Translations under genes and position numbers: made by a program
Shown: positions 1-64,000 of the stretch, piece after piece
How positions within the stretch are numbered: the first letter of the stretch is position 1
Layout: each line of letters opens with the position of its first letter
Notes under the pieces: model-generated
What the model was told of the DNA's origin: nothing
Database searches by the model: none
What the model saw: the letters and a program-made list of their open reading frames with translations, nothing else
Source of the DNA: a virus
Virus record (IMG/VR): IMGVR_UViG_3300048997_000225
Location: 68,504-132,503 of that record
Length of the DNA stretch: 64,000 nt
Direction: 5' to 3' (one strand)

Positions 1-1677
1 TAATACAATCAATGAAGGCAGATCAGTAGCATCAACAATATTTACGATATTTCCAATATCATTAGGTTCGTGGACAGCAATACTGGTTAAATGTAAATTG
101 AATGCTGACTTTAATTGATTGACTAATACTTTAGCCGAACTTAGTCCGGTCGCATGCGTCAATAATAAACCGGCTACAACAACTTTTTGGCCGTCTGAAA
201 TTCCAAATGCTACTCCACTAAATACTCCATCAGTACTAAATACTGTCGGATCTGGAGACATTCGGACCCGGAATGCTCCAGATATAGTACTAAGAGTTTG
301 AATTTCTAAACCATGATAGAAAAATGGTGGTTTACTATCTACGCCCGATTGGATATGGGGATCTAATATAGTTAATTGGCTGCCACCAGCTGCTAATGAA
401 AACAATCCATCACCGGACAATTGCCAAGCATCAATAGCATTCTGAGGTAAAGTTACTGGATCGTATCGAATAGTTGTTTCAACAACTTTATCGAATAAAA
501 TCGGATAAGCTAATTTATTGGTTGGAACATTTAATAATAATGTGTTAGGATCATTGAGAACAGCAGTATAAGCTCTTTCAAGAGCTTTATATTTCCAAGC
601 TCGCTTCATAGGTTGAACAGGAGCCATATAATCTGGTCCTGGACCAGGCTGCAATAAATATGAACGGGCCCGGTATTGATGTTGAGGAAATCCAGAATGA
701 GCTCTACTACCTATTTGATTAAATACGAACTCTGGAGCATTTAAACGAAGGAATCTAGATGGCGGATTATTAATATAATCGTAACTAATGCTGACAGAAT
801 CCGATCCAGAAGGTTTTTGAGATAATACTACTGCACCTAACGCACCAAATACAGCATCAACTGCAACAGGAGATCCATTTACAATGACTTCTACATCATA
901 AGGATCATCGGCAACAATTCCAGAACGAGGATCTTTCAAAATCCAAGTTAGAGGCCCGATTAGGGCATGTGGAAATACAGCTCGAATAGCTCGAATAGGA
1001 TTTATAAGTATACGATCGACAGTATCTGCGTGTTCATGGACAAACCGATTTTGTCGATGCAGTTCAAATAATTTACGGACATCATTAGCCAATAGTATGG
1101 CACTGGCTAATTTATCAGCAGCAATAAAATGAGTTTGATATTGGATGTCTGAATTAGTGTGAACGGATAAATCAATAACATGTGCATTAAATTGCACCAT
1201 AATATCATTTAATAAGGTGATGCAACTATTTAAATCGGTAGCATCCGGAGCTGTTACGATATTAGAAGAATCACCGATAATATGAATACCTTGTAATTCG
1301 GCGTCAATAAGGATTTCGCTAGTCCTATGTAAATTATATTGTTTTTTAATGTCATTAGCGAGAATTATTGCGCTGTCGTTAGTTTTGATTTCATCGATCG
1401 TATTGAAGCTCGCAAAATCTAATTGCAATCTTTGAGATGAAATAACATTTTTAATTGGAAACGTTCCATCATTCCTTCCATTCAGACTTCCAGATATAGC
1501 AAGTAATTTACCAACGTCAGATATTGAAAAATTCCCGGAATTTATTAAAATAATATCAGACGATAAAATCGTTAGATCGTTTCCGGTCAATAACTCCAAA
1601 GGACGCTTAATAATAGGTCCTTTGTCTGTAAACAAAGTCCTGTCTACGACAGAATTTATACCAACAAAAGATACCAT
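1..1677 (-). CDS. Large tail/baseplate-associated protein with His-rich helical repeats (3' end beyond window; missing from ORF track)
   Basis: Translated by hand: ATG at 1677 with GAGGA SD overlapping the upstream stop. MVSFVGINSVVDRTLFTDKGP... stays open to base 1. Contains LANDIKKQYNLH...H...D...DATDL repeats. Confidence 0.75.
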   Translation of the reverse strand, partial: MVSFVGINSVVDRTLFTDKGPIIKRPLELLTGNDLTILSSDIILINSGNFSISDVGKLLAISGSLNGRNDGTFPIKNVISSQRLQLDFASFNTIDEIKTNDSAIILANDIKKQYNLHRTSEILIDAELQGIHIIGDSSNIVTAPDATDLNSCITLLNDIMVQFNAHVIDLSVHTNSDIQYQTHFIAADKLASAILLANDVRKLFELHRQNRFVHEHADTVDRILINPIRAIRAVFPHALIGPLTWILKDPRSGIVADDPYDVEVIVNGSPVAVDAVFGALGAVVLSQKPSGSDSVSISYDYINNPPSRFLRLNAPEFVFNQIGSRAHSGFPQHQYRARSYLLQPGPGPDYMAPVQPMKRAWKYKALERAYTAVLNDPNTLLLNVPTNKLAYPILFDKVVETTIRYDPVTLPQNAIDAWQLSGDGLFSLAAGGSQLTILDPHIQSGVDSKPPFFYHGLEIQTLSTISGAFRVRMSPDPTVFSTDGVFSGVAFGISDGQKVVVAGLLLTHATGLSSAKVLVNQLKSAFNLHLTSIAVHEPNDIGNIVNIVDATDLPSLIVL

Positions 1678-1684
1678 TCAATCC

Positions 1685-4132
1685 TCAATATAGTGAATTG
1701 CCAGCGACATCAGTTAATCCGACAATCGTGACGTTATATGTCATGATTTGCATTTTAGCGACAACAACTGATGCAGCACTGTCTGATGTCCACTTTGAAT
1801 CCTTTTGTTGGAGATCGCCCCCCGTTAACTGGATATTGGAAGAAGTTAATGGAACTTTATGCATGGACTTAGAAAAAAATATATCAACAGAATCCGGCTC
1901 TAACTTTAATTCATTATTTTCAAACACTACTCCTGATTTAGGAACAGCAGATGCTAAAGACGGGCGTATGGCAATGCCAGTCATATTAATATTTACAGGA
2001 ACATTAGATATTGTATCGTGTTTTATTACTGGAAATTGTAAGCCATTCCATTCATAATGGCTCCTTAAATTCCCTACAATATTATATTGTGTTCCATCTT
2101 TAACATCTGCTAAATTGGATTGATACCGGTTAAATAATGGAGCAGATATGATTTTTGGCGTTGCAACAGAATGAGGCCCGACACGCTGCGTATGAGCACT
2201 CAATACTCTTTGGATATCAGATACTAAAGCTATAAAGCTTACCATATCAGTTGCTATTGGATATCTAATTAAATCCATATCGGCAAAATAATGGAACAAA
2301 CTATTAGACATATGATTAATAATTTTAGCGCGAATACTATTAATCGAATCTAATATTCCAGAAAGCGGTAATACCGCATAATCTGTCGGAATTACTGTGT
2401 TAACATAATCAGGTTGTTGGTGTCCAGTAAACACAATATGACGATTGAAAGCCTCTACAGCGTTATTATATGCCCACAACACAAATGGAAAACTAGAACT
2501 TAATGAATGTTGAGATGATAATTCAATATTAGTAGGCCCAATATATTTAATTGATACATCAGATATCAAAATCAGTTCTTTATCAAAATCTAAATTTACC
2601 GATCCTGACGGATTAGTTAAAATCGAAGTTAATAGAGCTCGAGTAGATGCAGATCGAGCGATAATAGACCCTGTAAAATCTGATGGATTGGTAGAACTAC
2701 CAGAATCTTCACTTTGTAAATTAGCAGTGATGTGGATATCTGGAATATCCACATCCAATATTACATGTAGATCAGCAAAATATGTGAATGGACCAGATAC
2801 ATCGAATGCAGAATCAGGGATGATTTCTGATGCATAAGAAGTTATAGGTCCGAGTGGAGCCCCATATTCATTAGAAAATTCTAATGAATATTCAGGTAGC
2901 AAATGAGAATTTAAAGCCGGCTTTAAATTCTCATTTGCTACCTGAATAGCTAAGATCAAACTTTGAGGACCGGACGTCGGAATACTAACCACATTAAATT
3001 TATTTATTGTATCATTATATAAATGAATTCCAAAAGCTGCTAAATGCGTCAAATATTTGATTTGTAATTCAGTCAATAGATCAATAGCAGTCAATAGATC
3101 ACCAGCATCAGGCGATAAAATCTTAGATTTCACGTCATATTTATTATGAACTTGTTCAAGGACTAGATGTGCATTAAATGTAGCTTTGATATCATTGACC
3201 AATGATATCAAAGATGCTTCATCATTAGCATCCGGGAATGTAACGTAATTGATTATGTCCGATCGAGGATGAGCTCCTAAAGCCGCTATTGTCCAGTTCA
3301 ATTCATTGACACTATCTAAGACTGGACAATTAAAATAAACTCGGATAGTAGAAGTTCGTAGATAATCACTACTGACATCTGTTACATAAGCATCAATAAG
3401 TTGCAATTGAGTGAGATTTGAATATGAATACGGCGTAGAAGAACGTAATTTTAAAGTGAGCGGGATAGACTCTGAAGAAGAATTTAAAGAAACATCTATC
3501 ACATCAGTAAAATCAATAATATAGGCTTCAGCTATTGGCATCCCGGTCGGTAACTGAATGCGTAAGATAGTATCTAAAATATCTTCTGGACCCCATGAAG
3601 CTTGAATCATGGGTACGCCAGGACCACCAACGCTATCACGAATCTCAAAAATCGCAGCTCCAGAATTTTGACCAACAGCTTTATCAAATAATATGTCAAT
3701 AAAACCGCGTTTAGATAAGAACGCTCCAATAGCCCGTGGAGGATCCAACACATTGGCAGTAAAATTGCGAGCTGCATTGATAACGGTGTCGCCAGTTTCT
3801 AATACAACGTCAGTTATAGATAAAGAATAATCTTTTCCTGAAGTTAAAGTATTGAAAAATCGAATTAATACAGAATCATGTTTTTCATCATAAAATTCGA
3901 TAAATTCCATTGCAGGAACAACAGTATCTGATGGATTGATAGCAATCAATCCGTAATCCGCTAATAACAAAGCACTGCTAGTAACTCGGATTCCAAAGAA
4001 AACGCGAATTGTCCGAGACGTTAATTGATGTACAAAACAGTTAATTCCTACGGGGAATCCATCGACTTCAGCTAATACTATTTGGCCATATAAACTATTG
4101 GCCGTTCCAAATCTTCCAGTAAATACTGTCAT
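1685..4132 (-). CDS. Tail/baseplate structural protein, Ig-like (Big) segments plus His-rich repeats
   Basis: 815 aa, GAGGA SD. C-terminal 'IFFSKSM...YNVTIVGLTDVAGN' resembles a bacterial Ig-like domain. Two blocks of NxHxxxxxxHxxxD repeats. Confidence 0.6.
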   Translation of the reverse strand: MTVFTGRFGTANSLYGQIVLAEVDGFPVGINCFVHQLTSRTIRVFFGIRVTSSALLLADYGLIAINPSDTVVPAMEFIEFYDEKHDSVLIRFFNTLTSGKDYSLSITDVVLETGDTVINAARNFTANVLDPPRAIGAFLSKRGFIDILFDKAVGQNSGAAIFEIRDSVGGPGVPMIQASWGPEDILDTILRIQLPTGMPIAEAYIIDFTDVIDVSLNSSSESIPLTLKLRSSTPYSYSNLTQLQLIDAYVTDVSSDYLRTSTIRVYFNCPVLDSVNELNWTIAALGAHPRSDIINYVTFPDANDEASLISLVNDIKATFNAHLVLEQVHNKYDVKSKILSPDAGDLLTAIDLLTELQIKYLTHLAAFGIHLYNDTINKFNVVSIPTSGPQSLILAIQVANENLKPALNSHLLPEYSLEFSNEYGAPLGPITSYASEIIPDSAFDVSGPFTYFADLHVILDVDIPDIHITANLQSEDSGSSTNPSDFTGSIIARSASTRALLTSILTNPSGSVNLDFDKELILISDVSIKYIGPTNIELSSQHSLSSSFPFVLWAYNNAVEAFNRHIVFTGHQQPDYVNTVIPTDYAVLPLSGILDSINSIRAKIINHMSNSLFHYFADMDLIRYPIATDMVSFIALVSDIQRVLSAHTQRVGPHSVATPKIISAPLFNRYQSNLADVKDGTQYNIVGNLRSHYEWNGLQFPVIKHDTISNVPVNINMTGIAIRPSLASAVPKSGVVFENNELKLEPDSVDIFFSKSMHKVPLTSSNIQLTGGDLQQKDSKWTSDSAASVVVAKMQIMTYNVTIVGLTDVAGNSLY

Positions 4133-4201
4133 TTTCCTCTATTAACTATATCAATGCAGATTTAATTACATCATCAATCTGACATCATAAGTTATAGGAA
4201 A

Positions 4202-7120
4202 TTAGAATATTATATATCCAGTACCAATGCTTTTATACTTGCGTGCAGCTCGAGCTGCAGTAATAACTTCGGTAGTAGCATTATCTATCAAAGAAGAATC
4301 GACAGTAGCAACTGTGACTGCATTAACTGAACTGCTGACATTCTTTATACCAACTTCTAAATTAATATTACCGCTAGCAACTGGCAATAAAATACTGAAT
4401 GTGGCTATACTTGGATTATAAAGGACTACTTCTCCAAATTGTGCACTATAAGTGGCTGTTTTAATGACCGGATTAATATTCAGAGGAGGACCAACCGGAC
4501 CGGTTGGTCCTCGAGGTCCGGTTGGTCCGGTAGCGCCAGTTGAACCAACCGGACCGGTTGAACCTTTCGGACCAGTAAGACCGATTACGCCGGGAGATCC
4601 CTGTTGACCTTGAGGTCCAGTAGGACCGGTAGCGCCAGTTGAACCGATAGGACCGGTTGGTCCTCCAAACGGACCGGTAGCACCTTGCGGACCAATAGGG
4701 CCGGTTGGCCCAGTGACACCCTGTGGGCCTGTTGGCCCAGTGGCGCCAGTCAGACCTTGAACACCCGTAATTCCTTGAGGTCCAGTGACGCCGGGGGATC
4801 CTTGAGGTCCAGTGATACCATCAAATACCGACCCAAGAGTCCTGTTGAATTCATCTAAAATTGCAGATGGCGGAAGTAAAGTCGGAACGATTTTGACCGA
4901 CGCAATAATAGACCCTCTTGGGATAACACTAGTTACTGACGGATCTGAACCAATTCGGAAAATTCCTGCTTGACCATTATCAGGACCAGTAGCAAATCCT
5001 GTCGCAGCACATCGGCCATTGAAATAATAACTTAGATCTGTTCCTGACGGATTCCTAGTAAATGCAAAATGGAACGGTTCATTAAGAGGAGCTTTGATGC
5101 CTGTTGCGGACTGCGTTATATCTATACCTGATGCAGTTTCAGCCGAATAACGTGGATATAAAGTATTACTATCAAAATCTAAATTATAAAGAATATTTTG
5201 AAACGGTGATTCAGAATTCCCACCACCATAACTAATTAATCGATAAGTACCAGTGACTGCACCGGGAGTATTTGTATTGGGAAGATTGACAATCATTTCA
5301 ATTGTCAATGCACCGGTAGCTTGTAATTGCGGATCAACTATTGATCGATATAGATGTTCTCCACCGTCAAATGCAAATCCACGTATCCCTACGCCAATTT
5401 CCGAATAATTAGGAATACCACCCGTAACGCCTAAATTCAGATTATTAGCAGTAGTATCATTTAAATTACCATCCAATTGCCATAAAGCCGCCGGATTATA
5501 ATTTAAATCATGTTGTCGGAATTTATATACTCCGACAGGACCCGCTGTACCTACAGGACCTTGGACTCCCGTAGATCCCTTCGGACCAGTGGCACCTGTA
5601 GCGCCGTTAGGACCTGTGTTCCCAATAGGACCGGTTGAACCCTTTGGACCGGTAGATCCTGTAACACCAGGACTTCCCTGTACGCCTTGAGCTCCAGTTG
5701 AACCGGTAACTCCAGCTGGCCCACCAAACGGGCCAGTAGCGCCTTGCGGGCCAGTATTACCTGTTACGCCCGGTGATCCTTGGATGCCTTGCGGGCCAGT
5801 TGGGCCAGTAGGACCGATTTGACCGACTGGCCCTGTCGGACCGGTCGCTCCTGTAATTCCTCTAAGACCAGTCGGGCCTTGAGGTCCAGTAGGACCCGTC
5901 GAGCCTTGAGGTCCAGTAGGACCCGTCGAGCCTGTTAATCCTTGAGCTCCAGTAGGGCCTTGCGGACCGGTAGATCCTGTTAATCCGACGGGGCCTGTAG
6001 GTCCCTGAGATCCTTGGAGCCCTTGAACCCCGGTAAGCCCTTGAACCCCGGTCGATCCTTTTGGACCGGTCGAGCCGGTGACGCCCGGATTTCCTTGTGG
6101 ACCAGTAGCTCCTGTAGACCCTGGAGGACCACCAAATGGGCCCGTGGCGCCTTGTGGACCTGTGTTCCCTGTGACTCCTGGGCTTCCTTGCGCGCCTTTG
6201 GGTCCAGTTGGCCCAGTAACGCCAGGGCTTCCTTGCGCGCCTGTAAATCCAGTTGATCCACGAGGTCCGGTAGGACCGGTGGCACCTTGAGGACCGGTGG
6301 CACCAGTAGTTCCTTGAACTCCCGTGGCGCCTTGCGGGCCAGTATTGCCAGTGACGCCCGGAGATCCAAGATTACCTGGAATACCTTGAATACCAGGAGG
6401 ACCTATTAATCCAGTAACTCCAGGTACGCCAGGGCTTCCTTGTAGACCAGTTGAACCTTTAGGTCCAGTAGACCCAATTATTCCTGGGCTTCCTTGTAAT
6501 CCTTGTGGACCGGTTGAGCCAGTAGCTCCAGTAGCTCCAGGCGGGCCTCCAAACGGGCCAGTAGCGCCTTGTGGACCGGTCGAACCGGTGACGCCTGGAG
6601 ATCCAAGATTGCCTTGCGGGCCCGTAGCGCCTTGCGGGCCCGTAGCGCCAGTAGTTCCGAAAGGACCGGTAGGTCCTTGTACACCTTGAAGACCCATAGG
6701 GCCAGTGAAACCAACGTCTCCTTGAGGCCCAGTAACTCCATCAACTCCATCGTTGCCTGCAGTCCCTTGTGGACCTTGTGGACCATCCAATCCAGGTGAT
6801 CCTTGGATTCCTTGCGGACCGGTTAAACCTAATAAATTGAATGCAAATTGTGATAATGCACCAGCCGTCAAAACATGCGTGACAGTAGTCCCGAATGCAT
6901 GTGTAGCAGCTGTTGTATTTTCAACCCCACGAATTACTGTAAATGTTGTGCCAGAGACTCCAATCACAAGCAGGAGTTCGTTATCAATTCGAATCCGGAA
7001 TTGAGGAGAACTAGGAAATAAAGCAGCACTCGCAATATTAAGAGTAATAGCAACAGGCGAAATCCCGCCTGGAGTGGATAGTGTAGTCTGAGCTAAGTTA
7101 GAGAATCTCTCTATCGCCAT
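4202..7120 (-). CDS. Collagen-like tail fibre with internal LamG/ConA-like domain
   Basis: Long Gly-X-Y tracts. N-terminal 'RIRIDNELL...[16 protein letters not shown]' fibre-anchor-like domain. Central '[10 protein letters not shown]...FDG...TIEM...FHFAFTR...YFNG' LamG-like domain. Confidence 0.85.
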
Positions 7121-7184
7121 CTAACCAGTGCCTCATTACCTATAATCGGTTGCTAATCGGATTGGCAATCAGACGGCTAACGTT

Positions 7185-8006
7185 CTAGAAAGAACGCGAG
7201 TGATCTTCATTGATTATTTGAATCGGTTTCTTAAATCCTAATTCATCAACACCATAAATACCTTCAATGAATCTTCTGAAGTCTTCATATCCATAGTTAG
7301 ATAATATAGATTGGAAGGAATCTATCATTTTAGATTGATTTGGATTATCCGGGTCAGGACTCTTTTGACCAGGCCAGTCATCTTGCAAAATAAATCCTAG
7401 ACGATATAAAGTGTGAGCCGGCCTAATAATATTCAATAAAATCCTGACATTCCTGTCAGCCAAAAACACATCAGTAGATCCAGGCGAATCTAATATTATA
7501 TCAATAATGAATGCAAATTGATCAGAAATATCAAATCCAGATCCAGGTTGACGAGCTTCTAGAAATGCTTCGGTTACACGGATTTTCCCGTTTACAAATA
7601 AAGCTACAGCTTTACTCATTGAATCCGGAATACTGCCTTGGAAATATATATCCAGGACTTTTAACAGGAAATCTTTAAAATCCAAATCTGAAAAGTTTGG
7701 ATTGGGAGCTCCAGGGTCTTTTTTGGGAAATAATACAGAAGTTACGATTTGATAAAGAAAGTCCGAGCGAGTTTTAGAATATTGAGTATCAGTCCTGATA
7801 TCTTCAAGCCCTAATTTTAATCGTGCGAGTTCTAAAGATATTGCTTTAATTTCTCGTACATAGTTAGGACCATCAATAGAACTGGTCCAATATGATGATA
7901 ATAAATTGAGGAAAATCTTTAAAATCCGATTGGCTTCGTCAATGAGCCGGTTCCGATATTGCTCACCTTCTTCGAAGTTATCAAATGAAACTCGGACTAT
8001 TGCCAA
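7185..8006 (-). CDS. Baseplate wedge protein (P2 gpI / T4 gp7-like)
   Basis: Directly follows baseplate J. 'LLNIIRPAHT' motif is typical of gpI-like wedge proteins. Confidence 0.6.
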   Translation of the reverse strand: MAIVRVSFDNFEEGEQYRNRLIDEANRILKIFLNLLSSYWTSSIDGPNYVREIKAISLELARLKLGLEDIRTDTQYSKTRSDFLYQIVTSVLFPKKDPGAPNPNFSDLDFKDFLLKVLDIYFQGSIPDSMSKAVALFVNGKIRVTEAFLEARQPGSGFDISDQFAFIIDIILDSPGSTDVFLADRNVRILLNIIRPAHTLYRLGFILQDDWPGQKSPDPDNPNQSKMIDSFQSILSNYGYEDFRRFIEGIYGVDELGFKKPIQIINEDHSRSF

Positions 8007-8016
8007 TTGATCCTCA

Positions 8017-11000
8017 TTATGAACGATATGTTAAAGTGAGACTACCTGGGGTCAAATACTCGATCTGAGAAGTCTCGATATCTTTTACTCCTCTATCGCC
8101 TTGAACTACATAAGAAGCTGCAAATGCGTGATTAGTCGGAACATCAGCGGGATTTAATCCACCATTCAATGACACTATAATTCTATTAGCGGTTCTTCGG
8201 ATTCGTTCCGCTGCTATAGCAGATTGTATAAAAACTATAGGCAACAGAGTTGCATCATCAGAATAACCAGGAATGACAGCTCCTAGTCTTCCAATTATCC
8301 ATGCCCTATTCATCCCATTACTGACATCTTCTAACGATGTGGCTAAATCAATAATGAGCTCGTCCATGAACACGCCATGATGGATATTAGAAGTTCCTCC
8401 TCCATCGATAGTATCGAATGGCAACGCTTGGCGTAATAAATATACAGCATTAGCAAATTTATTTAGTGTTGGAACGGGAATATAATCGGATGGAATAATA
8501 TCGCGAATGCGTTGCGCTCCATCAGCTAATGTAAATCGAGTAAATGGCTGGACTACGTAGTCTACTCCTGCAGAATTATCGATTTTAGATACCATATCTG
8601 ATTGTCGCACGGATCCACCAACGCCACGTGAATCTGTAAGAATGGTCACATTGGTTCGAATATCAGTGTCTGTTGCCGATTGATCGGGATTGGATGATAA
8701 TTGAACCGTAGCTTCAGTGCTGAGCGGGTTTTCTAGTGCTTGTTTACACAGCACATCAGCAGTTGCGTGTCTTTGTTTCAGAACTTTTTTCTGTAATGAT
8801 TGCAATACATCATTTATCACATAAGTGACAGTAAAATTTTCATCATGTTCATAATCGACTGATATTGTTTGTCCACTAGTTATATTAGAATTGGACGTCC
8901 GAATTAAACTGATTGGTTTGGTCTTATTGCCTTGAATTATTAAATAATCCGGATCTATTTGATTAGGACCTTTAAATTCAAGAGATCTATCTTGACTAAA
9001 AACGCGAACAGTAAAAGTATTTATCCCAACTGAATTCAATAATTCTTCAAATTCACCGATCATAACATGATTCTCATCATTTATAATCAGTGAATTTCCG
9101 GCAGGAATACCATTCACCTGATTGATCTCAACATAATCTTGAGCAATTGTGCTCTCACCATTCAATAATGGGTCTTCCAATTTGAATAAAGTAAATCCAT
9201 CATCAGCATCAAGAGGACCGGAGACTTCTCCGATAACTGAAGTGATTCGACGAATCGGCTGGAAACTGGCTATAAATCGGTTGTTACTTCTGAATCGATA
9301 ATCACCTTCAATAAAATCATCTAAATTAGTGATAGATTGTGGTATTGAAGTATTGAGTCGAATGGTTCGAAAATCGACAATCTCTACACCAGTCAAATCG
9401 TAAGAAGTGGTTGGAAGATTGGAATGATTCCGGAGTCCCAAACCTTGAGATGGATTGAAAAGCATTCCATTTATGGGATTCGATTCAGACAGTCTTGAAT
9501 CTCGAGCTCGGAATGTAAGATTCACTGGATTTATGACATCAAATCTAATATTTTTAGCAATGGAAAATTGGAATGCAAAGCTTTCAGTAATAGTCCTTTC
9601 AATGACTCCTTTAATCCAGATATCAACTTTCCCGCCGATATGCTTCATACGTACAGAATCATAATCTCGCATCATTGATGGATCACCAGATAAGACAATC
9701 CTGACTTCTATCAGTCCAGGCGTGCCAATAGCCGTCAGATAATATCCACCTTCAGTACCAGTATCTAATGCAGATAACTTACGACTTGAAACAACTGATA
9801 ATTCAAGATTACTTTGCCTATCACGTCCAAAATCTGCTGCAAATTCGTTAATGGTCTGCAAACCGTCAGCACCACTCACCACAGTATTCATGGTATTTGC
9901 TGGAACATTGCCTATAGCGCCAGGAGTTTCAGCAATCATTTGTACTCGGATCTCATAGCGCCGAGTGGTTGGGTTATAGAAAGCTCGAGCGTTATCAGCA
10001 GTTATTATGACTGACCCATTAGTCTTGAATCGCGGCGCTGTAGGATTATTAGAAGAAGATATTATGGCACCTTGAATAACTACTAAATCACGAGTAGGGA
10101 GTGACGTCGTATAAAATGTTTGAAGTACTTGAGCAGGACGACGCCCGAGCCTTGGCGTCGTGAAATTTGCTGCTAATGAATCGAATGCTCCATCAATGAG
10201 TGATTGAACAGCTGCGTCACTGCTTAAACTCAATGCAGAACGTAAATTTTGTTTATAAGTTGAATTGGCTACTGATATACTAGTCCCTGTGAATCCCGGA
10301 TCGTCAATTTGCAAGAGTGCAGAAAATGATTTTGCGCGATGAACAAAATCCATGAGGAAATACATTTTCTGCGCTTCGTTCGCGAAAGGTTCAATATGAA
10401 CTTCGCGAACGGTAGATGCTGGAATCAAAGCTAACGTTGGTTGAGCTTGGTTGACCTCTTGAATATAATCTTGAGCTATTTTGTTTTGTTCGCGGATCCG
10501 GATACCACGTACTGTCGTATCGAGTGATAACGGAGCTCCGCCAATTTCGTTGGAAAAACGACTTTCTTGGAGTTGGCCGGTTAATTTATCAAAATAAACT
10601 GCAGTTATTACATAGAATAAAGGATCTTCAGGAGAGATTACCGAAAATGAATCACTATTGAGTATGCCATTAGTTATTCCGTCATTTCTATTATGGATGA
10701 ATTCAAAAAAAGCGGTTTGCCGAATAGCCTTTAAGCTAAATTGGACCTTATATTTGGGATCAGCTCCTAAAGTCAATCGATTTATTGAGGCCGTACCGAA
10801 ATCTGCATTATTGAAAGCGTCTTTTAAATCAGCTTTCAAAATTAAATCAGCTACTATTACGTCGGATACATCTGCTGCACCACCAAATGATCCAATAGTG
10901 CCAGGATTATCAAACACATAATTCCCATCAGCAACGTCAAATTCTTCTTCAACGATTTTGGTCGGAGAAGTAGATGGGATAACGTCTTTATTTAATCTCA

Positions 11001-11484
11001 GATATCCAGAACTGGACCCTCCAGCTCCACTAGATGCATAAATATTATATCCCGATATGTTAGCATTAATATCATCTGACCATTCCAACTGGATGGTCTG
11101 AGCATTGCGTTGAAGTAATACTCCAGTCGGAGGAGCTAATATTGAATTCAAATCAGTGTCGGCTATAACAGTTACCGTTATTATTGATATCGGACTGAAA
11201 TCTCCTGAAATATCAATAGCCCGGAGTCGGATAGTATTTAAACCTCGCTCCAGCTCCAACCCCTGTGGGAACACTAATGAATTAGGAATACTAAATTTCG
11301 GAAGATCCAACTCTATTAATGATGGATCCGATATAAATCCGGCTCCATTAATATCTATTTGAATATCAATGATATTGGAATCTACTATCCCAGTGAATAA
11401 TAAATTCACTTGATTGGTGGAAACGGTCAGAGATGTCGTAACCCCTGATCCATCAGGAAAATTGAGTTTCGGGGCGTTTGCCAT
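8017..11484 (-). CDS. Baseplate J-like wedge protein (T4 gp6 / P2 gpJ family) with N-terminal FN3-like domain
   Basis: 1155 aa. 'AETPGAIGNVPANT...GRDRQSN...GTEGGY...GGKVDIWIKG' matches the Baseplate_J pattern. 'PPTGV...LEWS...GYNIY' is FN3-like. Confidence 0.8.
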   Translation of the reverse strand: MANAPKLNFPDGSGVTTSLTVSTNQVNLLFTGIVDSNIIDIQIDINGAGFISDPSLIELDLPKFSIPNSLVFPQGLELERGLNTIRLRAIDISGDFSPISIITVTVIADTDLNSILAPPTGVLLQRNAQTIQLEWSDDINANISGYNIYASSGAGGSSSGYLRLNKDVIPSTSPTKIVEEEFDVADGNYVFDNPGTIGSFGGAADVSDVIVADLILKADLKDAFNNADFGTASINRLTLGADPKYKVQFSLKAIRQTAFFEFIHNRNDGITNGILNSDSFSVISPEDPLFYVITAVYFDKLTGQLQESRFSNEIGGAPLSLDTTVRGIRIREQNKIAQDYIQEVNQAQPTLALIPASTVREVHIEPFANEAQKMYFLMDFVHRAKSFSALLQIDDPGFTGTSISVANSTYKQNLRSALSLSSDAAVQSLIDGAFDSLAANFTTPRLGRRPAQVLQTFYTTSLPTRDLVVIQGAIISSSNNPTAPRFKTNGSVIITADNARAFYNPTTRRYEIRVQMIAETPGAIGNVPANTMNTVVSGADGLQTINEFAADFGRDRQSNLELSVVSSRKLSALDTGTEGGYYLTAIGTPGLIEVRIVLSGDPSMMRDYDSVRMKHIGGKVDIWIKGVIERTITESFAFQFSIAKNIRFDVINPVNLTFRARDSRLSESNPINGMLFNPSQGLGLRNHSNLPTTSYDLTGVEIVDFRTIRLNTSIPQSITNLDDFIEGDYRFRSNNRFIASFQPIRRITSVIGEVSGPLDADDGFTLFKLEDPLLNGESTIAQDYVEINQVNGIPAGNSLIINDENHVMIGEFEELLNSVGINTFTVRVFSQDRSLEFKGPNQIDPDYLIIQGNKTKPISLIRTSNSNITSGQTISVDYEHDENFTVTYVINDVLQSLQKKVLKQRHATADVLCKQALENPLSTEATVQLSSNPDQSATDTDIRTNVTILTDSRGVGGSVRQSDMVSKIDNSAGVDYVVQPFTRFTLADGAQRIRDIIPSDYIPVPTLNKFANAVYLLRQALPFDTIDGGGTSNIHHGVFMDELIIDLATSLEDVSNGMNRAWIIGRLGAVIPGYSDDATLLPIVFIQSAIAAERIRRTANRIIVSLNGGLNPADVPTNHAFAASYVVQGDRGVKDIETSQIEYLTPGSLTLTYRS

Positions 11485-11524
11485 ACCTGCCCCACCATAC
11501 TCAATAAAGCCTTGGAATAAATTA

Positions 11525-12709
11525 CTATCCTTGAGAACTAAAAGACCCGCCAGAGTCGAATTTCAATATTTGATTAGGACTGCTGCTGGTTAAATTAAAT
11601 GGACTGGGATTCCCGATAACCCGTTTAAGTTCGATATTTTCACGGCTACGACTAACCACTGTTGCAACGACAATTGCAACAGTGGGATCGTCTGGAAGAG
11701 TTTGAACACTAATATTGGCCAATGACAGCGGATATTCAGCATCAGACACTTGTTGTTGCGGGAATCCTGAATCTTGTAATTGTTTAATATTTTGATATGT
11801 AGAAAATGATTGATTAATATCTATCGTTATCAACGCGTTGACATTGACTGTTCCAGTTTGACCTTTTCCACCAATTTTGTCTATTAAGCCACTGCCTAAC
11901 CAACTCCATTTCCAATGTGATCCAATTTTCGTAACCAAGAATTTATCGAATTCCTGAGATAATAAATCGGTATCACGCACCACATCATAAGTATCACCAG
12001 TTATGGAATAATCATGTTCTAACTGAGTTCCGTTACATCGCCTGCAATATTGAGCTGATGTAATATAATTAAGTTCTATGATTGGATCTGCATTGGGAAT
12101 AGACCTGGAAAAAGTAAGGATTTTGTCTGCAATCAATGGTGATTGAATATCTCGTTCAATTTTCCAATCAGGAAAAATATCTTTCCCAATTGCAGCTCTG
12201 CCAGGTATTATGCCAACAGATTTATAAGCGGCGAGTATTCTTGCAGTGTTCGGCAAGGAACTAGTTTTATCAGTCCAGCGTGGATCGTGAAACTGGAATG
12301 CTGTTCCTTTCAAAGGTTGTCGTGATTTAAATAACACATGCTTATTCAAAATAGTAATTAGTAATTCAGGAAATTGTCGCTGGAGATCTAAAGCCAAATC
12401 CTTGGCTCGAACGTTGGGACCAGGAGTGAGTTGTGCATATCTAGGAGGATCAAATCCAATACTAATATATAATAAATCGTTGACTCCTTGTCGAATACGA
12501 TATGGTTCAGGATTGGAGAATGGTAACTGTGCATATGACAATAAACCATTCCGGGGAATCGGGACTCTGTCTACATAAACTGCCACATCTGAAGTGTTGG
12601 AAGGAGGCCTTGGGAATTTAACCGAATTATTCCGGATAGCATCCAAATCAACTTTTTCAAAGAACACTTGATGCGGGCATACACGCCATGTCGCAAAATC
12701 GAATGACAT
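11525..12709 (-). CDS. Baseplate wedge / sheath-initiator protein, gp25-like C-terminus with Cys motif
   Basis: Upstream of baseplate J. 'LLSQEFDKFLVTKIGSHWKWSWLGSGL...DDPT' is gp25-like, preceded by CRRC. Confidence 0.6.
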   Translation of the reverse strand: MSFDFATWRVCPHQVFFEKVDLDAIRNNSVKFPRPPSNTSDVAVYVDRVPIPRNGLLSYAQLPFSNPEPYRIRQGVNDLLYISIGFDPPRYAQLTPGPNVRAKDLALDLQRQFPELLITILNKHVLFKSRQPLKGTAFQFHDPRWTDKTSSLPNTARILAAYKSVGIIPGRAAIGKDIFPDWKIERDIQSPLIADKILTFSRSIPNADPIIELNYITSAQYCRRCNGTQLEHDYSITGDTYDVVRDTDLLSQEFDKFLVTKIGSHWKWSWLGSGLIDKIGGKGQTGTVNVNALITIDINQSFSTYQNIKQLQDSGFPQQQVSDAEYPLSLANISVQTLPDDPTVAIVVATVVSRSRENIELKRVIGNPSPFNLTSSSPNQILKFDSGGSFSSQG

Positions 12710-12749
12710 GTTCTATTACTCCAATCCCATTAATTTATTAGAATGGAAA

Positions 12750-13479
12750 CTATGGAATCCGCTGATTAAGACCTTTAGAATCATCAACTCCATCCGCAAA
12801 TGCCAAGTCACCAACTCGACCAATCGAAAGCCCGAATAAATCTTCAGTGCCTTTAACAATATTCATAGCCCCTGAAGTATTCATTTGGATTTCAACTTCA
12901 AGGATTTGGTTTTCTACAGATCCTGCAATAGTCTCATCACCCAGTAATTGAATTATTAAATCAATTTCCTGTTGGAGTTGATCGGAATAATCCATTGCAC
13001 GTTTTATTTTATATTCTAAGCGTTCACGTTTGAATTTGATAGATTCCAATTGCCAATATTTTAAACGTTCAACACGAAGCCCAAGATCTCTATCAAACCG
13101 TTGATTGCCGCGTTCGCGCCGTCCATTAGAATATATATCAGAATAACCGCCAGTCGCACCAGAATCTTGGCTCTGGGAAAGAGCCGGCCCTTTAGTCTTG
13201 AAAACTGGTTGGTCTCGAGTACGCAATAACATATCGAATTCAGGAGTCCCGCCTAAAATTCGATATGCATTTAATAATTTTGCCGCATAACTGCCAGCTG
13301 AAGCTGAAAATTTAACTGGATTGGGACCAACATATTCAGTGATGAATATGCCATTCATCGACAGTTGCTTTTGCAACCATTGCTTGCGCATATTCAATTC
13401 TTTGGCTTGAATACGAGCAAAAGCACGAAAAGATTCCCATTGCTTATCAGTAAATGTTCCGAAAAAAGTTAAATGCCAT
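12750..13479 (-). CDS. Putative baseplate/tail protein; SD-led ATG (13479) is one base out of frame with the main ORF (12750-13397)
   Basis: AGGTGA-N5-ATG GCA TTT AAC TTT TTT C. Removing one T gives MAFNFFGTFTDKQWESFRAFARIQAKEL, which joins the 215-aa ORF. Confidence 0.55.
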
Positions 13480-13485
13480 GTTGCA

Positions 13486-13743
13486 TCACCTATCCCTTCC
13501 TACATTAGTCCTAGGAAGAATCCTGTCTCCAGTTCCTACAGCACAATCTACCATATCTAATGACAGCGGAGCACTAGGAACTGAATAAACCACGGCTTCA
13601 ATTTCAGATTGTTCTTTTGCAGTCAATGTATCCCAGAGAATATCTAGTTCTGCACATCGAATAGATTCTTCTAACTGTGATAATGGTCTATCGATCATAA
13701 ATTCTATAAATTTTGGATAATATTGATTAGTCATATATTTCAT
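13486..13743 (-). CDS. Small hypothetical protein
   Basis: 85 aa; ATGA overlap with upstream gene. Confidence 0.55.
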   Translation of the reverse strand: MKYMTNQYYPKFIEFMIDRPLSQLEESIRCAELDILWDTLTAKEQSEIEAVVYSVPSAPLSLDMVDCAVGTGDRILPRTNVGRDR

Positions 13744-16013
13744 CCTAACGTAAGTATAAATTTCAAAGCATTGAAAGCGGCTATGGAACCGGCACCCGGG
13801 CCTCCGAACGTCATGACCATTCCAGAGTGTAAACCAAAAGGCGATTGACTTGGTTTATCTTTGGATTGTAAGAGCTCTTGAGCTAAGCTTTCAGCACTAC
13901 CATTGGCGGAACTGGCAACCAATACGCTAACTGTCACATTAATATTAAATAAGCTCAGGATTTCATCCAAAGTCTGCAAAATTTGGATGAGAGCATTTAT
14001 TTTTTGGATCAATGTTTCAACTATATCTTGGATTTCCTTAATAGCACTTTCCAGAGCTTTGAGCAATGATTTTAAGAATTGTTCGAAATCAAACAATGAT
14101 GGAATAAGTGCTGGAAACAAATCTCCAACAGTAACTGAATACCATGCTAGATATGAAGTTTGAGAACTTACTACTGAGAGTGCAGACTGAATGAAACCAG
14201 CTAATGCTAAACGTTCTTCTACAGTTGCGAATGGTTTTAAATATGCTATGGAAGTTAACGGGACTGGACCGGTAATGGGGCCGCTGGCTATATAATTATC
14301 TTCTTGAGCCAAATAATCATCGATTTGAAGAGCAACATTAGGAGTTATCCCACCAATAACTCCTATGAAACTCCATGGTTCTTCCTGTAAGAAATCCGCT
14401 GATAATAATCTATCAACGACACTTTGTACTCCACCAGAAACCCATTGCTTAGCTAATAAATCCACTAGAGCAGGATTGGAGAACAAAATCGTGGCTACTG
14501 AATTGGCTAATCGGCGAGCCGCGGCTTGGAATATTATATTAGATATTAATTCATTTGACTTATTAGAATTGGCTTTAAGAGGTCCTAATTGGCCACCCAG
14601 CATAGAAAGCGTCCCCCAGCCTGTTCGCTGTTCATTCCGAAATACAGTATTGGGAACTCCACTAGATAATGGATAAGCCGAAGGCAACTCAAAATTCAGA
14701 AGGATTCCAGCTTGTATTGCTCGGAATATATCATTATATATGTTAAAAGCAATGGATTGACCGCTAGCATCAACTAATTTCCGCGGTACGAAGCCTTTAA
14801 CAATCCGGCTTGGACGACCTAAAGTTAACTTGGGCAGAGTTCTAAGAACACGCGAATTCCCTGATACAACAGTAAACGATTTAACTGCATCAGGATGGTT
14901 CGAAGTTAACTGCAGATAACTGGTGGCATCTCCAAAGAAAGCGCGAATCCTATAGTAATATGTCTTTCCTGGAATTAATTCGGGATCAGCATCTAGATAT
15001 TTATAAATGCCAGTTGCAAGCCCGGTTATTAAAGTTGTAGTAGCATTGCTTGAACTACCTTGCGGAACGTTCGATTCAGCTGCGCCATTAGATCCAAATC
15101 GAATAGCTATTTTAGTAGGGAAGTTCTTATAAATTGATCCGTCATCTTCACGAACTACAGATTTGGAGCTTACAGATGGAAAATCATATTTAGCGATGAT
15201 TCCATCAACCACTCCTTTACCGATGGTTTGTGAACTGGTTTCAATATAAATTGCATCGCCTTGAGTCGATAATTCTGATGCCCCTTCATCTTGAGGGAAT
15301 GGACCGGTTCGTTCAATAATGAAATTTGGGAAACGAAATTGATTATAGAATGACACCAATTGACCAGCAAAACCCGGAGCATTCAATCCAGAAGGTGATT
15401 GCGGCATGCGCCATTCCAATTGAACTGCTTGATTTAAATCTGAATCAAATAATCGTCGAAATTGGGAAATAGAACTCCCGCTTTTATTAACAGGCAATGC
15501 CTTTATATCAACAGGAGCTGGCAATCCAGTTAATTGTATAGGATGTCGAATAAGAGCTAATAATGAAAATAATAATCCAAGAAGATCACCGGGCGCATCA
15601 GCTCCTATATATAAGACCAATAACGCAACAGATGATCCTGGTGGATATTGAGGTCGAAATGCATCAGCTGTATCGAAAAATTTCGCGATAACTTTAGATT
15701 CGAATCTCGGATAAGCCCCGCTTACTGAATGCAATACGCCAGCGAAGTCTGGTTGACTAAAATCAGGATGAACCAATAATATCGAAAATCCTGAAGATCG
15801 AATTTGATTAATAATGGCGCGTACGGAAGCCAACAATAATGCAATTATGGCTCGTAATGGATTCAATAAATCAAGGAAAAATGGTTTTAAAATATCGAGT
15901 ATGGCTTCAAGAATGGCTTCAATAGTCTCTAGAATTTGAAGAGTATTTTGAATCGGAGGCCGGATGGGCTCAAATATATCAAATTTAATACTGATTTGAG
16001 TCCAATTAGCCAC
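13740..16013 (-). CDS. Virion structural protein, helical termini and FN3-like core
   Basis: 757 aa within the baseplate operon. 'VQLEW...KYLD...PGKTYYYRIRA' is FN3-like; termini are amphipathic helices. Confidence 0.6.
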   Translation of the reverse strand: MANWTQISIKFDIFEPIRPPIQNTLQILETIEAILEAILDILKPFFLDLLNPLRAIIALLLASVRAIINQIRSSGFSILLVHPDFSQPDFAGVLHSVSGAYPRFESKVIAKFFDTADAFRPQYPPGSSVALLVLYIGADAPGDLLGLLFSLLALIRHPIQLTGLPAPVDIKALPVNKSGSSISQFRRLFDSDLNQAVQLEWRMPQSPSGLNAPGFAGQLVSFYNQFRFPNFIIERTGPFPQDEGASELSTQGDAIYIETSSQTIGKGVVDGIIAKYDFPSVSSKSVVREDDGSIYKNFPTKIAIRFGSNGAAESNVPQGSSSNATTTLITGLATGIYKYLDADPELIPGKTYYYRIRAFFGDATSYLQLTSNHPDAVKSFTVVSGNSRVLRTLPKLTLGRPSRIVKGFVPRKLVDASGQSIAFNIYNDIFRAIQAGILLNFELPSAYPLSSGVPNTVFRNEQRTGWGTLSMLGGQLGPLKANSNKSNELISNIIFQAAARRLANSVATILFSNPALVDLLAKQWVSGGVQSVVDRLLSADFLQEEPWSFIGVIGGITPNVALQIDDYLAQEDNYIASGPITGPVPLTSIAYLKPFATVEERLALAGFIQSALSVVSSQTSYLAWYSVTVGDLFPALIPSLFDFEQFLKSLLKALESAIKEIQDIVETLIQKINALIQILQTLDEILSLFNINVTVSVLVASSANGSAESLAQELLQSKDKPSQSPFGLHSGMVMTFGGPGAGSIAAFNALKFILTLG

Positions 16014-16019
16014 GATTTA

Positions 16020-16181
16020 TTATTTCTTAGTTACTGACTTAAGGATTTGTTGATATTTAACTAATTCTTTTTGAGCGTCCAATAATGCTTGATGAGTCGA
16101 ATCACGTGTCTTTTGAACAGCTTCCCGGATGATCCCTGGTCCAACTTGTTTATTATGTTCCCATTTATTAGAATCTTCCAT
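16020..16181 (-). CDS. 53-aa helical protein (missing from ORF track)
   Basis: Hand translation MEDSNKWEHNKQVGPGIIREAVQKTRDSTHQALLDAQKELVKYQQILKSVTKK*. Exactly fills the intergenic gap. Confidence 0.6.
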   Translation of the reverse strand: MEDSNKWEHNKQVGPGIIREAVQKTRDSTHQALLDAQKELVKYQQILKSVTKK

Positions 16182-16191
16182 CGGATTCCCT

Positions 16192-19100
16192 TCATAGACT
16201 TTCTGAAATCAATAGTTTCTGTTGATCTGCTATTAATTTCCTTAAATTGTCTTTTCTACGTGCTTCAGCTTGTTTCTGTTTAGTTAAATTCCCGTCTTTT
16301 TTATCTATTCGTTGCTCTATAAATAAAAATCTTTGATCATATAAACTATCGTTAGTTAACACGTCAGTAATTCGCGTTATATTATTAAATATTTGGGTTT
16401 GACGAGCTTCAATATTGATAATCCGTGCAGTTTTTCCTGCGACCGAAATTGTAGATTGCCAAATCAAGGTATTAACTACAAACAACACCAATTCGCGCAA
16501 GAATTGAGCTGCTACACTAAATTGGTCGGTAGCTAAAAACGATTCTGGTTGAATCAATTGATAAATTGATTCTCCAGGATTTGGGAATGACGCCCATGGC
16601 AAAGTCCCGTCCACGGTTAATGTCGTTGAAGTCACATTAACAATTTTATATAATCCGACATTAGGACCAGAACCCACATAGAGCAAAGTCTGAATATTTA
16701 CTCCGGCTAATGTGAAATTGGCATTCATATCAGTTAAAGTATTGGATGATATTGATCCTAAACCTGTACCAATTGTCCGTCCATAATATTGAATAATTGA
16801 TATAATCGTCTTCAATTCCGAATCTAGAGATGCAATCAATGCTGGACTTATAACAGATCCAGCAGAATTAGTATTCAACACTTCGAGTTCTAGACCAACT
16901 ATCGACAGAACGGTAGGTAATGATACTATTTGGACGTCATGTCCAATAGTATCAGAAAATGGCCACGGTGTATCTACTGAAAATGAAGAAGGAGATAAAA
17001 TAGTATTAATGGTCCGAATCGATCCAGCGTTCGGACCATTTAAAAATGTAACATCATCGCCTGGTGATACTATCAATGACGATTGAATACAATGCAATAA
17101 ATCGGTAGACACTCGACAAGTTCCTAGTCTACTCATAGCATCGAGTTCATCCAATAATAATTCAGATTCAGAAATCCTTTTCAATCTAGGGACAGGTGGA
17201 TATCCATTATCGTTCAATTCCAATCCATCAAGAACAGGGATTCGACGCGGTTGTATATCAGAGTTCCCAAATCCGATAGATGATTCTATAATTTCGTTCC
17301 CAACAATTGGAATTTGAAGAGTCCCCGGATTCACTGTGATATTAACAATTTGGCCATTTTCGGTATTTACAGCTAAGTCCCGACCAGCAGTATAAAAATG
17401 ATTATGAGGATTGACTGGATCGGATATGTTTTGAACTAAATTCCCTCGTCTTACAGACGTACCGCCACTTAATGTGACAGTCGTATTTGTAACAGCAACT
17501 ACGGTAGAATTACCAACCAGAGATCCATTATTAGCATATATATTAATATCTTGTCCAATAGAAAATGGTGGAATCAAGAATTCTGGATCACCATTCTGGA
17601 TTATAGTATAAACAGCACCAGATATTGATGAAAAAAATTGACTCGCAGGACTGCTATGGAAAGTCCCTATTGAACGAATATCATCAATAGCCAAACTTCC
17701 AATGATTTTCCCAAAATCACTAGGATTGACTAAGTCATTGAGAGCGGCTTTTTGCAACGTAGTAGTAGGAAATAATCGAGATAGATTATTCGGGACAGCC
17801 ATGGTCCCGAATACAGGCACGTTTTGAAATGTGAAGAATCCAGTAATCTTTAATTTATCATACAATTTGATCTTATCATCAATATCATTAGTTATATCAA
17901 TATAACCATTGCGAGGAGGATTATCAAACATATCATCGAATCTGAAACGGCCAGATATTCCACCAACAATTCGTCCATCTAAATTGGATAAAATGTCTTC
18001 ATAATAATTAATCAAATCGTTATAGAATTTAATCAATCTAGCCATTACAACATCAAGATTGTGTTGATGTTGTTCATCAAACCATGGGCTAGAAATTCCA
18101 AAGTCCTTATTACTTTGCCCAGTCGCATCTCCAATATTAGGGCCCGATACACCACCTGATTGTGATGATTGTTTCAATGCATCTTGAACTTCAGGCAAAA
18201 AAGATGTGATAGTTTCTACTCTATAAAAAAAAGTATCTGGAGCATATAAATTATATGTTGATTGCAATCGTTGTCCGAGCAATCCATTATTGAGTCCGGG
18301 TGCAATTACATATGAATAATTCATATGTACGATAGTCCCGATAGGTTGAATGGTCCTTGCAACATATAATGCAGATAACGTATTACCAAAACCAATTGGG
18401 GATTCTAAATTGATATCACCACCATCAGATAATGAGAAATCAATATCACGAGTAAGAATATGATTAGAATCTCCGTTTAAAATTAATGTAAACGGAAAAG
18501 ATAAATTAATCGGATTGTTAGTATGGAACGATTTCCCAGCATATTGGATGGTTCGAACCGAATAAGCCAAATCAGGGATTATGTAATTCCGTCGGGCTGG
18601 AATAGAAGTGAAAATTTTGGTTCTATTATTGGATTCTAATTGCGAATTAGATATATAATATGGATCATTATTTATTGTTATAATAGTCCCCGTTTTATAT
18701 TTAAAGGTTGCATCACCAGCTACATAAAAGAAATTAGTCCCATCAACAAATGAACTAATAATAGCCGTTTCTGCGATAAAATAGCTAGAACTCAATGATC
18801 CACATACCAATAAATCTGAACCATCGGAATCGGATACAATTGGTGTTATAAATGTTAAATTACTAACGTCTAAATTACTGTCATATGAAATAGTGTCAAC
18901 TAATATTACTTCAGTTCGATCAATCAACATTGCAGAAGCAGTCGATATAAGATCGGTTTGATCCCCATTCAAGGTTAAAGTTTGAACACCTGCTTTTATC
19001 TGTGGTGTATCTAAATCAATTGTTGTGGATAATAAATTAAAATTAGTATTCCCGCCTGGTGCATTTTCAACCCAGTAATCTAAAACAACTAATTCATTTT

Positions 19101-21393
19101 GAATGGGGTTCGCGAGTTTAATAGTCCCGGGACCATTAAACTCGAATGAATCGGCACTTAGTATAATTCCATTAACATATATAATTATCGGGCGAGTCGT
19201 ATTAACAACATTATTATCTGGATTGAACGTAACAACAGTAGAACCGGGAACCGTTGAAGCTGTTTCCTGTCGGATTTTAAATAATGATTTCTCGATTTTA
19301 TTAATAGGAGTATATGTTGCTCCGTCATCAGTGGTTTCCAAAGCAACGTACATAATTTGGAAAGATTGATTGGCTTGGGCTGGATCAGTTAAATTAACTT
19401 GTCCCGTATTCGGAAATACTTCATACTCCGAAGTGGCCATCGTAACATATTGACCATTTGGAGCATCAGCTCGGGCCAAAGAGAATTTCTTGTACGGGAG
19501 ATCTAATTTAGTCCAAAATTTATCGACAATAATATCAGCTTGAGAATGTAAATCAAATACAACGATTCCAGTCGATTTAAATATAGAAGTAATTGTTACT
19601 GCAGCAGATGATTGTAAATCTCGGATAACATAAATACCAAGATTGGCTCCGGTCGATATTACAATATATCGACCTATGTCAGAATGAGAAAATATGCCAG
19701 ATGATGCCACTAAAGTGGATGGTAGAATTATAGATCCTGACATTCCGATCTTGTCATTTGGATCGTTATGGCCAAACGGTCGAATAAATTCGACCATCCC
19801 AGTATTAGCATCAAAATCAAAATCCACATCAGGCGTAATTGAAGAACCATTGACTGTAATTTCAAATCCACGTTCGCTTACAGCAGAATCCGCTAGTTTT
19901 AAATTAGTCGTTGCTTTAGCAAGCACAACATCAGCAATTTTCCGATTCGAAAAATTAAATTGATGAGTATCTAAATTCAGAATATATCCGAGTCCAATTT
20001 GAGAAGGATTTATTCCATCAACCAATTCGCCAGTGAAAGTTCCGCTCGATGCGGGTCCTTGGACGACTTCATATTTAAGAGTGGAATCTATGATTGGATT
20101 CGTTGGAAGCATAACGAACGGGAATGACTGCAAACCATTAACGATTATCTGGTCTTCAACATTATATAAGATAGTAAAGTCCGGGACTTTTTCTGGACCC
20201 GATCCATTAACTCCACTTCTATATAGTTGGATTGAAATCCCATGTTCAATGGATAGTAGGCTATCTAAATAGAAAAAAGACCAGTCTGCAAATTTATTAA
20301 TATCAATTGCTGAAATATAAGCATTGCCAGTCGAAATATCTATTATGATCTTACCTGGAGCCGGCGGACTTGTCGGAGCTGTATTCCGAAGAATAATAGT
20401 CCAATAATTCCGATTGTTATTGATCTTCTCAGCAAATATTATAAATCGCTGCGTATCCGATAAATTTATTGCCGCTGGAATATTAAATGCAATTGTCGGC
20501 CAACTAAATACCGGGATAGAATGTCTCACATATTGTGCAGATCCAATTATTACACCATCATAATAAATAGTTTCTCCAAAATTCGATATAACATCAATCG
20601 TTGAAAATCGGACGCGTCCAGTATCAAGTGACCAAGTAAAAGTACCAGATATTGGAGAACCTAGTACAGATTCATTTGCTACTTGTATTGGAGTCAAATA
20701 CCTACGATAACCAATTCGAACTCTTGGAATTTGTCCAGTAGCGGGTTTAGGATTAAGACATAAGTGATAATCGATTAAAGACAGCGGAAAAGTCCCGATA
20801 GCACCTGTAGAAGACGCTCTATCAAAAAAACTTTGTCGCAGTCCAAATATTGTTTTCCCAGCGTAAGAAATTAAATCATTATGACAAAAATTGAGTTTCC
20901 CGTCCGCATTCGAGAGCTGGACGGTCCCTGCTGATAACAAATTAGGATCTGTGAAATCAGCCTCAGTACCAACTAATTGGATATTGAAAGTGATTAATCG
21001 GACAGGATCTCCGATATATATAGCAAAGGGGGCATTAGTAACAGAATTATCCGGAACAGGAAAAATTAATCGTGGATTATTAGATATCACACCAAATGAA
21101 TCAGGAGCGTTCCCCGGAGACGGAAGCCATCTTTGTGAAAAGTTATCATAACTAAATCGTGTTATAGTAGATTGATTTTTAGTCCATAGTATTTGGAGAT
21201 TTGGATCAGCAATTTCCAAACTGGACTGGACTGGATTAGTACTATTTATTATTAATACATATTCTGCACGATTAATTATTGAATTAAATACTATTGGATC
21301 AGAAACAACACTGCGACTAGGAAATGTTAATGGATTATTTCCACTACTAACTCGGATTCCTTCAAGTAATGCACCAGTGGTATCTAACGGCAT
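16192..21393 (-). CDS. Very large beta-rich baseplate/tail structural protein
   Basis: 1733 aa with repeated 'D(F/Y)...(T/N)G.V' and 'G.N.G.Y.I..V' modules; lies between spike and wedge genes. Confidence 0.6.
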   Translation of the reverse strand: MPLDTTGALLEGIRVSSGNNPLTFPSRSVVSDPIVFNSIINRAEYVLIINSTNPVQSSLEIADPNLQILWTKNQSTITRFSYDNFSQRWLPSPGNAPDSFGVISNNPRLIFPVPDNSVTNAPFAIYIGDPVRLITFNIQLVGTEADFTDPNLLSAGTVQLSNADGKLNFCHNDLISYAGKTIFGLRQSFFDRASSTGAIGTFPLSLIDYHLCLNPKPATGQIPRVRIGYRRYLTPIQVANESVLGSPISGTFTWSLDTGRVRFSTIDVISNFGETIYYDGVIIGSAQYVRHSIPVFSWPTIAFNIPAAINLSDTQRFIIFAEKINNNRNYWTIILRNTAPTSPPAPGKIIIDISTGNAYISAIDINKFADWSFFYLDSLLSIEHGISIQLYRSGVNGSGPEKVPDFTILYNVEDQIIVNGLQSFPFVMLPTNPIIDSTLKYEVVQGPASSGTFTGELVDGINPSQIGLGYILNLDTHQFNFSNRKIADVVLAKATTNLKLADSAVSERGFEITVNGSSITPDVDFDFDANTGMVEFIRPFGHNDPNDKIGMSGSIILPSTLVASSGIFSHSDIGRYIVISTGANLGIYVIRDLQSSAAVTITSIFKSTGIVVFDLHSQADIIVDKFWTKLDLPYKKFSLARADAPNGQYVTMATSEYEVFPNTGQVNLTDPAQANQSFQIMYVALETTDDGATYTPINKIEKSLFKIRQETASTVPGSTVVTFNPDNNVVNTTRPIIIYVNGIILSADSFEFNGPGTIKLANPIQNELVVLDYWVENAPGGNTNFNLLSTTIDLDTPQIKAGVQTLTLNGDQTDLISTASAMLIDRTEVILVDTISYDSNLDVSNLTFITPIVSDSDGSDLLVCGSLSSSYFIAETAIISSFVDGTNFFYVAGDATFKYKTGTIITINNDPYYISNSQLESNNRTKIFTSIPARRNYIIPDLAYSVRTIQYAGKSFHTNNPINLSFPFTLILNGDSNHILTRDIDFSLSDGGDINLESPIGFGNTLSALYVARTIQPIGTIVHMNYSYVIAPGLNNGLLGQRLQSTYNLYAPDTFFYRVETITSFLPEVQDALKQSSQSGGVSGPNIGDATGQSNKDFGISSPWFDEQHQHNLDVVMARLIKFYNDLINYYEDILSNLDGRIVGGISGRFRFDDMFDNPPRNGYIDITNDIDDKIKLYDKLKITGFFTFQNVPVFGTMAVPNNLSRLFPTTTLQKAALNDLVNPSDFGKIIGSLAIDDIRSIGTFHSSPASQFFSSISGAVYTIIQNGDPEFLIPPFSIGQDINIYANNGSLVGNSTVVAVTNTTVTLSGGTSVRRGNLVQNISDPVNPHNHFYTAGRDLAVNTENGQIVNITVNPGTLQIPIVGNEIIESSIGFGNSDIQPRRIPVLDGLELNDNGYPPVPRLKRISESELLLDELDAMSRLGTCRVSTDLLHCIQSSLIVSPGDDVTFLNGPNAGSIRTINTILSPSSFSVDTPWPFSDTIGHDVQIVSLPTVLSIVGLELEVLNTNSAGSVISPALIASLDSELKTIISIIQYYGRTIGTGLGSISSNTLTDMNANFTLAGVNIQTLLYVGSGPNVGLYKIVNVTSTTLTVDGTLPWASFPNPGESIYQLIQPESFLATDQFSVAAQFLRELVLFVVNTLIWQSTISVAGKTARIINIEARQTQIFNNITRITDVLTNDSLYDQRFLFIEQRIDKKDGNLTKQKQAEARRKDNLRKLIADQQKLLISESL

Positions 21394-21400
21394 ATTATTC

Positions 21401-21985
21401 CTATAAAATCCGACCTGATCCTAAGCCTCCACCAGGAAACGGTGAAGAAGGACCAACAATTATTATTTGGCCTTTGGCACTCGGCAAAGCTTGATCTATT
21501 CCCTGAGCAATCGCTGTTGCTAAGTTAGCAGACATAACACCAAGCAATCCAGAACCAATGAAATTTTGAATCATGAGTGAAATTGACATCGTTGGGACTG
21601 GTGTAATATTAACGATAGTTCCAGTTCCTACACCTGTACCTGCATGCGCAGTAATGATCTGAGCAAAAGCTAAAGACGCCGATAAAGAAAAAGCTAAAGC
21701 TCGGATTAATGATGATCGCATTTCTCCATTTATACCTTTACCGGCAAATGTTGATTGGAATGCATTTATGAAAATCGGGGGTGGAATAATAATACCTAAA
21801 CCGGAACCCGCTCCGACGCCAGCTGTTCCAACATCTAAAGTGTTCACTATTGGTGAGGATAATAAATAAGAACAAAATCCATTGGCTACAGCTAATGAAA
21901 ATTGATTACAAGACAGTCCAAAAATGGATTGTCCAGTCATTTCACTTCGAATTCTAAGGAATATGGCTGATGGAATTAGAGCCAT
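21401..21985 (-). CDS. Gly/Ala-rich spike-associated protein
   Basis: 194 aa immediately after the spike gene; internal duplication around GTAGVGAG/AGTGVGTG. Confidence 0.5.
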   Translation of the reverse strand: MALIPSAIFLRIRSEMTGQSIFGLSCNQFSLAVANGFCSYLLSSPIVNTLDVGTAGVGAGSGLGIIIPPPIFINAFQSTFAGKGINGEMRSSLIRALAFSLSASLAFAQIITAHAGTGVGTGTIVNITPVPTMSISLMIQNFIGSGLLGVMSANLATAIAQGIDQALPSAKGQIIIVGPSSPFPGGGLGSGRIL

Positions 21986-21986
21986 A

Positions 21987-24260
21987 TTATCCGATAGATA
22001 TCGTTGGGATACCTAAGAGGGGTAGCCCTGTCACGTAATCACGAGCTATCGAAGGTGGTCCTGGAGCACCGGCTACTGCGAACCCGATAGATATCAATCC
22101 GATTTTAGTAACTGGAGCAGCAATATTAGCTACGCCACTAGAAGCCATAGTAGCAGAAGCTCCACCAAGCATAGTAGCTGTACCGGCACTTGCCATGAGT
22201 GATAAATTCCCTGCTCCAACTGTAGCAGCAAAGTTTCCGGTTCCAACTGTAGCAGCAATATTCCCAGCTGCTGCTGTCATAGCAATATTCCCAGCTGTTA
22301 CAGTATCTGCAATCCCAGTACCGGCAACAACTGTGCGAGCAATCCCGCCAGCCAATACTGTAGTACTATCAACACCAGCCAACATTAATTTAGTATCATT
22401 CAATGCAAATGTTGATTGACGGAGCTGCCCATATAATTCGGTAGTTTTACCGAGTGTAGTCCGATTGGCATCACCAGCCACTTTATGTTTATATCCACCA
22501 AATCCTATATTATGCGTAATCGAAAATGCCTCGACCGCTTCTAATCCACCAACGCTCCGGACAATATTCCCGCCAATTATGTCAATTTTAGAACCACTCA
22601 CTCCAGTATAATCAGATCCACCAATAGTCGTTTCACGACCATGCGTTCCGGCGTAAGTTGTCTTGATTTTTCCACGCAGTATCAAATCAACTGACACTGA
22701 CTGTGGATCATCAGAATTGGAGCGATCTTGGAAAGATCCAATATCGAGTTTTACTCCACCTAAAGTACGAATATCCAGACTAGTTTGCGTGTTTTCATCA
22801 ATACCAATTATAGCTTTGATTAAACCAAGTATATTAGCATCAATCGATTTACCTTTATCTTGCGGCGTAGTAGACTGGGACTTTGGAACATGTAAAAATA
22901 CACGGCCTTCTTTAGTAATCCCAAATGCAAATTGATTACTAGAAGTTGGACTTTGAATCCTGAATAATCGAGCCAACGCTTTGGTGTCGGCTTCAATCTG
23001 GCTTGTTATAATATCGACCGGTTCAAATATTGGAGCAGGGGAGTTAGATCCTTGATCTGGATCATCAAACACTCGCATCGTAAGGATTTTCTTATATAGA
23101 GCTCGGCCGGATTCCGTATAAGCATCATTTCCAACTACTGTCCCATGGACATCTTCTATATATAATGGCGGAATAAGATCGATTTGGACTCCATCACCAT
23201 CTTCTGTTACAGCCATAACTCCGTCATGAGTATGACGGAGTTCCATTCTATCTTCTACGTAACATTGATCTGTATCGGTAAATGATAAATCAGACTCCCC
23301 CATAACAATATGGCTAGTACGTTGTCCGTCTGGGAGAATTGAAAATGGATATAGTAAATTATCTGGATCGATCCCAACCGCTTCTATCGGTGTTCCATCT
23401 TGATTGATAAGGCCAAATTCTAATAGTTTCTGATATGCAGGAGACCCAATATCAATCTTAGTAACCATCGATCGAAGATCGGTACCTGATTCATCGGTAT
23501 TAGTTATGAATTTATTTTCAATTTTAACATCGAAATCATCAGTAATAGGATTAAATCCAGAAATTGCTAAATCCGGCAGAAAATTGAAAGAATTCCGGCG
23601 AATTAGACCTCGTCTATAATAACCAGCCGAATTACTAGTAAATTCATTTATGGTTTGTAAGATAGCTGTTTGATCTGAATCTCGCAATAAATACTCATTA
23701 CCAGCCCGATTCATCATATGAATATTTCTATCCATTAATGAATCGGCACCAGATGAAGAACTAGCTATCCAATCCCCAGCATATCCTTTCCGAGATTTCA
23801 GACGAATGACATCTAGATTAATATGTGGATCATTTGCTAATTCCGGAAGAGTCCGTCTAACTTCTTCAGCATCTGACGGATCAACTGTAGAAAATGGTTC
23901 AAATTCACGACTTGGATAAACACCAACTGTGACAAATTGAACAATATATGGGGCGAATGCACGATTGCTATATCGGCGCCATCCTATGACGACTTTGGAA
24001 TGTCTCTCAGGTAAATTCCCAGACCAAGATCGAGGTCCACATCCACCAGGAGCTGGAATAGGAACATCAAATCTTTCCCCAGTTCCGGATTCTAATTGAA
24101 TGGAACATACCATAGTTTCGGAATCTACATGTAAAATCCGACCCATCCACAAGAGACTATGAGCAAAATCTGTATCTTGAGATTGCGCTCGAGCTCCACC
24201 TATAAATTTGGGATCCGAGGTTAAGGGTAATTCTGGTCTAAATTTAGGGTCTCGGACCAT
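21987..24260 (-). CDS. Baseplate central spike (gp5/gpV-like)
   Basis: N-terminal OB-fold-like 'GRILHVDSETMVCSI...LPERHSKVVIGW'. C-terminal ~9-aa beta-helix repeats (TAGNIAMTA/AAGNIAATV/GTGNFAATV). Follows the hub gene. Confidence 0.75.
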   Translation of the reverse strand: MVRDPKFRPELPLTSDPKFIGGARAQSQDTDFAHSLLWMGRILHVDSETMVCSIQLESGTGERFDVPIPAPGGCGPRSWSGNLPERHSKVVIGWRRYSNRAFAPYIVQFVTVGVYPSREFEPFSTVDPSDAEEVRRTLPELANDPHINLDVIRLKSRKGYAGDWIASSSSGADSLMDRNIHMMNRAGNEYLLRDSDQTAILQTINEFTSNSAGYYRRGLIRRNSFNFLPDLAISGFNPITDDFDVKIENKFITNTDESGTDLRSMVTKIDIGSPAYQKLLEFGLINQDGTPIEAVGIDPDNLLYPFSILPDGQRTSHIVMGESDLSFTDTDQCYVEDRMELRHTHDGVMAVTEDGDGVQIDLIPPLYIEDVHGTVVGNDAYTESGRALYKKILTMRVFDDPDQGSNSPAPIFEPVDIITSQIEADTKALARLFRIQSPTSSNQFAFGITKEGRVFLHVPKSQSTTPQDKGKSIDANILGLIKAIIGIDENTQTSLDIRTLGGVKLDIGSFQDRSNSDDPQSVSVDLILRGKIKTTYAGTHGRETTIGGSDYTGVSGSKIDIIGGNIVRSVGGLEAVEAFSITHNIGFGGYKHKVAGDANRTTLGKTTELYGQLRQSTFALNDTKLMLAGVDSTTVLAGGIARTVVAGTGIADTVTAGNIAMTAAAGNIAATVGTGNFAATVGAGNLSLMASAGTATMLGGASATMASSGVANIAAPVTKIGLISIGFAVAGAPGPPSIARDYVTGLPLLGIPTISIG

Positions 24261-24294
24261 CTAGTACAGTACTCCTATATGAGGCAGAAATAAA

Positions 24295-24678
24295 ATGGCA
24301 TTGATTCGAGCAACAACTATTGATGGACGTTGGGTAGAACCCGCCCGATGGGATGTTAATCCCGAAATAATCCTTAAAGAAGGACAAGAATTTAACATAT
24401 CATTTCCAGTTCAAAATGATGTTTTCTTTAATTTCATATCTAAAAGCCAAAAGCAAGATTTTAGTGTTGATATAACAGACAAAATAAAAACTGTCACATT
24501 GATATTCACGATTAAAAACATCAAACATTTGCTCGATACAGAGAATATTAAACCTGAATTGGAATCATTGATAATATTAGTCCCGAACAATCGAATGGTA
24601 GAAAATATATTCCTATTCTTAATGTCGCCAGAAATGTGCAGTCCTAAATTTATTGAGATTATGAAGGAGAAAACTTAA
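24295..24678 (+). CDS. Hypothetical protein, antisense insertion in tail operon
   Basis: 127 aa with GAGG upstream; fills the gap between hub and spike genes. Confidence 0.55.
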   Translation: MALIRATTIDGRWVEPARWDVNPEIILKEGQEFNISFPVQNDVFFNFISKSQKQDFSVDITDKIKTVTLIFTIKNIKHLLDTENIKPELESLIILVPNNRMVENIFLFLMSPEMCSPKFIEIMKEKT

Positions 24679-27600
24679 TCGGTAGTGAATCCGGGATTGA
24701 TGGTCTCTCCTATACGTGGCGATCGGCCTGGCGGTTGGAATTGCGGTTTAATATGAATTGGCTTCGGACTAGATGAATTGGATGAAACACTAATCCCAGG
24801 AGTCACTAACCCGCCTTTGGCTGCATCAAAAATAGAACCTGGTAAGTTGATTATAGATTGTCCTAACTGGTCAGTTGGACCACCACTTTTAAATTGATCT
24901 TTAAAATTCTGCAAAGATCGTTGAGTTTGTCCGAATGAAAATTGCGCGTCGCCTTGTAGGGCTTGTAGGGCTTGTGGATCGCCTAATGCTGCTCTATCGA
25001 ACAATGTGTTCTTAGGATCGCCTATAATATTATTAGATTCTTGCCCTTCATTCGGCCGTGTTATAGTTCTGCCACCACCAATTGCATATTGTTCGCGTTT
25101 AGTGTTTTCTTGATATTCAGTTGTGAACTTACTGATCAAGAAATTGCGTAATACTTCAAAAAATCCTTGTGGTCCAGATAATGTAAAATTATCGCCTTCT
25201 GACACATTAGAAGATTGAGAAATTCCAGAACTCGCCGCGGCGTCAGCAGCAGCAAGATTAGTTTCATCAGTAATCGTCGGATCAGAGTTTATGGACTGAA
25301 CAGGATTTAAAAGTTGCCTAATTAAAGTCTGTGGAAGAACTGATAACCATGATGTCTTCCCGAGATCACATTGGCAACGATTAAATCCAACAGCACCTAA
25401 ACCATTATTAGTAGTCGGTTGCATTTCTGCTAAAGAAACCGCTCTTCGAATCGCGTCAGCTTCGGCAAATACAGCTTTCCCAGAATTAGATACAGACGAA
25501 TTGATAGCATCCGTATAAGTTTGTTGCCCAGTCGGACTGACATCTTGGAAACTATTGGATTTCTGGTAATTCGCACCTTTGAATGAAGCTCCAGTCATGT
25601 ATTCATCAGGACCCATTTTCTCGAATGCTTCAGCAAACGTCGTAGATTGTGGTCCTAAATTATCTTGGATTGGATTATCAGTCAGTAATCCGCCATGAGC
25701 TGCAAATTGAATATTTAATTGATTAACTGTGGTTTTAGGATTTTGATCAATCTCATTAGGGTTAGGTATTTGGACTTTGCCACGATCAATAAAAGCACCA
25801 CGACCATATCTATAATGACCAATGACTTCAAAGCCGAATTCATCGGATACTGGTCTGATCATTATGTTAATAGATGTTAATTTCCGAATAGCAGAACTAC
25901 TGGTTTGTAAAGCTGCTTTCTGGGTTCGAATATCGTCCAAAGAAAATTGTGCGGTTTTGACAACGGCTTTCGCTCTATCAACTATAGCTTTACGTTGTTT
26001 AGCATCTTCGGATAATTCTCCATTTACAGGAGGATTTTTCTTAATGAATATATCATACTCAGTCTCAGCGTGTTTCTGATCCTTAATTGCCGTTTTAGTA
26101 TCTTTCAATAATTGTTTTTCTTGATTAGATAACTCGGTTATTTTGACCGAGTTTGCATCAAATTTTTTCTTATTAATAATAGTTTGATCATCGGTCCCAC
26201 TTGTCGAAATAGCGCCTTCCGGGTCTTGCGTGCCTGAACCCCATAAAATGGAATCCGCTGGAATTATAGATAGTTCCTTAAATACACCATCAACATCATG
26301 AGCATAATCATATGCTCCAGCGTTCGTCATCCCGGCTTCATATCTACGAGATCGTAATCTGTCGATGACTTCCATACGTTTTTCATTCTGCAACATAGTA
26401 AATGTTGAACGAACGGTTTGATCGTACGAAAAGTCTGGGCCTTCCGGTTTATTTTTATCTTGGGTCTTAGGATTATGAGATTTAGTAGATCCGGTTTGTT
26501 CAAGAACTCGTGATAATACTTGTCCGTTTAAAGTCTGTCGATACACCATAACGGCATTAGGAAATCCTAATAATTTCCCAGTCTTCGTATCTCTTAAAAC
26601 AGCAGGACCACCAAAATCTGCATCTTGTCCAGTATGAGTAAGTCCACTTGTCCCACCAACATTAGATGGAAAATCAACTTGATATGTAGATTCAGATCTC
26701 ACTTCAACTTTCTTAGTAACAGGATCTTTAGAAGATACAGATCGAGATTTGGAATGAGTTATTCGTCCGATGTTCTTTGGTGCAATAAATTTGGAGCGCT
26801 TAGCTGTTAAAGTTAGAGTTGTTGTTGCTTGCGAACCCGGTGAGAAATTGTGTGATATGCCTTGAACATAAAAGAAAGCGTCGAATCTAGGGATCCAAAC
26901 CGGAAAACCCATACGGAGTTCTGGTCGCATTGGGATGGTGATAGTCCCTTGTATACGTTTGGAATTTATTTTATCGATTTGATCAAGTAAATGATAAAAT
27001 AATCGTTTAGCATTTCCAGCCCATTCAACTTGAACATCTAATCTACGCCACCCATAACGCTTCAATAAATGCCAGTCAATAACGCCTGTTCGAGGAGTAG
27101 TTATATCATCATTCAATCCCCAATCAGTCGTTCCTCCGAATGCATTGCCATGTGATGTGACGTGAGTATAAACTTCTTGTTCAGAATCAGTTATACTTTC
27201 GTCAATAATTTCAAAATCTTGAATCCAGGATACTGGTTTATTCGGAATAACATTTAAATTATAAAATGGAGGCTTGAATACAATATCGCCAGTAGTATCG
27301 CAATAGAATTCATATCCACCAGCTTGATCTCGAGCTGTCAAAGCAATAGACAATTTGCTTTGAGTTTCATTTTGGAAAAAATCTATATCACCAGCGCGAG
27401 CCATTTCTACTTTGAAAGCTGCTATCTCATGCGGTTGAATTTTAAATAATGATGTTTCGCTATTCAGCGATAAACTTTGAGCTTCCTGTTCAAAGATTTG
27501 TTGAGAAATTTTCAACGGGGAGACATTCCCGGAGTCTCCTGAAAATGTGTAAGCTTGTCCGCTAGTGCCATATAAAACTAAACTATTCCAAATATTCCCA

Positions 27601-28283
27601 AATTTGAGCTGCCAATATGCCATTATATCTTTAGCATATGACGCCACAACTTTTTGTTCAGGTCCAGTTTCCGGTCTAAATGATAAAAACGATCCGGTAG
27701 TTATCGAAAAATCTCCCATTGCCTCCTTAGCTAGTGCAATAATAACAGTATATGGATTCATGCCTGCAAAATAATTACCGAATAAATTATAATTGCTTTG
27801 CGATTTTCCAATATCTAAAAATGCTGGATTAGTAGTGAAGTTAGTGAGTTCCCACCAACGCAAAATGTCACGACATTGAATAGATACTGTAGTGACCCCA
27901 TTAGACCAATTTTTAGTAACTGAAGAAATCAATCCCCAAAATATCCTGTAATATTGTGGGAATCCACCAATAGTATAATAGCCTTTTGCAAAAATCTCGA
28001 CTTCCATCATTGGAATGATGACGAATTGTCCATCCGAATAAAATTCGTTTACATCAGTATCAGGAATGGACAACGTAAATGAAGCACTGGATGGTGGAGA
28101 GTCCACTGACCCATCATATTGAACGCCAGTTATATATTTATTAACATCAATCGTTCTTCGACATTCACCACATGCCACGACAGTGGTCTCGCCTTGTATT
28201 GATACATATACATCCGGAGTCAGTGTCAAATAAGGACGTTTGTTTGGTTGCCAGCTTCCTCTAAACGCTGATATTCTAGGCAT
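24675..28283 (-). CDS. Baseplate hub protein (T4 gp27 / GPD-like)
   Basis: 1202 aa. 'SASFTLSIP...EVEIFAKG...IFWGLISSV...IQCRD', 'YEFYCDTTGDIVFKPPFYN', 'GTITIPMRPELRMGFPV...FYVQGISHNF...TTTLTL'. Confidence 0.8.
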   Translation of the reverse strand: MPRISAFRGSWQPNKRPYLTLTPDVYVSIQGETTVVACGECRRTIDVNKYITGVQYDGSVDSPPSSASFTLSIPDTDVNEFYSDGQFVIIPMMEVEIFAKGYYTIGGFPQYYRIFWGLISSVTKNWSNGVTTVSIQCRDILRWWELTNFTTNPAFLDIGKSQSNYNLFGNYFAGMNPYTVIIALAKEAMGDFSITTGSFLSFRPETGPEQKVVASYAKDIMAYWQLKFGNIWNSLVLYGTSGQAYTFSGDSGNVSPLKISQQIFEQEAQSLSLNSETSLFKIQPHEIAAFKVEMARAGDIDFFQNETQSKLSIALTARDQAGGYEFYCDTTGDIVFKPPFYNLNVIPNKPVSWIQDFEIIDESITDSEQEVYTHVTSHGNAFGGTTDWGLNDDITTPRTGVIDWHLLKRYGWRRLDVQVEWAGNAKRLFYHLLDQIDKINSKRIQGTITIPMRPELRMGFPVWIPRFDAFFYVQGISHNFSPGSQATTTLTLTAKRSKFIAPKNIGRITHSKSRSVSSKDPVTKKVEVRSESTYQVDFPSNVGGTSGLTHTGQDADFGGPAVLRDTKTGKLLGFPNAVMVYRQTLNGQVLSRVLEQTGSTKSHNPKTQDKNKPEGPDFSYDQTVRSTFTMLQNEKRMEVIDRLRSRRYEAGMTNAGAYDYAHDVDGVFKELSIIPADSILWGSGTQDPEGAISTSGTDDQTIINKKKFDANSVKITELSNQEKQLLKDTKTAIKDQKHAETEYDIFIKKNPPVNGELSEDAKQRKAIVDRAKAVVKTAQFSLDDIRTQKAALQTSSSAIRKLTSINIMIRPVSDEFGFEVIGHYRYGRGAFIDRGKVQIPNPNEIDQNPKTTVNQLNIQFAAHGGLLTDNPIQDNLGPQSTTFAEAFEKMGPDEYMTGASFKGANYQKSNSFQDVSPTGQQTYTDAINSSVSNSGKAVFAEADAIRRAVSLAEMQPTTNNGLGAVGFNRCQCDLGKTSWLSVLPQTLIRQLLNPVQSINSDPTITDETNLAAADAAASSGISQSSNVSEGDNFTLSGPQGFFEVLRNFLISKFTTEYQENTKREQYAIGGGRTITRPNEGQESNNIIGDPKNTLFDRAALGDPQALQALQGDAQFSFGQTQRSLQNFKDQFKSGGPTDQLGQSIINLPGSIFDAAKGGLVTPGISVSSNSSSPKPIHIKPQFQPPGRSPRIGETINPGFTTD

Positions 28284-28285
28284 GA

Positions 28286-29980
28286 TTACAATGCGGCTCC
28301 TGGAGGACCAATAACTCGGCTAGACACGACCGATACTTCAAAATCTGTTAATCGATTATCATTATTGACCGGAATATCATATCGGACGTTGAATTTAAAA
28401 CTGTATTCGAGATTAAATGGCTTATTGCCAGCGTCCTGAACTTCGAAGGAATCAAACGAGCCAATATATAGATGATTGTCGTAATAGATAAATATACTAT
28501 AACTTAAAATAGGGATCCCCGGATCGGCTTCTGATCCAGCATATAAAACGCCGTTATTTTTATATATTAATTGTAAAGATAATAAATTATGATAGCTGGC
28601 ACTAAAAACTCGCAGTTCGTTAGTAATACCGCCTGACCCGTCAGAACCTATAACATATTGACCAGCAGTAACTCCGGAACCAGAAATCGGGAAAGGTTTT
28701 TCAAGCCATGTATGAACAATATTTCCATAACGTCCCTTGGATCCACTATCCACTGATTGTTCATAACTGCGAGAAATCTCACTCGGATTTACCAGCAACA
28801 ACAATGCCGGAGTCCGTCTTATCATCTCAATTTGCCGTTGCAATGCAGCAGTCTGTTTATTAATGACATCTAATCGATTAGTATCAATTTTTAAATTCTT
28901 CCCTATTCTATCGCCAGCAGGATCTACTTCAGCTTGTGTTGAATCGCCAATATTAATCACAAATTCATTAGATTGAATAGGCGTAGATTCTTGGACTGGA
29001 GGAGCAGAGCCATCATCACCTATGACACCACCATATCTACCTTGCGCGATTCCACTATTTAAGTCGTTAAGTTGAGTCGTTAAGTTTTTAGTATATCGGG
29101 CTGGACTAGCACCAAAATACGGGGCTCGACCTGTTGATGAATGCAATAAGCCATCAACATAAACTTCAGGCGTAGTTGCTGCAGCGGACTCGGGCCAACC
29201 ACGCAATAATTGATTGACTTGATAATTTACTGCAGAATCTAAATTAGTAAAGGCAGAATAATAAGTAACATATGCGGAATTATCTCCCCTATAACCATCA
29301 CCTAAATAATAAGTACCTCCACTTGGAGGATTTGGCATTTGAGCAACGCCAACTTTGGGACTATTAAATACTAATTTTTGAGCTTTCCTGTCTTTAAAGT
29401 TATCATATCCCGGTGCATATACTCCCTTATGACCCGGGATTTCTGTATTGCCTAAGTTAAAATTATTGGTTGGGAAACTATTAGTCCCAAGCGCCCGGCC
29501 TTGCTCAAGCAATATTTGAGCAGTAATTAAATTTAAAGTTGGTTCGGATGGCGCTGTATTAGCCTGTTTTACATAAGCATTATAAACAGATTTCCTAAGA
29601 TCTGCAATCATCACTCCTTTTTTAGTCAGGGGTAATTCTCCGGCATTCTCAGTTCCAACTCGGACTTTAGTCGTAACAGATTGACGGGGAGTAGCGCTAG
29701 TTAGTGGTTTATTGTTGGTTGGGACTCCAGTCAATTGATTACCAATCGATTGCACTGGAATAAAATTAACTGCGTTATCTGGAGGAATTAATCCAATTAT
29801 GAATGGTTTGGGATTCCGTTTAGCAGATACAATAGTTCCGAAAAATTCACCATTAGATTCAGAATCGCCAGCAGCATCAGCGGTCTTAATATTGATAGCA
29901 GTCTGTAGATATTCCAGGAAACCAAGAATATTATGAACTGGAAAATTAAGTTTGCCAGCTATATCTGGAGGTAATGGCAT
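28286..29980 (-). CDS. Tube-initiator-like baseplate protein with glucosaminidase/lysozyme-like insert
   Basis: 'AQILLEQG...NFNLGN...Y..F.NLDSAV' resembles GH73/FlgJ. C-terminal domain is paralogous to 29987-30715. Confidence 0.55.
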   Translation of the reverse strand: MPLPPDIAGKLNFPVHNILGFLEYLQTAINIKTADAAGDSESNGEFFGTIVSAKRNPKPFIIGLIPPDNAVNFIPVQSIGNQLTGVPTNNKPLTSATPRQSVTTKVRVGTENAGELPLTKKGVMIADLRKSVYNAYVKQANTAPSEPTLNLITAQILLEQGRALGTNSFPTNNFNLGNTEIPGHKGVYAPGYDNFKDRKAQKLVFNSPKVGVAQMPNPPSGGTYYLGDGYRGDNSAYVTYYSAFTNLDSAVNYQVNQLLRGWPESAAATTPEVYVDGLLHSSTGRAPYFGASPARYTKNLTTQLNDLNSGIAQGRYGGVIGDDGSAPPVQESTPIQSNEFVINIGDSTQAEVDPAGDRIGKNLKIDTNRLDVINKQTAALQRQIEMIRRTPALLLLVNPSEISRSYEQSVDSGSKGRYGNIVHTWLEKPFPISGSGVTAGQYVIGSDGSGGITNELRVFSASYHNLLSLQLIYKNNGVLYAGSEADPGIPILSYSIFIYYDNHLYIGSFDSFEVQDAGNKPFNLEYSFKFNVRYDIPVNNDNRLTDFEVSVVSSRVIGPPGAAL

Positions 29981-29986
29981 TAGTAA

Positions 29987-30715
29987 TTAAGGAATATCTT
30001 CCCCGTTTTTAGCAAAATCACCAGTCCCGGATATGAGATCTGCTTCTAATTGACTCGGACTTTTAGTAGGCCCTCCAGTTACGTCACCCGGACGAATGAG
30101 ACGATTATTGGATAATGGGAACAAATAAACTCGTTCCTCTATTTTAAATTCCCAATCCAAATCGAATGAATAGGCTTTCTCGTCAGTTTCTTTAACTGAA
30201 AATGTTGTGAAATGTCCCATATAAATGCCGCGATCATAAATTATCATGATCCGGCCGCGAAGAATCGGGACTCCATTGCCATTAAATATTTGTCCATTTC
30301 CGCGAAATAAATCGAGTAAGTCTTCTTGCCTCTCCCATGCCATAGTGGCATGACGTCCGGGATCGCCTGCTGCAACAGACGGCCCTTGATTATTGGAAGA
30401 CGTGCCATCACTCCCGGCAGTTAAACCAGTGTTAGGTCCAATAAACGCACCTGTACTAGCAGTAGCAGATAAAGTATCTAGTTCTTCTGGCCAGTTAAAT
30501 TCAACAAATCCTCCAACAGTCATAACGACTGTTTTGGATTTTGTCATAGATTCGCTCAATGACGAAGGATTAATATGTAAAGCGAGTAAAAATGGATAAA
30601 GTGGTTGTTTTAATGGATCAGTGACTTGAAAAAGTATGGGTCGGCCTTTTTTGGTTGAATATGTGAATGATTCACCAATTTTAGGATTTGGAATATTGGG
30701 TAACTGAATGGGCAT
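29987..30715 (-). CDS. Tail tube initiator / baseplate protein (gp48/gp54-like)
   Basis: Directly after tape measure. 'LHINPSSLSES...YMGHFTTFSVKET...FDLDWEFKI'. Confidence 0.6.
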   Translation of the reverse strand: MPIQLPNIPNPKIGESFTYSTKKGRPILFQVTDPLKQPLYPFLLALHINPSSLSESMTKSKTVVMTVGGFVEFNWPEELDTLSATASTGAFIGPNTGLTAGSDGTSSNNQGPSVAAGDPGRHATMAWERQEDLLDLFRGNGQIFNGNGVPILRGRIMIIYDRGIYMGHFTTFSVKETDEKAYSFDLDWEFKIEERVYLFPLSNNRLIRPGDVTGGPTKSPSQLEADLISGTGDFAKNGEDIP

Positions 30716-30718
30716 AAA

Positions 30719-33700
30719 TCAAGGCCTGCGTGCTAATTTATCCATGGCACCATATACAGCGCCTTCCAATTGTTGCTGAGTAAGACTCGTGCCATGAATA
30801 TTAATATTGGCATGAACTGTTGGGCGATTGCCACCATTTTTATCTCCAGCGGGCATGGCAGGTACTACATACTCGCCTCGATGGAGTTTATATGATCCAG
30901 TGTCATGCACAGGACCTCCGATTAATTTACTACCACTATAATCTTTATTTTTATCTCTAAAAGTCTTCAATAACGCATTAGGATCGTCCACATCACTAGG
31001 CAATTCAAAAAGCGAACGCAAAGCTACTGCAGGATCTCCTCCCGCAATTTCTTGTCCATAACTAGATAGCATCTTGCTTATACCTGGAGAATTTTGCATT
31101 TTAGCTTGAATTATAGCAAATTCAAGCAAAGCTTCTCGGAATGAATCTAGCGTAGCTGATTTTAAAATTCCAGCATATGGTCCACGAAGAAATGATGATT
31201 CGAATCGAATACCTTTTTTCAAAATATTCAAAGTATCATTAATGCCATCGTAGACATCTTCAGTAGCATGAATTTGAGCATCAGAAGATTTTTCATGTGA
31301 AGAAACAACTTCTTTAGTTTGTTGCTCAGTTTGCTCCACATAAGCTTTTTGCGATATCGTACGATTTTTTTCTGGCGGAAGCCCAGCGGATTTAGAAGCC
31401 CCGGCTGGCCCGGTTGCCGTCGCATTTCGGCCTGTAGCTAAAGGAACCATATTTCGGTCAATATCTGCAGCGTCAGCCTGAGCTTGTATGAATTTTTCAT
31501 ACTCCGCTTTAGTCTTAAATGATGATTTAACTTCAGCACCAGGCCTGCGAACGGGACCACCACTTGCATTGTTCTTATCGGCATCGGATAAAACTTGTGG
31601 CAAAATATTTTGGCCAAATTGTAACAAATTCGTTTCAATGTCGCCCGGGATAGCAGCTAGTTGTCCGAAAGCATCAGAAACGTTGCCTTCTTTCAAAGCG
31701 GCTAAAAAATTATCTTTAATATATTGAGCTTGAGGACCACTGCCACGAGATTCCGCGAACTTGCTGACTTTCTCAGCAATTGCATCAGCATTGGCCTGCA
31801 ACATCTTGGGATCATATACACCACTAGCAATTTTAGTCATCTGACCGCCAGAAGCTCCGGACTTAGCTCCAGTCATCAGAGCGTCAGCAAGCTGCTTCAT
31901 TTTTCCTTTTTCAGCAGCCCCATATCCAGAAGCTTGAATACCAGAACTAAATTTATCAATCTTCCCTATAGACTCTTGAGTTTTTTTACTACCGACTAAC
32001 CATTCCCAAACATTATCTATGATTTTAAGAATAGGGTCCAAAACCCCGTAGATTTTCTCGAGTAAATATGCGATAATATTTTCTAGTTTATCGCCAACGG
32101 AAGTCGTAGCCTCAATTTGTTGAACCGCCAAATCTTCTGCAGTCAATGACGTTTTCTTGTCAACATTAGATTGCTCGGCCGCATAGAATAATTGCTCATC
32201 AGAAGCTTTAGCCATCATTTCTGAAGTAACTTTGCTTTCTTCAGTATTCTTCTCTTGAGCAATTAAACTCCGCAAAGACTTATTCATAGAAATGGAATTG
32301 GTTTTTCCGAACATTTGAAGTTGAGCACGTTGAGCCTTTAGAGATTGGCTCATAGTGCGCATGGCTTCATATTGTTCTTCTGATACACCGAGTTGTTTAA
32401 TTACATGCTCAGACAGACCATCAAATCCCTTCACAAACGTTTGTGAGAATTTCTCCATGATTTTATAAGTAGCAAACATTCCGCCACCACGCATGGCAGT
32501 CGCCGTATTGAGCGGACCGCCTTTTTGACGAGCGGATTCATAGCTGGCCAATTTCATAGCGTTAGTGATTACAGTTCCAGATAGCTGCTCGCCTTGTTCT
32601 GCTGCTCGCCCTTGAGCTTTAGCAATGAGCTCGGCCATGGATTTTTCCCCACCTTTATAAGCTTTCTCGAATTCATCCGAATTGATTCCATATTTAGAAA
32701 AATTTTCCGCCATAGTTTTGGCTTTAAGCGAAAAATCTTTATCTAAAGTTTTACTCACGAATCCGGTGCCAGCAACTAAAGCAACTTTCAAGCGTTGCTT
32801 GAAATCCATGCCTTTAAAGCCGTTAGTAAACGAATCCATGAAATTCTTCACATCTTTAGGACTCATAGTCTTGGAAAGAAGCTTTATAGTGCCAGTCAAT
32901 TCTTCCAAACGATTTTGATAAAGTTCGACGTCAGGCAATACTTGCCTAAATATACCCATGAATTTAGTCATTGGCATGTTGGCTGATGCAGCGGCTTTTA
33001 CAGCCATACCCATTACGTTTTGTATTTGTTCTGCACCATAACCAGCATCACTCTGGAGTTGACCCATCATAGTTCCGACTTCAGTCGCTTCCATATTCAT
33101 GGCTTTGCCATATGCTATGGCATTTTTAGCAAGTAAGGCCATGCCTGCCTGGACATCTCCTTTTCCAAGTTCAGCCAAAGTCGAACGAGTCTTAAGTAAT
33201 GATCCTGTAGATTCAACAGCAAATCGATTGACGACTTTCAAAGCCTGTTCGGAATCTCCACCTAATTTCAAAAATTCACCGGCAGAATCACGAGCCGCAA
33301 CTCGAAGTTCATCTACAGTGTCTCGATAAGTCTCCGTAGCTGTTGTAAAATCGCCAGCTGTTCCGAGACCTTCAAGCATTGCTTTATTGAGTTTGGTTTG
33401 ATGTTCGCTGGCAGCTTTAATAAGCTGCCAGAGTGCTGTCATGGCAGTGACTGCTCCAGCCAGTACTGGAACAGCTTTGGACAGACCGGTAATAGCGCTA
33501 GACATAGCGCCCATTTCACCGCCTGAGGAAATTGTAGCTCGAGCAGCTACGCCTTTAGCATATTTAGAACCAGCACTGACTGATTGGCCGATTCCACTGA
33601 TGGCTCCTCGAACTCCGCCAGAACGAGCTTTATGAATAGCCCCTATCATTTCCTTACTAAAATTTTTCCCGGTATAACCAGCTGCCTTTTTTAGAGTGTC

Positions 33701-34183
33701 TTGATATTGTTTTTGGGCCTTAATAACATTTTGCAATTCTCCGAGATATTGTTTGTTCCCCTTCCTTAAATCGACGAATTGTTTTTCTAAGCCAAGAATA
33801 TCTTTCTTGGCACCAGATAATTTCCCTTGAACCGCTTTTTTCTCGGTTGGAGACTTGGCATCGTTATATTTTTTCTTTAAATCTTCGGCTTTTTTCCTGG
33901 CATCTTCAAGTTGCTTGCCAAGTTCAGACAGTTTCTTGAATGAAGAGCGAGCAGCACTAGAAAGCTCTTTAGTGAATTGAGACGCAGCTGTGGACACACC
34001 TTTGATGGAACGAATTGATGATAAAGAATGCTTGGATATATCTTTCCAATCGACCTTCATCGCAGTCATTTTGCGATGCAGATCCTTGGCGTCTTTCATG
34101 GCCTGAGAAGCGGCTTTAGGATCCAGCTTAGGCTGGATCAACATCTGTATGCCGACTTTTTCCTTACTGGCCTTAGTTGCCAT
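30719..34183 (-). CDS. Tail tape measure protein
   Basis: 1154 aa, Ala/Lys/Met-rich helical. C-terminal 'GGPVHDTGSYKLHRGEYVVP' motif is typical of tape measure proteins. Canonical position. Confidence 0.85.
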   Translation of the reverse strand: MATKASKEKVGIQMLIQPKLDPKAASQAMKDAKDLHRKMTAMKVDWKDISKHSLSSIRSIKGVSTAASQFTKELSSAARSSFKKLSELGKQLEDARKKAEDLKKKYNDAKSPTEKKAVQGKLSGAKKDILGLEKQFVDLRKGNKQYLGELQNVIKAQKQYQDTLKKAAGYTGKNFSKEMIGAIHKARSGGVRGAISGIGQSVSAGSKYAKGVAARATISSGGEMGAMSSAITGLSKAVPVLAGAVTAMTALWQLIKAASEHQTKLNKAMLEGLGTAGDFTTATETYRDTVDELRVAARDSAGEFLKLGGDSEQALKVVNRFAVESTGSLLKTRSTLAELGKGDVQAGMALLAKNAIAYGKAMNMEATEVGTMMGQLQSDAGYGAEQIQNVMGMAVKAAASANMPMTKFMGIFRQVLPDVELYQNRLEELTGTIKLLSKTMSPKDVKNFMDSFTNGFKGMDFKQRLKVALVAGTGFVSKTLDKDFSLKAKTMAENFSKYGINSDEFEKAYKGGEKSMAELIAKAQGRAAEQGEQLSGTVITNAMKLASYESARQKGGPLNTATAMRGGGMFATYKIMEKFSQTFVKGFDGLSEHVIKQLGVSEEQYEAMRTMSQSLKAQRAQLQMFGKTNSISMNKSLRSLIAQEKNTEESKVTSEMMAKASDEQLFYAAEQSNVDKKTSLTAEDLAVQQIEATTSVGDKLENIIAYLLEKIYGVLDPILKIIDNVWEWLVGSKKTQESIGKIDKFSSGIQASGYGAAEKGKMKQLADALMTGAKSGASGGQMTKIASGVYDPKMLQANADAIAEKVSKFAESRGSGPQAQYIKDNFLAALKEGNVSDAFGQLAAIPGDIETNLLQFGQNILPQVLSDADKNNASGGPVRRPGAEVKSSFKTKAEYEKFIQAQADAADIDRNMVPLATGRNATATGPAGASKSAGLPPEKNRTISQKAYVEQTEQQTKEVVSSHEKSSDAQIHATEDVYDGINDTLNILKKGIRFESSFLRGPYAGILKSATLDSFREALLEFAIIQAKMQNSPGISKMLSSYGQEIAGGDPAVALRSLFELPSDVDDPNALLKTFRDKNKDYSGSKLIGGPVHDTGSYKLHRGEYVVPAMPAGDKNGGNRPTVHANINIHGTSLTQQQLEGAVYGAMDKLARRP

Positions 34184-34191
34184 ATTTCATA

Positions 34192-35370
34192 TCAAGCTTT
34201 CTTGGTCCCAGGCGTATCATCAGAGGTTTCTTCATCTCCAGGGATTTGACGATGAAAATTTTGTAACTGCAACATTTTTAGTCTATTAGAACGCTCTAAT
34301 AATGCTTCAGCTTCTTCTTTCCCACCTAAAATTTGAGCGCCAGCTGACATTTGATTCTTATTGGAATCAAATATAGGAGCTCGATATATATTAGTTTTAG
34401 TGGTTTCAATTTGAGCGGCCCGATCCCGTAGTTGATCAACCTTGGCTTCAACGACTAAATCGTGATGGTCTTTTTCACCTGAAAGCGCCGCAGACAATTG
34501 ATCGGCAAGTTCATAAACACTTTCAGCTTTGAAACGGCCAGATACGGTTGCCATTCTCCCATCAGGCAAAGCCACTTGATTATTGGGAGCTTCTTGAGTT
34601 GATGATTGTCGATTTAAATATGCATGCAAAACTTGGATTTTTTGATCTTCAAGCTCAGTTCGCTCGCGCTCTTTACGAGCTCGATCTCTTTCATCGACGG
34701 TCCGAACACCTTTACCAGCGAAACATGAACCAATGAATTTGGCATTGGTCCAGTCTCTTTCCATTCTGTCTCTATCGTCAACAAGTCGATTTAGAGCTGT
34801 CCAAGCTTGTTGACAGTAATTCATTCCTATTTCATCAGTTCCAGATATTCCTGTATTAATCGGAGAATGAATGGGAGCTTGTTGAATATGCATCCATTTG
34901 AATCGTGAACGATTCTCATGAATATAAATTTCAGTTAGCGGATATAAACGTGTTGCACGCCCGTTAAGAGCGGACAAACCGTCAATAATTTTTTCTTGAA
35001 TGTTGTGATCAATTTTAGATATAATTTTAGATAATCGATTAACGTATCGAGCCCTTCCAGTTAAAGTATTTTCTCCATCAATTAAGAAAATACTATGTGC
35101 TATAAAATTGGATCGGTATTGGACTCGTATATCAGGCGCTGATGTCTTCAGAGGCTTTAGTAACTGAATATAGCGTAGTTCATTATGATTTAATGTTTTG
35201 AATACAAAAGTTTTTTCATGTAAGAAAATGGAAGTAGTTAAAAAACCCTGATATAAATATAATTCAAGATCATCCCATACATCGTCAATGACAGGTTTAT
35301 ATTGCTCCGGGACTTGGATATGGATCCGTCTCGGAGTCGTATTTTGGCCGGTATGTGAAGAATCGGCCAT
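34192..35370 (-). CDS. Putative tail assembly chaperone
   Basis: 392 aa immediately upstream of the tape measure gene; call is positional. Confidence 0.5.
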   Translation of the reverse strand: MADSSHTGQNTTPRRIHIQVPEQYKPVIDDVWDDLELYLYQGFLTTSIFLHEKTFVFKTLNHNELRYIQLLKPLKTSAPDIRVQYRSNFIAHSIFLIDGENTLTGRARYVNRLSKIISKIDHNIQEKIIDGLSALNGRATRLYPLTEIYIHENRSRFKWMHIQQAPIHSPINTGISGTDEIGMNYCQQAWTALNRLVDDRDRMERDWTNAKFIGSCFAGKGVRTVDERDRARKERERTELEDQKIQVLHAYLNRQSSTQEAPNNQVALPDGRMATVSGRFKAESVYELADQLSAALSGEKDHHDLVVEAKVDQLRDRAAQIETTKTNIYRAPIFDSNKNQMSAGAQILGGKEEAEALLERSNRLKMLQLQNFHRQIPGDEETSDDTPGTKKA

Positions 35371-35378
35371 AATATAAC

Positions 35379-36332
35379 TTAAGTTCTACGAATAAATCTC
35401 GGATTGATACTTTGAGCTCTAACGTCCGGATTTATGACCGGAGCGTTAATGGGAATTTTGGAAATTGGAGTCTCAATCGTATTATCTTCAACGGAAGGTT
35501 GGGCTTTATGTGCTTTCCTTCGAATTATTTCTAATTCGTCATCAGAAGGTGAAATCGAAGGTGGACGTGGAACAGGAATAGTTGAAGATACGTGAGTATC
35601 AGGCCATGGCACATCTACTGACGCAGTATCTGGTACGGGAGGAGCTACGGGAGGAGCTACGGGGGCAGGCTCTTCCGTTTTTGGAGATTGGAAAGGATTG
35701 AATTCATTAACAGTATCAGATTCTTCCTCTAATCGTTCCCTATCTTCAGCATCAGAACTCGATGATCCGATCGGAACAGGAACTTCAACTGCCTCAATTA
35801 ATGGCGGTAGATTCATCTGTTCACGCAATTCTGCAACGCGTGATTCCAGTTCCAAAAGTTCTTGGCGAGGCTCTTTCAAATTATCGAAATGGACGTCTGA
35901 TAAAGTTTCTTTTTTATGAGTTTCCATTAAATCTGCGAATACATCAAATGCGACATCAATAAAATCATTATCCCATCTGGCCATTTTATGATGAATAAAC
36001 CCGGCCAAATCAACTAATGATTTCTTATTGTCTCTACCGATGACAGGAAATGCTTTGCCTGCATATCGATAATCACGCAGATCAAAATCGTCAAAACCAA
36101 CTAATGCGTTGGATAGTGTGACGCGCTTAGTCTCAAATAATGTGTTCGGACCAAGCTCTGATTTAGTGAGTATTTCATTAATAAGAGATTGCTGAGTAAA
36201 ATCAACAGGCGAATACCATAATACAATATTTCCGACCTTGCGTTTCCAATGCTTGTCGGTATTAATATTAGATATGTGTTTGTCGAGTTCACTTAAAAAT
36301 GCTTCGTCCATCGGGATGATGAACAATACCAA
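35379..36332 (-). CDS. Putative tail assembly chaperone with acidic/Pro-rich tail (likely start ATG 36311)
   Basis: Lies between tube and tape measure genes; low-complexity PAPVAPPVAPPVP C-terminal region. Confidence 0.5.
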   Translation of the reverse strand: MVLFIIPMDEAFLSELDKHISNINTDKHWKRKVGNIVLWYSPVDFTQQSLINEILTKSELGPNTLFETKRVTLSNALVGFDDFDLRDYRYAGKAFPVIGRDNKKSLVDLAGFIHHKMARWDNDFIDVAFDVFADLMETHKKETLSDVHFDNLKEPRQELLELESRVAELREQMNLPPLIEAVEVPVPIGSSSSDAEDRERLEEESDTVNEFNPFQSPKTEEPAPVAPPVAPPVPDTASVDVPWPDTHVSSTIPVPRPPSISPSDDELEIIRRKAHKAQPSVEDNTIETPISKIPINAPVINPDVRAQSINPRFIRRT

Positions 36333-37163
36333 TTAATAACTCATAACTACTTTATTGTTCCAAGTATCAAGCTCTTGTCGTAAGTTCTTATATAATTGTT
36401 CAGGATCATTTTCAGACAATCCTGACATAGAACCGTCATTAAGCTCAATAACTATCCAATCTCCAGAAGCGGTCTCGGCAACATCGATTACATAGAAATT
36501 AATATTATCTTGGATTCTCCCAATCACCTCTGCTAGAAAATCAAGAGGGACAGATTCGGGATCAGGTGAGATATTAAGGTCATGAATTTCTTCAATATGA
36601 CTAGACCAATAATATCCACCACTCAAAATTTGAGAACGATAACAAAAAAATCTATATTCATTAGTTATCGGCAAACCTTGAATACCTATCATGTAAGTCT
36701 TGAGCGGAACGAATTCACGAATATAAATATGTTGATTGGAAATCAGGGAATCTGCGTATAAGCGAGATTCGACTTCAATAGCGTCTTTTTTGTTCTTGGC
36801 AAACATATGAGATTGCCAAAGCTGTTTCTTCGAATTAGTCTCGCCTTTAAGAACAAAAGATGTATTTTCAGGTAAATCTTGAGTACGAGACCAAGTTTTA
36901 GGAGTGAGATCAGATAAATCAGTCACCCAATTCTGCAAATCTGCAACATATAAATGTTGTTGATAACTATTTATTAACTTAGCCCCAACGAATTGAACAT
37001 CTGATTCAAGTTCGCGATAGAACGGAAGCGCACTATATCGCGGAATCACCAGCGAGTCCGGTTGGATTCGCATCCGAGTCCCGATGATTGGGAAATGATG
37101 AGCAGCGGCAACTTGTTCTTGCTGCCAGTCTTGACCGTCTCGGAATAATATAATAGGCTCCAT
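36333..37163 (-). CDS. ATP-grasp protein (R2K-like)
   Basis: 'FVLKGETNSKK..W', 'YIREFVPL', 'NEYRFF', 'FYVIDVA....DWIVIELNDGSMSG'. Confidence 0.8.
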   Translation of the reverse strand: MEPIILFRDGQDWQQEQVAAAHHFPIIGTRMRIQPDSLVIPRYSALPFYRELESDVQFVGAKLINSYQQHLYVADLQNWVTDLSDLTPKTWSRTQDLPENTSFVLKGETNSKKQLWQSHMFAKNKKDAIEVESRLYADSLISNQHIYIREFVPLKTYMIGIQGLPITNEYRFFCYRSQILSGGYYWSSHIEEIHDLNISPDPESVPLDFLAEVIGRIQDNINFYVIDVAETASGDWIVIELNDGSMSGLSENDPEQLYKNLRQELDTWNNKVVMSY

Positions 37164-37271
37164 CGATAAAAGACCTTACAAACCGGGGCAGGCGTAAAAT
37201 CCTATATCGATGAATGGCCCGATTAAATAGTGTATCAGAGGGTTAACAATCAGTCATCATGAAATGGGAAT

Positions 37272-37778
37272 CTATATATCTACAGAATCAACATCTACTG
37301 GATCTTTTCCAGAGGATATTTGAGAAGAATCGAAATCGTGAATAGCGCGTTCGACTGAAGACCAGTCACGATGTTGTAAACCCCCGATGCGAATCCGATC
37401 TAAAGCGGCCTTTGCATTTTGACATTCAATTTTAATTAATTCCAAACGAATGTCTAATTCATGCAGCTCTCGAGAGCTTTTCCGGAGAGCTTGTCCATTC
37501 AACTGGAGTTGAGATTGCAAAGTCTTAATAGATGAATTGGACTGCATTGTTTTTTCATAATATTGACCAGCTTTATCAGCTGCTTGAGTCAAATTTTGAA
37601 AACGAGTCTGCATAGCATCACCTAGACATGCAAGTCCAACAGTAATAGATCGTTGAAGATCTTGTCTATCAAGCTTCTCGGCTTGTAACTGTTTTACTTG
37701 ATCTTTCAAACGATTCCGTTCAGCAATAAGATCTGATACGTCCGTAGCATCATATTCTATTGAATCGGAATTTTCCAT
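37272..37778 (-). CDS. Coiled-coil hypothetical protein
   Basis: 168 aa with heptad-like composition; coupled to the upstream stop. Confidence 0.6.
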   Translation of the reverse strand: MENSDSIEYDATDVSDLIAERNRLKDQVKQLQAEKLDRQDLQRSITVGLACLGDAMQTRFQNLTQAADKAGQYYEKTMQSNSSIKTLQSQLQLNGQALRKSSRELHELDIRLELIKIECQNAKAALDRIRIGGLQHRDWSSVERAIHDFDSSQISSGKDPVDVDSVDI

Positions 37779-39052
37779 TATTTAGATAATACAATCACCC
37801 AACGTTTTTTGCCCAGATCCCAAATTTTATGGTATCCTTGCGCCGTCCGGAGTTCAGTTTCTGTAAACTCGGACAAACGTTCGATGCCGCGCTTGCGAAG
37901 TCCTGATTTATGGAATCGTCTATTATCTTTAACCCAAAAATAATCAGGAGCCACGTCTCCATCGAATTTGAAACCAATCTTCTCATAAACTGCTCCGGAA
38001 AACAGCCTGTTATCAGAAAATGACACAATTGATGAAGGTTGGAAATCTGCAATGAACTTTTGAATGAGTTTCGACCAAATCCCATGCACTCGATAGTCAG
38101 GATGCGATACCATCCGAAGAAGTTCCCAAGGATGTTTAGACTGGCGAGTCGGAATGGAAAAAGAGGCGCAAGCCATGAGTTGGTTCTCGAAAAACACTCC
38201 GTAGTGAACTTTAGCTGTACAGGTTCCAATATAATGATGGGCGTTATAAAATCCGTCGCACTCTATTTTTGGAATTGGCCGAATTGTGCATTGCGACGGG
38301 CGAAGGTTTCTCGGTTTAGAAATTATTAAACGATTCCGGAATAAATTCTCAATTTTAGAACGATTCCGGAGCCATTCATCTTCAAATATTGAAATATGAG
38401 AACATCCAGCAGCAATAGCGGCTTTATATTTAATAAAATCTCGTTGTCTAGAACCAGGAAAATTATGCCACTTTAGTCCATTATATCCAATTAGTAGATT
38501 ATGAGAGGGAACAAACATATCATATTCCAAACCATTAACTAAATATTCTTGAACAACTTCAAGTCCGAGACTCCGAATAAATTCGACAATGGAAACAGAG
38601 GCCGAAGGAATCTTATCGGAAAGATGTTGAATGTTAGATTTTGTACGAATCTTTTTAATATGCCTGCTAGATTTCTGAAAGCATTTCCCACATGATGTAG
38701 TATGACCAGTTGTAACTGATAATGGCTGGCATTGAGTTTCATTCCCACAATCACAAAGCCATATCACTTTGGTTCGAGAACCCGGGAGCAAATCAACAGG
38801 GGTCTTGATTCGGAGTTTCCCAAACTTCCTTGTTCGAAGCTCTTCAGCAGAAAGTTGATTACATTTCCGGCAGGAAGAAGTGTTTCCCCTTACAACTGTG
38901 CAGACAGATAAATTAGTTGTTTTTCCACAATCACAAATCCAGTCCACTTTCTGATGGGAGCCACTTGTGGAATCTTGTGGCTCCAACATTCGGAGCTTTC
39001 CATAGTTGGTTAATCGAAAATGGTCAGCTGATAAGAATGTGGATGAGTCCAT
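37778..39052 (-). mobile_element. Free-standing homing-endonuclease-like gene, copy A: Cys repeats + Vsr-like nuclease + GNAT/Mom-like domain
   Basis: WICDCG..SC..C repeats; 'YDMFVP...LLIGYNGLKWH...IFEDEW'; 'HHYIG...WELLRM...SKL...IVSFSDNR...YEKIGF...IWDLGK'. Confidence 0.7.
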
Positions 39053-39081
39053 AAGTTTTGTATCTTACAATACAAAACTTA
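39052..39081 (-). promoter_or_regulatory. Hairpin over translation start of copy A, containing a GTAAGAT box
   Basis: taagttttgtat-cttaca-atacaaaactta, 12-bp stem abutting the ATG. Confidence 0.5.
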
Positions 39082-39146
39082 AATATCTACTAGTATTAAT
39101 CCAAAATGATTTTAATATCTGACATTACAACGTTAGATTTATATAT

Positions 39147-39188
39147 CTTATTTATCAGGAAGCCTTCGAAGGCTTCCTGATAAATAAG
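39147..39188. repeat. Perfect 42-bp palindrome downstream of tail tube gene
   Basis: cttatttatcaggaagccttc|gaaggcttcctgataaataag. Confidence 0.95.
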
Positions 39189-39199
39189 CACGATCTTTG

Positions 39200-39871
39200 C
39201 TAACCAAAAAGACGCGATCCGCTGCCAGGCTTGAGCAATGGGTTGTTCCCAGAATCCAATTGAGAACCATAATTATCTGGGCTAGTACCATAAAAGCTAC
39301 TACCATCAGTCACATCAGTACATGTTGCCGCTGCATCTTCCATGACTATAGCAGAATCACTTGGGAAGCTTACGCTAACAGAGTTTAGCCAACAAGCTTC
39401 GAAATATGTAATAAGTGCAAAATTAGGATCATCAGTTGCCAAAGTCTTGATTAAAATCGAAGCTTGATCACGCACCGTGACAAGTTCGGAAAACACTAAT
39501 TCTGAACGCAAATCGAATGGCCAACGATGATGCCTGAGTGAACGAACTAGACCGTCCACGCCGCCCCGATAACCAACTTCTTGAACAATACCTGCTGTAT
39601 ATAGCAAAGTCCGGTTCAAAGTGATAGCCATGGGCTCTGTCACATTCGGGACAAGCTCTTGAATCTTATCGCCGAACCCAACGCCGCGGACTGGGTCTAT
39701 TCCTCTACTTTCACTATAATCAAATGTCGAAAGCACTCCAATTTGTTTATCACTTGGTTGTTGGACCGTGAATGGACGAGAAAAAACGCGATTCTTCTGT
39801 GAAATCGCGACTCTAGTATTCGGTGAAGAACCACTTCTATAGATATACGAATCCGCTGCATCTCTAGACAT
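39200..39871 (-). CDS. Tail tube protein
   Basis: 223 aa with GGGAG SD. 'IGVLSTF...ESRGIDPVRGVGFGDKIQELVP...ITLNRTLLY...PFDL...TYFEACW' is a myophage tube pattern. Confidence 0.8.
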   Translation of the reverse strand: MSRDAADSYIYRSGSSPNTRVAISQKNRVFSRPFTVQQPSDKQIGVLSTFDYSESRGIDPVRGVGFGDKIQELVPNVTEPMAITLNRTLLYTAGIVQEVGYRGGVDGLVRSLRHHRWPFDLRSELVFSELVTVRDQASILIKTLATDDPNFALITYFEACWLNSVSVSFPSDSAIVMEDAAATCTDVTDGSSFYGTSPDNYGSQLDSGNNPLLKPGSGSRLFG

Positions 39872-39928
39872 TTGAATCTCCTATTACTGTTGTAAATTGA
39901 AGATCCAACAATATAGTTATATACAATT

Positions 39929-41881
39929 ATGATCCAATTGGCCCCAAATCAAAATATTCCAGAACATCTTCATACTAAGAAAAAATTCCAATTCATATGT
40001 GATTGTGGGAATATATTTTGGACGTTATGGGCAAGTTTTAAAACTGGTCAAGCAAAAACTTGTGGAAAATGCAAAATATTTAAATGGAAACAATCCGGAC
40101 GAATCCGATTCGGAAAATTAGAATTAATTGATCCAATTAATGATATTAAACGATTGACCGACAAACATCATTGGAAATGTGATTGTGGAAATCAAAAACT
40201 AATTCAAGTGATAAACGTCTTAAATGGAGATACGAATAGTTGTGGCTGTATATGTAAACAATCAATACGTGGTTTACAACCATATCATCCAGTCAAATCA
40301 AAAATCATATGGCTACAAGAATTATCAGAATTAATAGATAGAGGATTACCAGATAACTGGAGTACTGGTGCTAATCTAAAAGCCAGTTTTCGATGTGCTT
40401 GTGGTAACGAATATATCAGAAAATTTTCAAAATATGATTCAGTCAAATCAACATGCGGAAGATGCAATGAAATATCAATAATACGAGGACATCAAATCAA
40501 TCAATTCACATATGATGATGAATCTGGAATAATAAACACTAAATCAACAGTTCAAAAATATTTCATATGTAAATGCGGTAAACGCACATTATTGAACATC
40601 CGAGATATATTTTCCGGAAATAAAAAAATATGTAGTAAATGCAATGAAATAACAGCACAAGAAATAGCCAACAAGAGATTCGGAAAACTTATTATCAAAT
40701 ATCCGGAAAATATTAAACGTTATTCCGGAAAAAAGATATGGTGGAATTGTGAATGTGGAGGAGAAATATATACGGGCATATATAGTGTGTTATCTGGAAA
40801 AACTAAAACTTGTGGGAAATGCCGACAACCAATCCAAAATTGGTATATTCAAAATCGTGAAGAAATACGAGCATTAAAATGCCCTATCCCAGCTGGAATC
40901 ATTTTAAATGGAATACAAGCATTAGAAATTATCAATACAGTATCTGATCCATTTAAAGCTTTATGTCCGGTATGTGATAATATTTACTTTCCACGATTAC
41001 ATGGTATTAAAGATGGTGAGTCAATTACCTGTGGATGCACATCTAATTTATTAATTTCAACCGCTCAGAAAGAAATTGCGGAATTCATACAGAATTTAGG
41101 AATAAATGTAATACTGGAATATCCAATCAATGGACTACGATATGATATCTGGGTAGCAGCTTCAAAATTGGTTATTGAATATAATGGACTATTATGGCAT
41201 AGTAATATTGACGCGCGTAGAAGAGAATTAATTAAATGGCAGAATGCGATAAATGAAGGTATGCACTGTTTAACAGTATATGAAGATGAATGGAAATATA
41301 AAAGGAAATGCATTGAAAATATTATCAAAAATAAATTACAGATTGTCAGTCCAAAACGAACGATTTTAAGACCGAAGTCATGTGAAATACAACAATTAGA
41401 ATCAAAAATCGTCAATAAATTATATGAAACATATCATTATATTGGAGGAACTGCATCGAAGGTAAATTATGGTATATTCTATCAAGAACAATTGATTGCT
41501 TGTATTTCTTTCAAAAGGCCGACCAGACAATCAAAATATGATTGGGAACTTGCCAGAATGGTCGCCCATCCAGATTTCCGTGTTCATGGTATTTGGAGCA
41601 AACTCCTCCGGAAATTCATAAAAGAATATTCTCCAAAATCGATTGTTTCGTTTTCAGATAATCGATTATTCTTTGGTGGAGTTTATGAAAAACTCGGCTT
41701 CCAATATGACGGTGATGTAAATTCTGATTATTATTGGACAAAAGGTAAACGAAGATATCACAAATCGTCTCTGCGCAAAAAACCTGGAGAAATCGGAACA
41801 GAATTTGAGCTCCGGACAGCTCAAGGTTATAGACAAATTTGGGATCTGGGCAAAAAACGTTGGGTGCTCCATGTCAAGTGA
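39929..41881 (+). mobile_element. Homing-endonuclease-like gene, copy B (about six Cys repeats + Vsr-like nuclease + GNAT/Mom-like domain)
   Basis: CDCG...TCGKC repeats; 'YDIWV...VIEYNGLLWH...VYEDEW'; C-terminal domain closely similar to copy A. Confidence 0.75.
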
Positions 41882-42179
41882 TTATATTGCTAAGCGCCAA
41901 CAATCACGACGCATGAACGTTGTCCGACGCCGGTTTTTTGCTCGGGAACTCATCATTCAGCTCAAATCGCAACCTTGTGCGGATTGTAAGCTCCCTTACC
42001 ATCATTGCCAAATGGACTTCTGGCATAAGCAACAAAACGGCGTCCCATTGGCCAGGTTGCTTCTGAAATCCAAAGACCGGATCATTTTAGAAGTCCAAAA
42101 ATGCGATTTGCTATGTGCCAACTGCAGTCGGCTGCGCACTTGGAAATTCGAACGCCAGCAACGCTCGAGCGACACTTAA
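41871..42179 (+). CDS. Small HNH-like Zn-binding protein, possibly degenerate
   Basis: 'KSQPCADC...MDFWH...EVQKCDLLCANCSRLRT'; the family normally has FDH and CANCH. ATG at 41871 preferred as start. Confidence 0.65.
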   Translation: MSSDYIAKRQQSRRMNVVRRRFFARELIIQLKSQPCADCKLPYHHCQMDFWHKQQNGVPLARLLLKSKDRIILEVQKCDLLCANCSRLRTWKFERQQRSSDT

Positions 42180-42180
42180 C

Positions 42181-42441
42181 ATGTTCGTTTTGCTATTGTT
42201 AGCAGAAAATATCAAATTCGCAATGCATGAATCCGAAATGCAAAATTCAAGGCGCGTTCAAAAATGTCCAACTTGCGAAACCACTTTAAATCAATTTGAA
42301 GTTTTCTACAGAGAATGTAAAAATTGCAGATTGGACAAAATTCGAAGGAACAGTCTCACTATTCAATTTTGTAAACATAACAAAAATATTAAAATTTGCC
42401 AAGACAATGAATGCGTCGTAAGTCACATCATGAGCAGTTGA
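42181..42441 (+). CDS. Small Zn-ribbon protein ending in the shared C-terminal motif
   Basis: CPTC...CKNC; ends ECVVSHIMSS*. Start uncertain. Confidence 0.55.
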   Translation: MFVLLLLAENIKFAMHESEMQNSRRVQKCPTCETTLNQFEVFYRECKNCRLDKIRRNSLTIQFCKHNKNIKICQDNECVVSHIMSS

Positions 42442-42659
42442 GGCTTGCCTGTAAGTTCGGTTGCACAAAACGGACAGAATTTAATATTCACCAGCCAATA
42501 CAAGCCGCGTTCACTTATCGCAACGTCGCTAATCATCACCCATCCGGGAACGTTCCCATTTTGGACTTGCGATTCCCACCAAATGGATTTTGCTGCCGCA
42601 GCGCAACATTTAGGGTGGAATTTATCACAATGCAAATCGGAATTCAGAAACGAATCCAC
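42423..42659 (-). CDS. Small Cys-rich protein
   Basis: 'KCC...IKFCPFCATEL', a common phage Zn-finger pattern. Confidence 0.6.
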   Translation of the reverse strand: MDSFLNSDLHCDKFHPKCCAAAAKSIWWESQVQNGNVPGWVMISDVAISERGLYWLVNIKFCPFCATELTGKPQLLMM

Positions 42660-42681
42660 AAATCAATGAAGCTTAATAATT

Positions 42682-43296
42682 TTATTGATCCATAACGATT
42701 TGCAATTGATCAAGCAGTTTATTCCAATTCCCAGTGACGTCTCGTTGCAATTGAATAAGTCCTTGACTGTTGTGTCGCTTATAATAGTCAGTGGTTTGGA
42801 ACAATTCAAGAATTTTAGGAAAGTTTTTATCAACTTGGAAAGTCAGATATGGATCCATCCATTCGTCCACGTCTTCATATTTAGTTCCAGGTGGATGTCC
42901 GGCGCAAGAGCTATGCGTTTTGAATCCATTCCCATTCAAGAAATGCAATACTTCTAGAAAATCCGCATCATCATCCATGTCTTCTTCAGGACCAAAGATA
43001 TTGAGCTTGCCATGAGAAGCCACGATTAAACGCGCAGCAATTTGTTCCAAAATTTCATGAGCCGCGTCATCTCCTTTTGGGCTTGGAGTCCCAGGAGCTT
43101 TTTGAGCCCAAGTGTCACCAGACTTAGTAATAAACACCACTGCTGGATATCCGCGGATCTTAATTGATCCTGAATATTCAGCTTCTTTCAACACCATGTC
43201 TGGAAGCTTCTGAACGTCCCATTTTCCATCCCCCTCGAGATGGAAAGCAGGACCCGGAACTAATTTTGGAAGATCATTACTCATTAAAGCGGTCAA
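42682..43296 (-). CDS. Hypothetical protein with 'GFKTHSSCAGH' motif
   Basis: 204 aa, co-oriented with neighbours. Confidence 0.6.
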   Translation of the reverse strand: MTALMSNDLPKLVPGPAFHLEGDGKWDVQKLPDMVLKEAEYSGSIKIRGYPAVVFITKSGDTWAQKAPGTPSPKGDDAAHEILEQIAARLIVASHGKLNIFGPEEDMDDDADFLEVLHFLNGNGFKTHSSCAGHPPGTKYEDVDEWMDPYLTFQVDKNFPKILELFQTTDYYKRHNSQGLIQLQRDVTGNWNKLLDQLQIVMDQ

Positions 43297-43308
43297 AAAT
43301 AAGGGAAA

Positions 43309-43821
43309 TTATTCCTTAGTGTGATGACCTTTACCACGAGCATCAATCATATATGTATGATTATCGCTCTGATCTCCATAGAGCGAATGGACAGCTTTCT
43401 CAATTTGCTCGAGTGGCTTATCTAAATCTTGGACCGTATCCACTTCCGCAAAAATCCCGGCAATAGTTTTAATAGCGGAAGCCACTTTGGGCCGCATCGC
43501 AACATTTTGTGGACGAGACGCCACAGCCCAAGCCTTCTCGAGGCTCGACAAAATCGTATAAATTCTCCGGTAATTGGCCGCTGGAATAGCTGAAGCCGCT
43601 TTAAGCTTCTTGATTTGATCGCCAATGAAAGCCGCGTCATCTTTCATTGACTGCGCACCCCAAGGACTATTTTTATCTTCCCTCGCCTGCTCGTTGAGCA
43701 AAGACACCTGAGATTGTAACTCAGCTACCGTCCTATCAATAGCTTCGCCTTGCGGATCCGTTTCGGCAAGTCGGCGAGAAGTTGCAAGAACATGATTGAC
43801 TGCGGTTTCTGTGCTGCTCAT
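43309..43821 (-). CDS. Helical hypothetical protein, possible virion component
   Basis: 170 aa, GAGGA SD. Confidence 0.65.
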   Translation of the reverse strand: MSSTETAVNHVLATSRRLAETDPQGEAIDRTVAELQSQVSLLNEQAREDKNSPWGAQSMKDDAAFIGDQIKKLKAASAIPAANYRRIYTILSSLEKAWAVASRPQNVAMRPKVASAIKTIAGIFAEVDTVQDLDKPLEQIEKAVHSLYGDQSDNHTYMIDARGKGHHTKE

Positions 43822-43859
43822 TCTAATAGTCCTCTTAAATGCGTGTGGGCATCAATAGT

Positions 43860-45359
43860 CTATGAATTCGGTTGTTCCAAATCTGATGTATATTTGGAAT
43901 GATGTTGCCGGGCCCGTTTGCCGATTTTATAATTACGAATTTCTTGTTCGGCAGCGGTCGTTAAATCGTCAGCAGTAACCACTGCTTGGCCGTTTTGGAC
44001 TCTGCCTGCAGCCGCCGATTTTATGACCGCGGACTCGGCCAGTTTCTTGATATAATCACCAGTGAATCCGGCGCACAAATCAATAACGGTCTTGACGGAT
44101 TCGCGAGTCATTGAAGCATCACACTTTACATTCAATGCTGTGAGAAAAGCTTGCAGCATCAAACTGCGATCGTCCGCATCAGGATATGGAATTTCAACTT
44201 TAACACTAAATCTGCCAGGCCGAGCGACCAAGGCTTCGTCCATCGATTCCAAGTCATTGGTTGAAGCCATCACAACAATTCCGGAATTGGACTGCGCACC
44301 ATCCAGTTGCGCCAAAAATTCGTTCAACACCGAACTGTCGCGCCCGGCGGTCGTTCGTTCGCCACCAAATAAATCCATGTCTTCAATGAAGATGAGACAT
44401 GGAGCCAGACCACGAGCCGCTTCGAACAAAGCTGTCACATGGTCTGGATATACAATAGATTTACCAGTACACCAAATCCGAGTAGCTTGCCCATTGACCT
44501 CATTGGAGGTTGCCCGAAAAATAGTAGTTTTAGCCATTCCAGGTGGCGAAATCAACATAACATTCCGATTAGGACACATTCCAACCGATGCTAAGGATTC
44601 CATATTCTGAAGGATTCCAACAGAATTGTTCCTGATTTGAAGTTTGATATCATCTTTTAAGATGATATCATTCCAAGACGTTGGAATGATACCGAAAAAT
44701 CCTAAATTCCCCTTATTGAACATCAAACATTTTTGAAAATAAATATCATTCTCTCGCAATGAAGTCTGATAATCTTGGAAGAATCGTTCGGCCTCCACTA
44801 AATCTTCCGGCCGTGACATAATTTGAATGCTGCAGTTACTATCATAATAACAAAAATCAAAGCGCATTATGAAACGGCAGCCAGTAACTCGATGCTGAAC
44901 GAAAAACGTACCTGAAACAGGCAAAGAAACTGATTGATTTAGACTTATCTCAATAGATTCAGATTGAATACGAAATTGTTGTCCACTTTTTACATATTCT
45001 TTATATTCATAGGTATCGATGAATGGAATAATATCATATGGAGATTCAGGAACGTAATGACTAAATAACCGAGAAAATGCCCAGGCATTTAAACTCTTAG
45101 CATAAGCCGGGTATGATCGGGACAGATTTGAACATAGATGAATTTCACAACCTAGCCATAGTTCTTTGATATGGGTATCAAAGTCCCCAGGCATAGGTTT
45201 GCTCTTAAGCCGGCTACTCTCTATTCGTTCATCGATCTTTGCGAAATAAGAATCAATGAGATAATTAAACGCCGAAGCTAATGGCCTGGATATTCCATAT
45301 CCAGTTTCAGGAAGAGAATTAAGATAAGATGAGATTTTGGTGGTTAGGCCGGTGCCCAT
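43860..45359 (-). CDS. AAA+ ATPase, classic clade, single AAA module
   Basis: Walker A variant SPPGMAKT, Walker B LIFIEDMD, SRH 'STNDLESMDEALVARPGRF', lid 'GFTGDYI'. Confidence 0.9.
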   Translation of the reverse strand: MGTGLTTKISSYLNSLPETGYGISRPLASAFNYLIDSYFAKIDERIESSRLKSKPMPGDFDTHIKELWLGCEIHLCSNLSRSYPAYAKSLNAWAFSRLFSHYVPESPYDIIPFIDTYEYKEYVKSGQQFRIQSESIEISLNQSVSLPVSGTFFVQHRVTGCRFIMRFDFCYYDSNCSIQIMSRPEDLVEAERFFQDYQTSLRENDIYFQKCLMFNKGNLGFFGIIPTSWNDIILKDDIKLQIRNNSVGILQNMESLASVGMCPNRNVMLISPPGMAKTTIFRATSNEVNGQATRIWCTGKSIVYPDHVTALFEAARGLAPCLIFIEDMDLFGGERTTAGRDSSVLNEFLAQLDGAQSNSGIVVMASTNDLESMDEALVARPGRFSVKVEIPYPDADDRSLMLQAFLTALNVKCDASMTRESVKTVIDLCAGFTGDYIKKLAESAVIKSAAAGRVQNGQAVVTADDLTTAAEQEIRNYKIGKRARQHHSKYTSDLEQPNS

Positions 45360-45431
45360 GTTAACCCTTCATCAAAGGAAGTTTAAAAATCCGAACGAAA
45401 ATCCAATAGGGACGTACGTAGGGGATAATTA

Positions 45432-45755
45432 ATGGATCATCGACATAAACTCAAATGTAAATTTCTGCGTCTAAAAATATCCAATACGTTACGAGAAATC
45501 ATAACAATCATACCGATTCATAATTTGGTTGAATATCAGAATGTTGGATATGTATATTCAGGGACAGGCACATATAGAGACGGATGTGGTAAGTTCCCAG
45601 CTTCAGTCAAAGTTTTGATAAAAGAAAATGATATTATGTTCCAAATGATATCTGAATCCGGCAGATTATCATTCTCGCATCGGCTCAATACTGATGAAGA
45701 CAAACAAGCTCTCTTGGAGTCTATTCATAGAATAAATTCCCGATTATTGAACTAA
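45432..45755 (+). CDS. Hypothetical protein
   Basis: 107 aa, GGGG SD-like sequence upstream. Confidence 0.5.
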
Positions 45756-46855
45756 AATTGTCTATCGATTTGAATCCCAATATAAGCTATGGCAACACCG
45801 TTGGATGTTCCAGCGCTCAACAAAACTTCATAGACTTTGGAAGCAGTAGGTAATATTACCGGGCCAGATGATATTTTGGCAATAGTATTACCACCGATTC
45901 CGATGGAAGCTACTATGACTCCGCCGTCGGATACGTTCCGGATGACAGCTAAACCAGTTCCAGCGCTTTCACGCCTACCAATAACAACGAATGATGTGTT
46001 TAAAACTGCGCCGGAAAATTGATAATCAAGCGGATTATATGCTTGCGCGCCAATGATATATGGTCCGGTTCCAGCAGGAATCGTGACTCCAGCAGCGCGC
46101 AATGGCAAATCAGATCGGAACAGTTGGCCCGATCTGAATCCAGGACCTGCTGGACCAATCGCTCCAATTGGTCCAGTATTTCCTTTAGGTCCTGTTGTAC
46201 CGACGCCACCCGTAGGACCGGTCGGACCAGCAGGCCCGGTAGGTCCACCACCAAGAGGCCCGGTAGGTCCAAGAGGCCCTGGAAGACCCGTCGAACCTCT
46301 AGGACCGGTTGGACCGGCTGGTCCGGTTAGACCAATTGGGCCTATAGGACCAGTAAATCCTGGAGATCCTTGAGGCCCTTGCGTACCCGTAGGACCCAAA
46401 GGACCGGTTAATCCCCGTGGACCAGTGGGTCCTGTTGGCCCAACCGGTCCACCTGCAGGTCCAGTTGGTCCAGCAGGCCCTTGAGATCCTGGGACTCCAG
46501 GAGGTCCTTGGAAACCTCCCTGTCCATCTGGTCCTCGTACGCCTTGCGGACCAGCCGGACCAACAAATTGATTAACTTGCGGGTCCTTAGTTCCAGCTTT
46601 CAACAACCGAATATTGAAAGAATAAGCAAAAATATGAGTAAATGGTTGAGTAACAGCAGCCATAGTAATTTGGCTGATAACCCATTCGTCCGGATGCAGT
46701 TCTAATGTAGAAAATATCTGGGAAAATATCTCAGGTTGATTCAAATAGACAATCGGATTAGGAAGAATAATGTCAGTATTAACTAAAACATAAGCATTGA
46801 TAATATTACTGACGTTAGATGCCAGTTTTTCAACACCGACTGTCGTTGCAGGCAT
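45752..46855 (-). CDS. Collagen-like protein (head or tail fibre/whisker)
   Basis: Central Gly-X-Y tract between globular N- and C-terminal domains. Confidence 0.8.
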
Positions 46856-46873
46856 GACAGACCATACAGTTTA

Positions 46874-47251
46874 TTAAAGGCGCCGCGATACCATTAAACA
46901 TCCGTGAGACATTCCAAATTGAATGGAATTTATAGTCGCGGATATTTCTAGGAGTTCTTTCTCTAAATCGAGAATGTCTTGAGAATGATTAACAATAAGT
47001 GATCTCAATCCATTTCGAGCGGATTTATCAATTTCACGAACAAATTCCAATTCTTGCCTCCAACATATGTCTGCAAGAACAGCTAACTGCTCAATAATAT
47101 TATTACGTCTCGAGTCCCATTCATCAAGTCTTATATGTTCATCGCATTGTGGATAGTCACACACCCAAGCCACGTCGCCACAATAAGAACACCATTTCAG
47201 GCATCCATGACATTTGTGTTGTCCAGGACATTCTTCCGAGTCTGAAGTCAT
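46874..47251 (-). CDS. Cys/His-rich hypothetical protein
   Basis: CPGQHKCHGCLKWCSYCGD...CDYPQCDEH followed by a coiled coil. Confidence 0.65.
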   Translation of the reverse strand: MTSDSEECPGQHKCHGCLKWCSYCGDVAWVCDYPQCDEHIRLDEWDSRRNNIIEQLAVLADICWRQELEFVREIDKSARNGLRSLIVNHSQDILDLEKELLEISATINSIQFGMSHGCLMVSRRL

Positions 47252-47793
47252 GATTCCATGACTTCGTTTATTACTTTTTTATTTATAACATCTTGCCAGA
47301 CAGCAACTACGTCTTGCTTCCTCAAATATTTAGCCCATACCTGAATTATCCGACGAAGTTCCCCCTTGGCTCGATTCCGATTTTGTTGAATATTCTTAGA
47401 TTTTAGTCGTTTAGCAATAGCCGGCTTATTTACATAACTACGTGCTGCTGCTGCAATTTGTTTTTGAATGAGAGCAGCAACTTCCCAATACAGGTGTTGG
47501 AATTTATCATTCTCAATAATTTTATTGGACTTGGTGCGATGCAGTCCGAGTTTCTTTTCACCACCGAGAAACTTAACGATTTCTCGGTGAATATCAGAAG
47601 TATATTGACGCTTAAAATCTTCCATATGATTGAAGTTAAGTGAATAAATTTGCCGAGTTCGAGTCCTCCCGTCAAGTTCAAATGTAATCTTTACAATTAA
47701 ACTATCTTGGGATCTAGATCGCATTCGGAATTCAATATTTGAAACTTGAAGTCGAGACGTAAGATATTTAAGTTCTGTGGTGCTCAGTGCCAT
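47248..47793 (-). CDS. Basic hypothetical protein ending in the shared C-terminal motif
   Basis: 181 aa; ends KKVINEVMES*. Confidence 0.65.
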   Translation of the reverse strand: MALSTTELKYLTSRLQVSNIEFRMRSRSQDSLIVKITFELDGRTRTRQIYSLNFNHMEDFKRQYTSDIHREIVKFLGGEKKLGLHRTKSNKIIENDKFQHLYWEVAALIQKQIAAAARSYVNKPAIAKRLKSKNIQQNRNRAKGELRRIIQVWAKYLRKQDVVAVWQDVINKKVINEVMES

Positions 47794-47832
47794 ATTTATT
47801 TTAGATATACACTAAGAAGAATCAGATTTTCG

Positions 47833-48087
47833 TTATTCTTCCATAATATCTTGGATTTGTTTATAATCGCACGTAAATTTTGGTTCTTTGAAATTTATGG
47901 ATTCTTGACCACAGCGAACACATCTTCTAAGGTTTTCTATATCAACCCAGTCAGTAATAAATTGGATGTATATCGTGACTTGCGAGCCATCTTTATCAAG
48001 AAATGTTGAATTAGATTCGGAATCCTTAGATAATTCAACATTTTCCCATTGATGTTGGTTATCATTGACTGAATGGGATGCTTTCAT
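47833..48087 (-). CDS. Small protein ending in the shared C-terminal motif
   Basis: HQW...RRCVRCG; ends CDYKQIQDIMEE*. Confidence 0.6.
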   Translation of the reverse strand: MKASHSVNDNQHQWENVELSKDSESNSTFLDKDGSQVTIYIQFITDWVDIENLRRCVRCGQESINFKEPKFTCDYKQIQDIMEE

Positions 48088-48409
48088 ATTCTTGAATTAT
48101 TTTACCTGCTTCATATAAAACTTCCAAAGTGGCTTGCTTACCTTTAAACCAACAACCTACGCGGGCTGTCATAGCTACGTCTTCCAGTCCATTGCGAATA
48201 ACGACAAAATCTTTCAAACAGCCGTCATCAAACCAACCACTAATAGTTAAATCGGTATTAGGAATAATGTAGACTATATCTGGCCGTGGGAAATATTCTA
48301 AAGATTCGAATATAGATATAATTAAACATGCACGAGATTCGGCAGCTAATCTTTCATCAGATGAGATATTATATATTATTGGGAGTGATAGTCCAGACAT
48401 CATAAACAC
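48062..48409 (-). CDS. Hypothetical protein
   Basis: 115 aa, co-oriented and overlapping the next gene. Confidence 0.55.
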   Translation of the reverse strand: MFMMSGLSLPIIYNISSDERLAAESRACLIISIFESLEYFPRPDIVYIIPNTDLTISGWFDDGCLKDFVVIRNGLEDVAMTARVGCWFKGKQATLEVLYEAGKIIQEYESIPFSQ

Positions 48410-48415
48410 TATACG

Positions 48416-48453
48416 GGGATTAGATATTATGGGATCCCATAATATCTAATCCC
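48416..48453. repeat. Perfect 38-bp palindrome
   Basis: gggattagatattatggga|tcccataatatctaatccc. Confidence 0.95.
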
Positions 48454-48462
48454 ACGATAATT

Positions 48463-48804
48463 TCACTCGCCGACTGACTCGGCTATAATAGTAATACGTG
48501 CAACTCGGCCATTAAAATCAGGGCGTTTACTAGCCACATGTTCAATAGCTTTAGAAACTGTCGCTATATCGAATTTCCCTTTGAAACTGATTTTTGCCGG
48601 AGCAACTGGATCAGCAGCCAATGTTGTATTGCCAACTACAGACATAATCCGCGATTGTGCTTGTTCGTTACCTTCAAGAGCATCCATAGCACATTTCAGA
48701 TCTGCCGCAACCATCTTCCGAACAGGTTGCTTGGACTTATCAATCCCAGTAGCTATAGCTAACAGGAATGATGCGACATGACTAGGCGAAAATTTATTAT
48801 CCAT
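48463..48804 (-). CDS. Hypothetical protein, possible virion component
   Basis: 113 aa, GAGGT SD, amphipathic N-terminus. Confidence 0.65.
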   Translation of the reverse strand: MDNKFSPSHVASFLLAIATGIDKSKQPVRKMVAADLKCAMDALEGNEQAQSRIMSVVGNTTLAADPVAPAKISFKGKFDIATVSKAIEHVASKRPDFNGRVARITIIAESVGE

Positions 48805-48848
48805 TGGGTACCTCGAAAATTTGGTATGTAGACTAATATTTATGTTAC

Positions 48849-49571
48849 ATGAAAAGTTTGATAATTATGATAACATCGTTGTTAGTTGGATGCGCCACCA
48901 GCGCATATCCTCTATCGCCAAATGTTGTACAATCCAATTCATCGATCGTAATAATACCGCCATCCCCAATAAATATCATAGTAATATTGGATAGAAATGA
49001 TATTGAAAATTCAATTCGATATAAAGATCATGATGAATCCAGCTTATTGAATCAAGCGTTCCCTAATCGAATGTTGGACCCTGCAGAATGTGATATTGAT
49101 GACTCCAGTTCCATGCGAGTGTTACCGGAATTTATCAATATGATCCATGGATCGTTCATGAATGGTCGTGCTACTAAAGTTTATACAGCAATTGTCCATA
49201 ATTGTGAATCAATTAAACAAAATATTGTTGGCGTCTGGGTAGCAGTGTTTGTTAATGACAATAACGAAGTATTAAATAAATCAACGCTTCCAGCGCCAGC
49301 CATACGAGCGGTGACAATCGATACTGAGAGCGGTGATGATTATATAATTGCCACCAGCATGAATTGCATGTCTGGAACGTGTTCGGCCGATGCTTGGTTG
49401 TTAAGGTTAGAATATAACGAATTGACGATTCGATTGTTTAAACCTCATGTTTATTCATCGGATTGTGGAAAAACTAATGGAAAAATTGTGTGGACATCTA
49501 TTCATTATAAAATTCAAAACCAAGAACTTAATATAGAAGAAAAAATTAATTCTGGATCATGCAAACATTAA
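48849..49571 (+). CDS. Predicted lipoprotein
   Basis: MKSLIIMITSLLVGC lipobox; paired Cys. Confidence 0.7.
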   Translation: MKSLIIMITSLLVGCATSAYPLSPNVVQSNSSIVIIPPSPINIIVILDRNDIENSIRYKDHDESSLLNQAFPNRMLDPAECDIDDSSSMRVLPEFINMIHGSFMNGRATKVYTAIVHNCESIKQNIVGVWVAVFVNDNNEVLNKSTLPAPAIRAVTIDTESGDDYIIATSMNCMSGTCSADAWLLRLEYNELTIRLFKPHVYSSDCGKTNGKIVWTSIHYKIQNQELNIEEKINSGSCKH

Positions 49572-50443
49572 TGAATATCTGCGCAACAGCGAGTCCCAGT
49601 CACATATAAATGATCGTCAGGAGGATGAGTTTTGGTCATCGGACGACATTGATTCCGAGCACTCTTTACCCAATGTCCGCCTTTTAAAATACTAATCTTT
49701 CGACTAGATGAACGAACCCATTCATTACGAACCCATTCATCAGCATTGGCTACTAAATCATGGACTCCAAATACTGATGAACATGATTCAAAAGCGCCGG
49801 ACGCAACGCTCTGATCAACTTCTGATATAGGTCTATTACCAATAGCTAACTTAGTTCCAGGCCTCATATACCAAGGATTTATCCATTGGTGGCCTGAATT
49901 ACAAGCATTGAAATCACGATGATATCCATCACCGTATGAATACGGATGCATATTCTCGCCTTCACAAGCGAATGTCCATTCGGATTCAGTACATAATCGC
50001 TTCCCAATACCTTCACAGACTGCTTTAGATTGATTCCAACTCATATCTAAAGCAGGCTTCTGGCCTTTCCGATTGGGCCATTCATATATATCAATGCAAA
50101 AATGCTTACTGTGTTTAGTTGAGCTCAAACACTGGCTTGGATAAAATTCAGCACACATACGACATTGGCTACGCCAAGGTGGAGGTCCCTTTTTCCCGGC
50201 GTCCAAACAAGATAAACAAATTTGGTGAACTAATGGACAATATAATCCTTGGATTTCTACCATGTCTATTGGACAAGATGTAGAACGTTCAATCGGTAAA
50301 GAATCTAATGATATTGCCGATTCTGGTTCAGCAATAATAGTAACTGCGTCCAGCATTGCTATAGAATGGCGTTGGGAATTATCATCATTCTGACATCCAA
50401 TCAATAACAAACAAACAATGAGTCCAATTTTATGCTGTGGCAT
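49568..50443 (-). CDS. FGE-sulfatase (SUMF1/EgtB/PvdO)-like exported or lipo-protein
   Basis: Signal/lipobox LLIGC; 'CPIDMVEI', 'FCIDIYEWP', 'GKRLCTESEWTFACEG', 'FGVHDLVANADEWV', 'KGGHW', 'GTRCC'. Confidence 0.85.
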   Translation of the reverse strand: MPQHKIGLIVCLLLIGCQNDDNSQRHSIAMLDAVTIIAEPESAISLDSLPIERSTSCPIDMVEIQGLYCPLVHQICLSCLDAGKKGPPPWRSQCRMCAEFYPSQCLSSTKHSKHFCIDIYEWPNRKGQKPALDMSWNQSKAVCEGIGKRLCTESEWTFACEGENMHPYSYGDGYHRDFNACNSGHQWINPWYMRPGTKLAIGNRPISEVDQSVASGAFESCSSVFGVHDLVANADEWVRNEWVRSSSRKISILKGGHWVKSARNQCRPMTKTHPPDDHLYVTGTRCCADIH

Positions 50444-50472
50444 ATGAAATACCTCAACATAATTTTACCGAT

Positions 50473-50883
50473 TCATTGTGGGACTTTTATATATCGAGTT
50501 GGAATATTCAATGCTTGAGCTTTTCGAGCACAATCATAAGTTCCAATACTTCTAGGCCCTGGAAATGCTAAACATTGGATTGCGCAGTCCAGTTCTTGGG
50601 CTTCAACATGAGCTGCTTGAACCATTTCGGAATTGCGAATAGGGCCCGCTCTATCACCAAATAAGTTCCATCGAGCAGCATGTCTTCGCTGAATCCAGCT
50701 GCCATGCTTATTTACAAAATCATAAGCATGAGTATCCACTCCAGCTAAATTATCGCCATGATATAAAATGACCATGCGATTTATGTATTCAGACAGTATC
50801 ATTATTACAGGTTCCGGATCCACTAAATATCTAGAACCTGTAATAATGATTACTAATTTATCGGAACTAAATTCTGATTTCAA
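50473..50883 (-). CDS. SLOG-superfamily protein (DUF2493 / YspA-like)
   Basis: 'IIITGSR...HGD..GVD...W...GDRAGPIRNSEMV...LAFPG..SIGT'. Confidence 0.8.
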   Translation of the reverse strand: MKSEFSSDKLVIIITGSRYLVDPEPVIMILSEYINRMVILYHGDNLAGVDTHAYDFVNKHGSWIQRRHAARWNLFGDRAGPIRNSEMVQAAHVEAQELDCAIQCLAFPGPRSIGTYDCARKAQALNIPTRYIKVPQ

Positions 50884-53251
50884 CTTCTTTAGGTGTCACA
50901 GTACCAATAATTTTCTGGCCATCCAATTGAAGTTCCATAGAGTTTTCTTCAATAGATTGGAATTCACTGAACCAAACTTGACCGACAATGATTGCAAATT
51001 TGATTTGAGCCTGCTCGAACAAAAGCCTGCGAACAACATTCTTAGCATTTTCCTGTTGTGCTTTGAGCCAAGTTCCGAAGGTTTGAACAGGATCGGGAGA
51101 AGTTAAATAAATAGGGCTTACCAAAAAATCTTCAACAGCTTGAATAGAAGGAACCATGAGCGAGGCCGCTGGCGTGAGCTTACCTTTCACCATGCGATCT
51201 TTTACATCCTTCAATGAAGGCAAAGAAGAAAATCCTTTCAAAGCCACATGGAGTTCCTTCCCAAGATAAAAGTCCTTAGATTCAGCTTGAACAGTCTTAG
51301 GACTGAATCCGGAATAATCAGTCAGGCCTTGTTCTTTTAGCCAAGCGGAAGCTGCTTCTCCATATTGAGCTGTAAATCCTACGCTCTCGCGTGGGAAATG
51401 TTCTTTTTGATAAGAATTATATACTTTTTGAGCCGCTCGAGCTTTGCATAATTCATATTCCGTTATGAACAATTCTCGAGCACTGACGGACTGCACCATC
51501 TTCCGGTTTACGACGGGAAGATTACGAAGGTTCAATAACGAGACTCCTTCCGAGTCTTCAGACAACGTACCGGCAGGAAGATTCTCCTTATACAACATTC
51601 CTAACGTAGCATCAGATAGTTTAACTGGTAACACATCAATATTCACTAAACCATCTCGAACAATGGCATAATTTCGATAAATAAATGTTTCGAATTCAAC
51701 AGGAACCTTTGGAGTATCATTCGTAAGCCGCTCAGACAAATCAACAGATCCGAGCTTTTTCACTAATACAGAGATATTCGGCCGGTCTTCATTAAATACT
51801 AAATGAGAAATGGAGTATCCATCAGTTGCTGGTTTAGGCTTGAATATCAAGCCCGGGACTTTTTTGGCAGTCATATTGGCAAGTTGATGTTGTAGCTCCT
51901 TGAGCTTTTTAACATCACGTTCAGCCGCGATTTGCGCAGTAAGCATTTGCAATTCTTGGACTTCATCCGTGTTCAAACGTTCGCCAGCATCAACCCGACC
52001 GCGTGAAATCCGGCCATATCGGAAAGCTGGATGATCCAAGAGCAAAGTGTTGTTGTCTTCGTTAGCCAAAATATCTAGCAAATCTAGAACCGTAAAGGCA
52101 TCATCAGGCGGAACTCGAGTGGGATCCCATCCTTCAATAAATCGCACGTTGGGATCCACAGCCGCGTTTTTAGCAGCCATCATGAAATCTGAATATTTTT
52201 GTTTCCCGAAGCAAGTAGAGAATTGATTTATCAATGCAACGTCGCCAAGAGCTTTCAAAAGTGGATAAACCACATCGGGCTCCATGCGAATGCTAAACAA
52301 ACTGACTGCTGCATAAATTGCCGCAATAGGATTCAGAATATCCGAACAAACATCTCCGTTAGCTTCAGTTTCAGAATAAGATTGCACAGTCCGCTGTTCT
52401 GCACCGAGCAAAGTTGGATTCAGAAAATAAACTTCAGAAAAATCTTCCGGAACACGAACTTTTCCAGAAATTATTTCAAACGTAACAAGTTCATTATCAC
52501 GAATAGCGTATACGAATTCTCCAAAAGGATCGCCCGCGATATCAAGTTCAATCTTCGGGGCACCAGAAAGCTTGCGTTGTAAAGATGATTCCAAAACCGG
52601 AGCATAGGAATCAAAATCTTCAGAAAAAATAAGTGTTCCGCCGGATTTCTCCGCCATAGCAGTCAGAAGTGGCCTGTCTGCATAATATCCATATTCAACA
52701 TAGGTCGCAGAGGCGAATTGTAAAGCCGAATTCTCTAATGCTTTTAGAATATCCGAACGCCTAGAACAATTATCGCAACCATCACTCATGAAAAATAATG
52801 AAAATAATCTATCTTTCGATTTCTTCTTTACTCTTTCTATTAATTTGCTAACTTCTTCCAAAGGTTCCTTAAAACCAGTTAAACCAATAGGTCGAAGCCA
52901 ACGATCAATAGCAAAATTCATATCTTTCAACTCAATCAAATTCGAAATCTGCTGAGATTCAACCAAAACTCCAAATTCACCTCTTCCACTAAACCAGATT
53001 ATGGATATTGTATCTTCTTCCCGAAGAATTTTCGGCAATTTGTTTTTCAGCTGTTCACGAATTCTTGGCAAATCACCGGCCATTGAACCTGAACAATCAA
53101 TAATCAAAATATGATCAACAGGATTGGCTATTGGTGGAGAAACCAATTCCTGGTTAACTTCTTGACGAACGAGGAACAATGAACTAGAAATTTGAAAAGA
53201 TGAGACAATCATTAGAACTCCCAGGTTACAATTAATTTGATAAAAATACAT
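50867..53251 (-). CDS. vWA domain protein (likely start at MIVSSF)
   Basis: MIDAS 'IIDCSGSM', 'GLTGF', 'FFMSDG'; GGGAG SD before the internal ATG. Confidence 0.8.
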   Translation of the reverse strand: MYFYQINCNLGVLMIVSSFQISSSLFLVRQEVNQELVSPPIANPVDHILIIDCSGSMAGDLPRIREQLKNKLPKILREEDTISIIWFSGRGEFGVLVESQQISNLIELKDMNFAIDRWLRPIGLTGFKEPLEEVSKLIERVKKKSKDRLFSLFFMSDGCDNCSRRSDILKALENSALQFASATYVEYGYYADRPLLTAMAEKSGGTLIFSEDFDSYAPVLESSLQRKLSGAPKIELDIAGDPFGEFVYAIRDNELVTFEIISGKVRVPEDFSEVYFLNPTLLGAEQRTVQSYSETEANGDVCSDILNPIAAIYAAVSLFSIRMEPDVVYPLLKALGDVALINQFSTCFGKQKYSDFMMAAKNAAVDPNVRFIEGWDPTRVPPDDAFTVLDLLDILANEDNNTLLLDHPAFRYGRISRGRVDAGERLNTDEVQELQMLTAQIAAERDVKKLKELQHQLANMTAKKVPGLIFKPKPATDGYSISHLVFNEDRPNISVLVKKLGSVDLSERLTNDTPKVPVEFETFIYRNYAIVRDGLVNIDVLPVKLSDATLGMLYKENLPAGTLSEDSEGVSLLNLRNLPVVNRKMVQSVSARELFITEYELCKARAAQKVYNSYQKEHFPRESVGFTAQYGEAASAWLKEQGLTDYSGFSPKTVQAESKDFYLGKELHVALKGFSSLPSLKDVKDRMVKGKLTPAASLMVPSIQAVEDFLVSPIYLTSPDPVQTFGTWLKAQQENAKNVVRRLLFEQAQIKFAIIVGQVWFSEFQSIEENSMELQLDGQKIIGTVTPKEVEIRI

Positions 53252-53279
53252 TCAAACGGATTGATTTGTATAATGATGA

Positions 53280-53558
53280 ATGATGAAGCCATTCCCGAAG
53301 CCTACATATATTGTATGGAAAGGTTTAATTCTTCGGAAAGATCGAACGTATAAATATTATGCTTGGCAGACTAGACATTTAGGGCAGACTGTACGAGTGA
53401 TTCGAGGAGCTTTCGATAACTGGGTTGGAATGATTGGTCCTTCGCACGGTATCGGGAAGACTCCTGCTATAGCTTTATCAAATGCATTCCGGAATTTAAA
53501 AACTCAAACTCAATCATATCGAAATTTAGTTTCGGATTTAAATCGAAGATTGAGTTAG
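53280..53558 (+). CDS. Small basic hypothetical protein
   Basis: 92 aa; GTATAAT just upstream. Confidence 0.6.
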   Translation: MMKPFPKPTYIVWKGLILRKDRTYKYYAWQTRHLGQTVRVIRGAFDNWVGMIGPSHGIGKTPAIALSNAFRNLKTQTQSYRNLVSDLNRRLS

Positions 53559-53825
53559 TTTAAATCTCCAATCGACAGAATCGAATAATATGTTCCAGCC
53601 CAGTTCTGTCAATTGATATTCATAACTATAATTTATTGTTATCATTTGATTCTTGATCATTTTAAATAATTGATCACTGATCAAATTCTTATTGGCTGAC
53701 GAACCGTTCTTGATGATAAATCGATACAAATCTGGTCTAAATACTCCAGATTTGAAATTCAATTGATGCGTCGCTATTGCAACAATCAATTCTATTTTAG
53801 TTCGACATAATTTTAACATAAGCAA
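53538..53825 (-). CDS. Small winged-helix-like protein
   Basis: 'L.KMIKNQMI...YQLTELG' wing motif. Confidence 0.5.
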   Translation of the reverse strand: MLMLKLCRTKIELIVAIATHQLNFKSGVFRPDLYRFIIKNGSSANKNLISDQLFKMIKNQMITINYSYEYQLTELGWNILFDSVDWRFKLTQSSI

Positions 53826-53844
53826 AAATGGGACAATACCAATA

Positions 53845-54084
53845 TTATGTATACATTACGGATATTATCATATATTCATCAAAACTAGTTGGACGGAATT
53901 GCCAATAATTCCATCGGGTGATTGCACATTGGCATCCGCGTCGAGTCTTATATCGAAGTGCATATCGGATATTGGACATTTCCGATGTCCAAGTTATGGT
54001 GTAACAATGTGTGTTCCCATATCGGACTACAAATTCGCCGGTGTTCCAGTTACACATTATGAAGTAGTTATTGAAAGTGAACAC
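53845..54084 (-). CDS. Tandem paralog 3 of 3, with C-terminal motif
   Basis: WTSEMSNIRYALRYKTRRGC; ends EYMIISVMYT*. Confidence 0.6.
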   Translation of the reverse strand: MFTFNNYFIMCNWNTGEFVVRYGNTHCYTITWTSEMSNIRYALRYKTRRGCQCAITRWNYWQFRPTSFDEYMIISVMYT

Positions 54085-54331
54085 CGGCTACCGTAAGGTA
54101 TTTAATTAATTCATCCATCAGTATACCAGTCATATCATGACTTGCAAAATATCGCTTAGCTATATCAATACAAGCTTGACGACTACGATATAAAGCAACA
54201 TATTGAATGTCGTCAATATATTTACTCCAGCTAACACTAGAATAAGATACATAATTCCTTCGAGTTAAATATGTCCCGGTAGAATTGGAAAAAGGGACAT
54301 ATATTCGAGGATTATTATTAATAAATAGCAT
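54068..54331 (-). CDS. Tandem paralog 2 of 3
   Basis: WSKYIDDIQYVALYRSRQAC; ends YLTVAGVHFQ*. Confidence 0.6.
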   Translation of the reverse strand: MLFINNNPRIYVPFSNSTGTYLTRRNYVSYSSVSWSKYIDDIQYVALYRSRQACIDIAKRYFASHDMTGILMDELIKYLTVAGVHFQ

Positions 54332-54580
54332 TCAAGATTCCATTATCAATAATACTTGAAGTTCCCGGAATCGAATTGGACTACAATAATCGGAAAGTAT
54401 ATTATTATTAATATAAGCTATACATTGTTGTCGAGTTTTAAATTTCCTTATTTGATTGAGGCAGTTAATTTCTCCGGTGAAATATGTGCTTCCAGCAAAT
54501 TCAGCAACAAACAACCGAGAAACTCTAGAATAAATCACCCAATTTTTTCGAGATTTATCGAATCGTTCTTTACTTTTCAT
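54332..54580 (-). CDS. Tandem paralog 1 of 3, with C-terminal motif
   Basis: FTGEINCLNQIRKFKTRQQC; ends ELQVLLIMES*. Confidence 0.6.
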   Translation of the reverse strand: MKSKERFDKSRKNWVIYSRVSRLFVAEFAGSTYFTGEINCLNQIRKFKTRQQCIAYINNNILSDYCSPIRFRELQVLLIMES

Positions 54581-54582
54581 GA

Positions 54583-54951
54583 ATGATTAATAATATGGGA
54601 AATCCCAAAGACATCATAAATGAAAGGGGTGACAATCTACAACTGGATGAAATCGATTGGTCAAATCCAACAACTACCATACACCCAAATGCTCCAACTG
54701 GAGTGACAGAAGACAATAAAACTGAACAAAGACTTCTCGAGAGCGTTATTATTGGTGGATTATCAGAAGCTATTCAAGAAATGGAAAAAGCTACGCAAAT
54801 CGTGAGTGAATGCGAAAGTGTTATTCTGCCTCAAACTCGTAATGAACTGTTCAAACTCATATATAGATCACAAAAATCGTTGGGACAAATTGTAAGACTG
54901 TTAAATGGTCAAACAACTTACTCGGTCAAAACGAATAAAGAAAACGTATAA
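54583..54951 (+). CDS. Hypothetical protein
   Basis: 122-aa ORF; start uncertain. Confidence 0.55.
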   Translation: MINNMGNPKDIINERGDNLQLDEIDWSNPTTTIHPNAPTGVTEDNKTEQRLLESVIIGGLSEAIQEMEKATQIVSECESVILPQTRNELFKLIYRSQKSLGQIVRLLNGQTTYSVKTNKENV

Positions 54952-55022
54952 TCCGATGATTCGGAAAAGTGATATGATATGATTGACTTTATGATAGAGG
55001 TTCAATTAAGAGAATCTTATAA

Positions 55023-55616
55023 ATGACAATCGCATCACAAGCATTCGGTTCCATATTCAATCAGGCCATAGGGTCTGGTATTGCAGGGTTCACCGGTCCA
55101 CGTGGAAACACCGGGCCTCAAGGTGCGACCGGTCCTTTTGGTGGTCCAACTGGGCCTCAAGGTGCGACCGGTCCTGTCGGGAACACGGGTCCTATTGGAA
55201 CGACCGGTCCACGTGGGAACACGGGTCCTGTCGGAACCGTTGGTCCAACAGGTCCTCAAGGCGTACAAGGTGTTACTGGAGCTCTTGGACCGAGTCAGAA
55301 ATATACTTATCCCAGCCCGGCCACACCGCGAGTGGGAAGTTATATGGCATCGGTCTTCGAGCGAGTCATTTACGATCCGTCGTCTGGCCCATTCACTGTT
55401 TACGCTCCAACAGGTTCAAGCGTCGGAGACCAATTCGGAGTAAAGAATGTATCCTCTTCCACTGGCCCAATCCAGGTGAATGGTGGAGGCCGCGGAATTG
55501 AAAATCCGGCCGTCAGTTACACATTGGCGAATGTGATCACAATGGTCGGGGCAGCATTAGGTGTTACTTGGGAACGCGGTTCAACAGGCTGGAATGCTGT
55601 GGCGAGGACTCCATGA
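55023..55616 (+). CDS. Short collagen-like protein
   Basis: Gly-X-Y tract; C-terminal domain similar to that of 4202-7120 (GVKNVSSS vs GIKNVSSS). Confidence 0.8.
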
Positions 55617-56038
55617 AAATTAAGAATATCACAACCGGCAAAATTTATTTGGGTGATCTCAAGCTGGCCCCAGAATCTCAAACTGTTGGTCGGAGGGGTG
55701 AAGACAGATATCTGGCAGCTGGCGATTCTATGTATCTGCCAGACACAAGCGAGGTCCTTCGTAGTGCTCATTACGGAACGCTGAAGAAATGGAAAGACGC
55801 TGGGGTGATAGAGATCAATGACAAGACCGATCTCACGGCTTCTCCAGGACCAGGCAATTCAGTTACGATAGTTCATGGTCTTGGCTATCTCCCGCTTGTG
55901 ACTATCTTCAAGAAAGTCGGAAGCACTTGGGTGGATGCGATGGGCACTTATGATTTGGTACATAATGCCAATTTCACATCTACGACCGTTACGAACGCGT
56001 CGTTATCTGCTATGACGTACATGATTCGTATCGGGTAA
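55613..56038 (+). CDS. Putative virion structural protein
   Basis: GAGGA SD and ATGA overlap with the collagen gene give start MKIKNITTG; beta-rich C-terminus. Confidence 0.6.
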
Positions 56039-56099
56039 AACCACGTACGATTGTCATTAATCGTGAAGGCTGACCAGATCTGGTCAGCCTTCAAACGTT

Positions 56100-56492
56100 T
56101 CAACCTCCAGCGTCATATTGAAGCCAAATTCCAAGCGGGTGCCTTGATTGATTTGGATATTCAGAATTGGCTTCAGTTTGCCGTTGAATCTGGAAATCTA
56201 CAGGAAGTCCAGATGCTTGAGCAAGCCAAAGTGAAATTGAAGAACACATGATTGACCATAACGCATTATATTGTGATGAACTATTACGTTTTCCATCTTT
56301 AAATAAGCCTGGGAACATTCGGTCGTATTCAACATCGTCGAGAATGCATCGAACATCAACATCACGATAATCACGTCGTTCTATTGCCGAACCAACCAAA
56401 TAAATAGTATGACCGAAAGCAGCCGTCAGTGTTGAACAAGCTTGATTTAAATTAAAAATTTGTGGAGCTCCAATAAAATTGGCCCGCTTCAT
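56100..56492 (-). CDS. Minimal Pol-beta-family nucleotidyltransferase-like protein
   Basis: 'YLVGSA...YRDVDVRCIL...GLPVDFQ' gives the GS, DxD and third Asp. Confidence 0.65.
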   Translation of the reverse strand: MKRANFIGAPQIFNLNQACSTLTAAFGHTIYLVGSAIERRDYRDVDVRCILDDVEYDRMFPGLFKDGKRNSSSQYNALWSIMCSSISLWLAQASGLPVDFQIQRQTEANSEYPNQSRHPLGIWLQYDAGG

Positions 56493-56761
56493 GTGAATAA
56501 TCGATGGCGTTTGGTTAATTTAATAACAAGCATGACGCCGTATGCACCACCGTTACAAATATAATTGATAACTAAAGGGATGGAAGGCTTATCGGCCAAC
56601 AACACATGCGAAAGCATGCTGAACATGCCGATTTCTAGAATTACTAAAAATCCGAGCGAAACGCCGTCACAATGTCCATCTCTAAAAGTTTTGAAGAGTT
56701 GTGGCAGTACAGACAACATTAAAGCTATGGTGCCAATGTAACCTAGCCACTGAGCTATCAT
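56489..56761 (-). CDS. PQ-loop / SemiSWEET-like 3-TM membrane protein
   Basis: 'LGYIG...LPQLFKTFR....GVS', three hydrophobic segments, conserved Asn in TM3. Confidence 0.8.
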   Translation of the reverse strand: MIAQWLGYIGTIALMLSVLPQLFKTFRDGHCDGVSLGFLVILEIGMFSMLSHVLLADKPSIPLVINYICNGGAYGVMLVIKLTKRHRLFT

Positions 56762-56791
56762 AACAGAACTGTACTAAAATTCTGAATTATG

Positions 56792-56938
56792 TTACAAATG
56801 CATACGCATAATGTTTCGAATTGGAACGATGCTAAATAGAATAGAAATAATCATGACTGACTGAAAATTAAAGCAAAAACCGATAATAAATAGCCAAAGT
56901 ATCATGCTCAAATTGAGCGCGTGCGTGGCTAACATCAT
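56792..56938 (-). CDS. 48-aa membrane protein (missing from ORF track)
   Basis: Hand translation MMLATHALNLSMILWLFIIGFCFNFQSVMIISILFSIVPIRNIMRMHL*; ATGA overlap with upstream gene. Confidence 0.5.
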   Translation of the reverse strand: MMLATHALNLSMILWLFIIGFCFNFQSVMIISILFSIVPIRNIMRMHL

Positions 56939-57123
56939 CGAACATGTCGCCTGATATAGAGAGCCATGAAAATGGCGGACGCGCCATTTAAAAAAGCTGA
57001 AGTCACCATGACTGGAATGGATTGCAATAAATGACCAATAGCGAAAGAGATTATCATACTTAAAGTGAATACTGCATTCATTAAAATAATTTTATCCGGA
57101 TTCCCGTTAAATCGTAATACCAT
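56935..57123 (-). CDS. 62-aa two-TM membrane protein
   Basis: Two hydrophobic helices and a basic C-terminus. Confidence 0.55.
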   Translation of the reverse strand: MVLRFNGNPDKIILMNAVFTLSMIISFAIGHLLQSIPVMVTSAFLNGASAIFMALYIRRHVR

Positions 57124-57132
57124 CCATATACA

Positions 57133-58815
57133 TTACACTTCAATCACCCACATAGTTTTTGGTTCTTCTTTTACATGCGCCAAACCAGCTTGAATCGCGA
57201 ATTCAGTTTCATTCATATGATTGGATCGAGCCATATCCCATACTGTCTTCTTATGAATTGGTCGATTAGTTTGAGGATCTAAATAATGATATGATGGCAG
57301 TGTATTTGATAATTGCTTCCATTTAGATACTTCATAGATAGTCCCGTGATCATCCACGGAAGTGTCTGAAAAACTCAGTATAGCACGAATTCCTGGATTG
57401 TCTTGAATATATGTAACTATGGAATGTTCTAAACAATGACTGGCCAAATTGAATGATTTGATATTCGGTCTAATACAAAATCGTCTAAGTTCTCGAATGT
57501 CTCGTGGTCCGAAATCTTTCTCCAGATTGGAATTAACTTTCTTGATTGATTGATTCCGGGTCACACCACCAAAAACACATACAGCAATTAAAACAGATCC
57601 CAAATAAGCACCGATGGATGTTGCTACAGTCCCAAGATTTCCCAGGTAATGATACTGCGATAAAAATACATGAGCTTCTTTATTGGGAATTTGTCGAAAT
57701 ATGAGCTTGGATTTTTTAACAAAAATCCGTGGCTCTATGATTTTATAAATATGATGATCAAATATTTTCCGTAAGCGGCCAATATGGAGTTCATGTTCGA
57801 AAATCCAAACTAAGTTATATTTTGTATATTTTTCAATATAATTAGATTTTGCTCTATCTTTAGGAGTCCCGGAATAGCCATTCTTTTTAAAATCATGAAA
57901 ATAATCACCTTGACATTCAATAAGTAAATTGGCTTGTGGGACTAAAAAATCAAAAGAATAAGGACCAATCGAATGCTCTCGAACATAATCCACTTTGTAA
58001 CGATCTTTTAGAATTGATTCTACGAGTTGTTCAGTCTTCGGATTATTGAGTTTTAACCGGACTGAAGGAATATCTAATGTACATTCTACTCCATAACGAT
58101 CTTTAAGAGTCTCTATGGTCTTTTTCCGCATATGTTGCCAACATGTAATGTTCCCTTTCCTCAAAGAATATTTGGACATCGGCAATTCTATCGGACACTT
58201 ACAGTATTTACATAAAGCGATAACTTTTTGAGCAGAATAAGTACTCAAATTGAGCGGAGAATATCCAAATTTTATAATTGTTGCATCAATATCCAAACAA
58301 GAAATATCAAAGATTGGTCGTTTGGATAAATAAAATTGATGTTTATCTTGATCGCTTTTTTGACGAACATAAACCGATGCAATGGCATCGCAATGTTTAC
58401 AAGCTATTAAATTGGAACGATTAGTAATAACACAGAATTTGGTCTCAAATTTCGAAAGACAAAATTCGCAATCAGCAATAATTAATTTAGATGATCTATT
58501 ACCAAGGTCATATGGAGAATATCCAAACTTAATAACGGTAGCTTCGATATCTAAATGACTAATATTTAATGGAGGCCTCCGTTCAAGATAAAATTGATGT
58601 TTATCTTGAACAGATCCGGATTGATTATATATTGCAGATATTGATCGACATTTAGAACAAGTAGTGGAAGGATTGCGTCTTATTGATTTGAACGAAGATT
58701 CAAATGAAGATAGACAAAATTCGCAGTCAAAAATAACTGGCTTTTCAGATCCATGACTAATGGATTCGGGTGAATATCCGAATCTAGAAATAGTCTCAGA
58801 GATATTGTAATGCAA
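57133..58815 (-). mobile_element. Homing-endonuclease-like gene, copy C (different N-terminal repeats + Vsr/DUF559-like nuclease + GNAT/Mom-like domain)
   Basis: Three 'FGYSP...S.K....CxxC' repeats; 'TLKDRYGVE'; 'YSFDF...LIECQGDYFH'; 'FLSQYHYLG...RELRRF...ILSFSD...GTIY'. Confidence 0.7.
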
Positions 58816-58839
58816 TTGTAATATTATACAATTAATCGA

Positions 58840-58880
58840 AATCTCGCATTACACATTTAAACAATATGTAATGCGAGATT
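58840..58880. repeat. 14-bp inverted repeat just after sheath stop codon (terminator or processing stem)
   Basis: aatctcgcattaca-N13-tgtaatgcgagatt. Confidence 0.85.
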
Positions 58881-58884
58881 CAGA

Positions 58885-61800
58885 TCATATACGAATTCGA
58901 ACATTGAGAGTTGACACGACATATTCCAACGGAAAGATTGGAACATAAATACTTTCTGTCCGCATAATGGTTGGATCACCATCATCCAATTGAACAGAAA
59001 TCCCGGCCACTTTGGAAACAATGATTTGGTCGATCAAACGAGCAAAAAGTCCGACCAAAGCATTTTCGACAGCTTTGATAAGAGACCCTGTGAATTTCTG
59101 TCCAATGAATGGATCCAACACAGCACGAATAGATTGCTGGACGTATTGGATAGTTAAAGTCACAGATGGAGTCCGTGTAATAACAGAATCCATTCGTGTT
59201 GTGAGTCCATGCCGAATCCGTATGTCGGAATTGATTTGTTCGACGACAGAAACGCCAGCTATCGCTACTTGATTGGCTTCAGTCGGATCTAGAGTGCGTC
59301 CGAGCCTCTTGAATCCGAGAATCTGCCTGCGAGTCCAAGGAGTAGCCACATCAATTGATGGATTACAGGAAGCGCCAGACATGGCAGCAGCCATGAAGGA
59401 TCCATCAACTAATTGATCGAAGCTCTGACTATTATTATCCTGAACGCTAACAATATAACTATCAGGATAAGCCACCACCATGAGTTCAGATTGTAATCCT
59501 TGAGCTATTGCAGACACGCCAAGTGGAACTGTGCCGGAAGCCACACCAATTACGCCAATGCGTTCACCTTCCTGACGAGGTGCTGACATAAACACGCAAT
59601 GTTGGTTCAAATATGCAAAGATTTGAGGATCTGTGCCAAGCGGAGTTATGACATCTGGCAAGACTGATCCCTCAATTGGTTTCTTTTGTTCATCAATAGC
59701 AGTGATGAACGAACCAATGCTTGCTTGACTGGAATCATCAGCTTTTAAGATTTGCTTCAGACCAATGAGTACAGCACCATTCAATAATGCCAATCGAGCT
59801 GCCAGAGAAAGCGGGAATTCTGGAGTTGGAGGACCAAAATTCTGTTGAATTTTCTTCAAATCTCTGAATAGTTTAGTCGAAAGATCAGTCTTCGCAAATT
59901 GATAACTAATATAGTATATATCACCAACAGCAGGTTCATTCCCGCCACGCTGATAAGTGGTTACCAACGCCGTAGTACCTATTCCCATATTCAATGTGTT
60001 GAATATTGTTAATTCAACACCTGGTACTGACCGCGTTGGAATAGAAGCATCAGCTGTAAAAGTCGAGTCAACAATCAAAGTAAATGTGCCGTTGTTGGCA
60101 TAGTCACCAGATGAAGCTGGCAACACAGTGAATCGCAAACCAGTAACTAAATCAGTATAAGTCTGGCCCGGAGTCCCAGTTCCAGCGGAACCAGTAGGAT
60201 TGGAACTGCTAACTTGGAATCCTGATTGAGCAGCTTCCCCTGTATCACCACTAGTGCCAGGGATAATGCCAATTCCTGTATCAGTCACAAACGCTGTATT
60301 AGAGACGTTGGTGAATGAAATAGTGGAGGTGGATCCAGCAGTCAGAGAATCTATCCGTAAATAATTCCCTAGACCAGATGCTAACACCCGATAAGCCACC
60401 GCTAATGCATTGAATGCCGAACTAGCATTCAATGCATTAGCAATCGTTGTAGCCGTGGGCTGGGTCCGGACTACAGAATCTCCAGCAGTAAACCCAAGCC
60501 TATCATTGGCTGTTCCAAGGACAGAAATGCCAACGACTGAAGCCACGGTGTTAGTTTGAGATACTAACACCACCTTGTCCAAGCGAATCCCTTGTCCAAG
60601 TTGCGCAACTAACTGCAAATTGCTAGCTGTCGTAACATTGACCGTATCGTTGGATGCGTGAACACCAGACTGCGTCCGGTGAGCGTTATAACTCGTCTTG
60701 GCAATATATAAGAACTGAACCGCTGTCTTCAAATCGGTCGGAGCAGCAACCGTTATTGGATTAACAATATCCGGAATGGTGTGGTACGAACCACCGCTGT
60801 TGGAATAATGTGCATTCAGTTGCGTGCGAATATCCGCACACAGCGTGAGGAGAGTTGCAAGGCTACTAGCGGTAGCAGCTGTAATGATGTTGGTCGTATC
60901 ATTCGCTGCGTGAACGCTACCTTGCGTACGATGCGCATTGTAGTCGGCTTTAATCTCATTAGCCAGAGTATTGGCAGCAGTCAAGATTAAAGCTTGATCA
61001 GTGGACGAAGCGGTTGATGCATATCCAGCATTGATATAGTCAACAACCGCTGCCGCTGGAACTGAAGCTCCAGTTGGGAGCACTGCTGAATAATCTTGAC
61101 CATCAATGTTGAACAAAAATGAATTGTTCACACCTGAAGAAATGCTGAATGGACCAGCATTGGCGCCGACAATAAGCGCTGGTTGATTAAGTGCGTTGTA
61201 ACTGCCAACAGCAACTTGGTTCGGACCAAGTTGCACTTTCGGCGACGCATCAGTTTGGCCAACTTGCGTTGGAGACAACACTGTCACATTGGATTGCAGA
61301 CCATTAGTTGCTGTTGGAGTATTGCGTCCAACAATCTTCAACAGACTTTGCGCACCATATGTAACAGCACTTGCCAACGTATTGGGCGAACTCGATGAGA
61401 ACGTAGCTGACCCGTCAGCATGAACCTGTACGTCTGCATCGATTGCAGCATTAATAGCAGATACCACGCCCGTAAGCGTTGTAGCGCCTGACAAATCGAT
61501 TGGAGCTATAGTGACTCCATCCACTTGCAAGACCAAATTGTCAGTCGATGCAAATACTAAAGCTCCAGCGCTACTGATTGGTTGAGAGACCAATTCAGCT
61601 TTAAAAGCGGTTGCCAAGTTGACTGTAACTGGCGAATTCCCATCAATTACAACGCCACCGAACTGTCGACTATATGAATAGATATCATATGGATCGGGAT
61701 TAGCATTCGAAAATGACGCGTGCGTAGCTGGAAGCAACGATGTCAAGAATTTGACCGTTACAGTCTCGGAAACTGGAGTCCCTCCATAATGGAAAGCATC

Positions 61801-63564
61801 CGGAATGGTTTCCACACCACTCGGCCATTGCACAGTCTGCGCGAGTGTATTTTTAGTTCCGAATTTCACACCAAATAATGGTGCGTTATTATTGACTTCC
61901 GATGTAATCGTGTATTTACCGATGCCGCTGGCACCAGGAGTGGCTACTCTGAATGAATAGGTGTTATCAACAATCCGATTATACCAAAATGTTGCAAACG
62001 CCTTGAGATCTGCTGGGACTGGATTTTTTAGAACCAATGTATTGGTCGAAGAATCTACTTGGACCACCTCTACAGCAGGTCTTAAAAACGCGTCACGGAA
62101 CGTTTTTCCAACATAAACTGTAACCAAATCAGGACGATTAGTTGGAAGATCAATCCGACCATTCGTTACAGTTTGATATAAGCTTTGACCGAGTGGCGTA
62201 TCGCGGCCATTGCCCGTCGTAGGCTTCAACGGCATAGTGAATTTAGTCGTCGAAACCGTATTGGTTGTTGGATCGGTGAAACGGGTGCATTCCACGCCGT
62301 AAATACGATCGTCAACCAACAAGCCTTGGATTTGCGTCGAATCAAAATCTGAAGTACCTGTAGTATCACCGGCTACAACTTGCCAGGCGGTCCCCCACAT
62401 GATCTTGGATTGATCACCATCATTAACAATAATAAAATCAGGACCATTTAAGAAATCACGACGGCTTGGCGCGATTCCAACATTCCCAACCGAAATAATG
62501 TTAGAATTCGGCAAGAAATCAAAAGTATCCTGCCAGGTATTAAAATAATATTGAATGGTGACAGTGGATCCATTCCGAGGGGCTTGACTCAACGTCACAG
62601 TGCTATTAGCACCATTTACGCTAGTCGGAATTACCTGAAATCCATCAACCAATACGACAACTTTTGAAGTATCAGTTGTTGTTATACCACCATCTGAACC
62701 GTCAACGATGGGACCGTTGAACACCTTAAATGTTCGGTTCCGATTAGTATAGACTCCAGGATTGAATCCTAAAATGCCGTTGGCAGTACCGCTTCCAACT
62801 TTCAAATTTTTAAGCGCAATGAACTGGACGTGGTTCAAACCTTGATTATCAATATGGACAGTTGCAGTAAGACCAGATACAGCTGCTGCATTGACATCAT
62901 TGGCAATGTCTGTTGCTGATCGAGTTCCGGCAGTAAGTTTAATTTGTGTGACGATCAAAGAATCGTCAACGAACAGTTCGATAACATCATTGACACTAGA
63001 CTGAACAACATACGTTTCTACTTTTGGAGCAACCAAAGCTGCTGCAGTTGAATCAATTTGTTCAGAAACATCATCAGTCGTTCTAGTGTCACGACGATGG
63101 AAGAAGTAATTGATGGCAACCGCATCATCAGGATTAGGAGCTACTAATAACTGGATAAATCCATTAGTGCCGTCAACTTTTGACACCACAGCCTGTTGGC
63201 CGTTTACAGTCACGGACACTTTAGTGACATCAAAAGTGACCCGACCTACTCCGTCTCCATCGACTATCGGATAATTACGAACTCTGAAGTTCGTAAGACT
63301 CCCGTCTTGATTCCCGATAGTCGGATTGACGTTAGTGCCGCCCGTCTTCCAGCGTCCAGTGGGATCTTCCCCGAAAATCGGAGTATCTGCTACGCTACTA
63401 GATCCACGGATAATCTCAACATCTGATTGAGTGAGATTCTCTTGCCCAACGCCAATGAGAACAGGGACTCTTAAACCACCGAGTAATTGTCCAACGACAT
63501 TTTCAACAACGGTTCGAGTATAAACTCCGGGCGGCGCGTATGTAGTGAACGGTCCAATAGACAT
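58885..63564 (-). CDS. Tail sheath protein, unusually large
   Basis: 1559 aa with AGGAG SD. N-terminal 'YAPPGVYT'. C-terminal sheath domain 'H...MS....ERIG...GVSVVE...IRHGLTT...FIGQK...DPT...YVPIFPLEYV'. Confidence 0.9.
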   Translation of the reverse strand: MSIGPFTTYAPPGVYTRTVVENVVGQLLGGLRVPVLIGVGQENLTQSDVEIIRGSSSVADTPIFGEDPTGRWKTGGTNVNPTIGNQDGSLTNFRVRNYPIVDGDGVGRVTFDVTKVSVTVNGQQAVVSKVDGTNGFIQLLVAPNPDDAVAINYFFHRRDTRTTDDVSEQIDSTAAALVAPKVETYVVQSSVNDVIELFVDDSLIVTQIKLTAGTRSATDIANDVNAAAVSGLTATVHIDNQGLNHVQFIALKNLKVGSGTANGILGFNPGVYTNRNRTFKVFNGPIVDGSDGGITTTDTSKVVVLVDGFQVIPTSVNGANSTVTLSQAPRNGSTVTIQYYFNTWQDTFDFLPNSNIISVGNVGIAPSRRDFLNGPDFIIVNDGDQSKIMWGTAWQVVAGDTTGTSDFDSTQIQGLLVDDRIYGVECTRFTDPTTNTVSTTKFTMPLKPTTGNGRDTPLGQSLYQTVTNGRIDLPTNRPDLVTVYVGKTFRDAFLRPAVEVVQVDSSTNTLVLKNPVPADLKAFATFWYNRIVDNTYSFRVATPGASGIGKYTITSEVNNNAPLFGVKFGTKNTLAQTVQWPSGVETIPDAFHYGGTPVSETVTVKFLTSLLPATHASFSNANPDPYDIYSYSRQFGGVVIDGNSPVTVNLATAFKAELVSQPISSAGALVFASTDNLVLQVDGVTIAPIDLSGATTLTGVVSAINAAIDADVQVHADGSATFSSSSPNTLASAVTYGAQSLLKIVGRNTPTATNGLQSNVTVLSPTQVGQTDASPKVQLGPNQVAVGSYNALNQPALIVGANAGPFSISSGVNNSFLFNIDGQDYSAVLPTGASVPAAAVVDYINAGYASTASSTDQALILTAANTLANEIKADYNAHRTQGSVHAANDTTNIITAATASSLATLLTLCADIRTQLNAHYSNSGGSYHTIPDIVNPITVAAPTDLKTAVQFLYIAKTSYNAHRTQSGVHASNDTVNVTTASNLQLVAQLGQGIRLDKVVLVSQTNTVASVVGISVLGTANDRLGFTAGDSVVRTQPTATTIANALNASSAFNALAVAYRVLASGLGNYLRIDSLTAGSTSTISFTNVSNTAFVTDTGIGIIPGTSGDTGEAAQSGFQVSSSNPTGSAGTGTPGQTYTDLVTGLRFTVLPASSGDYANNGTFTLIVDSTFTADASIPTRSVPGVELTIFNTLNMGIGTTALVTTYQRGGNEPAVGDIYYISYQFAKTDLSTKLFRDLKKIQQNFGPPTPEFPLSLAARLALLNGAVLIGLKQILKADDSSQASIGSFITAIDEQKKPIEGSVLPDVITPLGTDPQIFAYLNQHCVFMSAPRQEGERIGVIGVASGTVPLGVSAIAQGLQSELMVVAYPDSYIVSVQDNNSQSFDQLVDGSFMAAAMSGASCNPSIDVATPWTRRQILGFKRLGRTLDPTEANQVAIAGVSVVEQINSDIRIRHGLTTRMDSVITRTPSVTLTIQYVQQSIRAVLDPFIGQKFTGSLIKAVENALVGLFARLIDQIIVSKVAGISVQLDDGDPTIMRTESIYVPIFPLEYVVSTLNVRIRI

Positions 63565-63690
63565 CTTAGCTCCTAAAAGTTGAGCAGAAGTCTAAATATT
63601 AATATGAGTATTTCGAATCAAAGAAGATCAATTTCAGTTTCAGTATTAATATCGGTGTAACCCGGATACACAAAATTTGATATGAAGAGT

Positions 63691-64000
63691 TTAAAGTTGT
63701 TCAAGTGAACTTAGATAAAAAACCCAACGTGATTTGCCAAGATCCCAAATCTTCCGATAACCCTGAGATTGACGCAAGACGGATTCTGTTACAGATTCAC
63801 CGTGTTTCTTGCGAAGTCCTGATTTATGGAATCGTTTTTGATTCATGCACCAATAGTAATCAGGACGAATTTTTCCATCGAATTTGAAACCAATCTTCTC
63901 ATAAACTGCTCCGGAAAACAGCCTGTTATCAGAAAATGACACAATTGATGAAGGTTGGAAATCTGCAATGAACTTTTGAATGAGTTTCGACCAAATCCCA
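63691..64000 (-). mobile_element. 3' end of homing-endonuclease-like gene, copy D (5' part beyond window)
   Basis: ...IWSKLIQKFIADFQPSSIVSFSDNRLFSGAVYEKIGF...IWDLGKSRW; 63874-64000 is identical to 37958-38084. Confidence 0.8.

Follow-up and report, generated by a model that had tools for sequence, protein, structure and literature searches.

C-terminal endings on the contig

The window analyzed here, a stretch of 64,000 nucleotides, makes up the second half of a huge-phage contig of 132.5 kb (132,503 bp) that is rated 30% complete. It encodes a AAA+ ATPase with two conserved cassette partners, a vWA-like protein and an ATP-grasp protein as well as several small proteins (carriers) that share a C-terminal ending (the tag), as listed in Table 1.

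Table 1. Features of the window discussed in the text (coordinates are those of the window)
Position	Strand	Product	C-terminal end	Remark
36333..37163	-	ATP-grasp protein (R2K_3; Pfam PF14243, E 4.8e-20)	NNKVVMSY	probably no tag
42115..42441	+	108-aa Cys-rich carrier (2 x CxxC)	ECVVSHIMSS	terminus, motif count
42682..43296	-	204-aa protein, third gene of the AAA cassette	LQIVMDQ	doubtful tag
43309..43821	-	170-aa protein, no family, next gene downstream of the ATPase		conserved cassette partner
43860..45359	-	499-aa classical AAA+ ATPase, single AAA domain, conserved 240-aa N-domain		candidate reader
47248..47793	-	181-aa carrier	VINEVMES	terminus, motif count
47833..48087	-	84-aa zinc-ribbon-like carrier	CDYKQIQDIMEE (IQDIMEE)	homologs, model
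50867..53251	-	794-aa vWA-like protein (phrog_2426; DxSxS motif from sequence)		not tag-specific
53845..54084	-	79-aa carrier	MIISVMYT	paralog of 54068..54331
54068..54331	-	87-aa paralog	LTVAGVHFQ (V-x-x-V-H variant)	His/Gln substitute for Met in relatives
54332..54580	-	82-aa carrier	QVLLIMES	terminus, motif count

An earlier note on this DNA had listed five core and three weaker cases of the ending in proteins that it considered unrelated. Re-reading of the ORF ends confirmed the position and strand of all five core termini (108-, 181-, 84-, 79- and 82-aa carriers). The three weaker ones were also present at their sites and on their strands, but probably not all of them qualify. VAGVHFQ fits the V-x-x-V-[M/H/Q] variant known from relatives, among whose tags His and Gln occur in place of Met, while LQIVMDQ remains a doubtful tag, as the 204-aa protein has homologs without the ending in 12-13 of 15 related loci. 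KVVMSY on the ATP-grasp protein is probably no tag, as none of its 119 closest homologs is tagged; one of these homologs ends in LHVQ and matches the loose pattern given below by chance, and the window copy has about 10 residues more than its homologs. The carriers also include paralogs, since those at 53845, 54068 and 54332 are arranged in tandem and related to each other (BLAST E 4e-4 and 0.5) and seven further carriers outside the window (contig 9854-14055) form two paralog families. This gives three paralog families on the contig, and at least eight BLAST families are left there.

Contig statistics were based on 142 ORFs, chosen greedily by greatest length over all 132,503 bp without a gene finder. 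The sequence [VI]-M-x-x was terminal in 14 of these ORFs versus 0.3 expected (binomial P 2e-19) from an internal background of 88 occurrences at 42,002 positions, and Met occupied the third position from the C-terminus in 15 of 142 (background 2.0%). The exact motif proposed in the earlier note, which had called for a comparison of terminal and internal sites, was found seven times at a terminus and never internally. As that note had also stated, large structural proteins are untagged; no tagged ORF in the sets for G000 and G002 exceeded 316 aa. The V-x-x-V-M-E-S ending is found on about twelve small proteins of this fragment, most of them unrelated to each other, and the observation is genuine and exceeds its first description.

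PHROGs and Pfam returned nothing for most carriers. The 108-aa carrier gene is convergent with the 204-aa gene and thus has no coupled downstream gene. The 181-aa carrier, which is 125 aa long in the public gene call, had zero relatives in a database of 5.8 billion proteins. All three BLAST homologs of the 84-aa carrier encoded near the AAA gene of relatives kept the tag at 24-40% identity, and H12, C56, C59 and C73 are invariant in this family, the last zinc ligand being located at -12, immediately N-terminal to the helix. The model of this protein (pLDDT 84.6) predicts a helix at residues 73-83 (tag helix block pLDDT about 88), in agreement with the proposal that the ending is helical, and a Foldseek search of the PDB with the model gave nothing at E 0.001 or better. 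This high-confidence helix may pack on its own protein instead of forming a free tag.

The tag in related phages

In complete tagged relatives, ORFs of at least 50 aa ending in [VIL]xx[VI][MQH]xx numbered 156 in G002, 95 in G019, 104 in G020 and 77 in G004, compared to 3, 5 and 1 in the tag-free relatives G001, G005 and G013, respectively; these ORF sets are mechanical and include spurious ORFs in GC-rich genomes. Pattern matches in G002 were terminal in 75 cases and internal in 11, and 80 of 82 matches to the DNA pattern close an ORF of at least 53 aa. The majority of tagged G002 ORFs (84 of 99) are no longer than 190 aa, with E or D at position -2 in 72 and S at -1 in 85 of the 99. GC content of the tagged genomes ranges from 39 to 57%.

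At the fixed positions of the tail, each of the six Ser codons and every V/I codon is represented, and homologs at 21-40% identity retain the ending, which argues for selection on the protein, as the earlier note had supposed. When the query was tagged, 30 of 45 full-length homologs from other tagged genomes carried the tag as well, versus 14 of 1920 for untagged queries, and all five homologs of tagged proteins in tag-free genomes were without it. After removal of the last 12 residues, 150 tagged proteins still formed 142 separate clusters in BLAST. A Pfam family is lacking for 147 of the 150. Among the carriers are a DHHA1-domain protein, two families (A and B) with membrane-like segments and a RuvC-like resolvase that is tagged in G002 alone. 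This last case and the exactly terminal position bear out the idea of a portable C-terminal ending. The tag exists as a terminal, selected and portable feature that is limited to one clade. CxxC was present in 58 and a Cys at -14 to -9 in 51 of the 150 carriers; with a third of them Cys-rich, part of the set may constitute one diverged superfamily.

A collection-wide scan for GTNNNNGARGTNATGGARTCNTGA yielded 14 stretches. The new records among them consisted of fragments and of single matches at chance level, and no decisive complete genome was both tag-rich and AAA-free. No description of the tag was found among the matches listed in a literature search.

The AAA+ ATPase and its cassette

Pfam identified one AAA domain (PF00004, E 5.7e-21, residues 267-392) in the 499 residues of the ATPase, and a bpMoxR match stayed below threshold (19.1 bits, cut-off 27). 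The top structural matches were proteasomal Rpt/PAN, FtsH, p97, Rix7 and Bcs1. Its Walker B motif reads IFIED, with I325-E326-D327 invariant in 20 homologs, and the 'ED' rather than the 'DE' form is also described for YjoB and Bcs1 (PMC9565160). The monomer model aligned with YjoB (7w42_B, VIA) over 354 residues (model 56-475; Z 20.2, rmsd 5.9) at 19% sequence identity, and the whole-protein model aligned with Bcs1 over 463-497 columns in Foldseek. Sequence and model together may point to a Bcs1/YjoB-like N-domain. The family of this N-domain is small, comprising just 45 of 5.8 billion proteins.

The genes for the ATPase, the 170-aa protein and the 204-aa protein form a cassette that is conserved in 15 related loci inside a block of large genes on one strand. 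Synteny of the large genes is conserved, and the block is identified as a particle cluster only by a weak, borderline Baseplate_J-like match (21.5 bits, cut-off 21.1); PHROGs and Pfam gave no support for a sheath or tube identity of the genes flanking the cassette. The tagged genes of the window at 47-54 kb are encoded on the same strand within this large-gene block.

Co-occurrence of the tag with candidate readers

A homolog of the ATPase was present in 14 records, 12 of which, including all five complete tagged genomes (8-82 strict matches), had at least one match to the strict DNA pattern. Searches with its N-domain gave zero matches in 12 tag-free records (0-1 pattern matches each), while positive controls were matched. 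In 9 of 23 loci, the AAA gene had a tagged ORF no more than 10 kb away (0.01-0.10 expected per locus). On the other hand, the AAA-bearing fragments G022 and G023 had no strict pattern match, and the AAA gene was not found on a 193-kb fragment (45% complete) with 12 pattern matches. The co-occurrence of ATPase and tag is clade-level and confounded by shared ancestry, and may reflect a single evolutionary event. A tree of the vWA-like protein, too poorly resolved for counting independent gains, was compatible with a single origin. In total, 34 G002 proteins (33 besides the AAA protein) were common to four complete tagged genomes and missing from three tag-free ones.

Several other proteins were considered as readers. 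The vWA-like protein, suggested earlier, is encoded in 12 records that have no more than 0-1 pattern matches, and the gene (about 50% identity) occurs in genomes that have neither the tag nor such an ATPase, so that alone it is not a tag-specific reader. A tag-specific MoxR-vWA pair was rejected as well, the ATPase being a classical AAA protein and the vWA gene being located 5.5 kb away. Another ATPase, BCS1-like and encoded at contig 8604-9857 outside the window, was rejected, since both of its viral relatives (L005, L006) had no tagged ORFs and its matches in G002 and G004 were only at the level of the AAA domain. An RF-1-domain protein (208 aa in G002), a conceivable reader at the level of termination, was rejected because it was found in only 3 of 25 records. 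A Pfam search of 20 clade-specific candidates revealed no peptide-binding or protease domain; it did detect AAA_28 kinase-like, sigma-70 region 2, DNA-ligase, adenylosuccinate synthetase and RF-1 domains.

Comparison with known systems

The ssrA tag is a C-terminal degron and the tail of SspB docks on the ClpX N-domain. Both resemble the tag in being short, portable peptides at the exact C-terminus that are read by one machine, for which there is a candidate here. The present tag differs in that it is predicted to be helical, occurs on up to about a quarter of the phage genes and ends in an acidic/polar tip, the [E/D]-S frequencies in G002 given above being at odds with a non-polar (LAA-like) one. 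A further parallel is offered by ESCRT-III, several proteins of which have a C-terminal amphipathic helix (MIM) that docks on the N-domain (MIT) of Vps4, a single-ring classical-clade AAA ATPase, but ESCRT-III is one paralogous family, and Pfam, returning only PF00004 and the sub-threshold bpMoxR match, gave no MIT domain in the window ATPase. Encapsulin cargo-loading and microcompartment encapsulation peptides, the former a Gly/Ser/Leu-rich C-terminal motif with the shell gene adjacent, are also short and terminal, those of microcompartments being helical, and target unrelated enzymes to a single protein shell. They differ in motif, in marking a few cargo enzymes encoded beside the shell gene and in their known shell partners, whereas the V-x-x-V-M-E-S carriers are dispersed over the genome.

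Pvc15 has two tandem AAA domains, and the signals of PVC payloads are N-terminal. Common to both would be an AAA+ ATPase inside a putative particle-gene block and many small possible cargo proteins; the earlier analogy to this system fails on architecture, because the window ATPase combines one AAA domain with the putative Bcs1/YjoB-like N-domain and the tag is C-terminal. The ATPase resembles Bcs1 and YjoB in its one classical AAA domain, in the 'ED' Walker B and, putatively, in its N-domain. These machines are described as holding or moving folded small proteins in a chamber sized for about 21 kDa (PMC9565160), which is close to the mass of most tagged proteins. Bcs1 differs in being membrane-anchored, and no C-terminal tag is among the YjoB features described in the excerpted text of PMC9565160.

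Possible functions of the tag

We infer that the tag is read by a partner, and consider the chances about even that it is a docking or address label through which one common partner handles the carriers as a class. The tag is a portable, predicted amphipathic helix of 8-12 residues under protein-level selection, with the consensus hydrophobic(-8)-[VI](-7)-x-x-[VI](-4)-[M, rarely H/Q](-3)-[E/D](-2)-[S](-1)-COOH, which one clade of huge phages places on many small, mostly orphan proteins. A single partner could then hold the helix by its hydrophobic side and acidic tip as well as by the free carboxylate, and treat all carriers alike.

Alternatively, the tail could be a degron or adaptor tail that brings the small phage proteins, or host targets bound by them, to an AAA+ chaperone or protease of the host for timed turnover. 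Its exact C-terminal site and the hydrophobic face beside a free carboxylate do resemble degrons and adaptor docking tails, and tagged genes are found in the company of replication genes (contig 9.8-14 kb, + strand) as well as of the large same-strand genes of the window, so that the label is not bound to one gene block. We nevertheless regard this as unlikely, given a tip unlike that of ssrA-type tags, a GC range that suggests different hosts and the lack of the tag in related phages, which a phage-encoded partner would explain more easily. A small probability is also assigned to the tag having no external reader, the helix being intramolecular or self-associating and a remnant of a fast-evolving small-protein superfamily that was duplicated and recombined. 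The paralog families on the contig, the frequency of CxxC, the zinc ligand adjoining the helix in the 84-aa family and the confidence of its modelled helix are all in line with this. Speaking against it are the number of clusters formed by the tail-less carriers, the presence of the tag on membrane proteins of families A and B, the DHHA1-domain protein and, in one genome, the resolvase, and its invariable position at the protein end, which a fold element would not need.

If the tagged proteins were instead packaged in the particle, either in its head or in its tail, and entered the cell together with the DNA, with the ATPase as loader as in the Pvc15 analogy, the location of the cassette and of the tagged window genes in one same-strand block with its Baseplate_J-like match would be accounted for. 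Yet a cargo of 77-156 tagged ORFs per genome would be very large, membrane-like segments occur in families A and B, half of the tags on the contig are located among replication genes and the flanking sheath/tube labels are unsupported, making this scenario quite improbable. Least credible is a signal at the level of translation, in which the last eight codons would act on the ribosome through termination, start/stop coupling, a suppressor tRNA or a release-factor homolog. It would fit that, as with arrest peptides, the motif would occupy the stretch of nascent chain closest to the peptidyl-transferase centre at the time of stop codon recognition, that TCA-TGA with its overlapping ATG is over-used (TCA accounts for 36 of 81 Ser codons), that the contig encodes a tRNA with anticodon UUA and that G002 and G004 encode the 208-aa RF-1-domain protein. 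However, only 13 of 93 tagged G002 genes have an ATGA overlap with the next start, 33 of 93 are not followed by a gene on the same strand, and the RF-1-domain gene, whose third occurrence is in tag-free G011, is missing from the complete tagged genomes G017, G019 and G020. A ribosome effect would also leave the helical i, i+3, i+4 hydrophobic pattern unexplained. The low number of ATGA overlaps, along with the 80 of 82 G002 matches at ORF ends, led us to reject a start/stop coupling or Shine-Dalgarno artefact as well.

For the docking or address helix, the co-located AAA+ ATPase is the preferred candidate partner, a tentative choice that we still rate as rather unlikely on its own. If it resembled YjoB and Bcs1 in this respect, its ring would enclose a chamber that admits small folded proteins. 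If one partner does read the tag, up to a quarter of the clade's unannotatable genes would belong to one functional class, and the carriers would be clients of a single machine for which the tag peptide provides a handle. The candidate list is narrow, with one protein-remodelling ATPase among the 34 clade-specific proteins, which makes the question testable.

It is a doubtful but broader proposition that huge phages run protein-addressing systems of their own, in which, for this clade, the ATPase loads tagged proteins, for instance into the virion, and other lineages use other labels and readers. The chambered Bcs1/YjoB-like ATPase, encoded among putative particle genes, would recognize the V-x-x-V-M-E-S-COOH helix, and the carriers, many of them zinc-bound and folded, would be taken up and delivered as a class, for instance by co-injection. 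A 512-kb relative with neither the VMES tag nor the AAA ATPase has another tag, P-T-R-F-E-R-E-D-V-I-COOH (RFEREDVI), which would then be the label of another lineage and may suggest that terminal addressing is general in very large phages.

The contig and its relatives

The contig is a single sequence of 132,503 bp with 39% G+C, of which the window occupies bases 68,504-132,503; the virus record is without end repeats and has a completeness rating of 30%. By comparison with PHROGs, its first half encodes a UvsX-like recombinase, sigma factor, clamp loader, DNA polymerase and helicases. Two contig proteins retrieved relatives (records G001, G002 etc.) that are phage contigs as long as 512 kb, and several of these have terminal repeats; the window is thus roughly one seventh of the genome of a huge phage. 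Among the records sharing the vWA-like protein, G001 (407 kb), G005 (512 kb), G012, G013 and G014 are rated 100% complete and G011 90%. Core proteins of the contig are about 60% identical to those of G002, 50-60% to those of G004 and 30-45% to those of G001 and G005, and judged by sequence the genomes with the tag (the shared C-terminal ending V-x-x-V-M-E-S-stop of small proteins) are each other's closest relatives. The contig also encodes a tRNA with a UUA anticodon (ochre suppressor type), and TAA is the stop of 75 of its 142 called ORFs.

Tag termini in the contig

ORFs were called mechanically and not with a gene finder (longest ORF of at least 40 aa, greedy, no overlap), and the resulting 142 ORFs cover 96% of the contig. 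All eight termini quoted in the earlier note were found at the positions and on the strands that it had given, and the motif as formulated there, counted at termini versus internal positions as it had proposed, occurred seven times terminally and never internally. The ending [VI]-M-x-x was terminal in 14 of the 142 ORFs against 0.3 expected from 88 internal occurrences at 42,002 internal positions (binomial P 2e-19); Met occupied the third-from-last position in 15 of 142, its background frequency being 2.0%. Of the carriers, seven are located outside the window, among replication genes. The shared ending as an observation is confirmed and extends to more carriers in the contig and to its relatives.

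The proposal that the carriers are unrelated held in part. BLAST of the carriers against each other revealed three paralog groups, namely three proteins of 165-177 aa (one pair at E 1e-10, the third member at 0.056), four proteins of 59-131 aa (E 2e-6 to 9e-3), of which most have membrane-like segments, and a tandem trio (E 4e-4 and 0.5); at least eight families are left, the remaining carriers being without relatives in the contig. Among the weaker cases, ..VAGVHFQ matches a V-x-x-V-[M/H/Q] variant found in relatives. The other two are to be dropped: none of the 119 closest homologs (53-66% identity) of the ATP-grasp protein (PF14243, more than 1000 homologs) is tagged, the window copy having about ten extra residues compared with homologs, and the 204-aa protein has a different ending in homologs at 12-13 of 15 related loci.

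Positions of features in the contig and related records
Feature	Position	Strand	Remark
Seven carriers	contig 9854-14055		outside the window
Tandem trio of carriers	window 53845-54580
84-aa carrier	window 47833-48087
ATP-grasp protein	window 36333-37163
Carrier gene convergent with that of the 204-aa protein	window 42115-42441	+
204-aa protein	window 42682-43296	-
499-aa ATPase	window 43860-45359	-	AAA+ protein
223-aa protein	window 39200-39871	-	flanks ATPase block; 61-88% identity in relatives
1559-aa protein	window 58885-63564	-	flanks ATPase block
vWA-like protein	window 50867-53251	-	phrog_2426, E 4e-172
FGE-sulfatase-like protein	window 49568-50443	-	lipoprotein-like start; adjoins vWA-like gene
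YspA/SLOG-like protein (weak)	window 50473-50883	-	25.2 bits, cut-off 28.2; adjoins vWA-like gene
Truncated release-factor homolog	G002 129415-130041 (L040:9415-10041)
Truncated release-factor homolog	G004 160048-160365
Truncated release-factor homolog	G011 56188-56511
Decapeptide ORFs (examples)	G005 29554-30003, 107402-109506, 198805-200603, 288766-289425
Protein ending ..SYDDLLAD	L001:14719-15567	+	neighbor of next two
Protein ending ..SYDALLE	L001:15718-16599	+
Protein ending ..AMELLDSP	L001:17390-18730	+	UvsX-like recombinase
DNA polymerase ending ..KFQFLASLFGLG	L002:15039-17945	-	outside the window
tRNA, anticodon UUA	L001:1624-1695	+	outside the window

The tag in related genomes

The ending was also counted at the DNA level over whole records, in the strict form RTNATGGANWSNTRA (V/I-M-E/D-S/T-type codon-stop); the same pattern read backwards served as a control and gave 0-1 matches in every record. 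Five matches were obtained in this contig, 82 in G002 (436 kb), 58 in G017 (427 kb), 33 in G019 (393 kb), 12 in G020 (377 kb) and 8 in G004 (363 kb), and 0-1 in twelve other records sharing the vWA-like protein (including G001, G005 and G011-G014). As 80 of the 82 matches in G002 close an ORF of at least 53 aa, the pattern is not a free-standing DNA signal; the greedy ORF set of G002 includes only 51 of the 82 and thus undercounts. Among all ORFs of at least 50 aa, [VIL]xx[VI][MQH]xx was terminal in 156 from G002, 95 from G019, 104 from G020, 77 from G004 and 15 from this contig, compared with 3, 5 and 1 in the tag-free G001, G005 and G013. The 99 tagged G002 ORFs span 54 to 316 aa (84 of them up to 190 aa) and have V or I at position -7 in 93 and at -4 in 97, M (90), H (6) or Q (3) at -3, E or D at -2 in 72 and S at -1 in 85.

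Selection on the tag and its carriers

The constraint had been proposed to lie at the protein level, and the diversity of codons at fixed positions together with little coupling to downstream genes bears this out. All six Ser codons are used at the fixed position in G002 (TCA 36, TCT 12, TCG 11, TCC 8, AGT 7, AGC 7), as is every V/I codon at the fixed V/I positions; an ATGA overlap with the next gene was observed for only 13 of 93 tagged G002 genes, and 33 of the 93 have no downstream same-strand gene. In the window, one carrier gene converges on that of the 204-aa protein, so that no gene is coupled to it. Judged from these patterns, selection at the tag acts on the protein and not on the DNA.

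To cluster the carriers, 150 tagged proteins were trimmed of their final 12 residues; 14 came from this contig and all others from G002 and G019. BLAST sorted them into 142 clusters, of which 135 contain a single protein. No Pfam family was assigned to 147 of the 150 at E 0.001; CxxC is present in 58, and in 51 a Cys falls between -14 and -9. The tag was retained in 30 of 45 full-length homologs from other tagged genomes, often at 21-40% identity, compared with tagged homologs in 14 of 1920 for untagged queries, and all five homologs of tagged proteins in tag-free genomes were without it. All three BLAST homologs of the 84-aa zinc-ribbon-like carrier, from loci around the AAA gene, are tagged. 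The RuvC-like resolvase (phrog_159) is without the tag in this contig, G004, G019, G020, G001 and G005, while its G002 ortholog ends in ..TVKEVMES, the C-terminus being otherwise collinear. For the 84-aa carrier, AlphaFold (alignment of 7 sequences, pLDDT 84.6) predicts five strands together with the short C-terminal helix suggested in the earlier note, which extends over residues 73-83 between the last invariant Cys and the terminus.

Terminal address and docking peptides include ssrA, adaptor tails, MIM helices on Vps4 and encapsulation peptides. The function of the tag looks like theirs but its motif matches none of them, and no description of the tag was among the papers listed by literature searches. 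That it is an address tag is the best supported reading, for which we consider the chances about even.

Candidate readers of the tag

Homologs of the 499-aa ATPase (40-63% identity, full length) were found at 23 viral loci from 14 records with tag counts; 12 of these 14 contain one or more strict matches, the number being 8-82 in all five complete ones. The 240-residue N-domain had no match in the 12 tag-free records, with BLAST in agreement for G001, G005 and G013; the positive controls (G002, G004 and G017) gave matches with E values of 1e-64 to 1e-81. This N-domain family has only 45 members among 5.8 billion proteins, on contigs of up to 439 kb. The ATPase forms a conserved cassette with a 170-aa protein and the 204-aa protein amid large same-strand genes at 15 related loci, and a tagged ORF lies within 10 kb of the ATPase gene at 9 of the 23 loci compared with 0.01-0.10 expected per locus. 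No family was assigned by PHROGs or Pfam to either of the two proteins flanking the block.

The ATPase model (pLDDT 85.8) matches classical AAA ATPases, including B. subtilis YjoB (Z 20.2 over 354 residues including the N-domain) and Bcs1 (463-497 columns aligned by Foldseek). Its Walker B, IFIED, is invariant in 20 homologs. According to the YjoB study, an 'ED' Walker B is common to YjoB and Bcs1, the YjoB N-domain has the fold of the Bcs1 N-domain, and the YjoB hexamer has an enclosed chamber that fits about 21 kDa and is required for chaperone activity (PMC9565160). Two tested features, the single classical AAA domain and the 'ED' Walker B, place the ATPase with the Bcs1/YjoB group; it does not fit the definition of Pvc15, to which the earlier note had drawn an analogy, nor that of MoxR.

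Common descent of the tagged genomes weighs on this association. The ATPase is among 34 G002 proteins that G004, G019 and G020 also have and that are missing from G001, G005 and G013, and it is the sole protein-remodelling annotation among the scanned members. Because the tagged genomes are closest relatives and 34 proteins share the same distribution, the ATPase is only a candidate; the vWA tree is compatible with a single origin of the trait. Fragments G022 and G023 contain the ATPase and no strict tag match, and fragment G027, covering 45% of its genome, has 12 strict matches and no ATPase was found in it. As reader of the tag, the ATPase is a lead that we regard as unlikely to be correct.

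Two further candidates were rejected. Identity of the vWA-like protein is about 50% whether or not a genome is tagged, so this protein cannot be the tag-specific element. Across 27 viral loci its identity stays at 43-58%, a conservation well above that of the remainder of these genomes; G013, one of the 27, otherwise shares almost nothing with the contig, its other BLAST matches being partial and confined to the DNA polymerase and a helicase. A release-factor homolog was found in only 3 of 25 related records. These truncated proteins of about 200 aa comprise the end of the PCRF domain and the RF-1/GGQ domain and have no N-terminal domain.

Other shared protein endings

The VMES tag and the 499-aa ATPase are both missing from G005 (loci L094-L119), in which 14 or more ORFs of 81-349 aa share a different terminal decapeptide, P-[PT]-R-F-E-R-E-[DEP]-V-I-stop. 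E[DP]VI occurs there nine times terminally versus three times internally in 158,458 residues; the decapeptide represents a second tag in another lineage. An acidic tail is common to three neighboring proteins in the first half of the contig, and similar ends (DDLLS, SDLLT) are present in their G002 and G004 orthologs; it may represent a separate docking tail of recombination proteins. The DNA polymerase has an ending that resembles a clamp-binding tail and differs from the VMES tag; its orthologs terminate in LFGLG (G002) and ELFGI (G004).
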